Part shown: piece after piece, positions 1 to 64,000 of the stretch | Numbering within the stretch: the stretch's first letter is position 1 | Layout of the letters: the number at the start of each line of letters is the position of its first letter | Virus record (IMG/VR): IMGVR_UViG_3300003323_000541 | Coordinates: 35,902 to 99,901 of that record | Direction: 5' to 3' (one strand) | DNA: 64,000 nt | DNA from: a virus | Program-made: the position numbers and the translations under genes | The notes under the pieces: model-generated | What the model saw: only the letters and a program-made list of their open reading frames with translations | Database searches by the model: none | Told to the model about the DNA's origin: nothing

Positions 1-24
1 GGACTCAAGAAAAACGCCGGAAAC

Positions 25-525
25 ATGTTGATTAATTATTCTACATTCAAATCCGGACTAGCATCTGATATTGGTGATGTTACTGCTGATAGTGTTTCAA
101 CTGATACTATCACTGAGGATACATCTGGAGCAGGTGTTACAGTAGATGGTGTAGTGGCTAAAGATGGTATAGTTATATCTAAACCCACTCCTGTAGCTAT
201 TAACGCTACAGCAACTGCTACAGCAGCTCAAATACTCTCCGGATATATTACATCTACATCAGCCGCTGCAGTAACTCTAACACTCCCTTTAGCAGCAGAT
301 TTAGCAACTGCACTTGGAGCTACAAGAGGTACATCATTTGAATTTGCTGTAGATAACTCTGCCGGAGCTAATACAGTAACAGTAGCAGTTAACACAGGTA
401 TTACAACCAATACTCCTGCTATTACCGGTGGGTCCACACTAACAGTGTCCACAGCCAACGCAGTAGGTATATTTAGAATTGTATTTATTACCGCTACAAC
501 TGCTAAGATTTTTAGAATAGCATAA
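25..525 (+). CDS. Virion structural protein (head decoration/fibre-like), possibly 5'-truncated
   Basis: Ala/Thr/Gly/Val-rich; ATATAAQILSGYITSTSAAAVTLTLP segment resembles phage decoration/fibre proteins; frame is open back to position 1. Confidence 0.5.
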   Translation: MLINYSTFKSGLASDIGDVTADSVSTDTITEDTSGAGVTVDGVVAKDGIVISKPTPVAINATATATAAQILSGYITSTSAAAVTLTLPLAADLATALGATRGTSFEFAVDNSAGANTVTVAVNTGITTNTPAITGGSTLTVSTANAVGIFRIVFITATTAKIFRIA

Positions 526-884
526 TGAAAGCTAAAACCGCTTATATATTAATAGGAACTCTAGGGCTGCTTTGTGTGGCTCTAGGGATCTTATTAGGTA
601 TAAATATGGGTAAAAATAACACTAAGTCAAAAGAGATTGAAGCAAGAGAAGATTCTATCATAGTTCTTCAAACACAGAGAACTCAAATGGAAGAGGATAT
701 AGCATCTTTAACAGAAGAGATCAACAATCAATATGGAAAGCTTCAATATATGACAAGAGAAGTTAAACGCCTAAAAAAGAAAGTTGATGAAAAAGTTGAT
801 TCTGTTGGTCGCCTCAATGACCATGATACATTTTTGTACACCACAAAATACCTCACCAGCAGAGATACAACTGAACGGCGTTAG
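525..884 (+). CDS. Putative i-spanin (Rz-like)
   Basis: N-terminal TM helix followed by coiled coil; overlapped at its 3' end by a lipoprotein-like ORF. Confidence 0.6.
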   Translation: MKAKTAYILIGTLGLLCVALGILLGINMGKNNTKSKEIEAREDSIIVLQTQRTQMEEDIASLTEEINNQYGKLQYMTREVKRLKKKVDEKVDSVGRLNDHDTFLYTTKYLTSRDTTERR

Positions 885-1206
885 TGGAGTATTTCTATCC
901 TTTGATCATCTGCGTATGTATAACCAGGATATAGAAAGACTTCATGGATTAGAAGAAGTGGTTGTAAAACAAGATTCTGCTCTTACACAATGTCAAAGTA
1001 TATTAGACAATGGTAAGATATTAATTGCTGAAAAAGATGGAGTGATTGTCAATCTAAAGAAAGAAGTTTCACAAAAAGATGAGATAATAACCATCATGGA
1101 AAAAGATGCTAAGAAAGATAAGAAAAAGAAGATCTGGAGCATCATTGGTGGAGTTGGAGGTGGTATAGCAGCAGGTATAATCACAGGATTTCTCATAGCA
1201 AAGTAA
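784..1206 (+). CDS. Putative o-spanin/u-spanin-like lipoprotein
   Basis: MMKKLILLVASMTMIHFC signal ending in Cys, coiled coil, C-terminal Gly-rich hydrophobic helix; overlaps upstream gene in another frame. Confidence 0.5.
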   Translation: MMKKLILLVASMTMIHFCTPQNTSPAEIQLNGVSGVFLSFDHLRMYNQDIERLHGLEEVVVKQDSALTQCQSILDNGKILIAEKDGVIVNLKKEVSQKDEIITIMEKDAKKDKKKKIWSIIGGVGGGIAAGIITGFLIAK

Positions 1207-1215
1207 TGTTAAAAA

Positions 1216-1244
1216 CGTAACAAACGGAAAGACACTCCGTATAA
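1216..1244 (+). promoter_or_regulatory. ECF-sigma-type promoter candidate
   Basis: CGTAAC-N16-CGTATAA in the intergenic gap before 1265. Confidence 0.55.
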
Positions 1245-1264
1245 GACGTCTAAACATTTACCAT

Positions 1265-2377
1265 ATGACAGTACAACAATTTGACAAAAACGGAGATTTA
1301 CTTGCAACTTACAACTCCATTGAACAAGCCTCAGGTTATACTAATATATCTGAGAGAAAAATCAAAAGATGTTTATCTGGTGAGCTACTTACTGGAGGAG
1401 GCTTTGTCTGGAAAAAGCAAGAAGATCTAGATGTCCAAGTTATTAATGGAGCTGATTTATTATCCTCTGAAGAATTTAAGAATTCTGTTAAACTTTCAAT
1501 CTACGACAATCAGAGCAGCTCTAAATTACAAAATATGACTACAGCAGAAACATTAAGACTATTTGAAGAATTTCTTGAATGGAAGAATGGTGGCTCACCT
1601 AAATCTTCCCCTGTAAACGGCGTTAAATGCGATCAGGAAGGACTTCATGTAGTAGCTGGATGTATACACCTACCAGCACATAATAAGCGCTTATATGACG
1701 CGTTTTTGAATCTGTTATCAGATGTTGATTCAGAATTAAAAGGAATTCATTTAATTGGTGATATTCTCGATTGTAACAATCTTTCTTCACATAGTTTAGG
1801 TAATATATCTTCTTCCACCTTGTCTGAGGAATATGAGCTTGCTAATAAAGCATTAGACATGTTAGATGAGGCTCTTCCTAAGGAAGTAGTAAAGAACTAT
1901 ATATGGGGTAACCATGAAGAAAGGTATACGCGTGTTACAGCTAAGGTGGACATGGCTAAATTTGGTGGAGCATTACTCTCCCCTACAATAGCTTGTAAAT
2001 TTAAAGAAAGAGGTTATAGCGTTCAAGAGAACTACACTGATGCATATATTTCATTAGGTAATTATCTTGATCTTATTCATGGTCAATATACTACAACTAA
2101 TCCAGCTAAGAAACACTTAGATGCTTATAAGAAATCTGTAATGTTTGCTCACACACATAAGATAGACTCTTATTTTGATGCAGACAAAGCTTCTTTTAAC
2201 ATCGGATGGATGGGTGATAAGGATCATAGTTACTTTAACTATGCTTCAAGAATCACCAAAGCAAGCTGGCAAAATGGATTCTCAATTGTACACATTGATT
2301 CTAATGGTTATTATCATGTTCAACAGATCCATTGGTATAATGATCGCTTTTATTACGGAGGTAAATGTTATAAATAA
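1265..2377 (+). CDS. NUMOD1 HTH domain fused to calcineurin-like metallophosphoesterase
   Basis: N-terminal VQQFDKNG..YNSIEQAS..GGGFVWK (NUMOD1-like); phosphoesterase motifs GCIH, GDILD, GNHE, HG, AHTH. Confidence 0.8.
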   Translation: MTVQQFDKNGDLLATYNSIEQASGYTNISERKIKRCLSGELLTGGGFVWKKQEDLDVQVINGADLLSSEEFKNSVKLSIYDNQSSSKLQNMTTAETLRLFEEFLEWKNGGSPKSSPVNGVKCDQEGLHVVAGCIHLPAHNKRLYDAFLNLLSDVDSELKGIHLIGDILDCNNLSSHSLGNISSSTLSEEYELANKALDMLDEALPKEVVKNYIWGNHEERYTRVTAKVDMAKFGGALLSPTIACKFKERGYSVQENYTDAYISLGNYLDLIHGQYTTTNPAKKHLDAYKKSVMFAHTHKIDSYFDADKASFNIGWMGDKDHSYFNYASRITKASWQNGFSIVHIDSNGYYHVQQIHWYNDRFYYGGKCYK

Positions 2378-2400
2378 AAGTTAAAAAAGTTCATAAAAAA

Positions 2401-2429
2401 TGAAACATTTTTGTCCCTTAGACGTTTAA
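2401..2429 (+). promoter_or_regulatory. ECF-sigma-type promoter candidate
   Basis: TGAAAC-N16-CGTTTAA upstream of the tail gene block. Confidence 0.6.
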
Positions 2430-2472
2430 TACATGTTTAAGGGACTTTTTGTTTTTAACACAATTTAAAATA

Positions 2473-3180
2473 ATGACCTTAGACCAACTAATATACCAAG
2501 TCTACGAAAGACTGGACATAAACGCAGATGATACCTCAGCTGATGATCGATTAATAGAACAATTGATTAATCAACAGAGGTCTCTGTGGATAAGAAATGA
2601 ATATAATAAGAATCGGTCCATTGATGTTAATGTGGTACAAGACTTAGGTTGTATACCAATAATACCAGTGGACCGAGCTGTTGAATGCTGTGATGTAGCA
2701 TTAGGATGTACTATCCTTAGAACAGCCGAACCAATACCTAATACAATCGAATTACATCACGATGATACCATAACAAGGGTAGGACCTATTGACATGCTAG
2801 GAAGAGCCTATAAGGAGCTAGAATACCCCTCAGAGGTACAATTCTTTGGTCATGGTAGAGTTAATAGTGGTTTCATTTATTGGTTTAAAAGAAGTACCTC
2901 AAATGGACTCTATATCTATTTGGTATCAAGATCCAATGAACAAATGAAGCTCTTAACGGACATTAACGTTCAAGGGGTATTTGAAGATCCAAGAGAAGCT
3001 GGAAGATTCAGGACATGCGACAATAAACCATGTTGGAGTCCTTCACATAAATATCCAATGAATGATTGGATGAGCAATTATGTCCTGGGAGAAGTTGTTA
3101 AAATAATGGCTACTAAGATACAGGCTCCTCAAGATCTTGAATCAGATAATAAGGACAATACTAAAACGGACAATAAATAA
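2473..3180 (+). CDS. crAss-like tail ring/structural protein (ATG 2473 more likely than TTG 2449)
   Basis: Position before IHF-like/Ttub/Tstab genes as in Crassvirales; Q.LGC, GVFEDP, YPM motifs. Confidence 0.65.
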   Translation: MTLDQLIYQVYERLDINADDTSADDRLIEQLINQQRSLWIRNEYNKNRSIDVNVVQDLGCIPIIPVDRAVECCDVALGCTILRTAEPIPNTIELHHDDTITRVGPIDMLGRAYKELEYPSEVQFFGHGRVNSGFIYWFKRSTSNGLYIYLVSRSNEQMKLLTDINVQGVFEDPREAGRFRTCDNKPCWSPSHKYPMNDWMSNYVLGEVVKIMATKIQAPQDLESDNKDNTKTDNK

Positions 3181-3728
3181 TGAACAGGAAGGGGAAGAAG
3201 AATAAGATTAAGCCTGATTATTTCTTTAAGGACATATACAAATGGTTCAAGAAGAATATTCTTCCCGAAGAATGTCCATATGATATATCCTATGCTACCT
3301 GGTGTTCAATTAATGAAGAACTAAATGAAATGTTCATAGAACGCGTTTTAAGCGGTTCTGTTGAACGATTACCATGCAGACTAGGGTTACTAAAGATAAT
3401 CAAATATAAGCCTAAATTAAAGCTTAATTCAGATGGTGAGGTGGACTCTCGAAAGATACCTGTGGACTATAAGAAGACAATCGAATATTGGAGAGAAGTA
3501 TACCCTGGAAAAACCATCGAAGAAATAAAAGAGATTGAAGATAGAATTTATATCTATCACGATAATAAACACAGCAGAGGATATATAGCAGAGTTCTACT
3601 GGGATCGGAGATCCTCTAACCTACCTAATAAATCAGCTTACGATTTCATACCCTTTAGAAAATACAATCGTAAGATAGCTGCAATAATGAAAGATCCCAC
3701 TTCTAAAATAGATTATTACATGAAATAA
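3180..3728 (+). CDS. crAss-like IHF/HU-like DNA-binding protein
   Basis: Basic protein with LPCRLGLLKI HU-like strand and VDYKKT; conserved position in the crAss tail block. Confidence 0.65.
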   Translation: MNRKGKKNKIKPDYFFKDIYKWFKKNILPEECPYDISYATWCSINEELNEMFIERVLSGSVERLPCRLGLLKIIKYKPKLKLNSDGEVDSRKIPVDYKKTIEYWREVYPGKTIEEIKEIEDRIYIYHDNKHSRGYIAEFYWDRRSSNLPNKSAYDFIPFRKYNRKIAAIMKDPTSKIDYYMK

Positions 3729-3729
3729 T

Positions 3730-4536
3730 ATGGCCCTTTCAGGAAAATTAATACCACTAGATTCTATAATCGAAAAGGTTCAAAGTAACTTTAAATTTAA
3801 TGTGGAATTTGATTGGCAAGATGCTGCTGAATGGGTGGCATCTTTACTTGCTTTATTGGATGTACCTTCAGCTCTTGTTCAAAAGGTAACTGATGGACAT
3901 GATGGAAATCCACAACCTATAAAGATAGAAGATTATCGAGGTAATTTACCTTGTGATCTTCATTCTATTATTCAGACATCAAGGGACTTTTCTGATGCTG
4001 AATGCTCAGGAGATGTTCGTCTGGTACCTATGAGATATGCTACAGACACATTTCATACTAGATTCCATTGTGAGGATTGTCCTGATCTCTCGTGTTCATC
4101 AGGAGAAACCTATATAGTTAATAACAATCATATATTCACTAACTTCAAAGAAGGAACTGTATATATGTCCTATTTGGCTATTCCAACTGATGAGAGAGGC
4201 TTTCCTATGGTCCCTTACGAAGAGTCCTGGAGAAAAGCTATGGAATGGGAAATAGCTTATAGAATAGCATTTATCCTGTTTCTCAGAGACGAGATTTCTG
4301 GTGACAAGTTTCAGCTCATAGAAAGGGACAGAGACTGGTATTCAGCACAAGCTGTACATAAGGCTAAAATGCCTTCTATCGACGAATGGGAATCTATTAA
4401 GAACAATGTCATCAGAAGTATTCCTAAGATTAATCATCACAGAGACTTCTTCAAGAATATGCAGATGCCTGAAGAACGATATATTTGGCCACTAAGAAGA
4501 GAATTAAATATCGCCAGACCTAGCAATTTAAGATAA
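3730..4536 (+). CDS. Tail tubular/ring protein (P22 gp4-like)
   Basis: IEDYRGNLPCDL, TNFKEG.V..SY.AIPTDE.GFPMVP motifs; immediately precedes the tail stabilization gene. Confidence 0.75.
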   Translation: MALSGKLIPLDSIIEKVQSNFKFNVEFDWQDAAEWVASLLALLDVPSALVQKVTDGHDGNPQPIKIEDYRGNLPCDLHSIIQTSRDFSDAECSGDVRLVPMRYATDTFHTRFHCEDCPDLSCSSGETYIVNNNHIFTNFKEGTVYMSYLAIPTDERGFPMVPYEESWRKAMEWEIAYRIAFILFLRDEISGDKFQLIERDRDWYSAQAVHKAKMPSIDEWESIKNNVIRSIPKINHHRDFFKNMQMPEERYIWPLRRELNIARPSNLR

Positions 4537-7500
4537 TGCCGAAGATTACTTCATCATATATTCAAGGACTATCTCAAGATAGAGCTATTAGTAAGAACGA
4601 TAATAAGCACATAACATTTGGACTTAATATCGATCTTTCTTCATTTGATAACCCAGAGGATGTCGGTATAGTTACCAATCATTCTGGGACAAAGTTCTAT
4701 TGGAGATTACCTGATTTACAACCGGTATATAAAATAGAACTATCGGGGACCCTCGGTAATGGTTCTATAGGAATAGATACGGACACTTCGCTAATAACGG
4801 TATCTTCCACAACAACAATAAAGGATGTATACGATCAACTTATAATAGATTTTGGTGGACAAATAGCATCTGGGGATTATGGTATCCATTACAATAATGA
4901 ATATATCATCATCACGGGCTTTGGAATGAATCCTACACCTGTAGTCTCTGCACAGTTTACAGTAACTACTATTGTATCAGCACAAAGGGATCTATCTATT
5001 ATAGGTTGGACACAACTAGAAGAGGAGATAATTCTTCTCTCTACATCAAGGATTAATACCTCAGAGAACCCTTCTAATACTGCTGGACAAATATGGAGAG
5101 TTGAAATAGATGAGGAAACAGAAGAACCAATTGGTTTATCTGCAGGATCTCTTGTAGCAGCAACTCACCTTGTATATAATCAAATATTGAACTTTTCATT
5201 GGCTCATGAAATAGAAAGAGAGACCATAGCTAAAAAGGAAAGTTCCATTAAAGGAAATGTTTATTGGACTGATGGATATAATCCACCAAGGGTAATAAAT
5301 ATCTACAATCCTCAAAGCTTTGCAATTGATCCTTCTCTTTTAGATTGGACTCCTAGTGTGGACCATTCTATTCCTATTATTCAGGATATTATCGAAGGAG
5401 GAACCAATAGGGTGGGCAGATATCAATTTGCATACAGATATATCTCTAATGATGGTGCAGTAAGTACTTTTTCTCCTGTTAGCAATTTAGTTAATTTAAC
5501 AGATTCTACAGCAACAGAACCATATCAGGATTTTGATGGAGCAGAAGCCGGAACAGAATCAGGTAAGTCCATTAGGTTTAAGATAACCAACCTAGATAGA
5601 TTATTTGACTTCCTGGAGGTTGCTGTTGTTATATATGAAGTTAAGGATGTACCATTAGTATATAAGTTTGCAGAAATACCAATTGATGGTGACGAAATAA
5701 ATATTGTCTATACTGGTAATGAACCAAAGAGTCCTATAACTTTATCAGAGTTCGTTAATCCAAATACTTCGTTTAAAACGATTAAAACCTTTACACAGAA
5801 GAAGGAGAGACTATACCCAGCTAATACCACAACTGAAAGCTTTGAGGTTGATATAGACACCAGAGCATATAGATTTAAATCTTTGCAGACTACCACCCAA
5901 TTGTTTAAAAGAGATGGTACTAGTGATACATTAAACGGTACTACATTTGAAATTGGTGGTAATCCTGTACCTGATGAACATGATGCGGTGAATGCCTACA
6001 ATGATGAATCAGGAACCGTATTTGGGTCCATAGGTGCTGTTAACTGGACAGTTAATCATCAATATAAATATCAATATAATTCCACTAGATTAGGTGGAAC
6101 TGGTCCTGTTATATCTTATTCTTTCTTTAGAAAAGAACTAACCGGAGATGAGGTTAATGATACAGATAGGAGCAATGTACCTTTTGTATACCTTAATCCT
6201 ATTACAGTAACCAACGATAACTTAGGTATTACAGGACAAGATTATCCAACTTTCGGTCCGTATGATAATTTCAAGAGTCCACAGATGTCTTCTGTGTTTA
6301 AAGGACACGCACGAGGGGAAGTCTATCCATATGGTATAGTATTTACCAATAGTAAAGGACAAGAATCGTTTGTATACTGGATTGCTGATATAAGAATACC
6401 TGAACCATGGGAAGATAAAGACGCCGATCTATCGGTGGTTGATGGTTCCAATGCTGATATGTTATTCTTAAATTCTATAGGTATAACCTTTACTGTAGAC
6501 ACAGCAGCAGTTCTAGCGGCTGATCCTACAATTACAGGTTGGTATTTCGTTCGAATGGAAAGAAAGGAGAACGATAAAACCAGACATGGAATGGGAGTAA
6601 TCACTGGTATTGAAGCATTTCTTGACCCCAATGCAGATGGTTCTAGGATAGATTTAGCATCTGGTGGAAACGTAGATGTGTTCATGTTAGGAACAAGATA
6701 TGGACCTGACGCAGCTATTCCTGATATGCTAGACCTCAACAATAATTTCGACACTAATCCATTGATAGACCTCAATGATTCGAAATTAGCTAGCTACTAC
6801 TCTCCTGAGATTGACTTCAACAGATATTCAATAGGTACTGCAGCATTTGCTAAATTACTTCATGTATATAATTTCAAAACAACAAGATATTGGGCTGGAG
6901 AATTACCCGCTGGTAATAAAATAGTAGCAGACTATCGTAAGTTACAGGACATTGATAATTCCCCTGCAAATAACTATTATAATATAAATAAGAGTACTCC
7001 ACTAACTATAGAGACTATAGTTCCTAGCAACTTTAGTACTTCGTTAGGATCAAGGGACTATCATCATATATTTAACTATAAACCTGATGCTGGTGGTACA
7101 GGGGCCGATCATGAACTATCGGGATTTGGAACTAAAGGACTGTTCATAGAATTTGCTACAGACATTCCTACAATAACCCCACCAAATGATCAATTTTATT
7201 TAGCATCACTTGGCTCATTTAATATCGGACAATATGGTGGACCATGGAGAACCAACCGATATAACAGGATATATATATCAGCACAGTCTTACCAGCCAAT
7301 AAAGGTAGCTAACTCTCCACAAACTACTACTGTATTTGGAGGAGATGTAAATATGGTATACTATTCAAGGGTACTATCATTCATGCATTGGAAACAAGAT
7401 TACGGTTATCCTACAGCTACATCTAGTGGTCTTGGACAAGCTTATGAACCAGTTGCTGCAGCAATGTCTGCTGTAGCTATAGTGTTCCCATGTGAAAGTA

Positions 7501-9014
7501 CTGTAAACACAGAATTCTTATATGGTAAATATTGGAACAAGAGTCAAGTCTCCCAATTTAGTGATGATCACTTTGGGGATGGTATAAATGATAATGATGG
7601 CTTTGCCAGGTTCCTGGTAGATGAATACACCTACAATAATTCATATGATCAGGAGAATAACATAAAACAGTTTATAAGTAAACCGTTCAACTTTACTCCC
7701 GATGAATCACAGCCTAATTTTGTATGGGCAAGTAATCGGAAATTCGATCGTGAAACAAAGGACAGTTGGAGAATGTATCCGGTTAATAACTTTATACCAC
7801 TAGAGGGAATATATGGACCAATTAATAAAATAGTTAATCTTAAAGAACTATTGTTTGCATATCAGCAAAGAGCTGTTGCTAATGTATCTTCTGAAGAACG
7901 AGGAGCAGTCCCTGATGATGCAGGACAGGTATTCCAGGTGGGCACAGGAGATGTCCTATCGAGATACGATTATGTATCTAAAGAAACAGGAGTATCTCAC
8001 CAACAAGCAGTCGTAGTTAGTCCATCTTCTGTATTCCATTATGATTCCAGACTAGATAAAATGTTCAGACTACAGAAAGGTATAGAACCTATTAGTGACC
8101 TACTAGGGTTAAATACATTCTTCAAACGGTTCATAAAGGGCCCTATAAGAACAAATGAAAAGATATTATTAAGAAGTGGTATTCATGGATCTTATGATAG
8201 TAAACTAAGTAAGTGTTACTTCACGTTCTTAAACCAGATACCGTTCAAACATGGTGATATTACCTTTAGTATAGGTAATCCATCAACTATGACTATCAAT
8301 GCTTATGAACCCACTTATCTGTTTGATATACTTAGGAAAAGAGATATTATAGAATTAAATAATAATATATTTGAAGTAGTATCTATAACACCTACCAAAC
8401 TGGTTGTTAAAGGGGATGATATAGTAGCTAATCCAACATTTATATCTTTACATTGCACCGTTGCGTTCAATGAGTTCATAAATGCTTTTGAGAGCTTCTA
8501 TTCCTTTACCCCTTCATTATACCTCCCCACAGGTAAACGATTATTCTCGACTAATCCATATGATACTAATAATTCTGTATGGGTCCATAACAAAGGAGAC
8601 TACGGAGTATTCTATGGAAGAAGTCCACAACCCTCATTAGTAGAGTTTATACTAAACTTCCCTGATGAATCTAAATTACCGACATTCAGAGTAGATTATT
8701 TAGAATGGTGGAGCCAATCAATTGATAGTAATCGATTAGACGTTGTTCTAGACACTTTAAATGGTATAGAGGTATATAATGATTACCAGACTACAGATAA
8801 TAGCTTAGAAACGCTAATAGTGGGCTCTAATGTAGATAGAATGGAAAGAACTTGGAGAACCAATGTCATCAGAGATTGGACAACTCCCAGTGAAACCTTT
8901 AAAGCATTCTTGCGAGATAAATATGCTAAAGTAAGATTGAAGTATAATAACGATAATAATTATAAGTTTAAACTTCATGAATTCAATACTAATATAACAT
9001 TATCATATCATTAA
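4536..9014 (+). CDS. Tail stabilization/muzzle protein (P22 gp10-like)
   Basis: 1492 aa beta-rich; YWTDGYNPPRVIN, RGEVYPYGIVF, FESFYSFTP, LRDKYAKVRL motifs; crAss gene order. Confidence 0.8.
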   Translation: MPKITSSYIQGLSQDRAISKNDNKHITFGLNIDLSSFDNPEDVGIVTNHSGTKFYWRLPDLQPVYKIELSGTLGNGSIGIDTDTSLITVSSTTTIKDVYDQLIIDFGGQIASGDYGIHYNNEYIIITGFGMNPTPVVSAQFTVTTIVSAQRDLSIIGWTQLEEEIILLSTSRINTSENPSNTAGQIWRVEIDEETEEPIGLSAGSLVAATHLVYNQILNFSLAHEIERETIAKKESSIKGNVYWTDGYNPPRVINIYNPQSFAIDPSLLDWTPSVDHSIPIIQDIIEGGTNRVGRYQFAYRYISNDGAVSTFSPVSNLVNLTDSTATEPYQDFDGAEAGTESGKSIRFKITNLDRLFDFLEVAVVIYEVKDVPLVYKFAEIPIDGDEINIVYTGNEPKSPITLSEFVNPNTSFKTIKTFTQKKERLYPANTTTESFEVDIDTRAYRFKSLQTTTQLFKRDGTSDTLNGTTFEIGGNPVPDEHDAVNAYNDESGTVFGSIGAVNWTVNHQYKYQYNSTRLGGTGPVISYSFFRKELTGDEVNDTDRSNVPFVYLNPITVTNDNLGITGQDYPTFGPYDNFKSPQMSSVFKGHARGEVYPYGIVFTNSKGQESFVYWIADIRIPEPWEDKDADLSVVDGSNADMLFLNSIGITFTVDTAAVLAADPTITGWYFVRMERKENDKTRHGMGVITGIEAFLDPNADGSRIDLASGGNVDVFMLGTRYGPDAAIPDMLDLNNNFDTNPLIDLNDSKLASYYSPEIDFNRYSIGTAAFAKLLHVYNFKTTRYWAGELPAGNKIVADYRKLQDIDNSPANNYYNINKSTPLTIETIVPSNFSTSLGSRDYHHIFNYKPDAGGTGADHELSGFGTKGLFIEFATDIPTITPPNDQFYLASLGSFNIGQYGGPWRTNRYNRIYISAQSYQPIKVANSPQTTTVFGGDVNMVYYSRVLSFMHWKQDYGYPTATSSGLGQAYEPVAAAMSAVAIVFPCESTVNTEFLYGKYWNKSQVSQFSDDHFGDGINDNDGFARFLVDEYTYNNSYDQENNIKQFISKPFNFTPDESQPNFVWASNRKFDRETKDSWRMYPVNNFIPLEGIYGPINKIVNLKELLFAYQQRAVANVSSEERGAVPDDAGQVFQVGTGDVLSRYDYVSKETGVSHQQAVVVSPSSVFHYDSRLDKMFRLQKGIEPISDLLGLNTFFKRFIKGPIRTNEKILLRSGIHGSYDSKLSKCYFTFLNQIPFKHGDITFSIGNPSTMTINAYEPTYLFDILRKRDIIELNNNIFEVVSITPTKLVVKGDDIVANPTFISLHCTVAFNEFINAFESFYSFTPSLYLPTGKRLFSTNPYDTNNSVWVHNKGDYGVFYGRSPQPSLVEFILNFPDESKLPTFRVDYLEWWSQSIDSNRLDVVLDTLNGIEVYNDYQTTDNSLETLIVGSNVDRMERTWRTNVIRDWTTPSETFKAFLRDKYAKVRLKYNNDNNYKFKLHEFNTNITLSYH

Positions 9015-9015
9015 T

Positions 9016-11157
9016 ATGAGAAAGAGACTATATCAATTTGGAGGGAAACAACAAGGGATTGGACCATATAATCAATTTGGTAATACAAGAAAGGTTTTTA
9101 CAGGATATCCTCAGGAAGTAGATGTACCCTTCATTAATAACTGGAATAATTTTCAGAACTGGTTAGGTGAAAAGAAATATGCCGGAGATCCGAGATTAGA
9201 TACAGACGAACAATATCGATCTCAAGTTCTTGGTGAGTTCAATAAGATGAATAATCTTAATTGGACAGATCAGGATATATTAAGAGGACAAAAAGCATTT
9301 AATACATATTATAACTGGGCATCACAGAATAATCCTAATGATCCGGTATTACAAGGTAATCAACCTTTAAAAGAAGAGGGTATACTTGGACAGTATACAT
9401 CTAACAAGAAATATCTCCCAGCAAGACTTGATAGCACAGGATCTAAGCAAAAGATTATACAGCAATTTGGTGGTCCTACCAATCAGCTTAATCAAGATAC
9501 AACAAGGACTAATACAATGTATGTTCCTGATTGGGTTAGAAAAGTAGCAGGCTTTATACCAGGTGCTAATGCAATGATAGATGCTGCTAAAAATAGAGAT
9601 GGCTTAGGTGCTGTAACAGGAGCTTTCCAAACAATAGGATCTTCTGTTGGAGCTGGAATGGGACTAGGGTCTACTATAGGTGGATTTATGGGAGGAAACA
9701 AGAATTCTCCGATGAATATGGAAGCTGCTCAACCTGCAATTTTTCAAATGGGAGGACCTATGTTAACGAAAGTTAATGGACCATCTCATACAGAAGGTGG
9801 TATTCAAATGGGTAACTCAGAGGTTGAAGGTAACGAGGTTGTTCAAAATAAACCTCAGGGAAATAAATATATATATAGCGACTCCATAAGACTACCTGGA
9901 GAAAAGAAAACCATAGCTCAACAAGCTGATTATATTAATAAGAAGCTTGAAATGAGACCTAATGATAGTATAACAAAGAACTGGTCTAGAGTTGAATTAA
10001 AGGATCTTGAGGATGCTCAGGAAGGAGCTAAAATGAATTATATGATGAATAATGTTCCAGGTGTTATGCAGTATGGTGGAGAGCTTTCTAAGTCTGCTCA
10101 AGGATCAATACCTGAAAAGAAAGGACCTGCTCTTATGGAGGGTAATGTGTCCTTTGGTAAAAAAGCGTTAAATTCCATTCGAATGGATGAGGTTAAGCAA
10201 TCTCCGGATCAACCTAATCTTGATAGATATACTTTCTCGGCTGCTTTTGGAACAGCCCGTAAAATGGGACTTAATACATTTCTATATAAAGGAAAGACCT
10301 ATAATACAGGAGCTATAGTACAGCCTCCTGGTACAATGCAGTATGGTGGAGGCATTGATCCGTTAGCCCCTGTTATTCCACAAGGACCAGATACATTAGG
10401 ACTAACTATGGGTGATATGCCTAATTCGATGTCACCTGTTAATTTTACGCCTTCTCAGTTAGCGACTATTCCTAATAGAACTCAATCTCCTGTTGTTCCT
10501 AGTATACCACCAGTTGCAGGAGGTCAAGGAGCTAATCCAATGGTCCCTCAATCTCCTCCTGGAGAATACAATCCTAACTTTGGATTAGGAATTGCAGGTT
10601 CAATGTTTGGTCCTCTGGCTAATATAACAGCAGCAGCTTTCTCTAAAGGCTCATTAATGAATCCTAAAATTCAATATGATCGGATAAATAATAGACCCGC
10701 TGAGGTATTAGCAGAGCAACAAGCAGCTAATCAAACAGCAACATCAAGAGATGCTTTTAGGAACTTATCTCCCACAGCAGGATCTTTCTTGACAAACATG
10801 GGAATTACTTCGACTAATAATGCTGCAGCTTTAGGTAGAAATATAGCTGATATTAATCTGAAAGGTCAGCAAATGAATCAAGGTATTCAGATGCAGGAAA
10901 CTAATATGAACCAAGCTATTACTTCAGGAAATAATGCTATGAGAGATGCTGATAGAGCCCGTAGATGGCAATTAGCCATGGAAGGAGCCGCTGGTATTGG
11001 TAATAACTTAATGGGTATTAACAGAGATATTAATGCTAACAGATCTCAGAATACTGCTCTTAAATTCCTTAACACACCTAACTACAGAATTAAATACGAT
11101 TCTAAAGGTAATCCTGTTGGAATTGAATATATGTCGGGACTTCCTAACAAAGGTTAA
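9016..11157 (+). CDS. Internal virion (cargo/ejection) protein
   Basis: Gly/Gln/Asn/Met-rich; five xQ[FMY]GG motifs; GPSHTEGG..EVEGNE motif; follows the muzzle gene. Confidence 0.65.
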   Translation: MRKRLYQFGGKQQGIGPYNQFGNTRKVFTGYPQEVDVPFINNWNNFQNWLGEKKYAGDPRLDTDEQYRSQVLGEFNKMNNLNWTDQDILRGQKAFNTYYNWASQNNPNDPVLQGNQPLKEEGILGQYTSNKKYLPARLDSTGSKQKIIQQFGGPTNQLNQDTTRTNTMYVPDWVRKVAGFIPGANAMIDAAKNRDGLGAVTGAFQTIGSSVGAGMGLGSTIGGFMGGNKNSPMNMEAAQPAIFQMGGPMLTKVNGPSHTEGGIQMGNSEVEGNEVVQNKPQGNKYIYSDSIRLPGEKKTIAQQADYINKKLEMRPNDSITKNWSRVELKDLEDAQEGAKMNYMMNNVPGVMQYGGELSKSAQGSIPEKKGPALMEGNVSFGKKALNSIRMDEVKQSPDQPNLDRYTFSAAFGTARKMGLNTFLYKGKTYNTGAIVQPPGTMQYGGGIDPLAPVIPQGPDTLGLTMGDMPNSMSPVNFTPSQLATIPNRTQSPVVPSIPPVAGGQGANPMVPQSPPGEYNPNFGLGIAGSMFGPLANITAAAFSKGSLMNPKIQYDRINNRPAEVLAEQQAANQTATSRDAFRNLSPTAGSFLTNMGITSTNNAAALGRNIADINLKGQQMNQGIQMQETNMNQAITSGNNAMRDADRARRWQLAMEGAAGIGNNLMGINRDINANRSQNTALKFLNTPNYRIKYDSKGNPVGIEYMSGLPNKG

Positions 11158-11161
11158 TAAA

Positions 11162-11189
11162 CGAAACCTTTTAACTAAATTTTCGTTAA
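11162..11189 (+). promoter_or_regulatory. ECF-sigma-type promoter candidate
   Basis: CGAAAC-N16-CGTTAA in the intergenic gap before 11199/11399. Confidence 0.55.
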
Positions 11190-11198
11190 GTGAGAGTT

Positions 11199-11408
11199 AT
11201 GAGAATTAATTTATTTAACAGAAGATTTTATTTAGGTAAAAATATAGGCGATTATACTAAACCTGGAAAGCATATCATGTTTAGAACTTGGTCAGATACT
11301 TCTCCAGTGTTTACAGTATATCAAGATAACTACACAGATTTATTGAAATATTTTTGGAAAGTTCTGAAATATAAAATAAATACAAAATACTATAGTATAT
11401 GTCTGTAA
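11199..11408 (+). CDS. Small hypothetical protein (ATG 11199 preferred over GTG 11190)
   Basis: Fills the gap between cargo genes and overlaps the next start. Confidence 0.45.
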   Translation: MRINLFNRRFYLGKNIGDYTKPGKHIMFRTWSDTSPVFTVYQDNYTDLLKYFWKVLKYKINTKYYSICL

Positions 11409-13957
11409 GACTTATTTCTCCAACCTCTACACCCTATCAATCTCAGTTTGTTCCACTTCCTGTGGAATTAATGGGAACTCAGCTAGCTCAACATCAACAA
11501 TCATTTGATCAAGCCAGAGCTACTGCTGATGCTACTAATTTCAACTTAGAGGCTGCTCCCTGGAATACTGAGTTTGTAAATGAACTATCTTCTAAGTATA
11601 ATAGTAAGCTATCTGAAATTAGAGATAATCTAATGCAGACTGGTAGTACCAATTATGCGATCACCAAGCTTGGACAGCTAAACAGGGAGTTTCAAAGTGA
11701 TCCTAATGTTAAGTCTACTAAAATGAATTACGACTACTATAAGGAAAATGTTCGTGATTTGATGAAACAACCTTATTGGAGAAGTACATATAGTTCAGCG
11801 TTGAATCCTAATCTTACATGGAAGCAGGTATCTCCTTCAGAGGACATGCCTACGTTCTTATTTGGTCATGAGGTAGATAATGAAATCAGAAAGAACTTAG
11901 AGAACCTTAAACCCAGTATCATATCACAAATGCAAGATGCTGGTTATGATGTAGCTCTTGATCAATTTGGTAGAATAGTGGACTCTGAAGGAAAGATTCT
12001 TCGCGAAGAAGAAGTTCTTGATATGTCCAATCCTTATACACAATCTGCTCTTTCAGGGCTCGTAGAACAATATCAGAACTACGATCAGAGCCCTACAGGA
12101 CAATATCTGCGTTCACATTGGAATATTGGTTCAGAGAATATACCAGAATATATTATGAACCTAGCTAAGCCATATTTCTTCAGAAATAGTAAGACTGCTC
12201 AAACAACTGATAGACATTATGACTGGATTCCTGAGCATCATGGTAAGGGAAGTGGTAGCACCAATCCTCCGGATTACCTGCTTAATATTTCTGAGGTACC
12301 AGAGACAACTGTTACTATTCCTGCATTTGATAACACGTTAAATGCTGTAGTAGAACAGGACTCTCTTATTAAGCATTATGATAATGAGGTGCTTAACACA
12401 GGAGCTCAATTGTTCTCCATGTTAGATCCTCAGACCAGAATTGATATGCTTAAGCAAGCTAATATAGAAGCCAATAGCGACAATCTGGTTAATTTACAGA
12501 ATTACTATCCACAACTAAATAAGGATCAACGAGAGAAGCTCTCAGGAGCTCTTGAGCAACATTTCTTTGGAGATGATAAGAATCCAGGTCTATATAATCA
12601 ATTAGCATCTAGAACTGATCTTTCTCCAAATGAACAGAACCTATTGTATGCTCTTGAAGATTACGGACAGAAGGTAATTGAAAGAGAAGGACTAAAGTCC
12701 GTACAAGAAAGTGATCTTGCTACATGGCAAGGAATGAGTAAGGAAATAGATGACGAATTCCTTAACTCTAAATACAACGGAAATAAATCTGTGAGATCTG
12801 CAATTAGCGACTTCACTGTTAAAACAGACGAAGGTGCTCAGAAATATGATTCATTCCAAAGGCTCAATAAAGCTCTTGGTAGTGAGTTCACAGAAGAAGA
12901 TATAGTAGATTATATAAAGGGTCTGGATAAGGTAGATGGTATTAAGAAAACATTAGACATGTTCTCTGGTGGAGACTATGCATCTAGACAAGTTCCTTTA
13001 TATGTTTCCGATAGGTGGGATAAATATTTAAATAAACACGCTACAGAATTCCAAGGAATAAAAGCTCAATTAGATAATCTAAGAAAAGATTACCGGTCTA
13101 AGTTAGAGAACAAACTCTCAACAGGATATCAATATCAGGAACCTGGTACTTTCCTGGAATATGAAATGAATGAGAATTCTAAGAACATTCCTGGAAGACA
13201 AATGGCTCTTCTATCCCAAAGCTTAGAACCGCTGTCCATTAGTGGTAATATAAATAAACTTGCACAAATGGTTGGTATCCCTGGAGGAGTTGTAGCAGAG
13301 ACTAATAAAAAACAAGGAAATCTTTGGGAGAAGATTCGTGGACAAGCTATTCAAAAGACAGGTAAGGACATGGATTATTCGGAATTCAAGGATGCTAAAA
13401 TAACTAGCGCTAAAATTGAAACCTCCGGTGATGCTACTCCGTCCATGTATGTCACATATGCCTATGATAAAGACAATGATCAGAAGTCTATAACCCTTAA
13501 GCTAGACGCTGAGGACTTAGATAAGAACCTTATTAAGCAACTAGGTTGGGAATCATTGACATATAATCAAGATCCTAATGTACAAGAGAAAGGGGCATTC
13601 CTTTATGCTCTGGGATCATTAGATAATAATAATTGGAAGAAACTTCGTCAGCTCCAATCTAGGACACTTTCTAAGAGTGGGGCGGGTGAATATAACAATG
13701 TATCAACAAACATCGCTGTAGATGGCTTAAATTTCGTTGTAACGAAGTCTCAGGGACCTGACGGAAATAACGTATACAGACTACATAATGCTAATACACC
13801 TAATCAATCATTTACATTTAAAAACATGAATGAGGTAGTTTCTACCCTTGGTGTAGCATTAGGTAACAACACAGCATATAACCAACTACAGAGCAATGGA
13901 GGTGGCTCCATGGGGGAGCCCCTAGGTCAGGGAACCGTTTGGACTCCCGACAAGTAA
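11399..13957 (+). CDS. Internal virion (cargo/ejection) protein
   Basis: N-terminal YQSQFVPLP..Q..FD motif typical of crAss cargo proteins; lies upstream of the vRNAP gene. Confidence 0.65.
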   Translation: MSVRLISPTSTPYQSQFVPLPVELMGTQLAQHQQSFDQARATADATNFNLEAAPWNTEFVNELSSKYNSKLSEIRDNLMQTGSTNYAITKLGQLNREFQSDPNVKSTKMNYDYYKENVRDLMKQPYWRSTYSSALNPNLTWKQVSPSEDMPTFLFGHEVDNEIRKNLENLKPSIISQMQDAGYDVALDQFGRIVDSEGKILREEEVLDMSNPYTQSALSGLVEQYQNYDQSPTGQYLRSHWNIGSENIPEYIMNLAKPYFFRNSKTAQTTDRHYDWIPEHHGKGSGSTNPPDYLLNISEVPETTVTIPAFDNTLNAVVEQDSLIKHYDNEVLNTGAQLFSMLDPQTRIDMLKQANIEANSDNLVNLQNYYPQLNKDQREKLSGALEQHFFGDDKNPGLYNQLASRTDLSPNEQNLLYALEDYGQKVIEREGLKSVQESDLATWQGMSKEIDDEFLNSKYNGNKSVRSAISDFTVKTDEGAQKYDSFQRLNKALGSEFTEEDIVDYIKGLDKVDGIKKTLDMFSGGDYASRQVPLYVSDRWDKYLNKHATEFQGIKAQLDNLRKDYRSKLENKLSTGYQYQEPGTFLEYEMNENSKNIPGRQMALLSQSLEPLSISGNINKLAQMVGIPGGVVAETNKKQGNLWEKIRGQAIQKTGKDMDYSEFKDAKITSAKIETSGDATPSMYVTYAYDKDNDQKSITLKLDAEDLDKNLIKQLGWESLTYNQDPNVQEKGAFLYALGSLDNNNWKKLRQLQSRTLSKSGAGEYNNVSTNIAVDGLNFVVTKSQGPDGNNVYRLHNANTPNQSFTFKNMNEVVSTLGVALGNNTAYNQLQSNGGGSMGEPLGQGTVWTPDK

Positions 13958-14280
13958 ACTTTAAATCTGATAAAGAGAGGGAACAATTACCTTCTTTTGT
14001 TAAAGAAAAGATTGAAAATTTACCAGTAGATATTCCTTTTACAATCACAGAAACCTTTAGAACAAAAGAGGAATACGATAATTTAAAGAAACAAGGATAC
14101 GAAGTATCAGAAGATTATAACGATCATTCAAGAGCAATAGACGTTCGAACTGATGAACAAGGACATACATTCGTAAAATGGTTAATGAATGATGGAAAAG
14201 AATGGTCTAAGAATAATGTTAAAGAAATAAGAAGACACGGAAAAAAAGGAACAGATCACTACCACATAGTATTTAAATAA
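13939..14280 (+). CDS. Peptidase M15-like domain, possibly expressed as a -1 frameshift extension of 11399..13957
   Basis: ITETFR..NDHSRAIDVR..DHYHIVF resembles the M15 Zn motif; only a weak TTG start; frame open from 13882. Confidence 0.5.
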   Translation: MDSRQVNFKSDKEREQLPSFVKEKIENLPVDIPFTITETFRTKEEYDNLKKQGYEVSEDYNDHSRAIDVRTDEQGHTFVKWLMNDGKEWSKNNVKEIRRHGKKGTDHYHIVFK

Positions 14281-14290
14281 CAGCGATTAT

Positions 14291-17200
14291 ATGTTTGAAT
14301 TAGACGAACTAGGTAATCCTATTATTGATCCACTGACTGGTAAACCTAAAGTATCAATGAGCTCCATGCAGGGTATAACCCCAGGAGCCTCTAATCAGAG
14401 TTCAATTGTTGATAAAGGTAAAAGCTTGTTTTTGGGCAATATAGGCGAGGAGTTGGGAGTCGAAAGTTATGATCAGCAGTTTGCTGATAGACTATACCAA
14501 CCCTCATTAACTTTCTCTGAGCAACGCACAGGAGATGAAGTTAAAGAAAGAGCAGAGTATGATCAAAAAAAGAAAAACGATCTATACTTTGACACGGATC
14601 TAAATGAGCAAAAAGCTTTTAACCAGACAGGAATGGACCAATTGGCTAATGGTTTAGCCAAAGCTTTCGGAATTGCTGGTACTACATTTGCAGAATCACT
14701 AGGAGGACTACCTATTGGTCTATACAACGTAGCTGTTAGTGGAGGACAAGGATCTGCTTTTTACGATAATGATTTTACTCAGACTCTTGATTCATTCAAT
14801 GAATGGATGAAAGAGCAATTCCCTAACTATTATTCATCTGCAGAACAAAAGCTTGGATTAGGTGAGTCGTTACTTACCACCAACTTCTGGGGTGATAAAT
14901 TCGGTAATGGTTTAGGATATATGGCCGGTTCTGTACTGGCTGCTATGGCTACAAGAGGTTTATCTCTTGGGTCCAATTTAACTAAGAGTACTCAAATACT
15001 ACGAGCTCTTGGTAAAGACTACGCTAAAATTCAAAGAGCTTTACAGGTGGGTAACCTTGTTCAGAAGGAAGCCCAAATAGTTAACCTTGGTAATAAGATT
15101 GATAAACTTATTGCTACAGGTGTTTCTGCTATTGGTGAATCTTCTGTAGAAGCTCGTAGCACAAGAAATGATATCATTCAAGATCTTACTACTAAACGCG
15201 ATAGCGGGGATCCCAGATATTCATGGATGACCGATAATGATATAATTAGAGAAGCTGATACAGCCGGTAATTTATCATTTGGTCTTAATATGGCTTTGGT
15301 AGGATCATCTAACTTTGTTCAGTTTGGTAAACTGTTCTCTAATAAATATGATGTTGCTCGTAGATTGATAGCAGATAATGTTGTCAAAGAAGGTTCTGAA
15401 TACTTAGTCCGTCCTTCTACAATGAAAAATGTTTTCAATATAGCTAAATCTCCGTTTGTTGAAGCATTTCAAGAAGGAGCTCAGTATTGGACTGAACAAA
15501 CACTATCAGATTATTTTGAGAATGGAACAAGAGGAACCGATTACGCTAAACAGTTTTTACAATCTTCTGTTAAGGGATTAGAAGAAACATTAGGGTCCAG
15601 AGAAGGACAAGAGTCCATGCTTTTGGGTGGGATCTTAGGTGGGCTATTTGGAGGTATAGGAGCAGTTAAAGAAAATTCCGATAAGAAGAAAAAGGAATTT
15701 GCTACAGCTAATTACCTAAATCAATTTGGTGACCTTGAGTCCATTAAACCATTAGTTCAATCTTTAGCTAATCATAATGGATATCAGACCACACTAGAGA
15801 ACTCTCTATTAACTGATGATCAGTTCAATTATGAGAATGCTAAGTTTGGACAGACGTTTAATTATATCCAATCAAGAATAGACGCAGGTAGATTTGATCT
15901 ATTGGAAGATGAGCTTAACGCTTATTCACAATTACCTAAGGATGAATTCGAATCTACATTTTCAACTGAACTTAAAGCAGGAGAAACACCTGCTAACAGG
16001 GTAGCTTCAATAAAGAAATTAGCATACAGATTAGATGAAATATCTGATATGATGGATACAAGATTCCCTGATGTCCCTTCATATCTGAGAAACGGCATGA
16101 AGTATGCCTTAGCGACCACAGAGAATATTGATAATCGTATATCTGATATATCCAATCAGATTGCTAATTACACTGGATATATTCCCTCTGGTGCTGATGT
16201 TGCTCTATACAATAGTATACAAAAAGATGTTAAAGAAAAGATTTCTTCTTTAGTCAGGGACTGGAGAGATGAAGTAGATTTTGATAAAAGAATCGACATA
16301 GAGAACCAGATAAAGAAACTAGCTCGAACAAACGTAGAGATCACCAAAAAGAAATTACCTCAGCTTACTAAAGGAGCCGTAGGTACGAGCTTCGATGATG
16401 CGGTAGAGTTAGGTACTTTCCTTAATTTCTTCAATCGTCTCGATCAATTTATCCAAGAGAATCCTCACATATCTGATGATCTGGTTAAGAAGGTAAATGA
16501 TATTACCAAGCTTCAACAAAGAAGGGAACAGTTTATTAAAGACTACAAAGATCTTGTAACTGAACAAGGTCAGCGTAAGATGAAGAAAAAGATAGAAGAA
16601 GCTATCGCTCGTATCACTGACCCTACTGTAAAACCAAGACTTTCCAATCTTTCTTCGGAGGATTATCTTGATTATGAAAATAATAGATTAGGATACATTA
16701 AAGACAATCGTCTTGAGCTCTATAAGAATACTTTGAACAATAGTTCTAAATTTGCAGAAGATATTTCATTAGCATCAACTAAGGACCAAAAAGAACAGAT
16801 TGGTAATGAAATGATGAAGCAAGGGGTTTATATTGACCCTGATCTTAAGAAACAATTAACTGATGTTCATAAAAGCGAAGAAGATCGTTTAAATGAACTT
16901 GGCGATCGTTTACAGCAAATAGCTCAACAAGGTACTCCCGGCTTTGACGAAGAAGGAGAAGAAACCAGTATATATACTCCCGAGCAGGAATTAGAGGTAG
17001 ATTCTATCACTAAAGAGATGGAGGCTCTTGAAGCTCAACAACAACGTAACAGAGATTTCATTAATCGTATGGAATCTTATTCTGTGGCTCAGCAAGAGGT
17101 TGAATTAACTGATGGAGAGCTTAGAATTAAGATTGCTAAAGAATTTATAGATAAGTCCAATGGTATCTTACAGAACTTTGAATTAGATGAGGACTATCAG

Positions 17201-20200
17201 GATATTAATTCAGTTAAGGATCAAATAGGCGAATTAAAGGCCCTTAGAGCTATTTTCTCCAAGAGGACAGATGAATCCCTTACTAAAGAAGAGAAAGTCT
17301 CTGTAATAGCTTCTATTGACTCTGTATTGGAAAAATTAGATAATATCAAAGATGAGATTGAAAAAAGGATTGAGAATCGCGAGAGAACTAATACTGAGCT
17401 TTGGGAGCAAACAAGTGTGGGAACCTTTTCTCAACTTGGTTATGATCTGGATAATAATATGGTTAATAATGAACCATTGTATAATATTATCAGAACTCCG
17501 ATTGATGCTGTTGATCTTGGATTGGTTGATAATATATTAAGCAGAAGTAAACAAGATAAGAATGTAGTTCTTGCTGATTACATCAAGCAAAAATTATCGG
17601 AGTATACCAAAGGAGATAAGAAAGCATTTATTGCTCAGATTGATTCTATATACAATGAGATATACGATGATGTAATTGAAAGTAAAAGAATTCAGTCCAG
17701 AGACTTTTCCAATAAGGATAAAATCATATCACAATATAAGTTAAATCCAAAAAGAGGATTCAATGAACTATTAAAGATAATCAGAGATCAGATGGATCTT
17801 GAGGTGGACAGTCCATTCTCTGTGTTCATCAAAGATCAGAATCTTCCTAAATTCAGAAGAGCAATCCAGAAACAAGATAGGACCGATTCAGTTGTTTCTT
17901 CTGAAGAGATCATAAATATAATCGATAATCATCAGAGGTTATCTGATCTGTATGATCTTAAAACAGATATAAACAGTGACTACTCTATTATACAGGAGAT
18001 ACTAGATGAACAGTCTATAGCATCTAAACTAAAGGAGGGAGATCTTGTACCATCTAAACAACAGTTAATAGCAATAAGAGAAACAGTGAAGTGGTATTTC
18101 ACTTCAAAAGAAAATGAAGCATTTAAGAATTGGGCATATCTTAAAGGAACAGCAGGTACGGGTAAAAGCTCTGTCATCTCCACATGGGTTAAAAAGCTTA
18201 TCAATCTTAATAATGCTGAAATATATGGAGTGGGACATAATGATATTTCGTCGGAGAATATCAACCGTCTTCTTGGAACTTCTGCTAAAACTTCTATTGC
18301 GGACCTCTTAGGTAAACTTCGTGATAACAGTCTGTCTGATAAAACAAAACTGATTATATTAGATGAGGTCGCTGCTCTTTCTACAAGAGAATTAATTGAA
18401 ATTGACAATGCCCTTATTGCTCATAATAAATGGAGATTGGATAACAAAAAGAATCAAGTTAAGATTCTTTCCTTAGGAGATCCTAATCAAATAACCAAAT
18501 ATCCGACTCCTCCTATAGAGAATTCATCTGAGTCATTTGGTGAACAAGGTACACTGTACTCCACTGAAGATTTTATTAATATAACCAATATATCTCCATT
18601 AACTATTGTCTATAGGACAGATGTAGCTCCTATCACGGAATTCGCAAATAAATTCCTGCAGAAGAAGCTTGACGTTAGAAGTGAACCTGTGTATGTTACA
18701 TCTAATGTAAGTAATATAGATACAGCTGTGGCTTCTACGGGTGTTTATGGAGCCAAGGAATTTAAAAAAGATCTATTAAGGTATCTTAACAATCAAACAT
18801 TAACCGATGGTAAGAAACGGGTGGTGATTGTTAATCCTGAAGATATCGATAGTTACAAAAATTTTATAGCTAATGCAGGAATAGATTTATCTAAAATCGA
18901 AGTAATAGATCCTGTAGATGCACAAGGTCGGACCATTGATGAAGTATTCCTTTCCTTAGAATCTAAAGGGAGCGTAAGATCTACTGTATTCTATAATCCT
19001 CAAATGTATGTATCCTCATCCAGAGCTAAAACATTCTTGATGATTGGAGAGCTTAATACAATAAATGTATTTGATGCTGATGTTGCTGCTAAAAAAGAGG
19101 ATAGATCAAAAGAGAATACCCAGAGATTAAATAACTTCAAAGAGGACAGAGATAAAGAAAAAGAATTACTCTCTGATCAGATAGGTAATCAAACGGCGAA
19201 AAAGACCTTTGCTCAGAAAACTGAGGAAACGAACCCTAAGAAGGATGATCAGGTAAAAGATCCTACAGAAATAGAGAAAGAAGAAGATTTTGAGGTAACA
19301 CAGGAAGAAATAGAATTAGCTATATCTTCTCACGAAACTAATGACGATATTCAATCTATTGAGCAATCAGATGTAATGCAAGAGCCTCTTGCTAATGTAA
19401 AAGTATCTGAAGGAAAAAAAGCTCATATATTATCTGAACCTACATCATCTTCCATAGCTAAAGAAAATACCCCAGGTGTTAAAGCAGGTGATAATGTCTT
19501 GTTTATAAAGGTTCGTGATACTAATATTGATAACACTAAAGATGTTATAAAGGTTGTCCAAAAAGCTGAAGAAGAGGATGAATACAGGATAGTTGCTGTA
19601 TTAAATAACAATGAGCTTAACGGTCCATTTTCGTTCCTTCGGTCCATGTTATCAACAGATAGTAAAAGAACTATAGTTGAACCTATTAGAACAGAGTCTG
19701 GTAATATAGTTATCAGAAAGTCTAATATCGATCCTGTATATAAATCAAAAGTAGTCTCAGCAAGAACTTTAAGTTACGATTATTCTTCAGAATCAGTTCC
19801 ACTATCTCAAGAAGAAAAAGAACGGACCATTGATAAATTCATGGACACCTTCTTCAGAAAAGAGCGTAGACCTCAAGGACTTCGTTATAAGGTTGAGATG
19901 TATACCAATAATGATATCAAGAAGCTTAGGAATAATAACAAGATTCCTGATGAGTTCATAGTGGACCCTGGTGTTCCATATATCCACATAACAAGTCCTA
20001 AAGCAAAAGGATCTAAATCCTTTGTGACTAAAGATCAATTCATCAGACTATCTCCTGCTAAATATAATATCAATAAGCATTCAGAGTTATTTACCCCTCT
20101 GCAGGATTTTATTTCTCTAGCATCTGATCTTGAAAATATTACAAAGCAATCTATAGGTGATCCTCTATTTAATAAAGCAATCAGAGACGTTGCCAATGGA

Positions 20201-23200
20201 TTTTATGATACCCCTGAGGTGGAGTCTTCAAATATTGATGTTAACAATCAGCAAGTAGTAGATCTCTGTAAGAGGGTATTTGATCTTGTCTACCAATTAC
20301 CACCTGAAGAAAGTCAAGTGGTCCGTAAGGGTGAGACAGTAAAAGTGAAAGATGATTCACCAGAAGCTCCTTTAACAGATAAAAACGGAGTAACAAGACC
20401 TCGTAAAATATTAAACGTAGAAACCGAAGATGGACAGAAGATAGCTGTATTTGAAGGAGGAAGAAGAATACCTTTCTCTGAACTGGAATGGTCCGGAAAA
20501 AGAACTGCAGGTCCTGCTCAACATGCACTTAATCTTTTAGCTCTGTCAAACCTCACTGCAGGAGACTTTGGTCTTGCTCGTATTACCAGAGTTAAGGTTG
20601 GTGATAAAACCCAATATATCAGAACAGGTAAATCTCTGTTAGGAGACTCTACGGTAGGTATTAGTTCATTTACATTAAGACCTTATTTACAACGATTGGA
20701 GGGAAGAAGACAACGTCTTGATCCTTCCTATAAGCCTATATCATCTACAAGCGTTAATTTAATTAAGTCTCAATATTCCGAAGAAGAGTTTCAGAATTTG
20801 AGTACATTAGTTGGATCATTACCATCTTTATATGATCTTAAAATGCTTCTGGACTTTGATTCACAGACAGGAGACTCTGTAGTTAATCAAGGATTTGGTT
20901 TAAGAGTGCCTATTCCCAAATCTAAGAGAGTAGCAGATCAAAATGTTCCTCTTGATAAATTCGACAACCTTGAGGATTATTTAACTACCAATTTTGAAGG
21001 AGTTATCCCAACACAGGTTGTTATTGAGATTGATAATGATTCTGCTGTAATAGAAGATTCGAATCCTAAAACTTCTGAAGATGAAGAAAGATTAGGCGGA
21101 AGAGATATTGAAGATGATCTGTTTGGTTCATGGGGATCAAGATTATTAACCGAAGAAAGAGCAGAAGGTAAAGACCTTGGTTATGAACTTCAAACCAGAG
21201 AGGTTCTTAACTACATTAAATCATTACTTCCAAATATCAACGAATCTCAACTTAAATTCCTTAGCTCAACAGAAATGTTGAAGATAACCAAAGGGATTAA
21301 GGCATATGGCTTGTGGAGAGATGGAGTAATCTACTTACAAACTAATAAGGACAATAAGGTCAATACACGTGTTATAAGACACGAAGTATTCCATGAAGTA
21401 TATAATAATTACCTTACTAATAAAGAGCGCTCTAAGCTTCTTAAAATAGCTCGTAGGGACTATTCTCTAAATGATCAGACAGATGTTCAGGTGGAGGAAT
21501 TCCTTGCGGACAAATATCAGGAATGGGAAACAAAGAAAAGTAAGCCCACTTCATTTATAACCTCTATATTCAAGAAGATTAAAGATCTGTTCGATTTCAT
21601 CTTTAATAATAACTCTGTCATTGATCAATACTTTGATAAGATTGATTCTGGTTATTTTAACAAATATTCATTAGATCCGTTAAGAGGAGAAAGATACTCT
21701 TCACCGGTAGTGAAGAAATTTGATACTGTAGAAGGATTCAGAGAGGCTAAGAGATTGTTGTTGAAGAAACTTGACGACTATAAGAACCCTACAAAGCAGT
21801 CTGATTCTCATAATCAGTTTCCTGTAGTTGAATCGAAGTCCCAGCTGTTAAATGTCCCAATGACTACATCTGAGGCTATATACTACACTATGAGGGATAT
21901 TAAAGTTGGTCTATATACATTAACTGAAAGATATAAGGAAAGAGAAGGTCCATTAACAGAGAAAGAGAAACACAGACTTGATGCCCTCACACGTTTATCA
22001 GATCCTTCTGTATTTAAAGAAATGCTAAAGGATATTTATCCTACATATCAGAATGCTAATCTTTCTTTCATTGATAGACTTGACACTCATTTTGATCCTA
22101 ATAAATACATTAGTCAAGGTATAACAGAAGGTGAAACTACAGAAGACTTTGAGGATGAATGGGAAAATCTGGATGAAGATGTAGCCAATCTTTATGAGCA
22201 GATAGTAGAGGGTGATCGCATTAACTGGGAGAACAGGTTAACTGAATCTGTTAAACATTTCTTATCATCTATTCTTCTAAATGGAGAGCCTATTAATTCT
22301 AAACAAGCGTATGCTGTATTAGGAAGAGTTTTAACCAATATAACAGGTAATAGTGCATCTGAGAAGATCAAGCAAATCAAACAGGCTTTTCTTACTTTCA
22401 AATCACAAAGTAAGACTACTATAGCAATAGAGAATGAGCTTGTCAGACTGATATCATTCTTAGATGAAGAACAACCTGTTCCACAATTGAAGAAGATAGT
22501 TTCTAACTTTGGTACATTCAAATTCTCTGCAGAAAATTCTACCAATCTCGATTTGTTCGAATATCCAACCCAACGGTTAGTTAATGGTAAACTAGAACGA
22601 TATATCGTTAGAGTTAATAAATCAGGAACCGACTCTGCTGGTAATAAGATCAATATTGGAACATCTGCATTCTTTCGTAAAATAAAGAATTTGGTAGATC
22701 AGCACAATAAAGAGAATAATCTCAAAGATGAATTTGATTTAACAGATCTTAAGGTTCTTTATCTAAGGGCTTATTATGCTAACACTTTAAATGAGATGAT
22801 GGCATCTTTGAACTCTCTTAGAACAAAGAACGTATGGTATGGTCTTAAGACCTATGATTACGGTAAACCTAAATGGAGGTATAGTCCTTTTGAAAAAGAG
22901 ATTGATAAAGCTCTTCAATTAAGTGTTATCAAGGATAAATTATCTCAGAAATATCCTGTTCTCCAGAACTATTACAGGTCATATTATAACGTTAAATCTG
23001 CTCAAGATAAGAAGAACCATTTAAATAACCTTTTCAAAAGTCTTGGTCTTGGTAAAGGAGATATAGCGATGACCTACTCACAGGCTGTGACCATTCATGA
23101 AGATATACTTAGAATGGTAGATGAATTTGAGAACAGCAGGAAAGAGGCTAAATTAAATCCTAAGACAATTGAAAATGAGGACGGTGTAACAGTTGAGGTA

Positions 23201-26200
23201 CAACCTATCTTTTCAGATATATTGGAAAACTCCAACACCAGATTAGTTAATATTGCTAATGTCCTTTCTGCGAAGAACGACAGGTTCGAGAATGCTACAA
23301 CATATATAGGAGGGGATGGGAAACCCCGATGGTATTTAACGGCTTCTTCACAAGCTATAGATACGATGGTAAATATCATCAATCAACGAATATTACCACC
23401 TTATTTACGTAAGAACAGCTTCTATAAGTTCAATCCGATTAATCCGTCTTCTGGTCTTAATATCAATAAGGTATATTCTTATTTTGATCACGACTCTTTG
23501 AAGAATGACTTTAGTGGTTTCACTCAGTTATACAAAAGAGAGAAAGAGAAAGGGTGGTTGGACCGTAATTTCAATTTCCAGTTCCTGGCTGCTTTGTCTA
23601 ATATCAGTCAATTTGATGATAAGGTATACGCTCAACAGGTATTCACCATATCGAACAAACCAAATATATTAGGTGCGTTCATGAAGGTACTTGATGATAA
23701 TGCATTACGTAAATCTATTGGAATAGCTTTATTACAAGAGTCCGTAAGATCAGAAAAAGATATTAAGAATTATGATAAGAACCTTAACAAAAGTTATATC
23801 ATAGGTCAAGATAATAAGATAACAATTGAAGATGTTCGCAAAGCTCTGAACAATAATGAACTTACTGCAGAACAGTTACAGCAAATGTTGTCCACCGATA
23901 AAGGCTTCAATACACTATGGAGCTCATTAAAACTAGATAGAAGAGTTAACACAGTTCTATCTAAGCTTGAGAACGATTCTGTTGATATCGCAAAAATGAT
24001 GGTAGAACAGAAGATGATTTTCGATAGTCGTCTACCAAGTGTATATAATTCTTTATTACAGGACAGAGTATTCAACTTCCCAGGAACATTCAGGAAATAC
24101 AAGATTGAAACTGATACCTTCAATGACAGGAACAAAACAGAAGGGTATGATATTAAATATACCGAGATACTTCCTCTTGTAGATCTTTGGGTAAAAAATA
24201 ACTATATCAATAGCTTATTCCTCAATCAGCTTCTAACAGGAGATGAAGCTTACTTTAAAAATGCCGTAGATGAGATAAAACGTATGAGCGGTGCTCATGC
24301 TATTGGTCAGAAGGGTAATGTCATGGGTAAGTGGGGAATGAGAGAGAAGTTTAATGTTATTGTCGGAAAAGACATAAAGGACATCTTCAAAAGCGAATAT
24401 AAGGACGATCCAAGATTTCGACGACTATTAGAGAAATCTTTTGAATCTACAGATGGACAAGGATTCATGACTCCTGAAAGATATAACGATATTGTTAAAG
24501 GATTCGGACAATCTTTTAAATTAGGTAAAGTTCTTAAGCCTGTTCATTATGAGATAGATAAGGATGGTATTCCAAGATTCCTAAAGTATTCTTCTATTGT
24601 TCTTACAGATGAACTTGTTAAAGCTTTTCCTGATCTAAGAACCCTTAGAGATAAAATGCAAACTAATGGAATGCATGAAAACGATCTTCGGGTATTTACC
24701 GAGTTTATGAACAGAAAGCTTGGACAAGGTAATCCACTTAAATCCTATGAGCTTGATATACTAAATAGAATAATTGAGGACAATATTAATAGTGGAAATC
24801 ACGTTGATGAATTTGTATTTGAGACTGCTCTTAAAGTTGGTGTACCAAATAAAACTGTACCTGTAGAAGAGGAAAGACACACTGATTTCTCTTCAGCAAC
24901 TAAGTTCACCTTAAGTAACTATAATTATCGTATACAGCTTAATCCTAAGCACCATACAGATTCTCACGTAAAAACTCCCTCTCAGATCATCTATCAGCTT
25001 AATACTAATACCTTGAACCTGGATGCTGCTAATAGAGTTTATGGACTCTTGTCAAGACTAACGGACATGGGTTTAGAGAAGATGTCTGAGGTTCTTGGAA
25101 AGAAAGCAGGTATTGATAAGAACCAATTAAAGAAGGTGAAGGATACTATTGCTAGCAAGGTTAAATATTCTTCCACCGATAAAAGGTTTGCTGAACTTAT
25201 AAACAACAAGGATATTAGTATTAATTTTCCTTATATTGTCCGTAAAGCTATAGCAAGCCTCAATTCAATGGTATCCAATGCTACAGTGGGTACAGAGTTT
25301 TCTGGGACAAAGCTTGTATTAGAATCGGCATATGGAACAAGAACTCAGGATATAATGACTAAGAACGGTATTAGAAAATACCCAGAACTAGTAGTTGATC
25401 CTAAGAGTGGTGAATATTACATGGAATGTTATTTACCGGATATTGGTAATTTGAGAAAGAAGCTGAATATTTCAGATGAAGTATTCTTTGAAAGTAAAGA
25501 CCTCTCTACTTTATTTGGATTCCGTATCCCTTCTACAGAGCTTCACTCTGCAGTTCCGATTAAAGTTATTGGATTTTATCCTGTTGAAAAAGGATCAGAA
25601 GAGAATATTATCATTGCACCAAAAGAACTGGTTTTGCTTCATGGTTCAGACTTTGATGTGGATTCATTGTTTGCTATCAGAAAAGATCCTCTTACAAGAG
25701 ACCTTAATGACTATGATGGTAATGTAATATATAATACTGGTGATGTACTTCAGGGCTTTGAAACAATCAACAAGATTGAAGCCATGATCAAAGACTATTA
25801 TTCAGATCTATCAGCAGGGGATAAGAACTATAATGGTAAAGAAAAGGATAAGCTTACTTCTACTTTAAAGTCTCTGGATAAAGCTCTTGAAACAGCTATT
25901 AAGAACACCGTCATTAGTGAACTATTGGATATAATCCAATCTAGTAAGAACCTGGAATCAATGATGGCTCCTATCACTATGGACAGATTCAATGGTGATG
26001 CTATAGCGGGAGAAGAAAGGGTTATCCCTATGATCGAAAGGGTAACAGGTAAGAAGTTCACAGAACAATATGACTTAAAGAGATTACCTGATCAATTGAA
26101 GATGCACCAGGACAACTTCCTTGGTGTATCATTAACTGGACAGTTTGCTAATTATTTCAAAGCTTTAGCATATATTTTCCATTCAGTTGGTGAAAACGCT

Positions 26201-28345
26201 GATGTTCCGTTAAAGGATAAATATCATATCACCGTTGATGGATTTAAATATACATCTTTACATCGGACAGAAAGAACCAAAGATGGCGAATTAGAAGTTG
26301 TAATCAACGATCGTGGTGACAAACAGGTATATACTATATGGGAGACATTAGACTCCCTTATAAACGCTGCAATTGATAATGTGAAGGTTCAAATACTTCC
26401 CAAGATAAATGCTACTAATAATACAGCTAAAGGTCTTGTTTCCTTAATCGCAATGGGGGTACCTGTTCATACGGTAGTTAAGATTCTTTTACAACCCTCA
26501 ATAATGGAACTGTCCAAGGGAATTCAATTACCAATGTTAAAAGGTCAAATCAAGAACAAGCTCGCAATGTTAAAGCAAATTAATGTTGAAGAACTTCCTC
26601 TTGAGGATCATCTTAATAATACATCCATAACATCGGAAAATCTGGAAAGAGATATCAACAAAAAGATAGATGATATGAACTTTGAGGAACTTCTGTTCCA
26701 ATACTATCTGATTGATACATTCCAGACAGTTAGTGAGATGGGTGATTACATATCTAATACATCAGGATTTCTTAAGATATTAAAACACTTACCAAGCAAC
26801 TATGCGGATGTTCAGGATGTGATGGACAAGATTGATACTATTTATAAGGACACAGAAGCAGAGTCCAGAGAGTTCAAGGACAACTATCCATTCATAGGAG
26901 CAGATATCTTGTCTATTCCTCATATACAATCAGCATTTAAAACCATTAAAAAGCTTAAGACCAGACTAGAACAAATCTTCCTTGTAAACAATAAAGCTCT
27001 TATTGAATTCTCAAAGAAGATCAATCAAATAGTTAAGATTGGTTTAGCAGAACAAAACTATGACACCAACGAGAACCTTGCAAGAATTCGTGAAGAGTTC
27101 TTAAAATATATCCTCACTGGATATAAGGAAATAATCGACGGTAAGGAACTCTCAATGGATACAACTAATGAAAAACCATATAAAGGCTTTAAAGGTGTAG
27201 ATGCATGGGTTCAAAGATTCATTGATGAAACTCTAAGACCTGCTGTTGAGAATAATACAAATAACCTGTTCCTGTCCAATATAACCATTGAGAAGAGTGT
27301 TCGTAAGGGTGAACTATCCAAACAGTATATATCCTTCTTAAAAGGTTCACAAATGAACAATGATGAGCTTTATGAAATGGAAATATACTTCGATAAGCTA
27401 TCGGATGACGGTAAGATTAGTGATCTGCAATTAGGATTAATTAAATATGCTGTATTGACCCAAGGATTATCATTTGGAGCAAGAAGCTATACTGCAGTTA
27501 TCCCACCAAGATACTGGACTGGTATAAACCAATATATTGATAATCAATTATTGGACATCTTCGCGGATGAACAAAAAGGAGATTCGAAGTTCGATAACCT
27601 TTTAACACATTTTGCAGCTCAATTACTTTCGAAGAATACAGAAAGTCTTATTGATGAACGAATCAAAAAGAACATTGTTAAAACCGGTAATACAAAGATG
27701 GTTCGAGGTAAAGAAGCTTTCTTGTATCGTGGAAAAGACTCATATGGTTATTTTGATCTTAAGGTGAAAGGTGGTGGCTTTAAATCGTTCATCTCTCAAT
27801 ATGGGTCCATATATTATAATATTGGAGAAGTCGAGCAAGCAGGAGAGATTACTACATACTTCCAGAAAGTTAAGAATGAATATTCATCTGGACACTATCA
27901 GTTCAACAATGAACTATTTAAGAACGGATATGATATACAAAAGGTGTTTGGTAAGGACATACTTGCTGTTCAGCTTGATGAGCCATCAAGGACTATTGAA
28001 CTGACTAGAAGTGAATATACAGATTCCTATAGCTTCAAAGAAGGAATGGAAATCTATACACATTTAGCTTCTGATCCATTAAGACTTGAAATGAAGAAAC
28101 ATTATATATCTTCGGTTAGAGAGGTTGGTGATAAATATAAAATAAGCTTAACAGAAGGTGAACAAGTTGATCATTCTTTGAAACAAAAAGTCGTTTTTGA
28201 CGTATATAGTGAACTTGAGCATTTTTATAAATCTGTTAGCAATCCTTCTCTTGCTATCGAAGAAGCTACAGAAAGAATGAGAGAGCTCATTAATAGCGGA
28301 TTCTCAGAAAAAGAAGCATTAGATACAATTAAATGTAACCTGTAA
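14291..28345 (+). CDS. Giant virion-packaged RNA polymerase polyprotein (4684 aa) with SF1 helicase-like and zincin domains
   Basis: GSDFDVD catalytic motif (~25643) plus RIPS and STDGQG motifs; Walker A GTAGTGKS (~18146), LIILDE, GDPNQ, AQG, SRAK; HEVFH (~21380); N-terminal Gly-rich hydrophobic helices. Confidence 0.88.
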   Translation: MFELDELGNPIIDPLTGKPKVSMSSMQGITPGASNQSSIVDKGKSLFLGNIGEELGVESYDQQFADRLYQPSLTFSEQRTGDEVKERAEYDQKKKNDLYFDTDLNEQKAFNQTGMDQLANGLAKAFGIAGTTFAESLGGLPIGLYNVAVSGGQGSAFYDNDFTQTLDSFNEWMKEQFPNYYSSAEQKLGLGESLLTTNFWGDKFGNGLGYMAGSVLAAMATRGLSLGSNLTKSTQILRALGKDYAKIQRALQVGNLVQKEAQIVNLGNKIDKLIATGVSAIGESSVEARSTRNDIIQDLTTKRDSGDPRYSWMTDNDIIREADTAGNLSFGLNMALVGSSNFVQFGKLFSNKYDVARRLIADNVVKEGSEYLVRPSTMKNVFNIAKSPFVEAFQEGAQYWTEQTLSDYFENGTRGTDYAKQFLQSSVKGLEETLGSREGQESMLLGGILGGLFGGIGAVKENSDKKKKEFATANYLNQFGDLESIKPLVQSLANHNGYQTTLENSLLTDDQFNYENAKFGQTFNYIQSRIDAGRFDLLEDELNAYSQLPKDEFESTFSTELKAGETPANRVASIKKLAYRLDEISDMMDTRFPDVPSYLRNGMKYALATTENIDNRISDISNQIANYTGYIPSGADVALYNSIQKDVKEKISSLVRDWRDEVDFDKRIDIENQIKKLARTNVEITKKKLPQLTKGAVGTSFDDAVELGTFLNFFNRLDQFIQENPHISDDLVKKVNDITKLQQRREQFIKDYKDLVTEQGQRKMKKKIEEAIARITDPTVKPRLSNLSSEDYLDYENNRLGYIKDNRLELYKNTLNNSSKFAEDISLASTKDQKEQIGNEMMKQGVYIDPDLKKQLTDVHKSEEDRLNELGDRLQQIAQQGTPGFDEEGEETSIYTPEQELEVDSITKEMEALEAQQQRNRDFINRMESYSVAQQEVELTDGELRIKIAKEFIDKSNGILQNFELDEDYQDINSVKDQIGELKALRAIFSKRTDESLTKEEKVSVIASIDSVLEKLDNIKDEIEKRIENRERTNTELWEQTSVGTFSQLGYDLDNNMVNNEPLYNIIRTPIDAVDLGLVDNILSRSKQDKNVVLADYIKQKLSEYTKGDKKAFIAQIDSIYNEIYDDVIESKRIQSRDFSNKDKIISQYKLNPKRGFNELLKIIRDQMDLEVDSPFSVFIKDQNLPKFRRAIQKQDRTDSVVSSEEIINIIDNHQRLSDLYDLKTDINSDYSIIQEILDEQSIASKLKEGDLVPSKQQLIAIRETVKWYFTSKENEAFKNWAYLKGTAGTGKSSVISTWVKKLINLNNAEIYGVGHNDISSENINRLLGTSAKTSIADLLGKLRDNSLSDKTKLIILDEVAALSTRELIEIDNALIAHNKWRLDNKKNQVKILSLGDPNQITKYPTPPIENSSESFGEQGTLYSTEDFINITNISPLTIVYRTDVAPITEFANKFLQKKLDVRSEPVYVTSNVSNIDTAVASTGVYGAKEFKKDLLRYLNNQTLTDGKKRVVIVNPEDIDSYKNFIANAGIDLSKIEVIDPVDAQGRTIDEVFLSLESKGSVRSTVFYNPQMYVSSSRAKTFLMIGELNTINVFDADVAAKKEDRSKENTQRLNNFKEDRDKEKELLSDQIGNQTAKKTFAQKTEETNPKKDDQVKDPTEIEKEEDFEVTQEEIELAISSHETNDDIQSIEQSDVMQEPLANVKVSEGKKAHILSEPTSSSIAKENTPGVKAGDNVLFIKVRDTNIDNTKDVIKVVQKAEEEDEYRIVAVLNNNELNGPFSFLRSMLSTDSKRTIVEPIRTESGNIVIRKSNIDPVYKSKVVSARTLSYDYSSESVPLSQEEKERTIDKFMDTFFRKERRPQGLRYKVEMYTNNDIKKLRNNNKIPDEFIVDPGVPYIHITSPKAKGSKSFVTKDQFIRLSPAKYNINKHSELFTPLQDFISLASDLENITKQSIGDPLFNKAIRDVANGFYDTPEVESSNIDVNNQQVVDLCKRVFDLVYQLPPEESQVVRKGETVKVKDDSPEAPLTDKNGVTRPRKILNVETEDGQKIAVFEGGRRIPFSELEWSGKRTAGPAQHALNLLALSNLTAGDFGLARITRVKVGDKTQYIRTGKSLLGDSTVGISSFTLRPYLQRLEGRRQRLDPSYKPISSTSVNLIKSQYSEEEFQNLSTLVGSLPSLYDLKMLLDFDSQTGDSVVNQGFGLRVPIPKSKRVADQNVPLDKFDNLEDYLTTNFEGVIPTQVVIEIDNDSAVIEDSNPKTSEDEERLGGRDIEDDLFGSWGSRLLTEERAEGKDLGYELQTREVLNYIKSLLPNINESQLKFLSSTEMLKITKGIKAYGLWRDGVIYLQTNKDNKVNTRVIRHEVFHEVYNNYLTNKERSKLLKIARRDYSLNDQTDVQVEEFLADKYQEWETKKSKPTSFITSIFKKIKDLFDFIFNNNSVIDQYFDKIDSGYFNKYSLDPLRGERYSSPVVKKFDTVEGFREAKRLLLKKLDDYKNPTKQSDSHNQFPVVESKSQLLNVPMTTSEAIYYTMRDIKVGLYTLTERYKEREGPLTEKEKHRLDALTRLSDPSVFKEMLKDIYPTYQNANLSFIDRLDTHFDPNKYISQGITEGETTEDFEDEWENLDEDVANLYEQIVEGDRINWENRLTESVKHFLSSILLNGEPINSKQAYAVLGRVLTNITGNSASEKIKQIKQAFLTFKSQSKTTIAIENELVRLISFLDEEQPVPQLKKIVSNFGTFKFSAENSTNLDLFEYPTQRLVNGKLERYIVRVNKSGTDSAGNKINIGTSAFFRKIKNLVDQHNKENNLKDEFDLTDLKVLYLRAYYANTLNEMMASLNSLRTKNVWYGLKTYDYGKPKWRYSPFEKEIDKALQLSVIKDKLSQKYPVLQNYYRSYYNVKSAQDKKNHLNNLFKSLGLGKGDIAMTYSQAVTIHEDILRMVDEFENSRKEAKLNPKTIENEDGVTVEVQPIFSDILENSNTRLVNIANVLSAKNDRFENATTYIGGDGKPRWYLTASSQAIDTMVNIINQRILPPYLRKNSFYKFNPINPSSGLNINKVYSYFDHDSLKNDFSGFTQLYKREKEKGWLDRNFNFQFLAALSNISQFDDKVYAQQVFTISNKPNILGAFMKVLDDNALRKSIGIALLQESVRSEKDIKNYDKNLNKSYIIGQDNKITIEDVRKALNNNELTAEQLQQMLSTDKGFNTLWSSLKLDRRVNTVLSKLENDSVDIAKMMVEQKMIFDSRLPSVYNSLLQDRVFNFPGTFRKYKIETDTFNDRNKTEGYDIKYTEILPLVDLWVKNNYINSLFLNQLLTGDEAYFKNAVDEIKRMSGAHAIGQKGNVMGKWGMREKFNVIVGKDIKDIFKSEYKDDPRFRRLLEKSFESTDGQGFMTPERYNDIVKGFGQSFKLGKVLKPVHYEIDKDGIPRFLKYSSIVLTDELVKAFPDLRTLRDKMQTNGMHENDLRVFTEFMNRKLGQGNPLKSYELDILNRIIEDNINSGNHVDEFVFETALKVGVPNKTVPVEEERHTDFSSATKFTLSNYNYRIQLNPKHHTDSHVKTPSQIIYQLNTNTLNLDAANRVYGLLSRLTDMGLEKMSEVLGKKAGIDKNQLKKVKDTIASKVKYSSTDKRFAELINNKDISINFPYIVRKAIASLNSMVSNATVGTEFSGTKLVLESAYGTRTQDIMTKNGIRKYPELVVDPKSGEYYMECYLPDIGNLRKKLNISDEVFFESKDLSTLFGFRIPSTELHSAVPIKVIGFYPVEKGSEENIIIAPKELVLLHGSDFDVDSLFAIRKDPLTRDLNDYDGNVIYNTGDVLQGFETINKIEAMIKDYYSDLSAGDKNYNGKEKDKLTSTLKSLDKALETAIKNTVISELLDIIQSSKNLESMMAPITMDRFNGDAIAGEERVIPMIERVTGKKFTEQYDLKRLPDQLKMHQDNFLGVSLTGQFANYFKALAYIFHSVGENADVPLKDKYHITVDGFKYTSLHRTERTKDGELEVVINDRGDKQVYTIWETLDSLINAAIDNVKVQILPKINATNNTAKGLVSLIAMGVPVHTVVKILLQPSIMELSKGIQLPMLKGQIKNKLAMLKQINVEELPLEDHLNNTSITSENLERDINKKIDDMNFEELLFQYYLIDTFQTVSEMGDYISNTSGFLKILKHLPSNYADVQDVMDKIDTIYKDTEAESREFKDNYPFIGADILSIPHIQSAFKTIKKLKTRLEQIFLVNNKALIEFSKKINQIVKIGLAEQNYDTNENLARIREEFLKYILTGYKEIIDGKELSMDTTNEKPYKGFKGVDAWVQRFIDETLRPAVENNTNNLFLSNITIEKSVRKGELSKQYISFLKGSQMNNDELYEMEIYFDKLSDDGKISDLQLGLIKYAVLTQGLSFGARSYTAVIPPRYWTGINQYIDNQLLDIFADEQKGDSKFDNLLTHFAAQLLSKNTESLIDERIKKNIVKTGNTKMVRGKEAFLYRGKDSYGYFDLKVKGGGFKSFISQYGSIYYNIGEVEQAGEITTYFQKVKNEYSSGHYQFNNELFKNGYDIQKVFGKDILAVQLDEPSRTIELTRSEYTDSYSFKEGMEIYTHLASDPLRLEMKKHYISSVREVGDKYKISLTEGEQVDHSLKQKVVFDVYSELEHFYKSVSNPSLAIEEATERMRELINSGFSEKEALDTIKCNL

Positions 28346-28346
28346 T

Positions 28347-31300
28347 ATGACTTGTCCAAACAAGAATACATCCGAATATAAAGCTCTTTCTAAAAAGTAT
28401 GGAGATATACTTGCTACTGCTCTGTATTTCAAGAATAATGAAGATATACCTACATTAGATCAAGCTGAGATTCTACTTTCAACTACAGAGTTTTACAAGC
28501 AAGAACGAAAACTTCAATATGATTCTAAGAGAATAAACAGTGAAGAGGCTCGAAGACTTGCAGATAAAATGTCTTCCCGTCTGGGAGTACAATATCAAAT
28601 GCTGTCCTATGAGAAAGCAGCAGCTAAGTATCCATGGGTCACTAAAGGGACCAGAGGATTTTGGTTAGGAGAGAGTAATAAGGTGTATTTAATCGATGAT
28701 AATATAAATTCTGAGACAGTTCTCCATGAATTCCTCCATCCTTTTATAGAAAATATATTCCAAAAGAATCGAAGATTGTTCGTTAATCTAAAGAATCAAG
28801 CGTTAAAGATAAAGGAAGAAGGAGCATGGATAAACTATCTTGTTGAACATAACTATCGTAATCCTGAGAATAGAACCCATATATCCAATAATGAATGGAA
28901 GGAAATTATAACTACAATAGCAGGAAGAAAGGCTGATAGGTTATATACTACAGAAGAGCAAAAGAAGGCTTCTACGACATTATTTAATCGTGTGTGGGAC
29001 TATATTAAGGATTTACTTAAAAGTCTCTCTAGAAGCCTGGGAACGCGTTATAATGATATCTCAAATGATAGATACGCTAATCTAACCTTTGATGATATAG
29101 CAGAGCTAATAAATACGGATGATAAATTCGATTTATCCGGAGTAACAATGAAAGGTGCTCCGGCTTTTCAGTTTCAGGAAAAGCTTACATTAGGCGACAT
29201 AAAGAGTCAGTTCGATAAATTAGGACTAGAATTAGCAGAAGACGAGAAGGTCTATAAGGACAAACTTGGGAACACATACGAACGATTGACCGAATTTACA
29301 CAGAAAACTTTCTCTCCTAAATTTGAATATTTCGTAGATACTCCTGAGAAATACATGACTCGTAAATACTTCAAACAACAGAATGTTAATCCTGAGTCTG
29401 GTAAAGTTAAATGGACTGATGGTAAGGAATATACTTTTGAGGAACTTTCAAGAGAATACAAAATAATTGTTAATACGATAACTACACAAGGTACTGTAAC
29501 ACACAAGATAATTGAATGGCAAATTACAGGAGATGATCGTATTAAAAATGAAATTGACGAATTAATCACCGAGAAACCTGGTGAACAGAACCTCATTGAT
29601 CCCTCTCTGTTAAATGTTATAGTAGATAGCATTGAAGATATATTTGCTCTACTTCAACTTAACTTTAAACAAAACAGCAGGGAAATCGGAGGAGATGAAT
29701 ATCGGGATAAAGTTATACCTGAGATATCAGTATCCAGCAGTGCTCTTGGGATTGCTACTACAATTGACCTTTTAACAGAACACTATGATGGAGAGTTTTC
29801 AATCATTGATTGGAAAAGCGGATCTAATTTCTTAAAGGATGTTAACGATCCATACTTACTAAAGTTTGCTGAAGATCTCTATAATAGTGCTAATGATTCC
29901 AGATTATCCAGAGCAAAGCTGGAGGTAATGCTAAGAGCATTTATCCTAAAGGAAAATTTCCCGAATATTAGGTTCAAGAAATTATCCATTGCTCACCTGA
30001 ACAAAAAGGATATTGTCAATGAATATGAAATAGATGTACCAACCTATCTCCATATTATCGAAAATTTTGTTAAAGATAATAATAAGGATTTATATTCGAC
30101 ACTAAAAGAAAAGGGTTTATTTAATCCGACTAACTATAATGGATCGTCCATTAAGACCTTTGAAGAAAAAGATCTTGATAAGTTGTATCCAGAAACTAAG
30201 GATAGAATTAAATGGAGACAAGAACAATTAACCAGACTTCAATTATCATATCCAGAGTCCACACAAACTGTGGAACAGAAACAAGAAATAAGCAGATTAA
30301 CCGAACAAATACTTGAATTACAAGAAGGAGGTAATCGAATATATTATGAAGATGAGGCTTCTGTAGGTTTATTTAAAAGATGGCTAGGAACCCTCTATGA
30401 TATATCTAACCCATTAGTCCAGAAGTTCATACGTTATTGGCAAAGGAATAAGACCAAAGCTGAGAGGGAGATAAATGATTTCAAGCACGAGCATGAAGTC
30501 AAAATGAAAAAGGTATTAGATGAATACTACTCTAAGTTTCCTCAAAAGAAGCTTCTTAATAAAGGATTCATCGGAGGAATAGATTATATATCTAAGAACA
30601 GAGACGGTAGTGGTCTGTTTGATTTCTTTTGGATTTACAGAGATTACTTTGAGGGAGCAGGATGGTACAGAGTAACTGAATCAGATGATAAATGGTTAAC
30701 TCTAACAGAGGCTCAACGGGACTATCTTAGGTTCTATGAAAAGACCTTAACCAATAATTGGGTGAGGACCATGATAGATCAGAGTGCTTATGTAAATGGT
30801 AAGGAAGTATCTAAAGCTAAGTTAGAACAATTACCAGACTTATTGTCAAGAGATTTCGTTCCAAGGCTTACCCCTACAATGGAGGAAGTATTTGAAACGA
30901 AGGGAGTTAATAAAAAAGAAATAAAGAGAATGTGGTCCAAATCAATGGACAATTTCTTCGAGAGGTCTTATCCAACCAGTGAGCAGAATATTGGTGTACC
31001 GGTTAAATATATGGGATCAGCAGGAATAATATCCTCTGAGAACCATTCATTTAACGCTTATAATGCTTTACAGGTATTTACAACTAACATGATCAATAAA
31101 AGGAACATGGACGATGTATATGCTATGGGTAAGGGTATTAAGGCTATATTAGGACAAAAAGCAGACGATGCCGGAGATTCTGATAAGTTTAAGACATTGG
31201 AGAATTGGGTGGACCACTTTATCGATATAAACGTCATAGACCGCGAAAAGAGGTCTTCTATAAGACGTAAACCAATTAAGATAGGTAATAGATATCTAAG

Positions 31301-32570
31301 AGATGATCGTGTCTTAGACTGGCTTAGAAACTATGTTTCCACCTCTACTATGTGGTTGAAGCCTGTATCAGGTACATTTAACCATTTTCTTATTATGATC
31401 TTGAATTTCAAGGAAGCGGTTAAACAATCAGCAGGTAAGGGTCTATTCAAGATTAATGATCAAGACTTGGACTTTGGTATAAAGGATTTAGCATTTGGTG
31501 AACTAAAAGCAGCTGAGGTAGGATTCTCATCATTATCGGGAAAGAAAACAAAACTTGAACTATTTGCTGAGATGTTGAATTATCTGCCTGATAATTACGA
31601 ATACTCTACAGATAAAGCTAAGTCAATTGTAGGAAAGAATAAATTAGCTAATAAATCACATCTATATTTCTTCCACAGGATAGGTGAGGATCATGGTACA
31701 TACGCAGTACTTGGAGCTCAATTAAATCATATGAAGACCAAGGACAATAATGGTAATGAAATATCCATGTGGGACGCTTATGAGATTCAAGATGATAAGT
31801 TAGTATATACTGGGGGAGTTCGTGGCTATAATCAAGCAGGAGAGGTCTTAGAGGGAATATCTCCTGAAGAAGAACTGCGAATGAAGAGAGTTTCTCAAAG
31901 GATACACGGTGGTTACCGCAGAACAGAGAAGATTGCTCTTGAAGCTAATGCTATTGGTAGAGCTACATTGCAGTTTCGTAAGTATTTACCTTCTATCCTC
32001 AATAATATGTTCCAGGGCAAGTACAACGATATATCCCTTGGTAGTTGGAAAAAGGTAGGAGAACGTGAAGATGGACAACCTATCTTTGAATGGGTGGGAC
32101 AAATAAACGAAGGTAGGATAGTGTTCTTTGGTAAATGGATTCTCACCATGATGAAGTTGAAATACGACCCCAACTATAAATGGGAGAATTTATCTGCTCA
32201 ACAAAAGCTCGCCGTACTAGATCTTTTAATAACAGGCGCATTCTTTGCAATAGCTCTATTAGGAATGGGCGCTGCACTAGATGACGATGATGAGGATACA
32301 TATAATTTCAGAAAGTGGCAAAAGCTTAGAGATGACCTCACAGCAGGCTATTATCCTTACGATCTTTTGAGAGGTGTACAAACAGGTACAGTAGCAGTTC
32401 CTAAGCTTATAACACTAAACGAAGGCTTAATGGACTACTTCTTTAATGGTGGTATATCAGGAGAAGAAACCACAGATGGATTCATCAGAGGGCAAAGGAA
32501 GATATTTAAATCGTTGCCTTTCCTATCATCATACTATGAATGGAACAGGTTCTGGAATGAGAAGAAATAA
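28347..32570 (+). CDS. Large virion cargo protein with zincin, PD-(D/E)xK nuclease-like domain and C-terminal TM helix
   Basis: MTCPNKN start, HEFLH, GTVTH..IDLL..IIDWKS, hydrophobic stretch near the C-terminus; adjacent to vRNAP. Confidence 0.7.
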   Translation: MTCPNKNTSEYKALSKKYGDILATALYFKNNEDIPTLDQAEILLSTTEFYKQERKLQYDSKRINSEEARRLADKMSSRLGVQYQMLSYEKAAAKYPWVTKGTRGFWLGESNKVYLIDDNINSETVLHEFLHPFIENIFQKNRRLFVNLKNQALKIKEEGAWINYLVEHNYRNPENRTHISNNEWKEIITTIAGRKADRLYTTEEQKKASTTLFNRVWDYIKDLLKSLSRSLGTRYNDISNDRYANLTFDDIAELINTDDKFDLSGVTMKGAPAFQFQEKLTLGDIKSQFDKLGLELAEDEKVYKDKLGNTYERLTEFTQKTFSPKFEYFVDTPEKYMTRKYFKQQNVNPESGKVKWTDGKEYTFEELSREYKIIVNTITTQGTVTHKIIEWQITGDDRIKNEIDELITEKPGEQNLIDPSLLNVIVDSIEDIFALLQLNFKQNSREIGGDEYRDKVIPEISVSSSALGIATTIDLLTEHYDGEFSIIDWKSGSNFLKDVNDPYLLKFAEDLYNSANDSRLSRAKLEVMLRAFILKENFPNIRFKKLSIAHLNKKDIVNEYEIDVPTYLHIIENFVKDNNKDLYSTLKEKGLFNPTNYNGSSIKTFEEKDLDKLYPETKDRIKWRQEQLTRLQLSYPESTQTVEQKQEISRLTEQILELQEGGNRIYYEDEASVGLFKRWLGTLYDISNPLVQKFIRYWQRNKTKAEREINDFKHEHEVKMKKVLDEYYSKFPQKKLLNKGFIGGIDYISKNRDGSGLFDFFWIYRDYFEGAGWYRVTESDDKWLTLTEAQRDYLRFYEKTLTNNWVRTMIDQSAYVNGKEVSKAKLEQLPDLLSRDFVPRLTPTMEEVFETKGVNKKEIKRMWSKSMDNFFERSYPTSEQNIGVPVKYMGSAGIISSENHSFNAYNALQVFTTNMINKRNMDDVYAMGKGIKAILGQKADDAGDSDKFKTLENWVDHFIDINVIDREKRSSIRRKPIKIGNRYLRDDRVLDWLRNYVSTSTMWLKPVSGTFNHFLIMILNFKEAVKQSAGKGLFKINDQDLDFGIKDLAFGELKAAEVGFSSLSGKKTKLELFAEMLNYLPDNYEYSTDKAKSIVGKNKLANKSHLYFFHRIGEDHGTYAVLGAQLNHMKTKDNNGNEISMWDAYEIQDDKLVYTGGVRGYNQAGEVLEGISPEEELRMKRVSQRIHGGYRRTEKIALEANAIGRATLQFRKYLPSILNNMFQGKYNDISLGSWKKVGEREDGQPIFEWVGQINEGRIVFFGKWILTMMKLKYDPNYKWENLSAQQKLAVLDLLITGAFFAIALLGMGAALDDDDEDTYNFRKWQKLRDDLTAGYYPYDLLRGVQTGTVAVPKLITLNEGLMDYFFNGGISGEETTDGFIRGQRKIFKSLPFLSSYYEWNRFWNEKK

Positions 32571-32571
32571 T

Positions 32572-32603
32572 AAAAGGGGGATTAATTTCCCCCTTTCTTT
32601 TTT
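32572..32603. terminator. Probable bidirectional intrinsic terminator at the convergence of the two modules
   Basis: AAAAGGGGGA-TTAATT-TCCCCCTTTCTTTTTT hairpin with A and T tracts. Confidence 0.7.
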
Positions 32604-32722
32604 ACTCTTATACCTATCCACCAAAGATCTATTCTAAAGAATGCTTCACCCTTATTCTTTCCTCCGCCTATTCGCAGCATTCTATTGTCTTTGTCTAATT
32701 GTAAAATTTCTGCTTTACACAT
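32582..32722 (-). CDS. Small hypothetical protein (46 aa, absent from ORF track)
   Basis: MCKAEILQLDKDNRMLRIGGGKNKGEAFFRIDLWWIGIRVKKKGGN; start overlaps the preceding stop. Confidence 0.5.
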   Translation of the reverse strand: MCKAEILQLDKDNRMLRIGGGKNKGEAFFRIDLWWIGIRVKKKGGN

Positions 32723-32957
32723 TCCATTCATTATAAGTTTCACTGTCTATCCATTCACCATAATCCCATTCCTGTTGTAGAAAATCGATAGCATCTACTA
32801 CTAGTGGAAGTTCTCCGTCATATACTATGGAAAATTCTGGTGTGATAAATCCACCTGCATCTCTGATAATAGATTCAGCTTTATTAACACCACCGTCTTC
32901 TTCTCCATTAAAAAACGCATGTCTTAAGTATTCGTTTGATGTTGACATATTAACCAA
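32715..32957 (-). CDS. Hypothetical protein
   Basis: Tightly packed ORF in minus-strand operon. Confidence 0.55.
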   Translation of the reverse strand: MVNMSTSNEYLRHAFFNGEEDGGVNKAESIIRDAGGFITPEFSIVYDGELPLVVDAIDFLQQEWDYGEWIDSETYNEWNV

Positions 32958-33168
32958 TAGTCAAATCTAATACTATATTTCCTTTATTCAATGCAGCAGC
33001 AATACCTTCTGCAACTCCTTTCGGGTCCTTGTAGAATCTTGGTACACTAGATACAACTCTAATTGAGTTCTTACCTTCCCATACTACGAGGTATTCTACC
33101 ATTATACTGCTTGATGTTTCTTTTGAATGCTTGTTCTTAAAGTCGTTTTTGTGGTATACTTTGTACAT
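32950..33168 (-). CDS. Hypothetical protein
   Basis: Tightly packed ORF in operon. Confidence 0.55.
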   Translation of the reverse strand: MYKVYHKNDFKNKHSKETSSSIMVEYLVVWEGKNSIRVVSSVPRFYKDPKGVAEGIAAALNKGNIVLDLTIG

Positions 33169-33184
33169 ATATTTATAGTTTTAT

Positions 33185-33394
33185 TTAGAACGTTTGTCGT
33201 TTATCTTTGAGAACCCCTACTTCTAATCCTGTATCAAATCCAGAATCATAATAGAATAAAGTTAAAGCATTTAGTTCTTTAAATGTTAATTCAATCACCG
33301 TATCTGCTTTTACACTAGAATCATCATTAAGATCCTTCATGAACGTTTTAGGGTTGAACTCTCTTTGTTTTTGTTGAGGTTTATTCATATACAA
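33185..33394 (-). CDS. Hypothetical protein
   Basis: Tightly packed ORF in operon. Confidence 0.5.
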   Translation of the reverse strand: MYMNKPQQKQREFNPKTFMKDLNDDSSVKADTVIELTFKELNALTLFYYDSGFDTGLEVGVLKDKRQTF

Positions 33395-34208
33395 CCAATT
33401 CTTTTAAATCTTTAATTCTCTTGAATCCTACATCGTACTTCTGATTATGCGGTGCATCAAACAGGAAGCAACAAATACCATTCCTGTTTAGATCTACGAA
33501 GTTCTCGAACCTATCATCTACAAACCATTCTACACCAGCCTGCTTTGCAATCTCAACTTTGGAATGTCCATGAGGTATACTATATACAGGTACACCGGGA
33601 AATTCATTATCATTGAGCCATTGCTCTGTCCATTCTTGAGGAATACTTCTACTGGTGATATAACAATGAGGTTCGAAAGGAAGCTCTTTAGGATTTACAA
33701 GAGGAGGTATGGACATCCAAAAATCCTTATCGTTCTTCATTTCCTCGAACTTGGTTTTGATATCCCTGTCGAAAGTCCAATATTTAGGTCTTTCCATATT
33801 GAACTTCCTGCACCAATGTCCCACCCAATCTGCTAATACTTCATCTATATCAAGACCTATCTTAGGTGTTCTAAGATACAGATGTTGTCTATCATCTCCC
33901 TCAGGATATATCTTGTAATATTCCTTTAGGAAAGCAGCATTACACAATACATGGTCTATATGATATAATCCACTTTCGGGATCAAAGTCTTCACCACGAT
34001 CAATTGCAGCAAGATGTCTCTTCAAAGAAGAAGTAACATTGGACCAAGCCATTCCTTTTCTCCAATTGTTAGGAGCGTATTTCTTAGCACCAAAAGTCAT
34101 TACATTAGCTATACCGCGTATTGCGCTTTCAGGGACAAGATCAATTCTCACTTTTCCTTCATTTAATCGCAGACCTTTACCTTTTTCTTTATTGTCAAAT
34201 ATTTCCAT
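33381..34208 (-). CDS. dATP/dGTP diphosphohydrolase (DUF5664-like) fused to HAD 5'(3')-deoxyribonucleotidase
   Basis: GK.RIDLVP..FGAKKY..NWRKG..SLKRH..DPESGL.H..H..CN, then DIDEVLAD and FVDD HAD motifs. Confidence 0.85.
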   Translation of the reverse strand: MEIFDNKEKGKGLRLNEGKVRIDLVPESAIRGIANVMTFGAKKYAPNNWRKGMAWSNVTSSLKRHLAAIDRGEDFDPESGLYHIDHVLCNAAFLKEYYKIYPEGDDRQHLYLRTPKIGLDIDEVLADWVGHWCRKFNMERPKYWTFDRDIKTKFEEMKNDKDFWMSIPPLVNPKELPFEPHCYITSRSIPQEWTEQWLNDNEFPGVPVYSIPHGHSKVEIAKQAGVEWFVDDRFENFVDLNRNGICCFLFDAPHNQKYDVGFKRIKDLKELVVYE

Positions 34209-34295
34209 TAATTATTTCTTTTTCCTTACAGAGCAGATTAAGACTACTACAGTAATTACTAATAATATCCAATAAAACATGTTTTGCATCATTTA

Positions 34296-34329
34296 AACCA
34301 AAAAGGGCAGGACCCGAAAGTCCCACCCT
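34296..34329 (-). terminator. Intrinsic terminator
   Basis: Minus strand AGGGTGGGAC-TTTCGG-GTCCTGCCCT followed by TTTTGGTTT. Confidence 0.7.
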
Positions 34330-34352
34330 CAAAACACAAACTATGAAACTAA

Positions 34353-34580
34353 TTATCGATTTACGTAGTATTTCTGACCATTGATAGTGGTTCTGCGAAC
34401 CTTACATTGATCAATAAGAGCATTCATATATCGGTGAACGGACCGTTCAGATATATTAGAGCCCTTGTTTCTAAGAGCATTTACCACATCACAATAGCGG
34501 TACTCTTTCTTTCTGCGACCTACTGTCTGACCATAAATCTTACAAAACTCATCATAGTACTTCATGTTAGTCATAAACAT
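34353..34580 (-). CDS. Small winged-HTH-like protein
   Basis: DVVNALR..NISERSVHRYMNAL..KVRR pattern. Confidence 0.5.
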   Translation of the reverse strand: MFMTNMKYYDEFCKIYGQTVGRRKKEYRYCDVVNALRNKGSNISERSVHRYMNALIDQCKVRRTTINGQKYYVNR

Positions 34581-34602
34581 TTGATTTTAAATTAAACATA
34601 TA

Positions 34603-35109
34603 TTAATCATCATTCCATTCGATATAAAGATCATCATCTTCATCGTACCCAATCCCATCATCTAAACCGTCTACTATATCTGTACGAGATGTCCAATCAC
34701 TAAGAATCAGTCCATATTCATCTTTCTTTTGAGCATTAAACACCTGTGATTCTTGATTCTCATTACCGACATAGAAAACTCTTTTGTGGATAACATTACA
34801 ATATGAAGATCTGAAATTAGGTATTTCTCCGAACAAGTTGTTGTATATTATGTTCGAGACTTCTTCTAAGGTACATGTAGGATAATAATATCTGCATATC
34901 AGAAATGTATCACCTATGCTTCTTCTTCGACCTGGTTCGGTCTGTTCACTTCCATTTGCTACATAAATAGTGGATTTTGTGTCATTGAAATCAGTGAAGA
35001 ACTTTATAATGAACTCCTTTAGGGTCTCTTTCCTTTTTTTCAAGACACCTTTTAATCTTAAAGGAGATTGTCCATTAATTATATCTGTTTGTATTTTAGT
35101 ATAGTTCAT
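34603..35109 (-). CDS. Hypothetical protein, RS.GD..YYYP family paralogue 1
   Basis: RRRSIGDTFLICRYYYP..SYCNVIHKRVF shared with 55069..55641. Confidence 0.7.
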   Translation of the reverse strand: MNYTKIQTDIINGQSPLRLKGVLKKRKETLKEFIIKFFTDFNDTKSTIYVANGSEQTEPGRRRSIGDTFLICRYYYPTCTLEEVSNIIYNNLFGEIPNFRSSYCNVIHKRVFYVGNENQESQVFNAQKKDEYGLILSDWTSRTDIVDGLDDGIGYDEDDDLYIEWNDD

Positions 35110-35142
35110 ATCTCTGTTTTCTTTCGGTTATATGATATCATA

Positions 35143-35334
35143 TTACATTCCATACTGTGTATGCTCGAAAGCGTCGATATGAGCTTCTAATCTTTCCAAG
35201 AGATAATCATCATCGTAATCTGTTATATCCTCTCCTGGTTTAAGAGCTAAAACTGTATCTACCAGTTCAGTAAAAGATAAATCTGTTCTTTTCTCCCAAA
35301 GTGTCAATAGTTTACCTAAGATTTGTTGTTTCAT
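35143..35334 (-). CDS. Hypothetical protein
   Basis: Start overlaps the upstream stop. Confidence 0.5.
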   Translation of the reverse strand: MKQQILGKLLTLWEKRTDLSFTELVDTVLALKPGEDITDYDDDYLLERLEAHIDAFEHTQYGM

Positions 35335-35966
35335 TGTGCATTATTTTTTACGTAATAATAAATGTCTCCGTTATCTTTAAAACGGTTCAAATTAAATACC
35401 TCTTCTTCAAGCTTTATAGGATTTCTTACCTGTCCGTGTGATTCTAATATAACTGAAGGATTAACTCCATACTCTTCTGCTATTGATTCATAATCATCAA
35501 TAGATGGACTAATTACCCTGTTTATCGGATATAGGGTAACAGGATCATGAGCATAGAACTTTCTGATGTTATATTTGGTATTATCCGATAGTTTTGTGAA
35601 CTTTGAATCGAAAAATGCATCTACATCATCATATAGATTTTCAGTTAAATCAAACTGCTGTATAAGGAATAATTCATCATCAAGGACATTCTTTGTAAAC
35701 ATCTGACTCATCTCCAAGGCTCCTGTTACTATAACAAAATTAGACTTGTTAGATACAGTTACTTTGGTTTTATTGTAGACATTAAACAATTTATAGTCCG
35801 TACTTACATAGGTATTAAAGAAATAATCCCCATATGTGGATGATGTGTAGCCCAAAAAGGGCAATAAGAAAATACTTGAATCAGTGCAATAATATTCATA
35901 CGTTGGTGAGTTACTGGTTTTATCAGAAGTATCCTCAAAAAGATTAAGATCTTCTAACTCACTCAT
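35331..35966 (-). CDS. Hypothetical protein
   Basis: 211-aa ORF coupled to the exonuclease gene. Confidence 0.6.
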   Translation of the reverse strand: MSELEDLNLFEDTSDKTSNSPTYEYYCTDSSIFLLPFLGYTSSTYGDYFFNTYVSTDYKLFNVYNKTKVTVSNKSNFVIVTGALEMSQMFTKNVLDDELFLIQQFDLTENLYDDVDAFFDSKFTKLSDNTKYNIRKFYAHDPVTLYPINRVISPSIDDYESIAEEYGVNPSVILESHGQVRNPIKLEEEVFNLNRFKDNGDIYYYVKNNAQ

Positions 35967-36763
35967 TATTTATTCTCCTCAATTTTTGGTTTACCAATAT
36001 AATATTCAATTGGTTTTAAATAATCAAATTTCTTAATTAAACTGGACAAACTTTCTGATATAGTCTTAAGGTCTTGGTTATGATCTATACAGGGTATATC
36101 GTCCTCTAATAGCTTAATTAGCCTATAATTCTCATAGAATTTACAGATACCGTCCTCTTCTCCATAATGCTTCATATATAAAGCAAGGACTGCTTCGGGG
36201 TAATTGTAATGGTCATATGCATTGATAATCTGTAAGAATTTTACAGCACCTTTCTTGCCTATACCTTTTACTCCGACAATGTTATCTATAGTGTCTCCTG
36301 ATATCACCTGAGTCCATAGATGAAACCTAGCATCTCTAGGATCGACAAATATGAACTCCTTCTTTACAATGTTATAGTGATAACCGGGAATCTGCAATAG
36401 ATCTTTGTCTATGGAACAAGTTACCCCATCTACAAGTCTGGCTGTTATACTTAATGCATCATCAGCTTCAATATTGTTTACTATGACAAATCCTAATTTA
36501 ATAAGTTCAGCTTTAACAAAATCATACCATGGTGGTAATTCTCTGTTCTCTCTGTTTCCCTTATAAGGTCTTGTTGTTGCAACCTTATATCTGAAATTAG
36601 TTTTATCACTTAAAAATCCTACGTAGCTATCAGATTCATTTATAGAAAGTATCTCTACTAACAATGAATATAAATCATATAGGACAGAATATTGGTCGCT
36701 ATGCTTAGAATATCCTATCCTATACAATAATATATCACCGTCTATACAACATATCTTACTCAT
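35966..36763 (-). CDS. 5'-3' exonuclease (T7 gp6/FEN-like)
   Basis: IDGD, NFR..YKGNR, EADD, SIDKDLLQIPG, GDTIDNI.GVKGIG motifs. Confidence 0.9.
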   Translation of the reverse strand: MSKICCIDGDILLYRIGYSKHSDQYSVLYDLYSLLVEILSINESDSYVGFLSDKTNFRYKVATTRPYKGNRENRELPPWYDFVKAELIKLGFVIVNNIEADDALSITARLVDGVTCSIDKDLLQIPGYHYNIVKKEFIFVDPRDARFHLWTQVISGDTIDNIVGVKGIGKKGAVKFLQIINAYDHYNYPEAVLALYMKHYGEEDGICKFYENYRLIKLLEDDIPCIDHNQDLKTISESLSSLIKKFDYLKPIEYYIGKPKIEENK

Positions 36764-37074
36764 TAAGAGACTTCTTGTCCAACGGTAATGTGCGAATTAT
36801 ATGAGGAATCAAATTCAATCTGTTTACCTGATAAATATTCAGTAAACTCTTCATCTGCCATTTCTAAAATTTCTTCAAATACATTCATATATTCTTCGGT
36901 GTACAATTTATAATTTGTCTGAGGATCTTCTTTCTCCTTTAAGGCTGTGATATGATCTCCCATCGCTATTAACAGCTTACGATGATCATTCTTAAGACAC
37001 TCTGAACAATATTTATCATCACCAAAGTATTGTTGTATTTTGTTATAAAGATCTCTGCTTAATATAAATTTCAT
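36763..37074 (-). CDS. Hypothetical protein
   Basis: ORF in replication operon. Confidence 0.55.
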   Translation of the reverse strand: MKFILSRDLYNKIQQYFGDDKYCSECLKNDHRKLLIAMGDHITALKEKEDPQTNYKLYTEEYMNVFEEILEMADEEFTEYLSGKQIEFDSSYNSHITVGQEVS

Positions 37075-37078
37075 AGTT

Positions 37079-37468
37079 CTATTGTTTTATAAGAAAAATT
37101 CTAACTCCTGCGTTTTGTTTGTCAACTTCATATCCCAGAAACAATGGAAGTATTTCATCACAGTTATCATCATCGATCCATTCGTATTTAACCATTAGGT
37201 CAAAAAGAATTTGAGCTGCATTGATATAATCAAACTTCCTTCGTGAATCTCTTATAAAGTATAGTCCAATTTTATAAGGCTTTTTACTTCCTTTAGTCAT
37301 TGAATGGAATATATCTTTATTTGCTATCCAGAGCTCTTTAGTTTCCTTGATATACCTTTGTACAGGCTTTGATGAAACTAAGAATTTACCGGTCCATTGT
37401 TTACTATTCTTCGAACTTGGTGTATTCAAAGGAATGAATATGAATTCATTATCAATCATTTCCTTCAC
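37079..37468 (-). CDS. rusA: RusA-like Holliday junction resolvase
   Basis: PSSKNS..RRKFDYIN..FDLMV..WIDDDN catalytic Asp pattern. Confidence 0.75.
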   Translation of the reverse strand: MKEMIDNEFIFIPLNTPSSKNSKQWTGKFLVSSKPVQRYIKETKELWIANKDIFHSMTKGSKKPYKIGLYFIRDSRRKFDYINAAQILFDLMVKYEWIDDDNCDEILPLFLGYEVDKQNAGVRIFLIKQ

Positions 37469-38408
37469 TAATCAAATTATTCATTAGTATACTTGCGTTT
37501 TCTTTACCAGCTATTTTACAATAATCGGTTATATCCTTTATCCCTTCGTCATTCTCAGGAATAAATATCTTAGGTAGTCCATATTTTTGCGATAACTTAT
37601 TTGCTCCTTCATATCCTGCTTTATCGTTATCATAGAACAAAATAATAATCTCAAATCGACTACTAAGAACACTAAAGATGTTTTCACCAAGAGAATTAGC
37701 TTCTCCCTGTAAACTAATTGCAGACCAACCAAGATCATGCAATAGCATAACATCCTTTAATGATTTTGTAATTAGCAGAGTCTTCCCATACCAAGGTAAT
37801 TGGTCGTATCCTTCGATTATGTCCACAGTACCATTATAAAGGAATTTAATATCCTTAGCTTTTGCAAAGGGTCTGTAGATTTTCCATCTGGTATCATCCT
37901 TGTATAGTGAATATTTATAGCCATATAGTGGATTCTTTACATAAGATTCCAACATAGACCTACCATTCAACCAAACTTCAGATAATGCATATACACCATA
38001 CTTACCTAATGTATTTAGAGAAATACCATTACTATTCCAATAAGATAAATCCCGATCATTGAAGAATCTATAAGTTACCTGTATATCCTTCTTTTGAACT
38101 GTTGATACTTTTTGATGTGTTGGTAATTTTAATAATTGAGATTGCTGTAAGTTTAAATCGCTGTTTATCTTTTTAAAAAGATCAGAATAACTTTGAGATC
38201 CAAAAAGTCGATATAGAAAGTCAAGTGCATCACCGTGTTCTCCTGTAGCCCAATCTCTCCAAAGGACCTTCCCACCATAATCTTTAAATGTTATAGTGGG
38301 AAAATTGTCCTTTCTAAATGGAGATCTGATAGGCTTCTTGATATTACCAATGTAATATCTGAGCAGTTCACCTTGTGATATTTTATCTTCTATGTCGAAT
38401 TTGTTCAC
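37452..38408 (-). CDS. dnaG: DNA primase (DnaG/TOPRIM, crAss-type)
   Basis: SPFRKD..P..W.D..GD..DF, KIYRP, ITKSLKDVM, YDNDKAG, KDITD. Confidence 0.85.
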   Translation of the reverse strand: MNKFDIEDKISQGELLRYYIGNIKKPIRSPFRKDNFPTITFKDYGGKVLWRDWATGEHGDALDFLYRLFGSQSYSDLFKKINSDLNLQQSQLLKLPTHQKVSTVQKKDIQVTYRFFNDRDLSYWNSNGISLNTLGKYGVYALSEVWLNGRSMLESYVKNPLYGYKYSLYKDDTRWKIYRPFAKAKDIKFLYNGTVDIIEGYDQLPWYGKTLLITKSLKDVMLLHDLGWSAISLQGEANSLGENIFSVLSSRFEIIILFYDNDKAGYEGANKLSQKYGLPKIFIPENDEGIKDITDYCKIAGKENASILMNNLISEGND

Positions 38409-38410
38409 AA

Positions 38411-38932
38411 TTATTCTTCAGCTGATTTAGTTTTAACAGTTACTGCTTTAAATAACAAATCCTGTTCCAACTCCGCAATGTTTTTCTCTAATTCAATTCT
38501 AAAGTAATCAACAGGATCTTTCTTTGTATAATCTTCCATTTCTTCATAATCATAATTTGAATTAGTGTTGTTCTCAATTGTAGAAGGTCCTTCAGTGATT
38601 TTAAGATCATCTAAATTTTCATCTTCATAATTGATCGACATATCATCTAAAGAGAAAATTACAGTCTTTCCTTTTTTGTTGCGAAATACTATCTCTCCTC
38701 CCAATAGATCATCGAAATCATTTTCCATTATTTTAAATACCACTTCTTCTAATTTAAAACTAGAGGAAGATATTTTAACACCTTTGGATCCAGAACCGGA
38801 AAATATTCTTTCCATTTCTCGATAAACCTTACTTTCAGCTATCGGTGGTGATTGCTCATAATGCATGTGAGGGATATCGTTAATCCCTCCAGCAACAAAC
38901 CTAGATTCATTTTCCGCTTTTTTCTTTGCCAT
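38411..38932 (-). CDS. Acidic hypothetical protein (likely start ATG 38932, not 39220)
   Basis: The longer track version overlaps 39033..39614 and crosses a terminator. Confidence 0.5.
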   Translation of the reverse strand: MAKKKAENESRFVAGGINDIPHMHYEQSPPIAESKVYREMERIFSGSGSKGVKISSSSFKLEEVVFKIMENDFDDLLGGEIVFRNKKGKTVIFSLDDMSINYEDENLDDLKITEGPSTIENNTNSNYDYEEMEDYTKKDPVDYFRIELEKNIAELEQDLLFKAVTVKTKSAEE

Positions 38933-38971
38933 ATCTATGTGATATTCGTGATAATCAGATTTATTTACAAT

Positions 38972-39005
38972 ATAATAAAAAGGAAGAAGGTGTGACCCCT
39001 CTTCC
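38972..39005 (-). terminator. Intrinsic terminator after the SSB-like gene
   Basis: Minus strand GGAAGAGGG-GTCACA-CCTTCTTCC followed by TTTTTATTAT. Confidence 0.65.
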
Positions 39006-39032
39006 TCTTCTTTTATTTCTTCTCTTACCTTA

Positions 39033-39614
39033 TTAGATAATGGGAGCTCTTGTTTCCCCAAGAGGTAAGATATTAACCGTTTGTACCGCTTTTTTGTAGT
39101 CATACGGATTATTGACATCATATTTAAGCTTCGTTTCTTCTTTTGGTATATCCATAGATTCAGCAACAGTTCCTCTTTTGTTAGGAAGAGGGATTCTTGC
39201 TTTATCCCAGTGTTTACCATTAGAGAATATTTCCTCTGCTGAGAATTTCATTCTGAATGGTTTACCAAGAACTAGCGATCTATATTTGTCAATGAACTCT
39301 TCAAGGGTATTTCCTTGAATAGATTCGAATTCCTCAGCTGTACATACAGCTAAAGCAATGTCCTGCAATTTCCACATTGTGAACATTCTTGGGCTTTTAC
39401 CAGAGCCACTAACTGTTTCAGATGCCGGTAAGCCTTCTTCTAAAAATGAATTATCATCCATAGATTCAAGCTTTACGTTTACTACAGGATTATTATTTCT
39501 TGAAGTTCCAACATTAATGTCTACCATTTGAATGTTGTCGTGAACTCCAGGAACAATATAACGTGATCCGGTTGTAGCTTTAGCATTCTGTTCGTTTGTG
39601 TCAAATTTAAACAT
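39033..39614 (-). CDS. Putative ssDNA-binding protein
   Basis: YIVPGVH N-terminus; located between the RecT-like and primase genes. Confidence 0.5.
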   Translation of the reverse strand: MFKFDTNEQNAKATTGSRYIVPGVHDNIQMVDINVGTSRNNNPVVNVKLESMDDNSFLEEGLPASETVSGSGKSPRMFTMWKLQDIALAVCTAEEFESIQGNTLEEFIDKYRSLVLGKPFRMKFSAEEIFSNGKHWDKARIPLPNKRGTVAESMDIPKEETKLKYDVNNPYDYKKAVQTVNILPLGETRAPII

Positions 39615-39635
39615 ATAAAGAACGGTTTTAAATTA

Positions 39636-40250
39636 TTAATCTAATATAGTCAAATTACCCTCAGCATCGAGGTTATATTTAACATTGTGTACATCAGCCA
39701 TTTCATCTGTGGTGTACATTCCTCCTGTTAAGTCAGGAGCGACTCTATCAAGACCTCTTCCAACGCATCTCCACCAGGCCATGATATTTGGCTGTTTCTG
39801 CCAATTATCCTTTCCCAAATACTGCATCTGTCTTGCTTCCTGATACGTAAATGAACAGTCCTCCTCAATTACTTGAGAACCGAACTTTCTAAAAAATCGA
39901 ATAGTAGTTCGTTTGTCAATAACTTCGTCTTTTTCGTTTTTTATATCTACCCAATCTTCAATGGTTTTGATCATTAAATGACCAGTTCTCAGGGCTAGTT
40001 GTAGTTTTGCTTTAGGCTTAATAGTTGCTCGGCCCATAATTACATCAATCATATCAAAGGATTGAAGGTCCTTAAAGCCAAGCTCTTTACCTTTTTGTAT
40101 GATAACACAAGCCTGTTGTGGAGTCTTTACCTGCGAGGGTAATAATCCCGATACAATAAGGACTTGTGCATCATCAAGCATCTTCTGTGTGAAATTCATA
40201 TTCATCACATCACTATCACCAACCAACTGTAACTCTTTTTCTTTATCCAT
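39636..40250 (-). CDS. RecT/Erf-like ssDNA annealing protein
   Basis: SGLLP..G.ELG..I.VI.G..FT..EA..DNW.K.P..M..R..PD..G.YTTDEM. Confidence 0.75.
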   Translation of the reverse strand: MDKEKELQLVGDSDVMNMNFTQKMLDDAQVLIVSGLLPSQVKTPQQACVIIQKGKELGFKDLQSFDMIDVIMGRATIKPKAKLQLALRTGHLMIKTIEDWVDIKNEKDEVIDKRTTIRFFRKFGSQVIEEDCSFTYQEARQMQYLGKDNWQKQPNIMAWWRCVGRGLDRVAPDLTGGMYTTDEMADVHNVKYNLDAEGNLTILD

Positions 40251-40262
40251 TAAAAATTAAAG

Positions 40263-41408
40263 TTATTCGTACTTACTATACAAAAACGGATTACCTTCGA
40301 ATTCTTCTAATTTAGGTAATTCTTCAAAGAATCCAGTTTCACCATCCATAGCCATAGACAGATTTACACCTGTTTCTGTGTCTCTGGAGGCAAGAATATG
40401 GAGCGATCGATATCTTTTACCTAGCTTGGTGAGATCGTAGCCCAAATGGCTCTCTAAATGCGGGAAAAGGGTAGGATTGAACAATCCCAATACAAGGGAT
40501 GCATCCTCACCCATATTTCCAGTATCTTTGAAATCTTCCATTGTTGGCTGTAAATCCTCACCGCTAAACTTTAATCTATCGATTTTACCTAATCCTCTGT
40601 TAAACTGAGATACTACAATAGGAGTAAATCTACAGATATTACGAAAGAATACGAAGTATTCACTCATCTTATCTATATTTGCTTTCTTATCATATCCATT
40701 CTCTTTTCTCATTAAACCAACGTGATCAAGAATAATAATGGTATAGAGATTAGGATTATTTTCCTTATAGCCGATTATTCTTTGTTTTTCGACTTTCCTT
40801 CCATTATCATCCATAACCATGTATGGCTCATAGATAAATTGCCCATTCTGCTCAGCATACCTCATTAAATATTTATAGATTCCTGTAGGATTATCTTTCT
40901 CCTCAATAAAATCTATTCTACCTCTTCTTGTACACCGACCATATTGGTCATAAACTCCGAACAAATCTGATAATTCATTTTTGTAGATATCTTCAACTAA
41001 TGAAAGATGTTTAGGATCAAGTTTGTTTTCACCTCTGGAGAGAATGTAATTAGCTGAGCATTGTATTCCATGCTTTATTCTCATGAAGTAAGCACAGAAT
41101 TTAGCCATCTTAGCTAATCTATCAATCTCATATGAAAAATATATCCAATTAATTGGTCTATATTTATTTTCCATATAAGGGGATATAACATACCTGTAGT
41201 CGATAAATGCTGTTTTACCAGTTTTTTGCATAGCTCCTACTACCTCGTACCTAGCTTTTTGTATATTACATACAAATTGATCTAACCTAGGTAATCCTCC
41301 TCTGATTCCTTCGTTTTTACCCTCTAATCCATTGTTTACTTCTTCTAAGAAATCCTTCATCTTAAATACTCCTTTCTGATTGTTTCTTTTCTTTACCACC
41401 CTCACCAT
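40263..41408 (-). CDS. dnaB: Replicative DnaB-like helicase (start may be MKDFL at 41360)
   Basis: KTGKT Walker A, YFSYE, ILDH, SQFNR, DFKDTG..EDA motifs. Confidence 0.88.
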   Translation of the reverse strand: MVRVVKKRNNQKGVFKMKDFLEEVNNGLEGKNEGIRGGLPRLDQFVCNIQKARYEVVGAMQKTGKTAFIDYRYVISPYMENKYRPINWIYFSYEIDRLAKMAKFCAYFMRIKHGIQCSANYILSRGENKLDPKHLSLVEDIYKNELSDLFGVYDQYGRCTRRGRIDFIEEKDNPTGIYKYLMRYAEQNGQFIYEPYMVMDDNGRKVEKQRIIGYKENNPNLYTIIILDHVGLMRKENGYDKKANIDKMSEYFVFFRNICRFTPIVVSQFNRGLGKIDRLKFSGEDLQPTMEDFKDTGNMGEDASLVLGLFNPTLFPHLESHLGYDLTKLGKRYRSLHILASRDTETGVNLSMAMDGETGFFEELPKLEEFEGNPFLYSKYE

Positions 41409-41955
41409 TTAAGGCTGCTTCACAATAACCTGCAAGCACGGACGATCCATCTTTTTCGATGAAATATGGAGCTAATTTGATGTATTCATAATTCTTAGAT
41501 CTCAATTCATTAATATAATTCTTTGTGGCTTGAATTATTATTCCTTGGGTAAATTGTGGATAATTTGTCATAAACTTCTTTAACTTCTTTTCACAACCCT
41601 TAGGGTCTGTTTTGACATAATATCCTCCGGATTTAACACCTGCTGGAAATAAATTCATCCATTCTCCTACGAAGGAGCTAAACGACTTTTCATTTTCATT
41701 TGTTTCAGATTTAACATGATTTTTAAATTTATCGGTTACATATATCTTATTCAGATATGCTTCTCCCGAACTGTTGAAGTTTAATAGGAAGCCTCTCTCC
41801 ACTAAGCTCTCCAATCTTTCTGGATTAATTGATCCAAATTTACCTAAATAGTTTTTAATTCTACTTCGGTCATTTAAATAGATCAATTCCATAAAGATGA
41901 AGTCCTCAAAGGAGAGAGACTCCTTTAAACAAAAATCAATTACGTCTATTATCAT
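41362..41955 (-). CDS. Putative replication initiator/helicase loader-like protein
   Basis: wHTH-like N-terminus; FP..ATKNYI..YFIEK..S.LA C-terminus; directly upstream of the helicase. Confidence 0.5.
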   Translation of the reverse strand: MIIDVIDFCLKESLSFEDFIFMELIYLNDRSRIKNYLGKFGSINPERLESLVERGFLLNFNSSGEAYLNKIYVTDKFKNHVKSETNENEKSFSSFVGEWMNLFPAGVKSGGYYVKTDPKGCEKKLKKFMTNYPQFTQGIIIQATKNYINELRSKNYEYIKLAPYFIEKDGSSVLAGYCEAALNGEGGKEKKQSERSI

Positions 41956-42185
41956 AATACATTCTGATATATCAATTTAGAATCTTCTTCTTCTATTGAT
42001 ATAATATAGTCCTGGAGTATTTGATAAGCTTGATATTGATTGATATGAACATTGAATTTATCTTTCAGGATATCTACTATCTTTTCAAGATCAAAAGGAT
42101 CAAGATTATATTCTTTGATAGCAACATCTATATATATCCTTAAAGCTAATGGATTAATCCATCGGGACTTTGTCAAGCTCTGCAT
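41952..42185 (-). CDS. Hypothetical protein
   Basis: Overlapping start/stop coupling. Confidence 0.5.
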   Translation of the reverse strand: MQSLTKSRWINPLALRIYIDVAIKEYNLDPFDLEKIVDILKDKFNVHINQYQAYQILQDYIISIEEEDSKLIYQNVL

Positions 42186-43608
42186 GATAGTCGCAATAGC
42201 GTTTGATAAGTTTATTAAAGAACTCTGCGGTAAACGGTCCGTAAGTTACTTTATCCAACTTAATATTAGCTTCTTTTCTTCTGTTAGCCACATCTGATGC
42301 TTTCTTAAACTTACGATATCGGCTTACACTCCATAATGTGGGATCAAATTTATCGTGTTCAGCTTTATTTGAAGCTAATCTTATGGCTCTTTGTTTGTTA
42401 TCACTAAATTGATTCTCGATATACTTTTCAGTACCAATATTAGTTTCCACATATGCACATTTCTGCATGATCATGAACTCTGCTACATATCCAACTACAC
42501 CAACTTTCGATGGAGAAGAAGATAATATAACACGAACACACCATACAGGAACCGACTTATACTGCTTCCAATCAGCGTAATTAGTCGAAAGGAGTTCAAT
42601 AGCATCTCCTTTTTTTATGTTGCATACAGGTCTATCAGAATCAGTTAAGCTATCATAGAGGAACATTTGATCACCGGGAAGAATCCATACACTTCCTTGT
42701 TCAGGATAGATTATCTGTCCATTCTCTGATTTTGTAATATAATCAGAGAAGCCTGATACATTTCTATTCCCTATTCTGGAATTTAAACTGTTACTTTCAC
42801 GATTACCTCCTCTATTTTTCTTTCTGTTCTTTCTTAAGTACCTTTCATAGCGATTGTTCTCATCATTATCATCATCGGAATCACTATAAGAATCTTGAAA
42901 TATTTTACTTTTCCATTGTTCTTCGCTTAACAGATCTAGATCGGAATTATCACCAGATGGCCATCCATAATCCTTTCTTGTCCTGTCAGGTTTGTTAACA
43001 AAACATGCATTTGAAAAGTAATATTCATTGTACTTTTGCCATGTACCAAACAAAGATGTACCTTTATCAAAGGGGAACATCACTATCACTCTATTGGAAG
43101 CATTTACATCCTTCATTATCTTAATGAACAGGACTGTATCCTCAATCAATAAATTACGAAGGTGCTTTTGTGAGTAATATTGTCTTGCTACGTGGTATGT
43201 ATCAGAAAATGCAGAGTGTGTTACATTATAATGATATGAACCGAATACACCATTATGCATCATAACAGGATGATCACGGACAATCGCATCATTTTGGATC
43301 ACCTGATTATGATCATCAGCTAAGATAAAAGGATGTGAATTATCAGAGGTCACATCTCCGGATGTTCCCATACGAAGATGGACAGCAACCTCATCTGTTT
43401 CATTGATTTCCTTTTCTTTAAGATAACTGATCATTTCCTCAGGGGTGAATAATCCTTTATGAACAATTAATCCGGGAGAGCCATCAATTTCTCTTTTAAT
43501 AATAACGCCCATTCCATCATTATTGTTCTTGTAGGAATGAATTATATTATCATAAAAGACTTCTGAATCTACTTGTACGTTATGTGGTTTATATATTATT
43601 AAGCACAT
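42154..43608 (-). CDS. Class II (Ntn) glutamine amidotransferase with C-terminal extension
   Basis: N-terminal MC, N.DG.G, HLRMGTSG, HPF, HNG, SDT. Confidence 0.85.
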   Translation of the reverse strand: MCLIIYKPHNVQVDSEVFYDNIIHSYKNNNDGMGVIIKREIDGSPGLIVHKGLFTPEEMISYLKEKEINETDEVAVHLRMGTSGDVTSDNSHPFILADDHNQVIQNDAIVRDHPVMMHNGVFGSYHYNVTHSAFSDTYHVARQYYSQKHLRNLLIEDTVLFIKIMKDVNASNRVIVMFPFDKGTSLFGTWQKYNEYYFSNACFVNKPDRTRKDYGWPSGDNSDLDLLSEEQWKSKIFQDSYSDSDDDNDENNRYERYLRKNRKKNRGGNRESNSLNSRIGNRNVSGFSDYITKSENGQIIYPEQGSVWILPGDQMFLYDSLTDSDRPVCNIKKGDAIELLSTNYADWKQYKSVPVWCVRVILSSSPSKVGVVGYVAEFMIMQKCAYVETNIGTEKYIENQFSDNKQRAIRLASNKAEHDKFDPTLWSVSRYRKFKKASDVANRRKEANIKLDKVTYGPFTAEFFNKLIKRYCDYHAELDKVPMD

Positions 43609-43612
43609 TTAT

Positions 43613-45463
43613 TTAAATGGTTAAAAGATCTTTGAAACTGTTGGTGAACCTTCCTTTTCTATTTGCTTCTGAGGTATATTCTTTATCCTCAATCTGAGCA
43701 TTTACATCAGGATCTGCAGGCGAATATTTTTCTTTTTGAGAATTGATATAATTTATTAGTGAATCTCCTTTCCTTCTATAGGAGAAGCGAATTACATCTT
43801 CAATTGTAATCTTCTTTGAAAGAAGGATTTTAACTGAATTATTCTCAACATAGTTAACAAACGCCATACAGAAAAGAATCCAGTTCTTTATCTTGCGATA
43901 GTCCATGGTGGCCTGGTGATTCCTGAATTCTATTGTAAATGCTTTACTGATAGATTCCCTGAAGTTCTGTCCTTTTACTCCTGCAAAATAATGATTAGCA
44001 TTATTTCTTGCAAAGTTACATGGAACAAGATTCAACCATACATACCTTGCTTTAGGATATTGATGAGAGTGCGGAGCAAATTTATTATTATATTTGTTCA
44101 CATTAGCGTCTCCTCCTCTGGATGAACCATCTAAAAGCCATTGATAGATCTCTTCATAGATTTCATCAACAACATCTTTAAGAACATCCGGACTAAGATT
44201 GTTTTCAGTCAATCTCATCTTTTTAATCGAATGAAGTGTAGGAATCTTCCCACATGAGCTACTCATACCCTTGTTAAGATAGTACTCATTTCTTGTATTT
44301 AAACGAGATATAGGCATCATAGAGAATATCTCGTCCTGTAGTCTTAGACCAAGAACATAAGCTGCTACAGTGAAGGTTTTGTTAAACTTAGCACTTCCTA
44401 TGTGAACATGTAGACCACATTTATGATCTACGTTACATTGACGAGCTATATAACCACTTAATGTGGCTAACTGCTTAAATCCACCATCACCTCTTAGTAC
44501 CCCTGAGACATATTCCTTACCTGTAATGGACCCATCATGGCAAGATTTAGCATTTAAATTAAACAAGGCAAAGTCAGGAATATACCCGCTGCTTGTTTCA
44601 ATTTCAACACCAAAAGTATATGGAAGATTCTCCGATACATTGAAACTTCTAGGAGATGAACCAAGCTCAAAATTCCTGTTGATAGCAATCTTATTGGTTT
44701 CACTAAAGGGCACCTTACGAATTACATTCCACTGTGTTCCCTCTTTAGGACCATATCCATAATTCTCTTTAATATAAAGAGTTTCTATAGAGGGTAAAGC
44801 GTACACTCCTGCTTGATAATGATAAACCAATAGACCCTGTTCGCAATATCGCTCAAGGAGATTTATATCAAAGAAATAATCGACCTTTCCTCTCTTCAAA
44901 ATTACAGGTATACCGCTATTCTTTGAACAATAGACGAAGCTTATCTCCTTCTTTAGCTCAAAATCGTATTCAACGATGAGCTTTTTCAACAGTCCTATTG
45001 ACCTTTCATTGCCATCATTTTGGTCGATTTCTTTAGGTGAATTTACTGAATCGAACGCCTTATAGCGCATCTTATTACCTTCATTAACAGCAGGCTCAAA
45101 TTCACTTCCAGGGAAGGTTATGCGTATAGCATTTCCATCCGCGAATACCATCATATATGGATATCCTCCGTAAATTTCGTCTTGGTCAAAGTCTAAACTA
45201 ATCGGGTTACCATTATAATCCTTCTCCTGATTGAGAGCATCTGAAATAAAAAGACGCTCTGATATATCTGAATGAAAGGAAAAGATGGAGCTTGGAAGCG
45301 CCTTATTCTTAAAATGAACAAACTCCTTACCTGACTCATCAACCACAGATTGTTCAACAACAAATGGTCCAGGGGAGGGAAGATTATAAAAATCAACGAC
45401 ATCTGACCAATTCTCGATATATCTGTTAATTCTTATTATACTCCCTTCTTTGTATTTACTCAT
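43613..45463 (-). CDS. Putative amidoligase (GS/GCS-like COOH-NH2 ligase fold)
   Basis: TFGVEIE, DGSI..EYVS, CGLHVHIG, RY..LN, TIEFR. Confidence 0.85.
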   Translation of the reverse strand: MSKYKEGSIIRINRYIENWSDVVDFYNLPSPGPFVVEQSVVDESGKEFVHFKNKALPSSIFSFHSDISERLFISDALNQEKDYNGNPISLDFDQDEIYGGYPYMMVFADGNAIRITFPGSEFEPAVNEGNKMRYKAFDSVNSPKEIDQNDGNERSIGLLKKLIVEYDFELKKEISFVYCSKNSGIPVILKRGKVDYFFDINLLERYCEQGLLVYHYQAGVYALPSIETLYIKENYGYGPKEGTQWNVIRKVPFSETNKIAINRNFELGSSPRSFNVSENLPYTFGVEIETSSGYIPDFALFNLNAKSCHDGSITGKEYVSGVLRGDGGFKQLATLSGYIARQCNVDHKCGLHVHIGSAKFNKTFTVAAYVLGLRLQDEIFSMMPISRLNTRNEYYLNKGMSSSCGKIPTLHSIKKMRLTENNLSPDVLKDVVDEIYEEIYQWLLDGSSRGGDANVNKYNNKFAPHSHQYPKARYVWLNLVPCNFARNNANHYFAGVKGQNFRESISKAFTIEFRNHQATMDYRKIKNWILFCMAFVNYVENNSVKILLSKKITIEDVIRFSYRRKGDSLINYINSQKEKYSPADPDVNAQIEDKEYTSEANRKGRFTNSFKDLLTI

Positions 45464-47457
45464 ACTTTAGAAGTTGTATTAGATGTTTTAGTTTTTAATT
45501 CCGGAATACGAAGTTCGATAAAATCCGATACTTCGATAAAAAGCTTATTAAATAAATCCTGAACTTTCTTCTTACCACTAGGTGTATAAATTAAAGCAAG
45601 AGATTCATCATTAGCTTTTATCATTGTCCGCATTATATTTTCATATTCAGCAGAGGCAGAAGAAGAACCATCATCTCGATCTTCTAATACTTCATCCTCT
45701 TCTACTATTTCAACATGTATTTTCTCTCCATCTTCGGTGTGAATAACATGTGTATTTGAACCGGATTTATCCTCTGAAGAAAAGCTTACATACATGTTAG
45801 CCTTACTATTATCAACAGTAAATATTTGCTGAGGTTTTATAGTAGAGGGTATTTTATCTTCGTTATGCAATTTAGGCAGAAGATATAACTTATCACTAAA
45901 TAAATAGTAATTAGATACCACCCAAAATTCCATTCCAGCACCAGAGGAGAGTTTAACCTGTGTACCTTTATCGTGGACTATAGCATTAGCAACTAAGTCG
46001 TTAAAAATGATTTTAACATTTCTCTTACTTATATCACTAGTATGCATGTCCTTATGATAACTATCGATATTATCATATAACCAGTCAAAGGTCATGTAAA
46101 GCCATCCAGCTTCTTCCTGGTTGGTTGATCTTACATATTCTCTTGGTACACGATATCGGTAAATTATATTGGACTTCTCATCCTTATTATAAGCTTGCTG
46201 AATATCGATTATTCTGGTTACTATACAGGTATCAATATCCTGATAGGTTATAAGCACATATTCTCCTTTGGAAAAATACAATTCTCCTGTTACAAAGTCC
46301 TTGAAATCACGAGCAATTACAGCATCTTCCCAATTACTAATGGGAATATGACAATTGAACTTAGTTACGCTCATTTGCTCATAATTACCAGCTTCATTAC
46401 ACACAAGAATTTTATCTCCAGGTAATTGATCCAAGCCTTTGTTCACGAAGTAAAAAGTCCCCTTGATCCAAAGCTTTTTCATATTACCCCCAATATATTG
46501 GATTACATCCTGACCGGAGTATTCTAACCAACATCTTGATGGATATTTCTGCTTAAGATCTAACTGTTTACTAGCAGGGGTACTACCTGAATCTGAAATT
46601 GTGGAAATAGCAGGTGGGGTCATAGGAGATATGGTTTCCTGCTTATTATGCTCGCTGAAAAGCTCAGGTTGTCTTTTTGTAACACCAATCGTATGACTAC
46701 TTGAAGCAGAAGAAACTCCATAATGTCTTTCGTAGTATTCTTCTATAGACTCTGCATCATTATAGGCATATGCAGAAGAATTATATACTTTCATCTTAAC
46801 ATGAATAGGATTCATCTGTACATGACCATTCTGAATGGTATAGAAGTAATCATCAACGAATTCCTTGATATTACTACAACCTATTGCTTCTAGTCCTTCT
46901 CTGACTGAAGATATATAAATACCCTCTTCAGATTTACCACGAAACAGAGGTCTTTCTTTATGCTTATATACATAGAGATTTGATGGTGTCTCCTTATTTA
47001 CTGCAAGGATATTCGCGACACCTGAAAGCATGGGGATAACTGTTTTAGCTTTTTTGTATTTAGCAAAAAGCTTCCCTATAATCTCACTATCAACGTTTAT
47101 CTTTGAATATTGGATATTATCATCCTTTTCATCTCTACATATTTCCCATACATTATCTATCTTCCCGTTGTGAGCAAACACAAGATTACCCTCCTCAAAA
47201 GGATGAGCATTCTCTTTAGTTTTAGCCCCAGTTGTAGCTGCTCGGGTGTGTCCGATAAATATGGAATCCGGAATCAAAGAAAGAGTTGGAAGCATCTTAA
47301 CAGCTACTTTACCAGCTTCTTTTATTAATCCATTATTTGGTGTCCACAAACCAGAGGAATCTGTTCCCCGGTCTTGGTTATAAATCATTAAAAGCTTTAA
47401 TTTATAAGGATCATATACCTTATCCTTAAAGCAACTGACTCCTATTAGTCCACACAT
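45460..47457 (-). CDS. Class II (Ntn) glutamine amidotransferase with long C-terminal extension
   Basis: MCGLIG, RGTDSSG, GHTRAAT, NAHPF, HNG, VDSE, RPL. Confidence 0.88.
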   Translation of the reverse strand: MCGLIGVSCFKDKVYDPYKLKLLMIYNQDRGTDSSGLWTPNNGLIKEAGKVAVKMLPTLSLIPDSIFIGHTRAATTGAKTKENAHPFEEGNLVFAHNGKIDNVWEICRDEKDDNIQYSKINVDSEIIGKLFAKYKKAKTVIPMLSGVANILAVNKETPSNLYVYKHKERPLFRGKSEEGIYISSVREGLEAIGCSNIKEFVDDYFYTIQNGHVQMNPIHVKMKVYNSSAYAYNDAESIEEYYERHYGVSSASSSHTIGVTKRQPELFSEHNKQETISPMTPPAISTISDSGSTPASKQLDLKQKYPSRCWLEYSGQDVIQYIGGNMKKLWIKGTFYFVNKGLDQLPGDKILVCNEAGNYEQMSVTKFNCHIPISNWEDAVIARDFKDFVTGELYFSKGEYVLITYQDIDTCIVTRIIDIQQAYNKDEKSNIIYRYRVPREYVRSTNQEEAGWLYMTFDWLYDNIDSYHKDMHTSDISKRNVKIIFNDLVANAIVHDKGTQVKLSSGAGMEFWVVSNYYLFSDKLYLLPKLHNEDKIPSTIKPQQIFTVDNSKANMYVSFSSEDKSGSNTHVIHTEDGEKIHVEIVEEDEVLEDRDDGSSSASAEYENIMRTMIKANDESLALIYTPSGKKKVQDLFNKLFIEVSDFIELRIPELKTKTSNTTSKV

Positions 47458-47882
47458 TCGATTTGTGGTTTAATTGTTTGTTTTATTTTGTCTAATTTTG
47501 GATCATTCCAATCCCCCGATAATACTAAGGACAGTGGATCAATCTCTTTTCCATACACCCAAAATGCCCCACAATACCTTTCAGAGGTCACATAAATGGG
47601 ATCAAATCCAAGTAATTGCATAAAGAAATTAAGCTCACTGTATACGTCCTTATCCATCTCCAGAACATCCACGATAATTGTATCGTTGTAGGAATTTGTT
47701 TGGACACATTGAGAATATGCACCATTATGAAACATGAGGAATCCTCTTATAGTGTAGTCGTTATCAACTACTTTGACAAACTCATCATATTTCTGCTTCA
47801 ATTCAAGATAATGCTCTTGGTTATATCGAAACAAACTATCTACAAAGACAAGAATCGTCTGTTGCTTATCTAAGTCCCTCAT
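47445..47882 (-). CDS. Hypothetical protein in ligase cluster
   Basis: Overlaps both neighbours, coupled within the operon. Confidence 0.55.
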   Translation of the reverse strand: MRDLDKQQTILVFVDSLFRYNQEHYLELKQKYDEFVKVVDNDYTIRGFLMFHNGAYSQCVQTNSYNDTIIVDVLEMDKDVYSELNFFMQLLGFDPIYVTSERYCGAFWVYGKEIDPLSLVLSGDWNDPKLDKIKQTIKPQIECVD

Positions 47883-48720
47883 ATTTTCTCATGAGCATTT
47901 TAGGTATTTCCTGGATATATCTCTGAGCAGTAACTTCACCAAAAGAAGGAGCAGAGTTTACCTCAACCACTATGAATTCAGGATTCTCTCTCTTTCTTCC
48001 ATGTCCATCAACACTGCTTTGTACCCTTAAATCAACAGCACAAAAATCCAATCCCACTGATGAGCAAGCCTTTACACATTCTGAAACTATCTGTTCCCAG
48101 TTTACAGGTTTGTCAAAAGAAGCATTATCTTCCAATATCCATACACAGGTACTATCATTTCTGATAAATCTCTTATCCTCCGGTGTATCTCTTTGAAGCA
48201 TCTTCCTACATGTATAGAAGCATCCCTCAGAGTTAACATGCAAACGATATTCACGATTGTATGAATAGTATTTCTCGAATATATAATTGGAAGTAGTCTT
48301 ACCAGCTAACCAATTATCGAATTCCTGCTTTGAATTAAGTAATGATAGTCCTCTACCTCTTGAACCAAAGCGGTTCTTAGCTACTATAGGGAAGGGTAAT
48401 TCACTAATATTAATAAGCTCTTCGGTGATTCCATTCTTCATTTGATCATTCCCGGAGAAAGTCCACCAAAGGGCCGTTTTAACGTTAGCTCCAAAGCATT
48501 TCTTCATTCGAAGCTTATCCGAACTATTCTTTACTGCTTCTGGACTATTAAGCTCAATTCGTCCGTCATTAATTTCTGTAGTTGAACCAAGACGAACCAC
48601 ACTTCTAAAAGGCATTCTTTGCAGAGCCCCTCTTAGGATATTATGCGATGGATGCCGGCTTCTTATTTGAGGTCTGAACCTTGTCGAGACTTTTTTTAAT
48701 ATTTTCAATTGAGTTACCAT
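47866..48720 (-). CDS. ATP-grasp ligase (RimK-like)
   Basis: NSSDK, FPIVAK..GSRGRG, EYRLHV, LDFCAVD, EVNSAPS. Confidence 0.85.
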   Translation of the reverse strand: MVTQLKILKKVSTRFRPQIRSRHPSHNILRGALQRMPFRSVVRLGSTTEINDGRIELNSPEAVKNSSDKLRMKKCFGANVKTALWWTFSGNDQMKNGITEELINISELPFPIVAKNRFGSRGRGLSLLNSKQEFDNWLAGKTTSNYIFEKYYSYNREYRLHVNSEGCFYTCRKMLQRDTPEDKRFIRNDSTCVWILEDNASFDKPVNWEQIVSECVKACSSVGLDFCAVDLRVQSSVDGHGRKRENPEFIVVEVNSAPSFGEVTAQRYIQEIPKMLMRKYEGLR

Positions 48721-49450
48721 GTTGATTAAAATATGATACTATACCTGAGTTACCATGAAGATTTTCCCATTGAAAAGGACTTTTTTTTTCTGAGGGATCT
48801 TCTTCAAGATATTCTTTCCATGTTTGAGAAATGTCTCCTCCATTGATTAAATAAATATAGAAAGGGACATGCTCTTTTCGCATTGATTTATATATATCTT
48901 CAGAACTACATACTGTTTTACTGTCTAAATTAGTAAATGAATTGAGATAACTCTCAATATCATCCTTACAGTTATAGTTCATACCTATGCGAATAAGTAA
49001 GCCATAGAAGCTAACGAAAACAGGTTTATCTAACCATTTAATATCTGATTTAAACACAACACCTTTTGGTCCTTTTTCTGTACATTTAGCACGTATAGCC
49101 TCTGTTCTTTGAAAGCCTCTGCTATCCTCAAATTTATGCAATAATGAAAGAACTCCATTAAGCATTTCATCTGATATACTATAGTTACATGCTGGTCTTT
49201 CCACAACAGCAAGGTTGAATGTATCACCTACGAATAAAAGATTTGTCTTCTCACTTGTAAATCCGTAGATAGTACGTGAAATCCCATCAATCTCTGTTGC
49301 TACAAATTCTTGAAGATAGTCTTTACATATTATAGGAACATGTAATCCTTGATAATGCTGAGAAAGCATACACATCTGTATCTTCGGAGACAGAGTTTGA
49401 ACTAAACCTGAAGTCTTACTAAAATCTAAATTAATTTCTACTTCTTCCAT
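48641..49450 (-). CDS. Hypothetical protein in ligase cluster
   Basis: 269 aa with CKDYLQE and HGNSGI motifs. Confidence 0.6.
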   Translation of the reverse strand: MEEVEINLDFSKTSGLVQTLSPKIQMCMLSQHYQGLHVPIICKDYLQEFVATEIDGISRTIYGFTSEKTNLLFVGDTFNLAVVERPACNYSISDEMLNGVLSLLHKFEDSRGFQRTEAIRAKCTEKGPKGVVFKSDIKWLDKPVFVSFYGLLIRIGMNYNCKDDIESYLNSFTNLDSKTVCSSEDIYKSMRKEHVPFYIYLINGGDISQTWKEYLEEDPSEKKSPFQWENLHGNSGIVSYFNQHGNSIENIKKSLDKVQTSNKKPASIA

Positions 49451-49452
49451 AA

Positions 49453-50202
49453 TTAAATATCAAACATTTCACTTGCTAACGCATCAAAGAACCCACATTC
49501 GAATTCTTCAGGATGAAATTGAGCAAGTAGGATATTATTCTGTTCATTTTTCATTAGTTCAACACACACAGGAACATCTTCCAATGCATCTATTGCTGAA
49601 CTATTCTTTCTTTTCTGGAACCACGTCTTTGTCTGAATATTCTCATTAGATAAAGAAGGACATCCAGTGTAGACTCTACTCCAACCAAGGACAGTAAATC
49701 CAGGAGCAACATCTTTAACAGCCTGATGATGGTAAGAATTGATCTTTACACTCGCCGCATTTGATTTCATTGCCTGATTACTATATATAGTTTGCATCTC
49801 TTGGGAAGTACTTCCTCTTGATAATTTAGGATCTTGTATATGACCTGCAACATGCTGGTATAAGCTACCACCTAATAAAACATTGATAACTTGCATACCT
49901 CTGCAGATACCAATAGTAGGCTTCTGATCTTCGAGCCAAGCTTTCAACAAGTTATTATCAAGATATTCATAGAAAGGATTAGCTCTTCCATTAAACACAG
50001 AAGGAATATCCCCTGTGATAGAGGGAGAAACGTCTAATCCTCCGGGAACAAGCAGGATATCAATTTGATCTTTAACCTTATTAAGATCATCCCATGGGGT
50101 AATTAACCTAACATGAGCCCTTCTGCTTATCCAGTCAATATATGCTGCATTTTGGGTTATCTTACCCTCAAAGCTATCAGCATAAACACCAATTGTTTTC
50201 AT
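49453..50202 (-). CDS. Class I glutamine amidotransferase / peptidase C26
   Basis: PGG.DV.P, GICRGMQ, NSYHHQ, QFHPE triad. Confidence 0.88.
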   Translation of the reverse strand: MKTIGVYADSFEGKITQNAAYIDWISRRAHVRLITPWDDLNKVKDQIDILLVPGGLDVSPSITGDIPSVFNGRANPFYEYLDNNLLKAWLEDQKPTIGICRGMQVINVLLGGSLYQHVAGHIQDPKLSRGSTSQEMQTIYSNQAMKSNAASVKINSYHHQAVKDVAPGFTVLGWSRVYTGCPSLSNENIQTKTWFQKRKNSSAIDALEDVPVCVELMKNEQNNILLAQFHPEEFECGFFDALASEMFDI

Positions 50203-50218
50203 TTAATTCTTTTATAGG

Positions 50219-51331
50219 TTAATAAACCAATTCAGGAACGGTGATTGCGTATTTTTCACAAAGAACTCTTGCTGCATCTTTATCATCTTTTTCAATAACA
50301 GATACTGCTTCTTCATATTGTTCCTTAGTAAACTCTTCATTGTTGACAGAGTCTATTGCTCTGATTGTAGAATCCCATGCCCAACCAATGAGCTCATTGT
50401 TCATGATCCAGAAATTGGATAAGGTTCTGTATTCTACTCCATAAGGTTTCATGCGAAAGCTTCCAGGAGCCCCATACATGGCTCTACGACGATTATCTTT
50501 GTCCATTAGTAGTGAAGGTATACCTAAGAAGATATCCATGCGTCTAACGAGCTCTAATGAAGTCTTATCATTAGGATCTTTATATCCTATGTGAATATGC
50601 ATTTTGTTATCGTTGAGCTTTTTATCTCAACTTCTAGAATCTTCTGTATAAATTCTAGTTCGGCGTACATTTTCTCCTCCAACTTAATGGTAAGGAGCAG
50701 AACACTCTTGGGGATATTATATTCTCTTATTAGAGGTTCAATCCCTACGCTCTACGGTACTAATCCCTATTATGAGACCTAGTTACCACGGTATTTAAGT
50801 AATTTTGCAATTTCGTTTTTCAAAAGAAAAACTAACAGTCTTATTCACCGTATTTGCTCTGTTCAAATTTAGCATTTCTGCTAAAAAGGGCCATTATTGT
50901 CGACCACCAGTAGTCCGTAAGTTACCTCTTGCATCAGGAGGAGCAATCATACTCATAGTATGAGCAGAGAACTCAGCCATACAGCCAAAGGTACGATTAA
51001 ATTTGTTATTGAGATACTTCTTCTCAAATTCTGCAGAAGCTTTAGATGAAAGGGAAAGTTCAGCAGGTATGGTCTTACGAAGATATTCCATAACAAAATT
51101 AATTTCTTCTGCAAACTGCTCTTTATTTTGACAAGGAGGAATACAGAATTCTGCAGCAACATTGTCTTTTAAGATAAAATGACCTTTATCGCTAATAGGA
51201 TGAGGGTCCCATTTATCCCCGGGAATAATTCCCAATGAAGGAATAAATTCCTCTTTCTCGTCGTTGATTCTTACCAGAAATACCTCAGGATCTGCTCCTA
51301 ATGTTACATTTTCAATTGATAGTTTAGACAT
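50219..51331 (-). CDS. phiEco32-like COOH-NH2 ligase type 2, two exons (51331-50903 and 50599-50219; 269 aa spliced)
   Basis: LGADPEVF, DNV..EF, FGC, spliced LRTTGG|HIHIG, RR.MYG.PG.FR.KPYGVEYRTLSNFW. Confidence 0.88.
50600..50902 (-). ncRNA. Group I self-splicing intron (303 nt, no homing endonuclease)
   Basis: Exon ends in U paired with G in P1; terminal G; P3, P4 and P7 pairings; removal restores the frame and the GGHIH motif. Confidence 0.88.
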
Positions 51332-51338
51332 ACTTAAT

Positions 51339-52496
51339 TTATTTACGGTTTGTAACTTTAAAATGTTTTCTTAATGATTTATCGTCAATACATACAATTC
51401 CTTTTTCGGATTTTATTTCAAATTTATAGCTACCTTTTATGATAATTCCTCCAGATCCTGTTCTTGGAACCCTCACTTTAACAGCATAAGGTACATTTGA
51501 ATTAAATTTACCTCTGTATCTTTGATGGTCCTTACAGATTACTTCAGTTATTCTCTCTCTGTTGTATCTGGGTGGTTTTGGGATTATCAAAAGAAGATCG
51601 CTTGACTTTAAATTAGTCAAATCCAGCTTATATGAAGCTTCAAGATCTTCCAATGCAAATCTTGTATGAACTGAGGATTCGTTTACAGGAGCATGGACAT
51701 TTGCCACGACTCTATTTTTACCGTCTTTTCTGCATGTTATTACTTCATAAGTAGCTTGTAGTCCTTCTGTTATAGGTGAACCCTGTATTTTATCAACCAA
51801 AAGGGACTTTAGCTTCTTATTACCAAACAACTCTACAGACTTGGTATAACTCACTGGTCTAACACGCTCTCTTGACCAATGATATGTTTCCTTTATCGAT
51901 GAAATAGGAACCTCAAGGTTTCCAGATTCAAACGCAATACAAGTTAAATGAAGCTTATTAGGAATAAATGAAACCTTGAATTTTTCAATTTCTAATAATT
52001 CTTCTTCCACCTTAACTATTTTATTGATACATAAATTATGATGGTAGGAATTGAGGTTAAATGAACTAGGTAATCTCTGTTTAACCCATGTATACATTTT
52101 CTCTTCTGTATCATTAGGTACAGCTACCACAAATACATAACTATCGATATCCAGGTTATGCACCTTAACTCCCTCACTTAAATAAGGACTTAAAGAGTCA
52201 AAATAAGCTTCTTTTGTATCAGCTGCACATTCACCTAAGCTGGTAAAATAATTACTTATAGAAAGAAATTCTCTACTGGTCGTAGATAAAGTTAAAACTT
52301 TACCTTTGGCTTCCTTTTTATTGATTATATGACCTAAATAACTAAAGAAGAAGTATTTACAACCAGTTCCGGGCATTGGAGCTGAGGTAACGAAATAATG
52401 GTCAAATCCAATACCTTCGTAAGCTAGTCCTTTTACAATCGAACCCGGTATAATCTTATAGACCACATTACCATTTACTAGTTCTGTTGCTTTCAT
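51339..52496 (-). CDS. Hypothetical protein
   Basis: 385-aa ORF between the polymerase and the ligase cluster. Confidence 0.6.
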   Translation of the reverse strand: MKATELVNGNVVYKIIPGSIVKGLAYEGIGFDHYFVTSAPMPGTGCKYFFFSYLGHIINKKEAKGKVLTLSTTSREFLSISNYFTSLGECAADTKEAYFDSLSPYLSEGVKVHNLDIDSYVFVVAVPNDTEEKMYTWVKQRLPSSFNLNSYHHNLCINKIVKVEEELLEIEKFKVSFIPNKLHLTCIAFESGNLEVPISSIKETYHWSRERVRPVSYTKSVELFGNKKLKSLLVDKIQGSPITEGLQATYEVITCRKDGKNRVVANVHAPVNESSVHTRFALEDLEASYKLDLTNLKSSDLLLIIPKPPRYNRERITEVICKDHQRYRGKFNSNVPYAVKVRVPRTGSGGIIIKGSYKFEIKSEKGIVCIDDKSLRKHFKVTNRK

Positions 52497-54564
52497 TATG
52501 TTCTATCGTTTTAATAATTTTGTTGCATTCATTAATATAGTAGTCATAATTTATGTCATAATCTTTCATTGATTTCTGTTCATATTTATTGAAAACTGTA
52601 CATAGCCAACCTGCTTCGATATTTGTTTCCCTATCCTTTGGTTTAAGTGTATGGTCCTCTACCATAGAAAATATATCTAATTGATTTGGAGAGGTTGCTC
52701 TTAATTTACTCAATTGATCTATCTTTTTAGCAAGTGGAGGTAATACTTTTATTAAACTCACTCCTTTATTTGAAACATAATATCTTGTTGTTTTTGATAA
52801 ATTAGTTTCTGCTACACCATCTTTGTTTATTATTCTGGTGATAAGTGTATTTTCTCCAGTTAATTTACAGAGTTTACAGAATTCATATATATCAGTACAT
52901 TCTTCAATAGTTTTTTCTACAGGTGTACCCTCAAGGAAATATTTTTGAATTGAATAGGGAACTATTCTCATCGAATGATTTTTATGCACTTCCTTATCAC
53001 TCTCAAAATCTCCTTTTAGTTTTACTTCTCCATTAGGCTTTATAGCCATATAGTCATTCACTGAGGTCTGTATTAGCTTAGAATACTCAGCATATTCCAA
53101 CTTACCCATTTGATTATTTCCGACTTTGTTCTCCCAGTTTGAACATATCTGGTAATACAGGTCTGATAGGGATTTGTCAAATAGACATACAATACCATCT
53201 GTATTAGCACTTACAACATGGATATTATTAAGTTCCATGTCTTCTATCAACATTAATATCTCAAATTGATTACCAATTGTACAACTAAAGTGAGACACTG
53301 GAGAATATTGCCAATTTGATGATTCATTTGTTTTTCCAAAGCCACCACCATTCAATGCTAATTTATATACTTCTTCTTTAGATTTTTCTTTAACTTCCTT
53401 TGTAGATTTAAAAGTCTGCTTAGCAAGATCTTTCTTCTCAATGTTTGAAGTATAACCTATCAACCATTCTTCTCCAAGATGTTTAGGAAACAATCTGCGC
53501 TTCTTAATAGCATTGGGGTATTGTGAACCAACATCAGCATCTCTGAGATATTGATTTTCATTTGGAATTATCATCCTGGGTCCTTCACATGAATGTATAC
53601 CACCTTTGGCTATTGTATACTCAGTACCTCTGAATGTGATTTGAAATACCTGACTATCATCATCCTTATTCTTCTTTAAATCTACAGGGGCTACTCTTAC
53701 ATGGTCATAAAATTTTTGAAGTTCTGGGGTCTTAAAGGAAACATAATCAGGAATACAATCTCCAAATGTGAATGGATATACAACAGGAGTTCTCTCTTTG
53801 ATTTCTTTAAAAGATAATCCTGTGTTCTTCATGTAGGTTCTCTTGTTAATTTCATCACCAATTTTTACATCATTGAAATTAACGCAATTAATACCTAATT
53901 CAATTTGTATATCCCTCCTTAGTTGTAATTTATTCTTACCCTTATAGAAGTCTAATTTGTGGTTTGGTATATACTTAGATAGTGTATCGGTATCACCTAT
54001 TGTTAACAAGTATAGCAAATAAGTTGCTAATACATCATGATTATTATAAGAAAGAATAGTATGAATCTCTTCATTATCATAAATCTTTTTACTATGGTGA
54101 ATGGGCATGTCCTCAATATTACCCATTCTAAGAACAAATTCTATGGCCTTTAAGGACATTTTCTTTTGTTTGTTATCAAAATGCCATATTTTGTACAAGT
54201 CTATCTGAAAGATCGATAATCTCCATTCTGGTATAGGAGCCCAACCTGTTTCCCTTGATGTATTAATCACCCAATTTGATATTCTGTATATTTCCTGAGC
54301 TCTGGCTTCACTGCTTAGTTTTAATAGCTTATTTTGTTCTAGTAATATAGTTTCTATCACTTGTCCATCATATGCTATATTATTGAAACCAATAAAGACG
54401 ATCTTGTCCTTTATACATTTATTTAAAAAGTTAATGTAAGAGATAAAATCATCTCTTTCTTTATGTATGACAAATTCTAGCTTTTCTTCCGAATATGGAT
54501 CTCTGAATATAGCTGAATGAAAATTAGCCATACATTCAATATCGTAAATGTAGAATTTTTTCAT
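52468..54564 (-). CDS. polB: Family B DNA polymerase (crAss-type) with 3'-5' exonuclease domain
   Basis: YDIE, GFNNIAYD, YNNHDV; DADVGSQYP, KLALNG..GK, SANTDG, KG motifs. Confidence 0.92.
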   Translation of the reverse strand: MKKFYIYDIECMANFHSAIFRDPYSEEKLEFVIHKERDDFISYINFLNKCIKDKIVFIGFNNIAYDGQVIETILLEQNKLLKLSSEARAQEIYRISNWVINTSRETGWAPIPEWRLSIFQIDLYKIWHFDNKQKKMSLKAIEFVLRMGNIEDMPIHHSKKIYDNEEIHTILSYNNHDVLATYLLYLLTIGDTDTLSKYIPNHKLDFYKGKNKLQLRRDIQIELGINCVNFNDVKIGDEINKRTYMKNTGLSFKEIKERTPVVYPFTFGDCIPDYVSFKTPELQKFYDHVRVAPVDLKKNKDDDSQVFQITFRGTEYTIAKGGIHSCEGPRMIIPNENQYLRDADVGSQYPNAIKKRRLFPKHLGEEWLIGYTSNIEKKDLAKQTFKSTKEVKEKSKEEVYKLALNGGGFGKTNESSNWQYSPVSHFSCTIGNQFEILMLIEDMELNNIHVVSANTDGIVCLFDKSLSDLYYQICSNWENKVGNNQMGKLEYAEYSKLIQTSVNDYMAIKPNGEVKLKGDFESDKEVHKNHSMRIVPYSIQKYFLEGTPVEKTIEECTDIYEFCKLCKLTGENTLITRIINKDGVAETNLSKTTRYYVSNKGVSLIKVLPPLAKKIDQLSKLRATSPNQLDIFSMVEDHTLKPKDRETNIEAGWLCTVFNKYEQKSMKDYDINYDYYINECNKIIKTIEHNESNRTSKW

Positions 54565-54570
54565 ATTAAA

Positions 54571-54927
54571 CTAATCTGTATTTGGTAGGAAGACTGTAAA
54601 TGAATCCCTTGGTTTAGAATCTTTGAAATAATACTTAGCAAGCATGTATAGATCTTCCATAGATCTTGAAGCTCCTATTCTTTGTGTTCTTTTTGATCCA
54701 TTTTTATAAACTGTTTTACTATTTGTTGGAAAATCAAGAACCTGGTATGACCCAACATAAATATTATTTTTTGATATATAATTATGCTTTATAGCATAAT
54801 ATACAAGATCGTCTATGGAATCAAAACTTTCTTTATCGGGGAACATTATGCTTTTTCCATCAAATTTCTCTTCGACTTCTTTAAAGTATTCCTCTTCTTC
54901 ATTATTAAAATTGTATACGTCTTTCAT
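54571..54927 (-). CDS. Hypothetical protein, RS.GD..YY family paralogue 3 (short)
   Basis: TVY..Q..ASRSMEDLYMLAKYYF resembles the motif in 34603 and 55069. Confidence 0.55.
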   Translation of the reverse strand: MKDVYNFNNEEEEYFKEVEEKFDGKSIMFPDKESFDSIDDLVYYAIKHNYISKNNIYVGSYQVLDFPTNSKTVYKNGSKRTQRIGASRSMEDLYMLAKYYFKDSKPRDSFTVFLPNTD

Positions 54928-54965
54928 TATAATTTGTTTATAATCGTTTGTTAATTAATAAAAAC

Positions 54966-55048
54966 AGGTCCGTGATGGATTCTCACCAACAACCTTTCTG
55001 TTCTTTTGGAGGGAACAGAATGCACTAAAATACTTGTGCGTACGGACC
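54966..55048 (-). ncRNA. tRNA-like RNA with elongated anticodon arm (CCA at loop centre)
   Basis: GGTCCGT/ACGGACC acceptor, GCAC/GTGC D stem, TTCTGTTC/GAACAGAA 8-bp stem with CCTCCAAAA loop, GTTGG-TGAGAAT-CCATC T arm. Confidence 0.7.
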
Positions 55049-55068
55049 TTATATTACCCACGTTCTTA

Positions 55069-55641
55069 CTACCCTTGCAAGACGGTGAGCGCTGGAGCTA
55101 CCTCAGTAGCTTGTTTGTCTTCTGTATATTCGGGTAAATCTTCAACATCATGCCACCAATAATTCCACAGAATACCAAATTCATCTATACCAAAATTAGT
55201 GTCTTTTGAATCTGAACGAACACCATGATGAGTATTCCATCCAGCTTTAGTGCTTTGGAATTGAAATACCCTTTTTTTGATATTAGGACAGAATATAGAA
55301 CAAATAGGATCTGCACTATAACCACTTTCAGGATAGAACTTAGTGCTAAAGATAAGTTGTTTTAATGTCTTTAAAGAAGTATCCGGATAATAATACTTAC
55401 AAACAAGAAATATATCACCTAATGATCTGTTCTTCCTTCCATCGCATTGATGGGTCTCATCTTTAGCATATACCGTGGTATAGTTACGAAAATATTCTTT
55501 AAGTAATTTTGCAAGGAACTTGTCCAATGGCTGATCACTTTCTTTCTTAAAAGGAGGGATTTCTTCGCTAATCCGTTTTCCAATTTTAAGAAGACCTGTA
55601 TTGGCTAGTAATTCTTTTTCTATCTCTCGATAATGTTTCAT
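55069..55641 (-). CDS. Hypothetical protein, RS.GD..YYYP family paralogue 2
   Basis: KNRSLGDIFLVCKYYYP..IFCPNIKKRVF. Confidence 0.7.
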   Translation of the reverse strand: MKHYREIEKELLANTGLLKIGKRISEEIPPFKKESDQPLDKFLAKLLKEYFRNYTTVYAKDETHQCDGRKNRSLGDIFLVCKYYYPDTSLKTLKQLIFSTKFYPESGYSADPICSIFCPNIKKRVFQFQSTKAGWNTHHGVRSDSKDTNFGIDEFGILWNYWWHDVEDLPEYTEDKQATEVAPALTVLQG

Positions 55642-56300
55642 GTTTTATACTTCTTAATAAGTTTGTTTAAATATGTATGCAGACGATCGTTATCAGTCAT
55701 TTCAGGGTGTCCCTGGATACACAGAGCATTAATATTAGGATAATGTATAATTTCCGGTTCCAGAAATCCTTCTGGTATATTCATTGAATGATCGTTACCA
55801 TCAAGATATTTACCAGTTGATCTTTGGAAAGTGGACCAAGCTATTAGTTCGTGCTTAGTTCCTTTAGGATAACACATCTGATGGTGTCTTGACGGTATTA
55901 CATACTTCTCTTCTTGATTGGTAGTTATCCAATGTCCATTACCTTTCAACACATGACCCTCTACATGCTGGATAAGCTTACCACCTGAAAGAACAGTCAT
56001 TAACTGTGCTCCTCTGCATATTCCTATGATAAATTTACCTTTGGAATATTTATCGAAGATGTCAAGTTCATATCTGTCTCTAAGTGGTGATGTATAGGTA
56101 TAGGAACCTTCTTTTTCACCATACAGAGCTGGACATATATCTTCTCCTCCAGGAAATAGTAGGATATCAGCTTTCTCAGGATTCCTTACCCTTTCAACCC
56201 CTTCTATCCAGTTACTATAATGTCTATAGTAATGTTGGAAAGGAGTTACGATATGTATTTTCATTTTTTTCGTTTTGAAAGAATTTTTGAGCCAACACAT
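55638..56300 (-). CDS. Class I glutamine amidotransferase / peptidase C26 paralogue
   Basis: PGGEDI.P, GICRGAQ, SRHHQM, QGHPE; true start probably slightly downstream (MKIHIV). Confidence 0.88.
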   Translation of the reverse strand: MCWLKNSFKTKKMKIHIVTPFQHYYRHYSNWIEGVERVRNPEKADILLFPGGEDICPALYGEKEGSYTYTSPLRDRYELDIFDKYSKGKFIIGICRGAQLMTVLSGGKLIQHVEGHVLKGNGHWITTNQEEKYVIPSRHHQMCYPKGTKHELIAWSTFQRSTGKYLDGNDHSMNIPEGFLEPEIIHYPNINALCIQGHPEMTDNDRLHTYLNKLIKKYKT

Positions 56301-56782
56301 ACTATGATTGTAAGTTCATTACCGCTACTAGAGGAAATTGTCTTGTGGAATTTAAACATACTAGGGTATTCTCTTGCGAGCTTCTTAAACTGCTTAAGAA
56401 CAATACTTTGTTCACTATTGTTAACAGTTGCTACAAATGGAGTTACCTCATCACTTGATCGTTCTATACCAAGCTCGGTTTTGATACCATCGAAAATATA
56501 TTTTTCAATTTTGTCTTTTGTAGCCGCATACAGTTTTTTATTTTCTGGAGTGTAAGGTATATTATAAAAGTCAAATTCCTTCTTTAAATTATCATTATAA
56601 TGCTCTTTGGCGTCATGTAATAGGATATCTTTAGGAAATTCTCCTATTTCCTTTACTCCACAGCAATTTCTAAGTGGAGAATTATCATTTACAATTTGCA
56701 GAGTTTCCTCAAACCAGAATAATGAGCATGCAAAAGCACTTTTAAAGAATTTTTCCGGACTTATTATTTCTTTAGTTGTCAT
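56261..56782 (-). CDS. Hypothetical protein with NCCG motif
   Basis: RNCCGVKEIGEF..FVATVN. Confidence 0.6.
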   Translation of the reverse strand: MTTKEIISPEKFFKSAFACSLFWFEETLQIVNDNSPLRNCCGVKEIGEFPKDILLHDAKEHYNDNLKKEFDFYNIPYTPENKKLYAATKDKIEKYIFDGIKTELGIERSSDEVTPFVATVNNSEQSIVLKQFKKLAREYPSMFKFHKTISSSSGNELTIIVCVGSKILSKRKK

Positions 56783-57194
56783 TTCGTTTGCGCTTTAAGA
56801 TAACATTAAATCCGAATATCCGATTATTGTATTGGATATAGATATGGGTGAAGGTAGATTGGTATATAATTAATAAACATCGCCTTCCACTATTATCAAT
56901 AGCTATCCATCGGTTCATTTTAAAGCCCTTAGAGCGATTATCTTCCTCTCCGAGGTATTCTTCCCTCTGAATGTTATAATTCACTCCCTTAAGCCTTAAT
57001 TCGAAGTCGGACATTAGGATAACCCGGTTACATTTCTTTTGTGTGTCCCAGATAATGCTATCATTTTGGTCATAGTGTCCATCAAAATAATTAATAGCTT
57101 TTAGTTTGGTATAATCCTTTTGAGCATTTACACCTAATGCGAGCATGATTGTTTGTGCTAATAACAGCAATAATTTCCATCCTAAGATTTTCAT
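56772..57194 (-). CDS. Secreted/periplasmic hypothetical protein
   Basis: Sec signal ending VNA-Q (Gln at +1, typical of Bacteroidetes). Confidence 0.6.
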   Translation of the reverse strand: MKILGWKLLLLLAQTIMLALGVNAQKDYTKLKAINYFDGHYDQNDSIIWDTQKKCNRVILMSDFELRLKGVNYNIQREEYLGEEDNRSKGFKMNRWIAIDNSGRRCLLIIYQSTFTHIYIQYNNRIFGFNVILKRKRNDN

Positions 57195-57215
57195 GATTTT
57201 ATATGTTAATGGTTA

Positions 57216-57425
57216 TTAATAACAGATTACAGGTTCTCTTGTAGCAAGGGCTCTTTTACCTAAAACTACATAGTTCTTGATTCCTTCTAATTCACAGTAG
57301 GCTTTTATATTCTTATCAAGATCTTCTTCTGTGCTTCGACAGGTAAATCTTCTTCTGGAATCTTCAGGTAATTCTGCTCCATCTGCTGTGGAGGTTAGTC
57401 TTATAGAAATTTGATAAGTTTTCAT
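57216..57425 (-). CDS. Hypothetical protein
   Basis: ATGA overlap with the upstream gene. Confidence 0.55.
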   Translation of the reverse strand: MKTYQISIRLTSTADGAELPEDSRRRFTCRSTEEDLDKNIKAYCELEGIKNYVVLGKRALATREPVICY

Positions 57426-57730
57426 AGTTCAAATGCTTTATTATACACTTTGATATAAGGAGCAATCATTATATAAGCTTTACCATCATATCCTTTGTAT
57501 GAATGTTTTGTTCTAAAACCTATTCTTTTTAATGCTCTTCTGTAACTCCAGTCTGCATTTGTAGTATACATGATTTGGTGTTTATGTTCAAGTAAATTCA
57601 TTCTACTAATCCTTCCCATAATCTCACGAGCAAACGCTTTAGGATTCTCTTTAACTAAATTTAAATCATGAATTGATACATCACTTAAATAATAGATACT
57701 ACAAGTGTTGGGCAATTTTTCCAATTCCAT
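57422..57730 (-). CDS. Hypothetical protein
   Basis: PNTCSI..YTTN..ALKRIGF. Confidence 0.55.
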   Translation of the reverse strand: MELEKLPNTCSIYYLSDVSIHDLNLVKENPKAFAREIMGRISRMNLLEHKHQIMYTTNADWSYRRALKRIGFRTKHSYKGYDGKAYIMIAPYIKVYNKAFEL

Positions 57731-57735
57731 AAATG

Positions 57736-57969
57736 TTATTTTAACGGGGTTATTGAATGACTTCCATAAATTATAATGTCTGTATCTCCTATTGAATATC
57801 TAACTATAGTACCATCTTTGCTAGATGTATAATTATCAATAGTATCACAATCATTTTGCTGACAAATTACATATCCTTTATCTTTTGGTTTCTTCGTTAC
57901 TAAACCGAATACTGTTAGTAATGCTATTCCCAGTATTGCTAATAGTGTGGTTCTGGTATTTTGCTTCAT
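57736..57969 (-). CDS. Small membrane-anchored protein
   Basis: N-terminal TM helix. Confidence 0.55.
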   Translation of the reverse strand: MKQNTRTTLLAILGIALLTVFGLVTKKPKDKGYVICQQNDCDTIDNYTSSKDGTIVRYSIGDTDIIIYGSHSITPLK

Positions 57970-58011
57970 TGTTTCAATTTATAATGTTAAAGTACTTTGT
58001 CCTCTTCATAG

Positions 58012-58084
58012 TACCCAGGAGTGGAATTGAACCACTGACCGCGAAGGTATAAGCTTCACATTCTAACCACTGAACTACCTGGGT
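58012..58084 (-). tRNA. tRNA-Ile(UAU)
   Basis: ACCCAGG/CCTGGGT acceptor, TGAAG-CTTATAC-CTTCG anticodon arm, AGTGG-TTCAATT-CCACT T arm; no encoded CCA. Confidence 0.9.
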
Positions 58085-58094
58085 ATACAAGCCA

Positions 58095-58712
58095 TTATAG
58101 ATGAATATAATCGCGTATAAGGCTATTTAAATAATAATGCAGAGAATGGTCAACTACCATCTCCGGATGTCCCTGAATACCTAATGCTTTTATTTTAGGG
58201 TAATATACTATCTCAGATTCAGCAAATCCCTTGGGAAGAGAGATTTCTTCATTATCACCATTCAAATATGTGGTAGATCTGGAAGGAGAGGCTGCAGCAA
58301 TTAGTTCATGTTCCACATCAAAAGGATAGTGCATCTGATGATGTGTAGAGGTCATCTTATAGTCCTTGTTGGTTCTAAGGTCTACTATTTGATGGGTCAT
58401 CCCATGATTGTTCACATGTTGTATTAATTTACCTCCAGCCATTACAGTCAGGAACTGAGAGCCTCTGCATATTCCCAATTTAAATGTATCAGGAAATGCA
58501 TCAAAATACACCTTTTCTCTCTTATCCCGTTCGATATTTGAATAGGTTCTATTTCCCTTTTTTTCACCATAATAAGATGGATCTACATCCTCTCCTCCTG
58601 TGAATAGGATGATATCTGCTTCTTCTGCTCTATTGATTAATTCTTTGTCGTATATCCAATTAGCATAAAAAGTAGATCCTCCAACAACATAAACCTTTAA
58701 TTTATTGTTCAT
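58095..58712 (-). CDS. Class I glutamine amidotransferase / peptidase C26 paralogue
   Basis: TGGEDVDP, GICRGSQ, STHHQM, QGHPE. Confidence 0.88.
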   Translation of the reverse strand: MNNKLKVYVVGGSTFYANWIYDKELINRAEEADIILFTGGEDVDPSYYGEKKGNRTYSNIERDKREKVYFDAFPDTFKLGICRGSQFLTVMAGGKLIQHVNNHGMTHQIVDLRTNKDYKMTSTHHQMHYPFDVEHELIAAASPSRSTTYLNGDNEEISLPKGFAESEIVYYPKIKALGIQGHPEMVVDHSLHYYLNSLIRDYIHL

Positions 58713-59347
58713 TTCTTTCGTTTTTCGATCTTAAGTTCGGCAATAACATTATCAATGTTCGCTTCTTTGGTTTTAATTTTAACCCTGGAAGCATGATCGG
58801 GATCATTCAAAAGTCTTGAACAGTCTCCAACGTACTTAAAGGTACTATTATACAATAATGCTTTGAATTCTTCGTTAGTAAATAGGGTAACTCCATCGTG
58901 ATCATAGAGAGAATGATTTGCATTGAAAAATCCATCTAAAGCATAATGAGCCAATGCTAATGCTTCACTTTCCTCTAAGTCATATTCATCAAGAAGTCGT
59001 ATCACCAAAGGAACTATTCTGTGAAAATTATCAAATCCATGTTCCCAAATGTATCTAATGACTTGACAGCACAATATACCATGAATCCTATTTACAGCAT
59101 TGAAGCTTACAGTATTAAGTTCTTCATTGTAATCCAACTTACCAAAGAGAACAGATAATATATCGATATATTTCTTTATATTTTCTTTTGTTTGCGGGTT
59201 ATCTAATATGTGAACCTCTATCCTGTTTAAATCTTTCATGTAAGGCCAACCTTCTGAAAAACATACATCAGGTCTTTCCTTAATACGATCACAGAGTACA
59301 TTATCTTTACTGTCCTTAATTATAAATTTAGCTCCGTAACTTCCCAT
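58709..59347 (-). CDS. Hypothetical protein
   Basis: 212-aa ORF with ATGA coupling to the GATase gene. Confidence 0.6.
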   Translation of the reverse strand: MGSYGAKFIIKDSKDNVLCDRIKERPDVCFSEGWPYMKDLNRIEVHILDNPQTKENIKKYIDILSVLFGKLDYNEELNTVSFNAVNRIHGILCCQVIRYIWEHGFDNFHRIVPLVIRLLDEYDLEESEALALAHYALDGFFNANHSLYDHDGVTLFTNEEFKALLYNSTFKYVGDCSRLLNDPDHASRVKIKTKEANIDNVIAELKIEKRKK

Positions 59348-59446
59348 ATTATTTACGTTTTTCTTTCTTACTAAAAAATAGCAATAATGAATAAAAGACC
59401 CACATTGCTCCTAAGAATACGATTTCTTTTATTTTAGTCCTTCTTG

Positions 59447-59794
59447 TTAGCATTGTTCTTCGTTTTCATGTTCATTTGTTCCGATAATGCACCCAATCCT
59501 ACGATACAAAGTATCTGGTACTATCTCGTATTTGTGAATTTCTGTAGGTTTATTTAATTTGTCATTTAAGTTTTCATTGTTTAGACAAAACCCTATACAG
59601 AGCATTGAGATTACTAATAAAGCAAACAAAGCTGATGTAAAAAAAAGAGTATAAAATCTCTCAGAATACATTGGCTTTCTATGGGTGAGGTATGCAAGCG
59701 TATAATAATGTTTAGCAATATACAAAGATATTACTATAAAAGAAATAAGAGCGATAGCTAGTATAGCTATTAGTATTAAAGAAGGTATTAACAT
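59447..59794 (-). CDS. Two-TM membrane protein
   Basis: Two hydrophobic helices. Confidence 0.55.
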   Translation of the reverse strand: MLIPSLILIAILAIALISFIVISLYIAKHYYTLAYLTHRKPMYSERFYTLFFTSALFALLVISMLCIGFCLNNENLNDKLNKPTEIHKYEIVPDTLYRRIGCIIGTNEHENEEQC

Positions 59795-59800
59795 GTCATT

Positions 59801-59977
59801 TTATTTTATGTTATCTAATGGATAGGATTCTAAGATAGAATCTTCATCAACTGATTCACCTGGACAATTAAAATTAGTACAATCGTTGGTTGTATAAGCA
59901 TTCTCTGTAGCAGCTTTAAGAGCAGCTTCGAAGAAATTAGCTTTAAGTTTTTCCTCAGCTGTTGGTATTTTTTCCAT
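59801..59977 (-). CDS. Small hypothetical protein (58 aa, absent from ORF track)
   Basis: MEKIPTAEEKLKANFFEAALKAATENA..VDEDSILESYPLDNIK fills the gap in the operon. Confidence 0.6.
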   Translation of the reverse strand: MEKIPTAEEKLKANFFEAALKAATENAYTTNDCTNFNCPGESVDEDSILESYPLDNIK

Positions 59978-60793
59978 TTTTCACAATTTCAATTAGTTTT
60001 TCTAGACAAGCCTGCTTTGCTTCATTTCTCGTATGAAATGCATATTTTTTTTCAAATATAAGATTGTGAAGTTTCTCATGATTAAGATAGTTTCCAGGTA
60101 TATTTTGATAACATTCTTCAATTAAGTCACCAAATATATTGTTTGGATCTACAATTGATTCATTGTTTATGTCGGATATACCGTATGTCCAATAGGTTAA
60201 TGGATTATTTTTATACGGGTATTGCTTATACATCATACAGGGTAAATCAAAATTATCCTCAAACCAATCAAATGCTTGTTGCCAAAGTGGTGCATCTACA
60301 AATACATCTGAATCAGGATGATAAGCAAATGTTTTATCCTTATAATAACAACCTAAACATTCTTCATCAAAACCAAGCTCTTTAAGTTTTGGTATTTACA
60401 TCTCTCTTTGGACAAACGTCTTAACATATTTTGTATAACATCTGTCCAAAGAGATCGTAAATGTAAGTGTTCACATGATGTCCTGAATGGGAATCTTGTG
60501 TTCTAACATATGAGAGCTTTATCCTTAACTGGGTCTAGCTCTCTTTTATTTTAGGTGTGTTGTCCATTTTTTAGTATTTTAGATTAGAAAATATTAATAC
60601 GGCGTAAGCCCTCTTGTTAGAGAAAACTGGTAATTTTTAATAGACAAGGAGGACGCTTGAGCCCGCATGAAATGCGTGGGCGCTTGCATTCCTGTCTATG
60701 GGTATACCAGTACCTCTCTAACGGTCTGCTTGAAGCCCACGCTGTAATTTACAACCATCCTTTCAGGGCTTCGTAGGGGAATATATTGAGTAA

Positions 60794-61201
60794 ATGCGAT
60801 TATTTCTGTTTGTAGCCTTCTTCCTATCCTTAACTACTTTATACTCTCAATGTCCATCCTTTGAAAAGGTTACCAAAGAGGTTATAGATACCACTTGGAT
60901 GAAGGGTTTCGGCATACTTTTCACCAAAGACCTAAACGATGGATTAAAGGTGTTTCAATACTATAATCCCGAGTTTGATAAAGAATCGTTCTGGTATTTT
61001 ACATTCTATCCTAATGGATATTTATCTCACTTTGATATTCAAAATCCACGTAAAGAATACTTTCAGTGGATAAAGCAGTTTAATAAAGACAAAAATTATG
61101 TTTCTGTTGGTATAGATGAATGGGAGTGCGCTACTGCTCGCGTTAGAATTATTAATGATGGGACTACAAATTTTATTATAGTTCGATTTACTCAAAAATA
61201 A
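60794..61201 (+). CDS. IS passenger: secreted hypothetical protein
   Basis: Sec signal MRLFLFVAFFLSLTTLYS-Q. Confidence 0.65.
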   Translation: MRLFLFVAFFLSLTTLYSQCPSFEKVTKEVIDTTWMKGFGILFTKDLNDGLKVFQYYNPEFDKESFWYFTFYPNGYLSHFDIQNPRKEYFQWIKQFNKDKNYVSVGIDEWECATARVRIINDGTTNFIIVRFTQK

Positions 61202-61230
61202 GTATAGTTAAATCATTTAAAACAGGTATT

Positions 61231-61506
61231 ATGGATTACAATTTTGGAGAATTATTGAAGTCTTTAAATAGTGGAAATCATGATTTTAGAGTAACTGCAC
61301 TTAGAACTTGTTTACAAGTTGCAATAAGTAAAAATCAAGCACATTATTCAGCTCAGTTTGCTGATATTCTTGCAAGGATAGAAATAAGCGAATCCTTTTA
61401 TGAAGTTGCCCCAACCTTATTTATGAAAGATACCGATAAGCAATTTCATCGAGCGGCCTCAATATTGATAGAGATGAATGGTCTTTTAGCTATGAAAACT
61501 AATTAA
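61231..61506 (+). CDS. IS passenger: hypothetical protein
   Basis: 91-aa ORF co-oriented inside the IS. Confidence 0.55.
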   Translation: MDYNFGELLKSLNSGNHDFRVTALRTCLQVAISKNQAHYSAQFADILARIEISESFYEVAPTLFMKDTDKQFHRAASILIEMNGLLAMKTN

Positions 61507-61645
61507 AATCTCGAGTCGCACGAAGGCGACACGAAGATACAAGGGCACTTGTAGGGTTGCTATTCGTGCGTGATACAGTTGAGCGGACTTTACCGGGCCC
61601 TTGTTCTCGTGTCGTTACTAATTAGACGTTAATTATTGTTAGAGT

Positions 61646-61687
61646 AGCCTCATGTACAGAATAGTATATGGGGCTTTTCGTTTTTAT
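61646..61687 (+). terminator. Intrinsic terminator directly upstream of the transposase
   Basis: AGCCTCATGTAC-AGAATA-GTATATGGGGCT followed by TTTCGTTTTTAT. Confidence 0.65.
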
Positions 61688-61709
61688 CCTTTTAAGTTCT
61701 CATCAATTA

Positions 61710-62636
61710 ATGAATCATTTCAAAACTCTAAAAGAGTTAGAAAAGGTATTTAAAACAAACGACGATTGCTTGACGTATTTCGAGCAAATAAGATGGGCGG
61801 ACGGTATAACATGCCCGCATTGTGGTAGTACTAAATACTACACACTAGCTAAAGCCCATAACTTTAAATGTGCAAATAAGCATTGTTACAAAAAATTCAA
61901 TGTTCTAAAGAACACGATCTTTGAAAACACTAAAATCCCTTTACCTGCATGGTTTACGGCTATTTATATAGCAAGTTCCCATAAGAAGGGTATTAGCTCT
62001 GTACAACTCGCTAAAGATGTAGGTATAATTCAGCGTTCAAGCTGGTTTGTTATGCACCGCATTAGAGAGATGTTTAGAGAAGATAATGTGATCCAGTTTA
62101 AAGGTGAAATTGAAGCAGATGAAACCTATGTAGGTGGTAAAGCAGAGAACAAGCACAGATCAAAGAGGGTAAAGGGCGCACAAGGTCGCAGTATGAAAGT
62201 AAAGACCCCTGTTATGGGGATAATTGAACGTGGTGGAAGGATTGTAACCTTTCCTGTTACTTCATTAAGTTCAGCAGCGATTATACCTGTATTAACTAAG
62301 TATGTAACTCCTGATTCTACTATCTATTCAGATGAATGGAGCGGTTATAAGGATGTGCATCGTTCATTTCACCATGAGGTTATTAAGCATAAGAAAGACG
62401 AGTTTGTAAGAGGTAGAGCACATACAAATACAATCGAGGGTTATTGGAGCTTACTAAAGCGTGGAATATATGGTATATATCATCAAACAAGCTCTAAGCA
62501 TTTACACCGATATTGTGTAGAGTTTTCTTTCAGATATAATACCAGGAAGCTAACAGAGGAAGAAAGGTTCATAGAAGCCCTTAAAATGGCTTATGAGAAA
62601 CGTTTGAAGTATCAAGATTTGATTAAAAAAGCGTAG
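61710..62636 (+). CDS. tnp: IS1595-family (ISXO2-like) DDE transposase (ATG 61710; ORF track start 61668)
   Basis: CPHC..CANKHC zinc ribbon, HTH, EADETYVGG, YSDEW, HTNTIEGYW, Y..EF.FRYN. Confidence 0.93.
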   Translation: MNHFKTLKELEKVFKTNDDCLTYFEQIRWADGITCPHCGSTKYYTLAKAHNFKCANKHCYKKFNVLKNTIFENTKIPLPAWFTAIYIASSHKKGISSVQLAKDVGIIQRSSWFVMHRIREMFREDNVIQFKGEIEADETYVGGKAENKHRSKRVKGAQGRSMKVKTPVMGIIERGGRIVTFPVTSLSSAAIIPVLTKYVTPDSTIYSDEWSGYKDVHRSFHHEVIKHKKDEFVRGRAHTNTIEGYWSLLKRGIYGIYHQTSSKHLHRYCVEFSFRYNTRKLTEEERFIEALKMAYEKRLKYQDLIKKA

Positions 62637-62649
62637 ATTAGACAAATAA

Positions 62650-62780
62650 GCCGGAATAGCTCAGTATAAATCTAGAAAATACAATCCTCAGACTTCCAAT
62701 TTGACTGATTGTATAAAGATTAGGTAGAGCGCCAACCCTAATTGGTTCGGAGGTCGCGAGTTCGAGTCTCGTTTCCGGCT
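62650..62780 (+). ncRNA. tRNA-like RNA inside the IS, with ~56-nt hairpin inserted in the D-loop and a distorted anticodon arm
   Basis: GCCGGAA/TTCCGGC acceptor, TAGCTCAGT..GGTAGAGC D arm, AGGTC, GCGAG-TTCGAGT-CTCGT T arm. Confidence 0.75.
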
Positions 62781-62949
62781 TTTTGTTTAATTATCTTTGC
62801 CCAAAGAAAAAGAAGGGCTGAATGAACGGGAGTAAAGTAATCTCATTAGTGAAATGCTCAATTTGGATATATTCAGCCCTTGGATTTGTCCAAAGAGAGA
62901 TGTAGGTGCCTAAGTTTTAATACTAATTCATATGTTACAAATTGTTCTT

Positions 62950-63297
62950 TCATGGTACTAGTTTTAATGCTTCTTTCAAACCTACTTCAAGAGCTTCTTC
63001 ATAGTTTGTAAAAGGCTTTGTATAGGGGCCTCGATGATATTTATAACCAAATTTTCTCCAGCCTATATACCAGTCATTTCTTACTCCTCCTCTATCAACA
63101 TCAATGTCAATCTCATGAACCTCTCTCAACCATTTCTGAAGTAATGATTGCGTCGGAGCAGCTGGAAATAGTTCTGAAGCTCCTTTTTGCAACTCAGTAA
63201 TTCCGTTAAAATCAGTATATCTCCATTTGCAATACTCTTTATATCCTTTTTCTTTAGCTAATTTAGCTGTTGAATAAGTTATTCTTTGTTCTTCCAT
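62950..63297 (-). CDS. Hypothetical phage protein, paralogue of the IS-disrupted gene
   Basis: TY..AKL.KEKG..APTQSLLQKWLRE..YEEALE. Confidence 0.7.
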   Translation of the reverse strand: MEEQRITYSTAKLAKEKGYKEYCKWRYTDFNGITELQKGASELFPAAPTQSLLQKWLREVHEIDIDVDRGGVRNDWYIGWRKFGYKYHRGPYTKPFTNYEEALEVGLKEALKLVP

Positions 63298-63301
63298 AAC
63301 T

Positions 63302-63541
63302 TTAATTTACTTTGGGAAGAGTTCCCGTTATCACCCATGTGCCTATAAAATATAGAAATATTACTAATGCTAAAGTTAAAAATAATACTGCTATTCCCGC
63401 AAGCCACGACAGAATTATTAAACCTTCTGGTGTTTCATATTCAACACCAACAAAAATACTTCCAATAAGATATGGAACAAATATTACAGCAGCAACTATT
63501 AATATTCGTAGTGCTACTTTAGATAAGTTTCTTATGTTCAT
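63302..63541 (-). CDS. Two-TM membrane protein
   Basis: Two hydrophobic helices. Confidence 0.6.
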   Translation of the reverse strand: MNIRNLSKVALRILIVAAVIFVPYLIGSIFVGVEYETPEGLIILSWLAGIAVLFLTLALVIFLYFIGTWVITGTLPKVN

Positions 63542-63553
63542 AATATTATTTCT

Positions 63554-63928
63554 TTATGAGTTAGCTCTTTTATAGGCTCTAGTTTTCCCTTCTCGAATCT
63601 CTTTTCTATGCTTATCTAATTCTTCTTGTTTAGCTTTAGCAAACGCATATTGATACTTTTCATATCCACGTATTTTTTCTATACTAGAGAATCTTTCTTT
63701 TTCTCCTTGGAAATCACCATTTCCAAGACTATGGGTAAGTCTTCCAATAGTCCAATTTTCTTCAGAAAGAAGAGGTTCATGAGCACATCTTATATACTTC
63801 CATGTTATACCTCCATTATTGGAATATTTGAACATAACATAATCGCTAGAGAACCATGCTGGTACTATCTTTAGAATAAATTTACTTTCTATTCCAAATA
63901 GTAGTCGTAAAAATTTTAATGATTTCAT
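63554..63928 (-). CDS. Hypothetical protein
   Basis: ORF immediately downstream of tRNA-Leu. Confidence 0.55.
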   Translation of the reverse strand: MKSLKFLRLLFGIESKFILKIVPAWFSSDYVMFKYSNNGGITWKYIRCAHEPLLSEENWTIGRLTHSLGNGDFQGEKERFSSIEKIRGYEKYQYAFAKAKQEELDKHRKEIREGKTRAYKRANS

Positions 63929-63943
63929 ATTGTTTGTTTTTTG

Positions 63944-64000
63944 TACCCCAGACGGGAATCGAACCCGTGCGCCTGTGAGGGCACAGGATTTTAAGTCCTG
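63944..64000 (-). tRNA. tRNA-Leu(UAA), 5' part outside the window
   Basis: CAGGA-CTTAAAA-TCCTG anticodon arm, long variable arm, ACGGG-TTCGATT-CCCGT T arm, CTGGGGT-A acceptor 3' strand. Confidence 0.85.

Follow-up and report, generated by a model that had tools for sequence, protein, structure and literature searches.

Between the genes for a family B DNA polymerase (PolB) and a DnaB-like helicase, the stretch of phage DNA analysed here (64,000 nt, hereafter the window) carries a multi-enzyme operon of predicted ligases and amidotransferases, which raises the question of what kind of system this is and what it may build. A comparable amidoligase cassette was reportedly predicted, computationally, in phiEco32-type phages by Iyer, Abhiman, Burroughs and Aravind in 2009 (Mol Biosyst), and is said to be present also in LUZ24/PaP3/tf, RIO-1/PSA-HP1 and PA11/TC6.

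The locus and its conservation across phages

The window belongs to IMGVR_UViG_3300003323_000541, a complete crAss-like phage genome of 99,901 bp with direct terminal repeats. Its major head protein (MCP, phrog_11589) matched 126 records and, among the matches listed, only crAss-like phages appear, with identities of 31-32% over 99% of the length. Together with the genome layout, this match places the phage as a distant member of the crAss-like group (Crassvirales and relatives), in agreement with the first-pass annotation. The upstream flank is formed by PolB (52468-54564, minus strand; phrog_1252, E = 5.5e-125), whose closest relatives are those of phi14:2, FpV4 and cr114_1, with phi14:2 being the closest for both PolB and the ATP-grasp ligase of the operon. 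Downstream, p197 and the DnaB-like helicase occupy 40263-41955 on the minus strand (DnaB_C, E = 2.5e-10); p197 is 33-41% identical to the gene preceding DnaB in many loci, and the p197-DnaB pair is conserved in relatives. The genes intervening among PolB, the cassette and the DnaB-like gene are p77/p197 and p385, the latter encoding an orphan protein of 385 aa (51339-52496, minus strand) and lying 7 nt upstream of the first ligase, on its PolB side; it gave no match in family searches of Pfam and PHROG.

Within these flanks the cassette comprises, as had been claimed, eight tightly packed genes at 42154-51331, all on the minus strand, with intergenic spacings of -80 to +16 nt, excepting a 303-nt break in the first ligase. 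A promoter and terminator scan gave counts at or below the shuffled expectation, and megablast of the operon against the phage collection gave no match. No hydrophobic segment is present in any cassette protein (highest Kyte-Doolittle mean over 19 residues, 1.39), in keeping with soluble products.

To assess conservation of the cassette, we surveyed the 47 IMG/VR loci that offer 8 kb or more of upstream sequence, with the following results. First, the class II glutamine amidotransferase (GATase-II) gene lies directly upstream of the amidoligase gene in 47 of 47 loci; this pair is the invariant core of the cassette, and is found alone too. Second, a full cassette is present in 29 of the 47 loci, including the ATP-grasp ligase (29), the COOH-NH2 ligase type 2, or lig2 (28), a second GATase-II paralogue termed GAT2b (24, in each case after the amidoligase), Peptidase C26 (19) and the gamma-glutamyl cyclotransferase, or GGCT (18). 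Outside this survey, an equivalent gene set was found in phi14:2, cr108_1 and Lbo-JY46. As judged from gene order and family membership, the cassette genes are co-conserved as a block in unrelated phages, so the refuting condition named in the first-pass annotation, that they are not conserved together, fails. The position between PolB and DnaB is shared with about 24 relatives; this cassette lineage is common among distant crAss-like phages.

The enzymes of the cassette

Family, HMM and model matches agree with the initial calls of lig2, C26, ATP-grasp, GATase-II, amidoligase and a further GATase-II, and the catalytic residues described as intact are indeed kept in alignments with relatives, a degenerate GGCT-like protein being the exception. 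The identities of the genes, their conserved catalytic residues, their co-conservation and their order are directly established. Membership of these families does not fix the substrate.

The first gene, lig2, is split into exon 1 (50903-51331; 143 codons ending in LRTTGG; phrog_3815 positions 3-139, E = 7e-21) and exon 2 (50219-50599; starting with HIHIGY; PF14395, E = 1e-10; phrog_3815 positions 139-266, E = 7e-37), both on the minus strand. The two halves of phrog_3815 fall on separate ORFs, namely, positions 3-139 on 50894-51331 and positions 139-266 on 50219-50602, and lig2 scores 41.7 bits against PF14395 (cut-off 25). An intervening sequence of 303 nt (50600-50902, minus strand), which is absent from homologues, interrupts the GG/HIH motif; the joined exons align end to end, gap-free at TTGG/HIHIG, with the uninterrupted homologues of L004, cr108_1, Lbo-JY46 and phi14:2. 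As expected for a group I intron, a U precedes the putative 5' splice site, the insert closes with a G and its removal would restore the reading frame; the RNA fold z-score of the insert is -3.86. A search of Rfam, including Intron_gpI, returned nothing at the gathering score nor at E <= 10. The insert is probably a self-splicing element.

Next in order is a Peptidase C26, a class I GATase-type gamma-glutamyl hydrolase (49453-50202, minus strand; PF07722, E = 1e-28), whose catalytic triad of Cys100, His230 and Glu232 is conserved in the alignment with relatives, and whose closest solved relatives are Lin1909, PuuD (a gamma-glutamyl-GABA hydrolase) and a probable GATase. The genome encodes three C26 copies: the initial list left out two paralogues upstream of PolB, at 55638-56300 (PF07722, E = 1.7e-16) and 58095-58712 (PF07722, E = 3e-16), both on the minus strand and outside 42154-51331.

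The two genes that the first-pass annotation left without assignment are real, and both can now be described further. The first of them encodes an orphan protein of 269 aa (48641-49450, minus strand; AlphaFold2 model with pLDDT 89.6) that has no match in Pfam or PHROG and represents a large uncatalogued family of about 2,000 clusters, defined at 50% identity (1,975 of them matched by its profile at E <= 1e-3). Members of this family have lig2 or ATP-grasp as a neighbour in 30 of 33 loci. The best structural matches of the model are PafA (Z 6.5; 178 aa aligned at 4.0 Å) and Dop (Z 6.2), followed by GS and GCL at Z 4.5-5.5; the GS/GCL/PafA superfamily provides 16 of the 23 top rows, all at Z < 8, a range that is common for the tool. 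In a second structural comparison the top 15 rows were all GS, and Foldseek against the PDB returned nothing at E <= 0.001. Conserved residues of the family are C42, K43, D44, W139, P143, S147, R154, G156, D185, H232 and G236, among which the metal- and ATP-binding Glu, His and Arg residues of the ligase superfamily are not found, and hhalign of the family against the lig2 and amidoligase profiles gave probabilities below 1%.

On the predicted model, the orphan could possibly, if weakly, be assigned a glutamine-synthetase/PafA-like fold devoid of the ligase metal ligands. It is tempting to speculate, although we consider this less likely than not, that the family is a re-tooled GS/PafA-Dop fold, in which an invariant Cys-Lys-Asp and a conserved His replace the metal ligands, and which serves as an obligate partner of lig2 or ATP-grasp, be it a Dop-like enzyme of amide cleavage or transamidation or the subunit that presents the substrate. 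If true, the orphan would be a fourth, previously unrecognised core component of the cassette, and orphan plus ligase would constitute a two-gene module that exists independently in jumbo phages. An unannotated family of some 2,000 clusters that accompanies ligases is worth including in any reconstitution of the cassette.

The ATP-grasp ligase (47866-48720, minus strand; phrog_2599, E = 4e-33) is 51% identical to phi14:2 g038 and 41% identical to the cr108_1 protein. Its AlphaFold2 model (pLDDT 93.9) matched RimK (2.4e-10), Ddl (2.6e-10) and LysX (5.5e-10) in Foldseek, which amounts to a tie, such that RimK and LysX, which act on protein C-termini, are as close as Ddl. Assignment to the RimK family was rejected, as the PF08443 score of 18.7 bits is below the cut-off of 21 and the model shows no structural preference over Ddl or LysX; hence the protein is filed only as a RimK/LysX/Ddl-like ATP-grasp ligase.

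The second unassigned gene encodes a 145-aa protein (47445-47882, minus strand) that occupies the syntenic GGCT slot of relatives and appears to be a degenerate GGCT-like protein. In the alignment it retains SGDW, whereas YG[ST]L and the glutamate of LD..E are lost; BLAST against the L090 and L075 GGCTs is weak (E about 1e-4), and the lineage GGCT HMM matched it as the sole ORF of the window, at 13 bits. PF06094 (GGCT) has no match in the whole genome, and a word-index homologue search with the protein returned only the self-match. GGCT can apparently decay while the remaining cassette persists, and with the signature residues gone, the module formed with the ATP-grasp ligase may work differently in this phage.

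The last three genes encode GATase-II, the amidoligase and GAT2b. The GATase-II (45460-47457, minus strand; PF13522, GATase_6, E = 6e-16, 59 bits) is a class II, Ntn-type enzyme over residues 1-230, beginning with MCG and with Cys2, Arg72, Asn97-Gly98 and Asp123 conserved in the alignment, followed by a lineage-specific tail of 430 aa for which no homologue was found in 122 loci. Its stop overlaps the start of the amidoligase by 4 nt (ATGA). The amidoligase (43613-45463, minus strand; PF12224, Amidoligase_2, GS-like, E = 1e-9, 38.8 bits against a cut-off of 22) has its domain at residues ~270-585, after a lineage-specific N-terminal region of 270 aa, and the GxExE/HxH/ExR residues G285, E287, E289, H352, H354, E512 and R514 are invariant in 48 sequences. 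Sequence searches with the Amidoligase_2 and lig2 profiles found no solved structure for either. GAT2b (42154-43608, minus strand) consists of an N-terminal region of 220 aa, a low-complexity linker and a C-terminal domain; it matches the lineage HMM (E = 1.5e-66) and the GAT2 HMM (E = 8e-18), reaches just 12.4 bits for Pfam GATase_4 against a cut-off of 23, and has no above-threshold match in Pfam or PHROG. C2, R79, N119, G120 and D136 show little or no variation across 30 sequences, and residues and HMM together classify GAT2b as a predicted class II (Ntn) glutamine amidotransferase. No docking domain common to the extra regions of GATase-II, amidoligase and GAT2b was found, nor did the 122 loci yield homologues of these regions. 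Large lineage-specific domains of this kind could dock onto a macromolecule, in which case the target would more likely be a protein or a nucleic acid.

Proposed function and its alternatives

In agreement with the first-pass annotation, no measured product, substrate or activity of any cassette member was found in the literature, where papers up to 2025 cite just the 2009 prediction. The chemical steps and the substrate that follow are what we infer. With a probability slightly above one half (roughly 0.55), we propose that the cassette, transcribed together with the replication genes, encodes soluble enzymes of the cytoplasm that build and trim glutamate-type amide bonds, either gamma-glutamyl or carboxamide. 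Three modules would be involved, namely, lig2 with Peptidase C26 and the 269-aa orphan; the ATP-grasp ligase with the GGCT-like protein, degenerate here; and the Ntn GATase-II translationally coupled to Amidoligase_2, followed by the second Ntn paralogue. Going by family chemistry, the ligases would use ATP to activate a carboxylate as an acyl-phosphate, which would then be joined to an amine, and the Cys-nucleophile enzymes would free ammonia from glutamine for use in amidation or else take off gamma-glutamyl groups that have served their purpose. We prefer as the target a small, widespread cytoplasmic amine or peptide that is polyamine-, amino-acid- or glutathione-like, and rank peptidoglycan and DNA lower; the presence of PuuD among the solved relatives of C26 is a pointer to gamma-glutamyl-amine chemistry. 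Among the earlier suggestions of protein glutamylation, envelope remodelling and DNA modification, none is singled out by the evidence.

The best of the alternatives, albeit an unlikely one, is protein tagging or tailing, by which the ligases would extend a protein of phage or host by glutamate or a short peptide, with C26, Ntn and GGCT enzymes acting as erasers or tag processors. Such additions are made by RimK on S6, by LysX on LysW and by PafA with Pup. In line with this role, RimK with its substrate RpsF and LysX/ArgX with LysW are among the structures closest to the ATP-grasp model, the orphan weakly matches PafA and Dop, and the extra domains of three enzymes could bind a macromolecule. 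However, Ddl scores as well as RimK for the ATP-grasp model, the Z-score of the PafA match is commonplace for the tool, the comparison of orphan and ligase profiles came out empty, and a search of the minus-strand ORFs at 33-60 kb for a gene encoding a small carrier or tag with an acidic tail, as in LysW, found none.

Remodelling of peptidoglycan precursors, in which stem-peptide carboxylates would be amidated or extended and superinfection thereby blocked, is reportedly the proposal of 2009, repeated by later genome papers, and we consider it improbable. MurT/GatD provides a general precedent for a ligase and a GATase that can amidate the stem peptide, and the top structural matches of the ATP-grasp model include the cell-wall ligase Ddl; the literature indeed uses the label 'peptidoglycan modification cassette' (PMC5498523; PMC10580990). 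However, the core pair of GATase-II and amidoligase is reported in viruses computationally assigned to Poseidoniales archaea, which are devoid of peptidoglycan (PMC11706807), and this speaks against the envelope remodelling suggested at first. Moreover, the cassette occurs in phages of Bacteroidota, Proteobacteria and cyanobacteria, groups with different stem peptides, and the Pfam/PHROG scan found no Mur-ligase or cell-wall-binding domain.

The location in the replication module, initially taken as a functional clue, recurs in numerous cassette carriers that are unrelated to one another, and inheritance alone may account for it. Hypermodification of nucleotides or DNA bases, by attachment of an amide-linked group to a base or its precursor, is just as improbable. 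In its favour, the cassette is located between PolB and DnaB, as in about 24 relatives, or between primase and UDG in phi14:2 and cr108_1, and amidoligase and GATase domains accompany thymidine-hypermodification genes in some viral contigs (PMC8989533). Against it, an early or replication-module position is also typical of host-takeover genes, no nucleotide- or DNA-modifying family was matched among the cassette genes and scanned neighbours, and in phage tf, a cassette carrier, ordinary restriction enzymes (RsaI, HpaI, EcoRV, SmaI and HaeIII) all cut the virion DNA, which was then cloned and Sanger-sequenced (PMC3517423).

Among phage gene sets of clear enzymology that still await a product, few are as widespread as this cassette, so that identifying its product, which we prefer to see in glutamate-type amide chemistry on a small molecule, is worthwhile; the present copy makes this no easier to test, because the phage is uncultured.

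Comparison with known systems

Attach-then-remove pathways based on gamma-glutamyl groups are represented by PuuA/PuuD (putrescine), EgtA/EgtC (ergothioneine) and BtrJ/BtrG (butirosin), in which a GS/GCL-fold or ATP-grasp ligase is combined with a glutamyl-removing C26, Ntn-GATase-II or GGCT enzyme. These ligase/cleaver pairs come from the same families as the cassette enzymes, PuuD itself being a solved relative of C26, and likewise point to gamma-glutamyl-amine chemistry. However, there is no sequence-level orthology, and the cassette has no oxidase, PLP enzyme or carrier protein.

The link to the phiEco32-like cluster, already noted in the first-pass annotation, is borne out by shared families, order and co-conservation. 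Both have PF14395, PF12224, a class II GATase directly upstream of the amidoligase, an ATP-grasp ligase, a GGCT-like gene (putative here) and a GATase-I/C26, in co-directional, packed genes amid early or replication genes. In contrast, carriers of the phiEco32-type cassette are podoviruses of 45-77 kb, whereas the host of the present copy is a 100-kb crAss-like phage, in which a second Ntn-GATase paralogue follows the amidoligase, C26 is present in three copies, the GGCT-like protein has apparently degenerated, the 303-nt insert breaks the COOH-NH2 ligase, and three enzymes bear long lineage-specific extensions.

Within the crAss-like phages, the Cellulophaga phage phi14:2 (g037-g041) and cr108_1 (gp028-gp034) have the same gene set and GATase-II/amidoligase order, but their cassettes are sited between primase and UDG, without GAT2b, and other than the ATP-grasp ligase their proteins are just 26-37% identical to those described here; phi14:2 also has a canonical GGCT and no C26. 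The same succession of PolB, cassette, GAT2b, p197 and DnaB is found in uncultured IMG/VR relatives of 50-100 kb, namely, L004, L005, L066 and some 20 more, with the amidoligase of L005 being 44% identical to the present one. Unlike here, in these relatives lig2 is uninterrupted, a canonical GGCT lies just upstream of GATase-II, and the orphan genes are others. As the cassette is already annotated in phi14:2 and cr108_1, this is not a new kind of system; on its gene content and order, the locus is an intact, enlarged crAss-like copy of the phiEco32-type amidoligase cassette, a kind recognised in phages since 2009.

Gene content, host phage and conservation of the cassette

The region 42154-51331 is packed with nine ORFs, all on the minus strand, whose identities were assigned using Pfam and PHROGs. 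From high to low coordinates, these encode a COOH-NH2 ligase type 2 (lig2) in two pieces (50894-51331, matching phrog_3815 positions 3-139, and 50219-50602, matching positions 139-266 as well as PF14395); a Peptidase_C26/GATase-I (C26; 49453-50202, E 1e-28); an orphan protein of 269 aa (48641-49450); an ATP-grasp ligase (47866-48720; phrog_2599, E 4e-33); a 145-aa protein (47445-47882); a 665-aa protein with an N-terminal class II GATase domain (45460-47457); a 616-aa protein whose C-terminal half is an Amidoligase_2 (43613-45463); and a 484-aa protein beginning MCLII, termed GAT2b (42154-43608). Neither the orphan nor the 145-aa protein has a Pfam or PHROG match, and GAT2b has none above threshold. 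From p385, the 385-aa gene behind PolB, through DnaB, intergenic spacing is -80 to +16 nt, apart from a 303-nt insert in lig2, and membrane-type hydrophobic segments are absent from all cassette proteins. The last 80 nt of the orphan gene (48641-48720) are shared with the ATP-grasp ORF; this overlap may be real, since ATP-grasp homologues align from around residue 10. Two additional C26 paralogues upstream of PolB (55638-56300 and 58095-58712, both minus strand) imply that the system reaches past these limits. A tRNA-Ile with anticodon TAT (58011-58084, minus strand) sits between them, and a partial second tRNA lies at the window edge (63944-64000, minus strand).

The source record, of which the window is bases 35902-99901, is 99,901 bp long and has direct terminal repeats. 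The portal and major head proteins match phrog_6547 and phrog_11589, respectively, and among the matches listed the head protein, aligned over 99% of its length, hits only crAss-like phages (cr85_1, PhiCrAssBcn, FpV4, phi14:2 and others), at 31-32% identity. PolB matches phrog_1252 (E 5.5e-125), and both PolB and the ATP-grasp protein have their closest counterparts in Cellulophaga phage phi14:2. Thus, this is a crAss-like phage, though a distant one; the phage collection contains no near-identical DNA. A single 4,684-aa ORF without PHROG match (14291-28345, plus strand) is presumably a crAss-type giant virion protein, and the strongly acidic C-terminal tail, EDDDLYIEWNDD, of a 168-aa protein (34603-35109, minus strand) could be of the SSB type.

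Iyer and colleagues reportedly predicted this cassette in 2009, and the window genes correspond to it, in agreement with the phiEco32-type relationship proposed in the first-pass annotation. It is already annotated in the crAss-like phages phi14:2 and cr108_1. First, phi14:2 has, as consecutive genes g037-g041, a gamma-glutamyl cyclotransferase (GGCT), ATP-grasp, COOH-NH2 ligase, GATase-II and amidoligase. Second, the cr108_1 set consists of ATP-grasp, two unknowns, GATase-I, COOH-NH2 ligase, GATase-II and amidoligase. Third, in the Leptolyngbya cyanophage Lbo-JY46 (L003) the cassette lies beside a PRPP synthetase gene; this gene and one for a SNO-type GATase precede the cassette, at 1102-2752 of that locus.

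For a broader survey, 80 IMG/VR loci were retrieved with the amidoligase alignment and annotated with purpose-built HMMs, and counts were restricted to the 47 having 8 kb or more of upstream sequence. In all 47, the gene directly upstream of the amidoligase is GATase-II. The full cassette is present in 29, within which ATP-grasp was found in 29, lig2 in 28, GAT2b in 24, C26 in 19 and GGCT in 18. The other 18 loci have the GATase-II and amidoligase pair only, mostly just upstream of DnaB, and in 11 of these 18 a GGCT-like ORF occurs at another place in the locus, some 7 kb downstream of the amidoligase in L024, L035, L045, L048, L057 and others. The layout PolB, cassette, GAT2b, p197 (the gene paired with DnaB), DnaB is common to the window and about 24 loci, the closest locus being L005, whose amidoligase is 44% identical. 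A lack of co-conservation, which the first-pass annotation had named as grounds for abandoning its proposal, is therefore contradicted by phi14:2, cr108_1, Lbo-JY46 and the 47 IMG/VR loci. Peculiar to the window copy are its interrupted lig2, second Ntn paralogue, triplicated C26, decayed GGCT and long lineage-specific extensions.

Catalytic residues, and the interrupted and degenerate genes

Alignments with 21-47 relatives from the IMG/VR loci showed that the expected catalytic residues vary little or not at all, and that the window proteins keep all of them, as had been claimed from the sequence: Cys2, Arg72, Asn97-Gly98 and Asp123 in GATase-II (alignment A4); G285/E287/E289, H352/H354 and E512/R514 in the amidoligase (A5); Cys2, Arg79, Asn119-Gly120 and Asp136 in GAT2b (A7); Cys100, His230 and Glu232 in the 49453-50202 C26, which has PuuD among its solved relatives (A8); and E157, R159, K173, D230 and E253 in the ATP-grasp ligase (A9). 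GAT2b, which scores 1.5e-66 with its lineage HMM and 8e-18 with the GAT2 HMM, is by these profiles an Ntn GATase paralogue. The AF2 model of the ATP-grasp ligase (pLDDT 93.9) matches RimK, D-Ala-D-Ala ligases and LysX/ArgX equally well, with E-values of about 1e-10, so that the model makes the fold certain and leaves the subfamily uncertain.

In lig2, the first exon ends ...ACT GGT GGT at 50903 and the second starts CAT ATT CAC at 50599. The joined product, which reads LRTTGG followed across the junction by HIHIGY, aligns gap-free with the uninterrupted ligases of L004, cr108_1, Lbo-JY46 and phi14:2. The insert has U just before its start and G at its end, folds better than 100 of 100 shuffles (z -3.86) and matched no Rfam family; it is probably a self-splicing intron, to which no class is assigned. 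In several relatives (L050 at ~6000-6400, L052, L075 at 10001-11913, and L031) the amidoligase gene is halved by an ORF of 240-262 aa, of one family (cluster 4) with a 278-aa ORF beside lig2 in L031; these have the appearance of homing endonucleases, carried by introns or inteins, that recur in cassette genes. PolB is split in L066 (~1-3500) as PolB378, a 107-aa ORF and PolB273, and the PolB match of phi14:2 falls in two pieces (9642-12069); interruption of replication genes seems frequent in this phage lineage.

The 145-aa protein is encoded immediately upstream of GATase-II, where relatives have a Pfam-recognisable GGCT (for instance in L004; PF06094, E 1e-20). It matches the GGCTs of L090 and L075 by BLAST at ~1e-4, and the lineage GGCT HMM hits it, at 13 bits, and nothing else among the window ORFs. 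It retains the C-terminal SGDW motif and one conserved Tyr in the alignment, and lacks both YG[ST]L and the LD..E glutamate, which we take to be the catalytic Glu of human GGACT. On these grounds we call it degenerate GGCT-like, and it is probably inactive or re-purposed; no canonical GGCT occurs anywhere in the genome.

The 269-aa orphan family

The orphan family is the one lead worth pursuing in the window copy. The protein is homologous to the gene adjoining C26 in L004 (E 6e-5), and searching with a profile of four sequences gave 1,975 representative clusters at E<=1e-3, 963 of them at 1e-10, none with a Pfam domain. Conserved positions are C42, K43, D44, W139, P143, S147, R154, G156, D185, H232 and G236. 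Its AF2 model is confident (pLDDT 89.6, pTM 0.89) and found no match in the PDB by Foldseek. An exhaustive aligner placed PafA first (Z 6.5, 178 residues, 4.0 Å), then Dop (6.2), GshF (5.5), glutamine synthetases (5.4 and 5.1) and gamma-glutamylcysteine ligases, all Z-scores being in the range this aligner flags as common; this superfamily fills 16 of the 23 top rows, and glutamine synthetases fill each of the 15 top rows in a second structural comparison. Given that range, and since the family profile showed no similarity to those of lig2 and the amidoligase, the assignment of the fold to this superfamily is a lead, made more credible only by its operon neighbours belonging to the same superfamily. 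Of the two unknowns in the cr108_1 cassette, one is a weak structural match in BFVD (E 7e-3).

Among 33 non-identical loci, from 39 further IMG/VR loci retrieved with the family alignment, 20 have the orphan gene no more than 5 kb from lig2, mostly directly upstream of it, and 10 have it that close to an ATP-grasp gene. An orphan-then-lig2 pair lacking further cassette genes within 8 kb was also seen on contigs of 150-527 kb, a jumbo-phage size (L084-L122, e.g. L086, L101, L113 and L116).

Possible chemistry and target

[quoted passage not shown] One would consist of lig2 and C26, joined by the orphan where it occurs; another of the ATP-grasp ligase and GGCT; and the third of GATase-II and the amidoligase, with GAT2b following in the window's lineage. 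Ligases of these families form an acyl-phosphate that is then coupled to an amine, and their partner enzymes deliver ammonia from glutamine or remove gamma-glutamyl groups. We give somewhat better than even odds (about 0.55) to a cytoplasmic pathway in which a small amine or peptide would have glutamate-type amide bonds attached, elaborated and trimmed.

The first-pass annotation had proposed protein, envelope or DNA as targets. A protein target is possible, as the models liken the ATP-grasp ligase to RimK/LysX and the orphan to PafA/Dop. Peptidoglycan modification, after which a later paper names the cassette ('peptidoglycan modification cassette'; PMC5498523), is weakened by the report of the GATase-II and amidoligase core pair in viruses assigned to archaea (PMC11706807). 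DNA modification is likewise weakened, because DNA of phage tf, which bears the cassette, was readily cut and cloned (PMC3517423). The arguments against peptidoglycan and against DNA are each indirect.

Papers from 2023-2025 still class the cassette's function as unknown (PMC10580990, PMC11706807). An operon for gamma-glutamyl amide linkages is how another description, in a later paper, has it. The small amine or peptide pathway is favoured by the chemistry of the families, by the PuuD relationship of C26, and by the likeness of its family pairings to those of PuuA/PuuD in putrescine utilisation, EgtA/EgtC in ergothioneine synthesis and BtrJ/BtrG in butirosin synthesis.

Follow-up and report, generated by a model that had tools for sequence, protein, structure and literature searches.

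Does a transposon that lies in a phage genome and is packed with folded RNA segments use these RNAs to move, or do the RNAs belong to the genes that it carries? The question is raised by a locus in a window of 64,000 nucleotides (IMG/VR record IMGVR_UViG_3300003323_000541, positions 35,902 to 99,901), in which a preliminary description had seen an insertion sequence (IS) of the IS1595 family, recently inserted in a crAss-like phage and furnished with passenger genes and at least five structured non-coding segments, and had proposed an undescribed "RNA-rich, RNA-regulated transposon subtype". The element is delimited by the following features:

60383-60390, unstranded: left copy of the target-site duplication (TSD), TAAGTTTT, identical to 62911-62918
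60391-60416, plus strand: left inverted repeat (IRL), GGTATTTACATCTCTCTTTGGACAAA, with a GG start (repeat finder and boundary script)
60438-60465, minus strand: subterminal, inverted third copy of the inverted repeat (IR) (repeat finder)
62885-62910, minus strand: right inverted repeat (IRR), reverse complement GGCACCTACATCTCTCTTTGGACAAA (repeat finder and boundary script)
62911-62918, unstranded: right copy of the TSD, TAAGTTTT (sequence and boundary script)

The whole element spans 60391-62910 (2520 bp), in agreement with the boundary script, which matches the two TSD copies at 8/8 positions; sequence, repeat finder and script all bear out the 26-bp IRs and the perfect 8-bp TSD. Of the 26 positions of IRL and IRR, 21 are identical; the IRL is of the same type, GGnAnnTAnAT...GGACAAA, as the IRs of 89 bounded relatives. 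Together with IRL, the third IR copy forms a hairpin with a 12-bp core (60391-60470, -22.7 kcal/mol, z -5.0; here and below, fold scores are z values against shuffled controls); an extra transposase site and a relic are candidate roles for this copy.

The gene into which the element was inserted is split into two parts:

62919-62953, minus strand: gene start, ATG at 62953; codes for MKEQFVTYELV and breaks off two bases into codon 12
59955-60390, minus strand: distal part, from codon 13 to the end (ORF list and restored frame)

With the TSD copy at 62911-62918, the interrupted frame continues L-K-L. When the element and one TSD copy are removed, 62953-62919 joins 60390-59955 on the minus strand in an open frame of 156 aa starting MKEQFVTYELVLKLKELGFDEECLGCYYKD, which aligns from residue 1 with uninterrupted homologues on two viral contigs (L230, MNKEFIPYEQALSLKELGFNESCLGCYYKDKTFAYHPDSD...; L231, MKEQFIPYELALELKNLGFDE...). 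The target gene is thus as cleanly restorable as had been claimed, and the insertion point lies at the 5' end, in codons 12-15, of a small non-structural phage gene. A recent insertion is plausible, with no date attached. That phage and bacterial IS DNA were merely joined in an assembly chimera is hardly credible: although there is a single copy, and the two records that contain it (100,003 and 99,901 bp) may share source data, a chimera would yield neither a perfect 8-bp TSD exactly outside canonical IRs nor an in-frame restored target ORF with a conserved N-terminus, and the GC content is continuous across the locus. A second copy was found neither by megablast against phages nor by exact-word peptide scans of IMG/VR and GTDB genomes, and a 19-mer IR search of IMG/VR gave no match. 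The single 19-mer match in JGI metagenomes (L163) lies inside a glycosyltransferase ORF and was rejected as a chance match. With the exact element known from one genome alone, covariation within it is testable only for the leader RNA described below, R1.

The phage record (99,901 bp) has terminal repeats and contains an ORF of 4684 aa. Its family-B DNA polymerase is closest, at just 31% identity, to that of Cellulophaga phage phi14:2, a cultured crAss-like phage. Judged by these features, the host replicon is putatively a crAss-like phage of ~100 kb. The other viral contigs with R1-bearing ISs are not kin of this phage by DNA polymerase. The presence of an IS had been read as a sign of prolonged intracellular persistence; such persistence is not required, since transposition into a replicating phage genome gives the same outcome.

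The assignment to IS1595 rests on the transposase together with the element ends.

61710-62636, plus strand: intact IS1595-family DDE transposase, 308 aa (Pfam, relatives and alignment)

The ORF covers 61668-62636, with M15 at 61710 as the likely start; the same protein under another call (P0001) starts at this residue. It contains the DDE_Tnp_IS1595 catalytic domain (PF12762, E 4.5e-44, 150.6 bits against a cut-off of 27) and an N-terminal zinc ribbon (PF12760, E 8.8e-13), whose cysteines C35, C38, C54 and C59 do not vary when the protein is aligned with 22 relatives. Among the same 23 sequences D137, D208 and K250 are invariant and E243 is nearly so; from family knowledge we take these four to be the catalytic residues, and the D-D-E...K pattern presumably fits the DDEK-type subgroups of ISfinder. 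The transposase is intact, as the preliminary description had it, and catalytic domain, zinc ribbon, D/D/E/K residues, terminal IRs and 8-bp TSD all agree with IS1595 membership. The closest transposases (P0002 and P0004) share 58% and 56% identity. As no -7 box of its own can be recognised, the gene may depend on read-through.

GG-start IRs and 8-bp TSDs delimit 89 of 162 related loci, at lengths of 1445-5778 bp and with 0.5-4.8 kb of passenger DNA; carrying cargo is the rule in this clade. IS1595 elements with passengers have been described before, as the transporter ISs (tIS; Siguier, Gagnevin and Chandler, Res Microbiol 2009, in the account given in PMC3129680). The element shares with the tIS of that account a single DDE transposase with zinc ribbon and IS1595 domain, GG-start IRs, an 8-bp TSD and unrelated passengers; it differs from the tIS described there in its putatively crAss-like phage host, in a closest transposase at 58%, in an uncatalogued RNA before the cassette and in a tRNA-like RNA after the transposase.

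The passenger region, between IRL and the transposase gene, contains two genes, a hairpin and a terminator, and a second terminator-like hairpin lies near IRR:

60794-61201, plus strand: p135, small secreted protein, 135 aa (ORF and signal peptide)
61231-61506, plus strand: p91, small helical protein, 91 aa (ORF)
61517-61618, plus strand: orphan hairpin, long, imperfect and GC-rich (53%), located 3' of the p91 stop codon
61646-61687, plus strand: intrinsic terminator at the end of the passenger operon, 12-bp stem and 6-nt loop followed by TTTCGTTTTT
62813-62881, minus strand: hairpin followed by CUUCUUUUUCU, -19.9 kcal/mol, z -4.4

Both predicted passenger ORFs are present, p135 with a signal peptide ending in ...LYS before a Q, a Bacteroidota-type cleavage context; their position between the IRs is that of tIS passengers. 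p135 has no match in Pfam or PHROG, and no sequence homologue of it was found. Its Atlas look-alikes, a lead only, are Bacteroidota hypothetical proteins or lipoproteins. p91 has a single homologue (P0122, 87 aa, 52% identity, E 7e-21); a HEAT-like resemblance of p91 is likewise a lead only. By BLAST and tblastn against 160 related loci, every non-transposase segment of the element came back without a match. An IS1595 element with passengers, inserted cleanly in a phage gene, is supported.

All five structured segments fold better than shuffled controls (z -2.6 to -5.4), as the preliminary description had anticipated: 60612-60775 at z -4.2, 61510-61620 at z -3.4 (-43.7 kcal/mol), 61640-61695 at z -5.4, 62648-62785 at z -2.6, and 62805-62885 at z -3.1 on the plus and -4.4 on the minus strand. 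One of these "RNAs" is an ordinary terminator and another looks like one. The T-tract of the former (61646-61687) ends 23 nt 5' of the transposase ATG. The latter (62813-62881), which a simple terminator scan missed because its loop exceeds 8 nt, is probably a terminator against transcription entering from the interrupted phage gene. BLAST found no relatives of the orphan hairpin (61517-61615), and a single-sequence model of it (R2) gave 0 matches in 87 loci and 151 genomes.

The segment in front of p135 belongs to an RNA family, R1, whose parts in the window are:

60601-60772, plus strand: R1 leader RNA (fold, BLAST, covariance model and covariation)
60601-60610, plus strand: small 5' hairpin
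60614-60724, plus strand: long interrupted hairpin
60651-60658 with 60672-60681, plus strand: apical hairpin
60674-60681 with 60735-60742, plus strand: alternative helix
60733-60769, plus strand: distal hairpin
60743-60750, plus strand: degenerate U-tract

BLAST found homologues in two Bacteroidales genomes, and the covariance model has matches in 50 of the 151 Bacteroidales genomes searched, as many as 18 in a single one; R1 also occurs in Flavobacterium, in Saprospirales and on one Chitinophagaceae plasmid. An alignment of 36 copies has 91.7% of its cells paired, whereas slid partners reach 36-46%; for the alternative helix the paired fraction is 94.8%. These fractions are inflated by the fitting of the alignment (A5) to the model structure, which the slid controls mitigate. 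Double changes occur in 27 of the 37 pairs, and the alternative helix has four covarying pairs. The tail has a further partner in the upstream strand; the pair taken from the window reaches -9.6 kcal/mol, against about -5 for cross-combinations. The helices of R1 are mutually exclusive and end in a U-tract, which in the window is unclean (TGTAATTT where the family has TTTTTTATTT), so that attenuation may be weak in this copy. A cmscan of Rfam 15 (with sRNA-Xcc1, RF02221, and the Bacteroides motifs among its families) gave no R1 match at E<=1 in the window and two homologous loci, and none at E<=10 in 20 R1-carrying loci. YrlA/Y-RNA, tmRNA and sRNA-Xcc1 were ruled out as identities, none having given an Rfam hit. 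R1 is apparently a large, strongly covarying RNA family of Bacteroidota that is absent from Rfam 15.

Genes for small proteins, secreted or membrane-bound, typically follow R1 at a distance of ~50 nt: 33 of 36 copies have an ORF start 11-93 nt 3' of R1, and an N-terminal hydrophobic segment is encoded by 23 of the 33. This position between genes resembles a cassette boundary, and R1 is multi-copy, often close to the ends of draft contigs and largely made of inverted repeats, as might be expected if it acted as DNA, that is, as a recombination or cassette-junction site or as a protein-bound palindrome. Such a role is nevertheless very improbable. Strand-specific G-U pairs occur often: in columns 27/203, 29/201, 30/200 and 105/168 U-G predominates, which would be a mismatch in a DNA duplex or on the opposite strand. 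The orientation always matches the downstream ORF, and a U-tract lies 3' and a -7-type box 5' of R1 (no more than 130 nt away in 29 of 36 copies, a raw count uncorrected for chance). R boxes of the integron attC type are out of their required order, and direct reading of the sequence ruled out an attC site for the hairpins.

The last of the five segments follows the transposase gene:

62650-62780, plus strand: tRNA-like RNA derived from tRNA-Gly, followed by a T-run (Rfam tRNA and fold)

It begins 13 nt after the transposase stop codon and scores 34.2 bits against the Rfam tRNA model (RF00005, gathering score 29), which treats 61 nt as a D-loop insertion; a 56-nt hairpin occupies the D-loop at about 62667-62722. 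The nearest bodies are those of tRNA-Gly(GCC/UCC): compared with Bacteroidales tRNA-Gly, the T arm, the variable loop, the D stem and six of seven acceptor pairs are nearly identical, whereas, compared with canonical tRNA-Gly(GCC/UCC), the RNA has C3:G70 in place of G3:C70, lacks a GCC or UCC anticodon and has gained the D-loop hairpin and a 19-nt anticodon arm. The hairpin and this anticodon arm, with a bulge and a 6-nt loop, set it apart from functional decoding tRNAs; the 6-nt anticodon loop in particular makes decoding doubtful. ARAGORN found no tRNA at 62650-62780, even with introns allowed.

The segments other than the terminators might be relics, namely a decaying tRNA-Gly pseudogene with a small insertion and, at 61517-61615, a chance or remnant palindrome, both functionless. 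The rejection by ARAGORN, the anticodon arm, the changed acceptor pair and an orphan hairpin with no relative anywhere searched are consistent with this doubtful, if conceivable, account. All four cloverleaf stems are, however, intact, the acceptor pair is compensated and the inserted 56 nt form a clean hairpin; both the tRNA-like RNA and the orphan hairpin are GC-rich islands (44% and 53%) in DNA of 35% GC, and the rest of the element is intact without decay. Moreover, the layout recurs at an independent locus in Bacteroidales: apart from one look-alike of 121 nt, in genome G117, all matches of a single-sequence model (R3) built from the tRNA-like RNA were ordinary tRNAs (78-80 nt). The look-alike has a hairpin at the same D-loop site, with similar bases on either side, as well as an irregular anticodon arm, and it adjoins a HipA/HipB-like pair.

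Irregular tRNAs, including allo-tRNAs and "E-loop" tRNAs, have turned up in the neighbourhood of transposons and of toxin-antitoxin genes (Mukai et al., Nucleic Acids Res 2017, PMC5389517). The tRNA-like RNA has in common with them a non-canonical cloverleaf, an extra hairpin and a location on mobile DNA, and its U73 and Gly-like body recall the U73 E-loop tRNA, which E. coli GlyRS failed to charge (PMC5389517). Acceptor and T stems are here an ordinary 7/5 and not 8/4 or 9/3, and it is the D-loop that contains the extra hairpin; the comparison is of layout.

Do these RNAs travel with the transposase clade, the question put in the preliminary description? For R1 they do: it occurs inside five other bounded IS1595 elements (L008, L096, L142, L147 and L156), in each directly 5' of a gene whose small product is secreted or membrane-bound, and near three further ones. 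For the orphan hairpin and the tRNA-like RNA they do not, neither being shared by the related elements searched. By estimate, R1 is present in six copies in ~0.27 Mb of IS1595 cargo against ~0.3 per Mb of Bacteroidales genome, an enrichment that may point to a link with the transposon beyond that of a typical cargo signal. A MITE origin of the chromosomal copies is not supported, as no IS1595-type IRs or transposase are nearby, L207 excepted.

The recurrence and enrichment of R1 in IS1595 elements, a transposase start directly behind a terminator with no obvious promoter, so that leader or terminator read-through could set its level, and the irregular tRNA-like RNAs of three of 90 bounded elements would all be in line with RNAs that form part of the transposition machinery, guiding, licensing or regulating the transposase in a new RNA-regulated subtype. 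This is improbable for the following reasons: (i) relative to the transposase, R1 lies up- or downstream and on either strand, yet it is always ~50 nt 5' of a cargo ORF; (ii) most copies are chromosomal with no transposase nearby, an IS1595-like gene being within 1.5 kb of just one of 34 chromosomal copies; (iii) about 84 of the 90 bounded relatives transpose without R1; (iv) the DDE transposases of the family use IRs, and IRs and TSD are canonical here; (v) the remaining RNAs are not common to relatives. As R1 mostly occurs on chromosomes, where it precedes genes for secreted or membrane proteins as their leader, it appears to be an expression signal of the cargo rather than a transposition factor. 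The proposed undescribed subtype does not hold up, since cargo-carrying IS1595 elements were already described, R1 is mainly chromosomal and two of the RNAs are a terminator and a probable terminator. Nothing indicates RNA-guided or RNA-regulated transposition, and the folded RNAs of the element would mostly serve its cargo.

The locus is probably best explained as a tIS in a crAss-like phage that carries a Bacteroidota cassette with a putative switch leader, which could operate in the following manner: An IS1595-family tIS that moves passenger DNA between its IRs would have transposed into the phage gene, duplicating 8 bp. Its cassette would be read in the order R1 leader, secreted-protein gene, helical-protein gene, orphan hairpin and intrinsic terminator. 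The leader may act in cis as a conformational switch or attenuator through three conserved pairings that are incompatible all at once: the apical hairpin; a long-range helix between the 3' strand of the apical hairpin and the tail just 5' of the U-tract; and a helix of the upstream A-rich strand with tail and U-tract. The pairing that forms would then decide transcription or translation into the cargo ~45 nt downstream. The terminator at 61646-61687 would shield the transposase from cargo transcription, and the hairpin at 62813-62881 would shield it from phage transcription. The tRNA-like RNA would be a glycine-tRNA body without normal decoding; at low confidence, we infer that at the 3' end of the transposase transcript it most likely serves as a handle for processing or stability, or as a decoy.

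A precedent for the predicted attenuation is cATTpLS20, a zipper-type transcription attenuator of 456 nt from conjugative plasmids of Gram-positive bacteria (PMC13401043). Like it, R1 is the leader of mobile-element genes and consists of a long imperfect stem-loop with a weak small hairpin 5' of it and a U-tract element after it, with complementary flanks by which the long stem can be extended (PMC13401043). In contrast to cATTpLS20, R1 occurs in another phylum, has ~170 nt and no sequence relationship to it, and engages the 3' strand of its apical hairpin in the competing helix. The resemblance is thus one of design and not of family membership, and the attenuation predicted from it would have to work with the degenerate U-tract of the window.

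In a wider and more tentative picture, which we consider doubtful, the IS1595 tISs of Bacteroidota would be vehicles of an RNA toolkit, in which R1, as a zipper-like switch leader, gates any gene for a small secreted or membrane protein that follows it (and, by read-through, the transposase) and irregular tRNAs serve as processing handles, decoys or translation modifiers; a lytic crAss-like phage would thereby acquire a host-regulated "moron" cassette.

The transposon itself is ordinary. The locus is nonetheless a clean case of a DDE transposon that entered a putatively crAss-like phage and delivered a host-style secreted-protein cassette, and DDE transposition is one route by which accessory genes enter such phages. 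It also led to R1, a strongly covarying RNA of switch-like architecture in a third of the sampled Bacteroidales genomes, which precedes genes for small exported proteins on chromosomes and mobile elements alike. The D-loop hairpin on a tRNA-Gly body, finally, represents a second architecture among the little-understood irregular tRNAs carried along with transposons and with toxin-antitoxin genes.

The 2520-bp IS1595-family element occupies window positions 60391-62910 and is delimited by the following features:

60391-60416 and 62885-62910: left (IRL) and right (IRR) terminal inverted repeats of 26 bp, 21/26 identical, both with a GG start
directly outside both inverted repeats: identical target duplication octamers TAAGTTTT

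The transposase ORF (61668-62636) encodes the IS1595 zinc ribbon and DDE domains; its probable start at 61710 yields 308 aa, which is also the form in the protein database, and alignment to 22 relatives shows residues D137, D208, E243 and K250 to be conserved. The 99,901-bp virus record, bounded by direct terminal repeats, contains the element once. When it is removed together with one octamer, 62953-62919 joins 60390-59955 on the minus strand in a 156-aa frame, the first 30 residues of which align with uninterrupted homologues of other viral contigs. An assembly chimera is therefore very unlikely to account for the insertion, as the canonical ends, the perfect duplication and the conserved N-terminus restored in frame all speak against it. 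The inverted repeats, 8-bp duplication, intact transposase and restorable target gene reported for 60383-62918 in the preliminary description were all borne out. IRL is followed, 21 nt further in, by an inverted third copy of the terminal repeat, so that the left end (60391-60465) resembles a 75-bp mini-element (IRL-spacer-IRR') with a strong hairpin (z -5.0).

The interrupted gene (59955-60390 and 62919-62953, minus strand) and its upstream neighbour (62950-63297, minus strand), which matches phrog_12005 (unknown function), are paralogues sharing an N-terminal M-(K/E)-E-Q-x-(V/I)-T-Y and a C-terminal EEA...L-x-K/E-x-L motif; one 180-kb viral contig carries homologues at two places (L231, L233). 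The region is flanked by an edge-cut tRNA at 63944-64000 (minus strand, Rfam 30.3 bits) and a tRNA-Ile(UAU) at 58011-58084 (minus strand). A tRNA-Ile(UAU) is also found in L077, the start of a 97-kb viral contig, 230 nt past a truncated IS1595-type transposase gene. The label "crAss-like" given earlier to the phage is reasonable but the relationship is distant: the record is ~100 kb long with terminal repeats and encodes a 4684-aa protein, and its family-B polymerase is closest, at 31%, to that of Cellulophaga phage phi14:2, a cultured crAss-like phage. The leader type, the tRNA-Gly body and the transposase relatives (all discussed below) point to a probable Bacteroidota host.

In a search among 5.8 billion proteins the closest transposase was only 58% identical, and a second copy of the element was not found in IMG/VR, JGI metagenomes or GTDB representatives; the only 19-mer match, within a glycosyltransferase gene, was dismissed as chance. 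The comparison set comprised 160 loci from a profile search, with transposases 31-49% identical. In 89 of these, a boundary script detected 8-bp duplications together with inverted repeats that, like those of the window element, start with GG and follow the pattern GGnAAnTATATAC...ACA, delimiting elements of 1445 to 5778 bp. Since the transposase gene takes up ~0.9 kb, passenger DNA, up- or downstream of it, is the rule in this IS1595 clade. "Transporter ISs" are a published class defined on the IS1595 family, as stated in a passage of PMC3129680 citing Siguier et al. 2009. The element belongs to this class, of which it is a new, so far unique member, and its low transposase share (~930 of 2520 bp) is thus not unusual for the clade. 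At least 84 IMG/VR contigs, many of them possibly prophages, carry IS1595-type transposases.

All five structured segments proposed for the element fold significantly better than shuffled controls, which upholds the earlier claim, and they are not of one kind. Three are hairpins:

61517-61615: imperfect hairpin of ~95 nt, 53% GC, between the gene of the small helical passenger protein p91 (61231-61506, plus strand) and the terminator
61646-61687: intrinsic terminator, 12-bp stem, then TTTCGTTTTT
62813-62881, minus strand: hairpin, 11-bp closing stem, then CUUCUUUUUCU

The first has no relative by BLAST or single-sequence model. The second ends the passenger operon, its T-tract stopping 23 nt before the transposase ATG. 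Transcription of the interrupted phage gene proceeds along the minus strand from 62953, so the third should be well placed to halt phage transcripts that would otherwise cross the transposase in antisense. A Bacteroidota -7 box (TAnnTTTG) was not seen in the stretch from the cargo terminator to the transposase start codon (61620-61709), so the transposase may be expressed by read-through from the cargo promoter. The passenger protein p91 has one homologue, 52% identical, on a short JGI contig, and its resemblance to a short helical-repeat protein is a lead only.

The segment 62650-62780 scores as an Rfam tRNA (34.2 bits, threshold 29) only if 61 nt are counted as a D-loop insertion, and ARAGORN rejected it as a tRNA. 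It comes closest to Bacteroidales tRNA-Gly(GCC/UCC) genes, from which its D stem, variable loop, T arm and acceptor hardly differ apart from C3:G70 in place of G3:C70. A 56-nt insert folds as a three-part hairpin, and the anticodon arm has 19 nt, a bulged C and a 6-nt loop, CUAAUU; this RNA can hardly serve in decoding. Matches to its single-sequence model (R3) in 151 genomes and 87 IS loci were normal 78-80 nt tRNAs with one exception, in Bacteroidales genome G117, and a motif scan of the 89 related elements revealed irregular tRNA-like RNAs inside two (L153, L041):

L250:2001-2121 (G117:C46:130384-130504), plus strand: 121-nt tRNA-like RNA, 217 nt from the contig end
L250:70-1323, minus strand: HipA-like toxin gene
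L250:1326-1691, minus strand: XRE-type antitoxin gene
L153:2915-2979, plus strand: 65-nt miniature, G3:U70 (alanine-type acceptor)
L041:6686-6798, minus strand: 113-nt form, long extended anticodon arm, directly inside IRR

The G117 RNA, which adjoins the HipA/HipB-like pair, shares the plan of 62650-62780: a D-loop hairpin that sits in the same place and has similar bases at its entry and exit, an anticodon arm that is irregular (4-bp/9-nt in G117) and an ATAAGCC lead-in. These irregular RNAs recall the reported occurrence of irregular tRNAs alongside transposons and toxin-antitoxin genes (PMC5389517). The role tentatively favoured for 62650-62780, at the 3' end of the transposase transcript, is that of a handle for processing or stability, or of a decoy.

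The remaining segment is a leader RNA (60601-60772; R1). In a whole-element BLAST against 401 Bacteroidales genomes it was matched in two, and the three sequences had invariant blocks in common as well as compensatory changes in the outer stem. The covariance model built from them (window and two genomes) found matches in 50 of the 151 Bacteroidales genomes sampled, with a maximum of 18 copies in one genome. Among 36 aligned copies, 91.7% of cells are paired versus 36-46% with the partners slid, fractions biased towards structure by fitting the alignment to the model; double changes occur at 27 of 37 pairs, and one 7-bp helix is 100% paired with 7/7 pairs covarying. Despite the fitted alignment, the predicted conserved fold is secure because the slid controls fall so far below and the pairs are of many types. 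Strand-specific U-G pairs are common and the orientation is always that of the downstream gene, which argues for R1 working as RNA, not as duplex DNA. No Rfam 15 family, sRNA-Xcc1 included, matched the leader at E<=1 or E<=10. Matches in a Flavobacterium, a Saprospirales MAG, a Rikenellaceae MAG and a Rhizosphaericola plasmid show that the family reaches beyond Bacteroidales. The 36 copies are those of L195-L228; many copies in draft genomes lie within a few hundred bases of contig ends. In L208, a DUF805 RNA motif (RF03081, 79 bits; 1392-1460, minus strand) lies between the R1 leader and the downstream region, placing two structured leaders in tandem; L200:2680-2714 gives a near-threshold DUF805b match.

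A -7-type box (TAnnTTTG/A) precedes 29 of the 36 copies within 130 nt, a figure without chance control in AT-rich DNA. At its 5' side R1 has a small hairpin, AAGC-GUUA-GCUU in the consensus and GGC-GUAA-GCC in the window (60601-60610); a long interrupted hairpin topped by an apical stem-loop comes next. Instead of closing the apical stem, its 3' strand GCGUGGGC (60674-60681) can pair with the tail GCCCACGC (60735-60742), behind which family members carry UUUUUUAUUU. The resulting alternative helix is paired to 94.8%, versus 22-62% slid, with four covarying pairs. The A-rich 5' strand of the small hairpin can likewise pair with the tail and U-tract, at -9.6 kcal/mol for the window's own combination versus approximately -5 for cross-combinations with other copies, and several copies show matched changes. 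The U-tract of the window copy is weakened (TGTAATTT). The conserved pairings of R1, which exclude one another and end in a U-tract, mark it as a putative switch or attenuator. In layout it is like the zipper-type attenuator recently demonstrated for pLS20-family plasmids (PMC13401043), without any sequence relationship.

An ORF starts 11-93 nt downstream (median ~48) of 33 of the 36 copies; 23 of these ORFs encode an N-terminal hydrophobic signal or anchor segment, and beyond this the downstream ORFs are unrelated. In the window the cargo behind R1 is p135 (60794-61201, plus strand), a small secreted protein with a signal peptide ending LYS|Q. A word-indexed search yielded no homologue of it, and neither Pfam nor PHROG gave a match; by language model and by structure it resembles small hypothetical proteins or lipoproteins of Bacteroidota, a likeness that is only a lead. 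Among the 160 transposase-related loci R1 was matched in eight, five times inside bounded elements (L008, L096, L142, L147, L156) and three times adjoining transposases of elements without definable ends (L011, L025, L029). In all eight it lies directly 5' of a small gene, the product being a membrane protein, lipoprotein or secreted protein in seven (the exception is L025), and its position and strand relative to the transposase differ between elements. By a rough estimate R1 is enriched in IS interior, with ~6 copies in 0.27 Mb versus ~0.3 per Mb of genome. Of the RNA modules, R1 thus recurs with the transposase clade, in the eight related loci; conversely, among 34 chromosomal copies just one lies within 1.5 kb of an IS1595-like gene. 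An "RNA-regulated transposon" subtype is not supported, as cargo-bearing IS1595 elements are a known class and the leader reads as a signal for cargo expression. In the simplest reading, R1 is an expression signal that Bacteroidota use generally for small exported proteins, and leader-plus-gene cassettes are typical IS1595 cargo. Of most interest are the leader RNA family, which seems to be uncatalogued, and the tRNA-Gly mimic with its D-loop hairpin.

Follow-up and report, generated by a model that had tools for sequence, protein, structure and literature searches.

An IS1595-family insertion sequence (IS) in a phage genome carries, downstream of its transposase gene, a tRNA-like gene that very probably descends from a tRNA-Gly gene and very probably no longer decodes. 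A 57-nt hairpin occupies its D-loop, its anticodon triplet is missing, and the remainder of the cloverleaf is preserved. We tentatively suggest that the element acts on the 3' end of the transposase transcript, and below we weigh this reading against three others.

The window (the whole 64-kb stretch of DNA that was analysed) is the final part of a complete 99.9-kb virus record whose ends overlap by 25 nt (G+C 35%). The sequence is compatible with the standard genetic code. The nearest matches to the phage DNA polymerase, ~30% identical, belong to Cellulophaga phage phi14:2 and to Flavobacterium phages. The label crAss-like would suit this phage, as it agrees with the polymerase similarity, the genome size and the presence of a 4,684-aa ORF. 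The tRNA-like gene itself is part of the IS and not of the phage DNA proper.

From left to right, the IS (Table 1) comprises a non-coding left part with a G+C-rich structured stretch, two small ORFs, a long G+C-rich hairpin, a terminator-like hairpin, the transposase gene, the tRNA-like gene with its T-tract, a subterminal repeat copy and the right inverted repeat. It possesses the DDE transposase with zinc ribbon, the inverted repeats and the 8-bp target duplication of the IS1595 family. The transposase (record P0001, 308 aa, in the protein set) matches the Pfam families DDE_Tnp_IS1595 (4.5e-44) and Zn_ribbon_IS1595 (8.8e-13) as well as NCBIfam NF033547 (201.8 bits, cut-off 75). The inner motif of the left repeat has an inverted subterminal copy at 60438-60454, and the direct subterminal copy near the right end is a likely second transposase-binding site. 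Neither cargo ORF gave a family, or a defence or toxin-antitoxin signature, in Pfam, PADLOC or NCBIfam; ORF 1 has no relatives in viral contigs and ORF 2 found only low-confidence HEAT-like look-alikes in the Atlas. In silico removal of the IS together with one copy of the duplication restores a 156-aa minus-strand phage ORF, which can be aligned, from its first residue and past the junction, with homologues that are uninterrupted in 15 other viral contigs. The inverted repeats, the perfect 8-bp duplication and the restorable target ORF indicate that an IS1595-family cargo element was recently inserted here and, judged by its perfect duplication, intact transposase and restorable target gene, the IS is intact and recently mobile.

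Table 1. Coordinates of the IS, its parts and its target-site duplication, in window positions.
Feature	Position	Strand	Basis and remarks
Left copy of 8-bp target-site duplication, TAAGTTTT	60383..60390	.	Identical to 62911-62918
Whole IS1595-family cargo element ('transporter IS'), 2,520 bp	60391..62910	+	Inverted repeats and target duplication
Left terminal inverted repeat, 26 bp	60391..60416	+	Repeat search; 23 of 26 positions match the right repeat
Cargo ORF 1, 135 aa	60794..61201	+	ORF list; no family
Cargo ORF 2, 91 aa, small helical protein	61231..61506	+	ORF list; no family
Terminator-like hairpin and T-tract closing the cargo unit, upstream of the transposase gene	61646..61675	+	Terminator scan
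IS1595-family transposase gene, 308 aa from ATG 61710	61710..62636	+	Pfam, NCBIfam; open frame from 61668; TAG at 62634-62636
tRNA-Gly-derived tRNA-like gene, 131 nt including U73	62650..62780	+	Rfam tRNA model (34.2 bits), cloverleaf fold, alignment to Bacteroidota tRNA-Gly
A+U-rich hairpin in the D-loop, 57 nt, between A14-G15-U16 and G18-G19	62666..62722	+	Folds; edges ambiguous by a few nt
Rebuilt anticodon arm, 19 nt, CCAACC-CTAATT-GGTT(C)GG	62732..62750	+	Fold; alignment to tRNA-Gly(UCC/GCC)
U73 and T-tract (TTTTTGTTT)	62780..62788	+	Sequence; CCA not encoded
Subterminal direct copy (TTTGCCCAAAGA) of the inner part of the right inverted repeat	62796..62807	+	Repeat search
Right terminal inverted repeat, 26 bp	62885..62910	-	Repeat search, side-by-side comparison
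Right copy of 8-bp target-site duplication, TAAGTTTT	62911..62918	.	Perfect match to the left copy

The cloverleaf is separated from the transposase stop codon by a 13-nt spacer. All seven positions of its acceptor stem are paired (GCCGGAA, 62650-62656, with TTCCGGC, 62773-62779), and U8-A9 lead from this stem into a 4-bp D-stem (GCTC, 62659-62662, with GAGC, 62727-62730). On the 3' side a 5-nt variable loop, AGGTC, is followed by the T arm GCGAG-TTCGAGT-CTCGT, the loop of which fits the consensus UUCRANY. Acceptor, D and T stems together comprise 16 pairs, all of them intact and Watson-Crick. The features retained from the minihelix and elbow of a tRNA are the 7-bp acceptor stem, the 4-bp D-stem, the 5-bp T-stem, the T-loop, U8, A14, G18-G19 and U73. 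The discriminator U73 is nucleotide 62780; TTTTGTTT comes after it, and no CCA is encoded. Neither strand has an ORF of at least 40 aa overlapping the element.

Neither a default-filter Rfam search nor ARAGORN reported the element. With permissive filters, the Rfam tRNA model (RF00005) scored 34.2 bits (gathering threshold 29, E 5e-5) over exactly 62650-62780; the alignment runs end to end, places a 61-nt insertion within the D-loop and takes a local exit at the anticodon arm. ARAGORN called a tRNA after the insert had been removed in silico and also, in intron mode at a lowered threshold, with the insert present. In an Rfam search of 61400-62900 at E values up to 10, tRNA was the sole credible match, with no Y-RNA-like or other tRNA-like family. 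At minimum free energy the 132 nt fold into a cloverleaf with a long hairpin prolonging the D-arm (-37.2 kcal/mol, z -2.7, with none of 200 shuffles equally good). Since both ARAGORN and default-filter Infernal miss this element, elements of its kind are probably under-counted.

The D-loop opens with AGT and closes with GGTA, and the 57 extra nucleotides lie in between, so that ~64 nt separate the two D-stem strands as against ~7-11 nt in a canonical D-loop. The insert forms two helices, AATCT (62669-62673) with AGATT (62717-62721) and ATACAATC (62679-62686) with GATTGTAT (62707-62714). Folded in isolation it gives 5 + 8 + 5 bp, a stacked helix of ~18 bp (-10.3 kcal/mol, z -2.5), and 4 of 200 shuffles fold as well. 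Positions 16-17a of the D-loop naturally vary in length among tRNAs and are the likeliest site to tolerate extra nucleotides. In the minimum-free-energy fold G19-U20-A21 pair with the start of the insert, which, if the predicted pairing holds, could disturb the elbow that RNase P reads. The insert does not recur in the phage genome or in 160 related IS1595 loci. We found nothing outstanding in its complementarity to targets within the IS transcript (z ~0), and an antisense role of the hairpin within the IS was rejected on that ground.

The anticodon arm has been rebuilt, with a 6-bp stem, a bulged C62748 and a 6-nt loop, CUAAUU (62738-62743). Aligned to tRNA-Gly(UCC), the loop reads as CU[UCC]AA changed to CU[---]AAUU: C32-U33 and A37-A38 align, the triplet between them is absent, and two U's follow. 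A canonical arm, in which a 5-bp stem carries a 7-nt loop that has U33, the anticodon at 34-36 and a purine at position 37, is not found in the element; ARAGORN forces a 5-bp stem and a 7-nt loop upon it only at the cost of two mispairs, and neither folds nor manual enumeration yielded another pairing by which a 7-nt loop would have both U33 and a purine at 37. The absence of the triplet from the alignment indicates that the element is unable to decode normally. An amber-suppressor reading (anticodon CUA) was rejected: the stem that it would require leaves 6 nt for the loop and none for position 26. We also rejected stop-codon recoding in the phage, since ORFs of at least 100 aa already give 87% coverage with the standard code.

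An earlier note on this DNA had described a transposon-borne cloverleaf with a hairpin grafted into its D-loop and no clear anticodon, and this description holds up well. Every cloverleaf part that it listed is present in the sequence, with an Rfam score and a fold that exceed chance; the hairpin and both helices named for it are in place; the anticodon triplet is indeed missing; and the cloverleaf does lie within 26-bp inverted repeats flanked by a perfect 8-bp duplication.

To identify the parent we compared the 3' 63 nt of the element with 401 Bacteroidales and 401 Bacteroidota genomes. The best matches are tRNA-Gly genes, which are 97% identical in the final 30 nt and 82% identical across 58 nt. 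When the sequence without its insert is aligned globally to tRNAs, Gly(UCC) comes first, followed in order by Gly(GCC), Gly(CCC) and Thr(CGU); tRNA-Thr was rejected as parent, its alignment score falling below those of Gly. With Bacteroidota tRNA-Gly (UCC, GCC) the element shares the D-arm, the anticodon-stem segments CAACC/GGTT, the T arm GCGAG-TTCGAGT-CTCGT and U73. Six of the seven acceptor pairs are also equal, the exception being C3:G70 in the element versus G3:C70 in tRNA-Gly. The element differs further in its 57-nt D-loop hairpin, its 6-nt loop and its lack of an anticodon triplet, and it has gained a bulged C in the 3' strand of the anticodon stem, one nucleotide at position 26 and one in the variable loop. 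Their settings differ as well, the element residing on a mobile element and tRNA-Gly in a tRNA operon. A pattern search of 121 Bacteroidales genomes found no tRNA with the 5' part of the element.

The changes relative to tRNA-Gly are unevenly distributed. Outside the anticodon arm the only substitutions are C3 and G70, which compensate each other, although this pair may have been inherited from the parent tRNA rather than compensated; the remaining changes are all confined to the D-loop, position 26, the anticodon arm and the variable loop. That about six changes placed at random would all miss 41 'shape' positions has p ~0.008, a post hoc figure that varies with the parent one assumes. RNase P, RNase Z and the CCA-adding enzyme recognise their substrates by the acceptor/T minihelix and the elbow. 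The identity elements of glycyl-tRNA synthetase (GlyRS) are U73, G1:C72, C2:G71, G3:C70, C35 and C36; the first three are present in the element, and G3:C70 and C35/C36 are absent. On sequence grounds the shape of the cloverleaf looks maintained, and this uneven distribution, with stems and T-loop kept and decoding lost, argues that the element is more than debris.

The tRNA-like element is known from one copy only. The nearest transposases in a set of 5.8 billion proteins are 50-58% identical to that of the present IS, with P0002-P0008 at 52-58%. For comparison of whole loci we used 80 bacterial and 80 viral IS1595 loci; many of them are cargo elements of 2-4 kb bounded by inverted repeats of the same type (GGYANCTATATAC...GGGACAAA). 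The earlier note had proposed looking for a conserved cloverleaf in the 3' regions of IS1595 elements, and in these 160 related loci, with transposases 40-49% identical, that comparison was negative. ARAGORN found no tRNA or tRNA-like gene inside the element at any of the 160 loci, including the 43 with ends located; tRNA-Met genes near two relatives (L019 and L077) were rejected as cargo, as they lie outside the inverted repeats. A T-arm-plus-acceptor pattern with any spacing up to 400 nt likewise revealed no second copy at the 160 loci, and the same was true of a covariance model that tolerates a D-loop insert (R1), run on ~928 kb of IS1595 loci. When nhmmer was run against the 160 loci with the element, the insert, the tail, the hairpin and the left non-coding part of the IS, only a weak match to the left part was obtained, at L072.

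No second copy emerged from a distant-mode blastn search of cultured phages, from searches of viral contigs with the transposase as a single protein and with the exact 3' tRNA half, from a search with the inverted-repeat core allowing up to 4 mismatches, or from a transposase search (E <= 1e-95) of the 401 Bacteroidales genomes. Querying the whole IS among sequencing runs listed no run and no RNA dataset. A pattern consisting of the tRNA-Gly D-arm and a 40-70-nt insert gave nothing comparable in viral and metagenome contigs, and the 68 metagenome stretches retrieved with the D-loop-insert pattern are tRNA-half satellites, partial tRNA-Gly duplications or chance matches. Two loci, L244 and L259, hold decayed tRNA-Gly fragments with D-loop inserts; these are partial duplicates upstream of an intact tRNA-Gly and score at most 15 bits with R1.

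The location of the element within the IS is informative. In five relatives (L090, L096, L103, L119 and L160) a gap of 253-292 nt separates the transposase stop from the right inverted repeat; a small ORF lies in this gap, with a strong intrinsic terminator behind it just inside the repeat. The same slot in the present IS holds the cloverleaf and then, directly, UUUUUGUUU, and the element exactly fills the interval from the transposase stop (62636) to the subterminal repeat (62796). A terminator scan found no other terminator-like hairpin 3' of the transposase gene; the nearest one on the same strand, at 61646-61675, precedes the gene. The acceptor helix, in which 5 of 7 pairs are G-C, stands directly before UUUUUGUUU; since the structure that it closes is multi-branched rather than a simple hairpin, the scan does not call it. 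No sigma-70-type promoter belonging to the element itself was called; Bacteroidota-type promoters fall outside that scan, and manual inspection found no correctly spaced motif. Occupation of the slot in which its relatives keep a terminator is a further argument that the element is more than debris.

The reading that we tentatively prefer is that of a cis-acting 3'-end module that would both end and process the transposase transcript. Transcription would run on from the transposase gene into the cloverleaf, and the acceptor helix, closed right before the U-tract, would terminate it at the place where the relatives use a plain terminator hairpin. RNase P would then cleave at 62649/62650, 13 nt past the stop codon, leaving the transposase mRNA without a protective 3' hairpin, and we propose that transposase levels would thereby be kept low. 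What would stay behind is a compact and stable tRNA-like by-product displaying the hairpin. The role at the 3' end of the transposase mRNA that the earlier note suggested for the element agrees with the anatomy, since the element sits in the terminator slot of the relatives and is the sole terminator-like feature after the gene. The occurrence of a single copy weakens the end-module reading, and the use of an ordinary terminator by the relatives means that a cloverleaf is not required for this job.

Given that there is one copy, a damaged passenger gene is nearly as probable as an end module. It is a real possibility that a host tRNA-Gly gene was caught as a passenger by the IS1595 element and disabled by the D-loop insertion and by indels in the anticodon arm, leaving an inert relic with no function. 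Absence from the 160 related loci and from all collection scans speaks for such a singleton, as does the fact that both lesions strike what a working tRNA requires. Decayed tRNA-Gly copies with D-loop inserts do exist as plain pseudogenes, namely the low-scoring L244 and L259, the IS contains further unexplained structured, GC-rich non-coding DNA, and inactive irregular tRNAs beside transposon genes have been described (Mukai et al. 2017, PMC5389517). A relic, however, would sit uneasily with perfect stems outside the anticodon arm, an unchanged T-loop and changes that cluster in the loops and the anticodon arm. The difference from tRNA-Gly at 3:70 preserves pairing, the insert makes a good hairpin of its own (z -2.5), the anticodon arm as rebuilt still forms a stable helix, and the element is placed precisely in the terminator slot with a T-tract behind it.

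That the element acts in trans as a tRNA mimic, either bound by a tRNA-recognising factor or presenting the 57-nt hairpin as an aptamer or small RNA on a tRNA chassis, strikes us as improbable. Candidate partners for such a mimic would be a defence nuclease, a modification enzyme, the CCA-adding enzyme or an EF-Tu-independent partner. Retention of the minihelix and elbow with decoding gone, insertion at the length-variable D-loop positions 16-17a, and the association of published irregular tRNAs with toxin-antitoxin loci (PMC5389517) would all suit a mimic. On the other side, it is a single copy, its hairpin has neither an outstanding target in the IS transcript (z ~0) nor a repeat in the phage genome, and the cargo ORFs are without a defence, toxin-antitoxin or tRNA-enzyme signature. 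Nothing points to the decoy for tRNA-targeting defences that had been suggested for this DNA, the cargo ORFs being free of defence and toxin-antitoxin signatures. We consider it highly improbable that this is a real tRNA of unusual decoding with a removable intervening sequence, either spliced out or cut by RNase III without re-ligation to yield a nicked tRNA. ARAGORN does call a tRNA upon deletion of the insert, and the hairpin is a stacked helix of ~18 bp. However, even the insert-less molecule has a 6-nt loop and a bulged stem with nothing aligned to 34-36, and the GlyRS identity pair G3:C70 and C35/C36 are absent. The fold does not contain a bulge-helix-bulge of the 3-4-3 arrangement, and bacteria and their phages are not known to possess an archaeal-type splicing endonuclease. 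At 57 nt the insert is far below the size of group I or group II introns, and it has no Rfam ribozyme or intron match at E values up to 10; with the anticodon absent even after its removal, the non-canonical intron offered as an alternative in the earlier note is unlikely.

If the element is functional, insertion sequences can recruit tRNA-maturation enzymes to shape their own mRNA, which bears on how transposase levels are kept low, and the tRNA fold tolerates a large D-loop hairpin, which bears on natural and engineered tRNA scaffolds. If it is merely a damaged passenger, it is one of the ordinary by-products that arise when a transposon captures cargo.

Passenger-carrying members of the IS1595 family have reportedly been described as 'transporter IS' by Siguier, Gagnevin and Chandler in 2009. 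The present IS resembles them in its DDE transposase with N-terminal zinc ribbon, its inverted repeats starting with GG, its 8-bp duplication and the passenger DNA that flanks the transposase gene on both sides. It differs from its IS1595 relatives in the tRNA-like gene, which none of the 43 elements with located ends and none of the 160 loci has inside the element. Like the intrinsic terminators of related IS1595 elements, the cloverleaf lies just inside the right inverted repeat and offers a G+C-rich helix followed directly by a U-tract; unlike them, the helix here is an acceptor stem closing a 131-nt four-way junction and not a simple hairpin.

We found no literature precedent for IS-borne tRNA-like elements, D-loop insertions or tRNA-like transposase mRNA ends. 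Irregular and probably non-translating tRNAs have been reported near transposon and toxin-antitoxin genes (Mukai et al. 2017, NAR 45:2776, PMC5389517), among them a class with U73 for which GlyRS and ThrRS were tested and no charging was seen (PMC5389517). The present element and these tRNAs have in common their derivation from tRNA, a non-standard architecture and a position beside transposon-related genes. In contrast to the 8/4 or 9/3 acceptor/T geometry, the long variable arm or extra loop and the retained anticodon of the published molecules (PMC5389517), the present element combines 7/5 geometry with a variable loop of 5 nt and a hairpin in the D-loop, and it lacks an anticodon; it does not fall among the allo-tRNAs.

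The closest parallel in concept is the MALAT1 mascRNA, where RNase P cuts at a tRNA-shaped structure downstream, defines the 3' end of the upstream RNA and releases a small tRNA-like RNA (PMC8457004). That system is eukaryotic, nuclear and experimentally demonstrated, whereas the IS element is unrelated to it in sequence, belongs to a bacterial mobile element and has a processing role that we infer. By extension of the end-module reading, a mobile element may have turned a tRNA-Gly gene into an anticodon-less chassis, with host RNase P, RNase Z and CCA-adding enzyme used for terminating and trimming the transposase transcript and with a stable small RNA presenting the 57-nt hairpin. We regard this fuller picture as unlikely; if true, it would provide a bacterial, transposon-borne counterpart of MALAT1/mascRNA and a natural 'tRNA scaffold'.

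The IS, the IS1595-family cargo element that splits a phage gene, carries its inner inverted-repeat motif TTTGYCCAAAGA in a second, subterminal copy at both ends, and because of this duplication the sequence suggests two putative transposase-binding sites at each IS end. Inside the IS lie two G+C-rich structured stretches of non-coding DNA. The fold of a 171-nt stretch containing the first, a long imperfect hairpin, has a z score of −2.9, and a search of Rfam with this hairpin returned no match. The second likewise had no Rfam match at E ≤ 1 and gave a single weak nhmmer match (E 8e-4) at positions 4637-4825 (−) of L072, a locus in a Saprospirales MAG, about 1.2 kb 3' of an IS1595 transposase.

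Features by locus (unprefixed coordinates refer to the window)
Feature	Position	Strand	Remarks
Inner motif, terminal and subterminal copies, one end of IS	62796-62807 paired with 62885-62896
Inner motif, terminal and subterminal copies, other end of IS	60403-60419 paired with 60438-60454
Imperfect hairpin, ~95 nt, long, G+C-rich	61517-61617	+	between cargo ORF 2 and terminator-like hairpin 61646-61675
G+C-rich structured non-coding stretch	60594-60780	+	left part of IS, 5' of cargo ORF 1
tRNA-Leu(UAA), partial at window end	63944-64000	−	continues at genome start
Odd tRNA, 6-nt anticodon loop	G000:C1 6968-7042	−	outside window; drawn by ARAGORN as 'tRNA-?(ta)'
Cloverleaf-like sequence, 66 nt	G000:C1 626-691	−	outside window; adjoins tRNA-Phe
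tRNA-Gly-like 5' part with D-loop hairpin insert	L244, match 9002-9064	−
tRNA-Gly-like 5' part with D-loop hairpin insert	L259, 10479-10609	−

Three IS1595 relatives (L019, L061 and L077) have a tRNA-Met(CAU) gene 100-900 nt to their 5' side and in the same orientation, which in L019 and L077 lies outside the inverted repeats. This proximity may reflect a preference for insertion near tRNA genes, or it may be chance.

Elsewhere in the phage's whole record (contig G000:C1) we found two further unusual tRNA-like sequences, of which the 66-nt cloverleaf-like one drew no ARAGORN call. The tRNA-Leu(UAA) gene extends across the 25 nt by which the record's two ends overlap. In the homologue of the split phage gene on viral contig L279 (2962-3327), codon 8 is an in-frame stop within an alignment that is unbroken elsewhere, which may point to recoding of stop codons in the L279 phage.

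Among the stretches recovered by the pattern scan of metagenomes for a tRNA-Gly D-arm with a D-loop insert are L244 and L259, from separate metagenomes, each with one or two hairpins in the D-loop, a truncated T arm, an anticodon stem rebuilt to 7 bp (CAATCCC/GGGATTG in both) and an intact tRNA-Gly gene directly 3' of the fragment. They look like decayed partial duplicates of tRNA-Gly; the common anticodon-stem sequence remains curious. In seven other stretches, from several metagenomes (L208, L216, L218, L228, L247, L264 and L269), a truncated tRNA-Gly 5' part is joined to a G+C-rich hairpin, with an intact tRNA-Gly gene immediately 3' of the fusion. A gene in a Bacteroidota genome (locus L271; G681:C54, ~5450-5525) bears the anticodon GCU, which reads serine codons, on a typical tRNA-Gly body with a CCA end, and is called tRNA-Ser by ARAGORN. 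The scan also met long tandem arrays in L204, L206, L207, L209-L214 and many more stretches of metagenomes Ga0224501 and Ga0224511; their ~35-nt units are tRNA 5' halves (TAGTGGAATAGCTCAGTGGGTAGAGCACTATGGGA), and the arrays are a tRNA-derived satellite.
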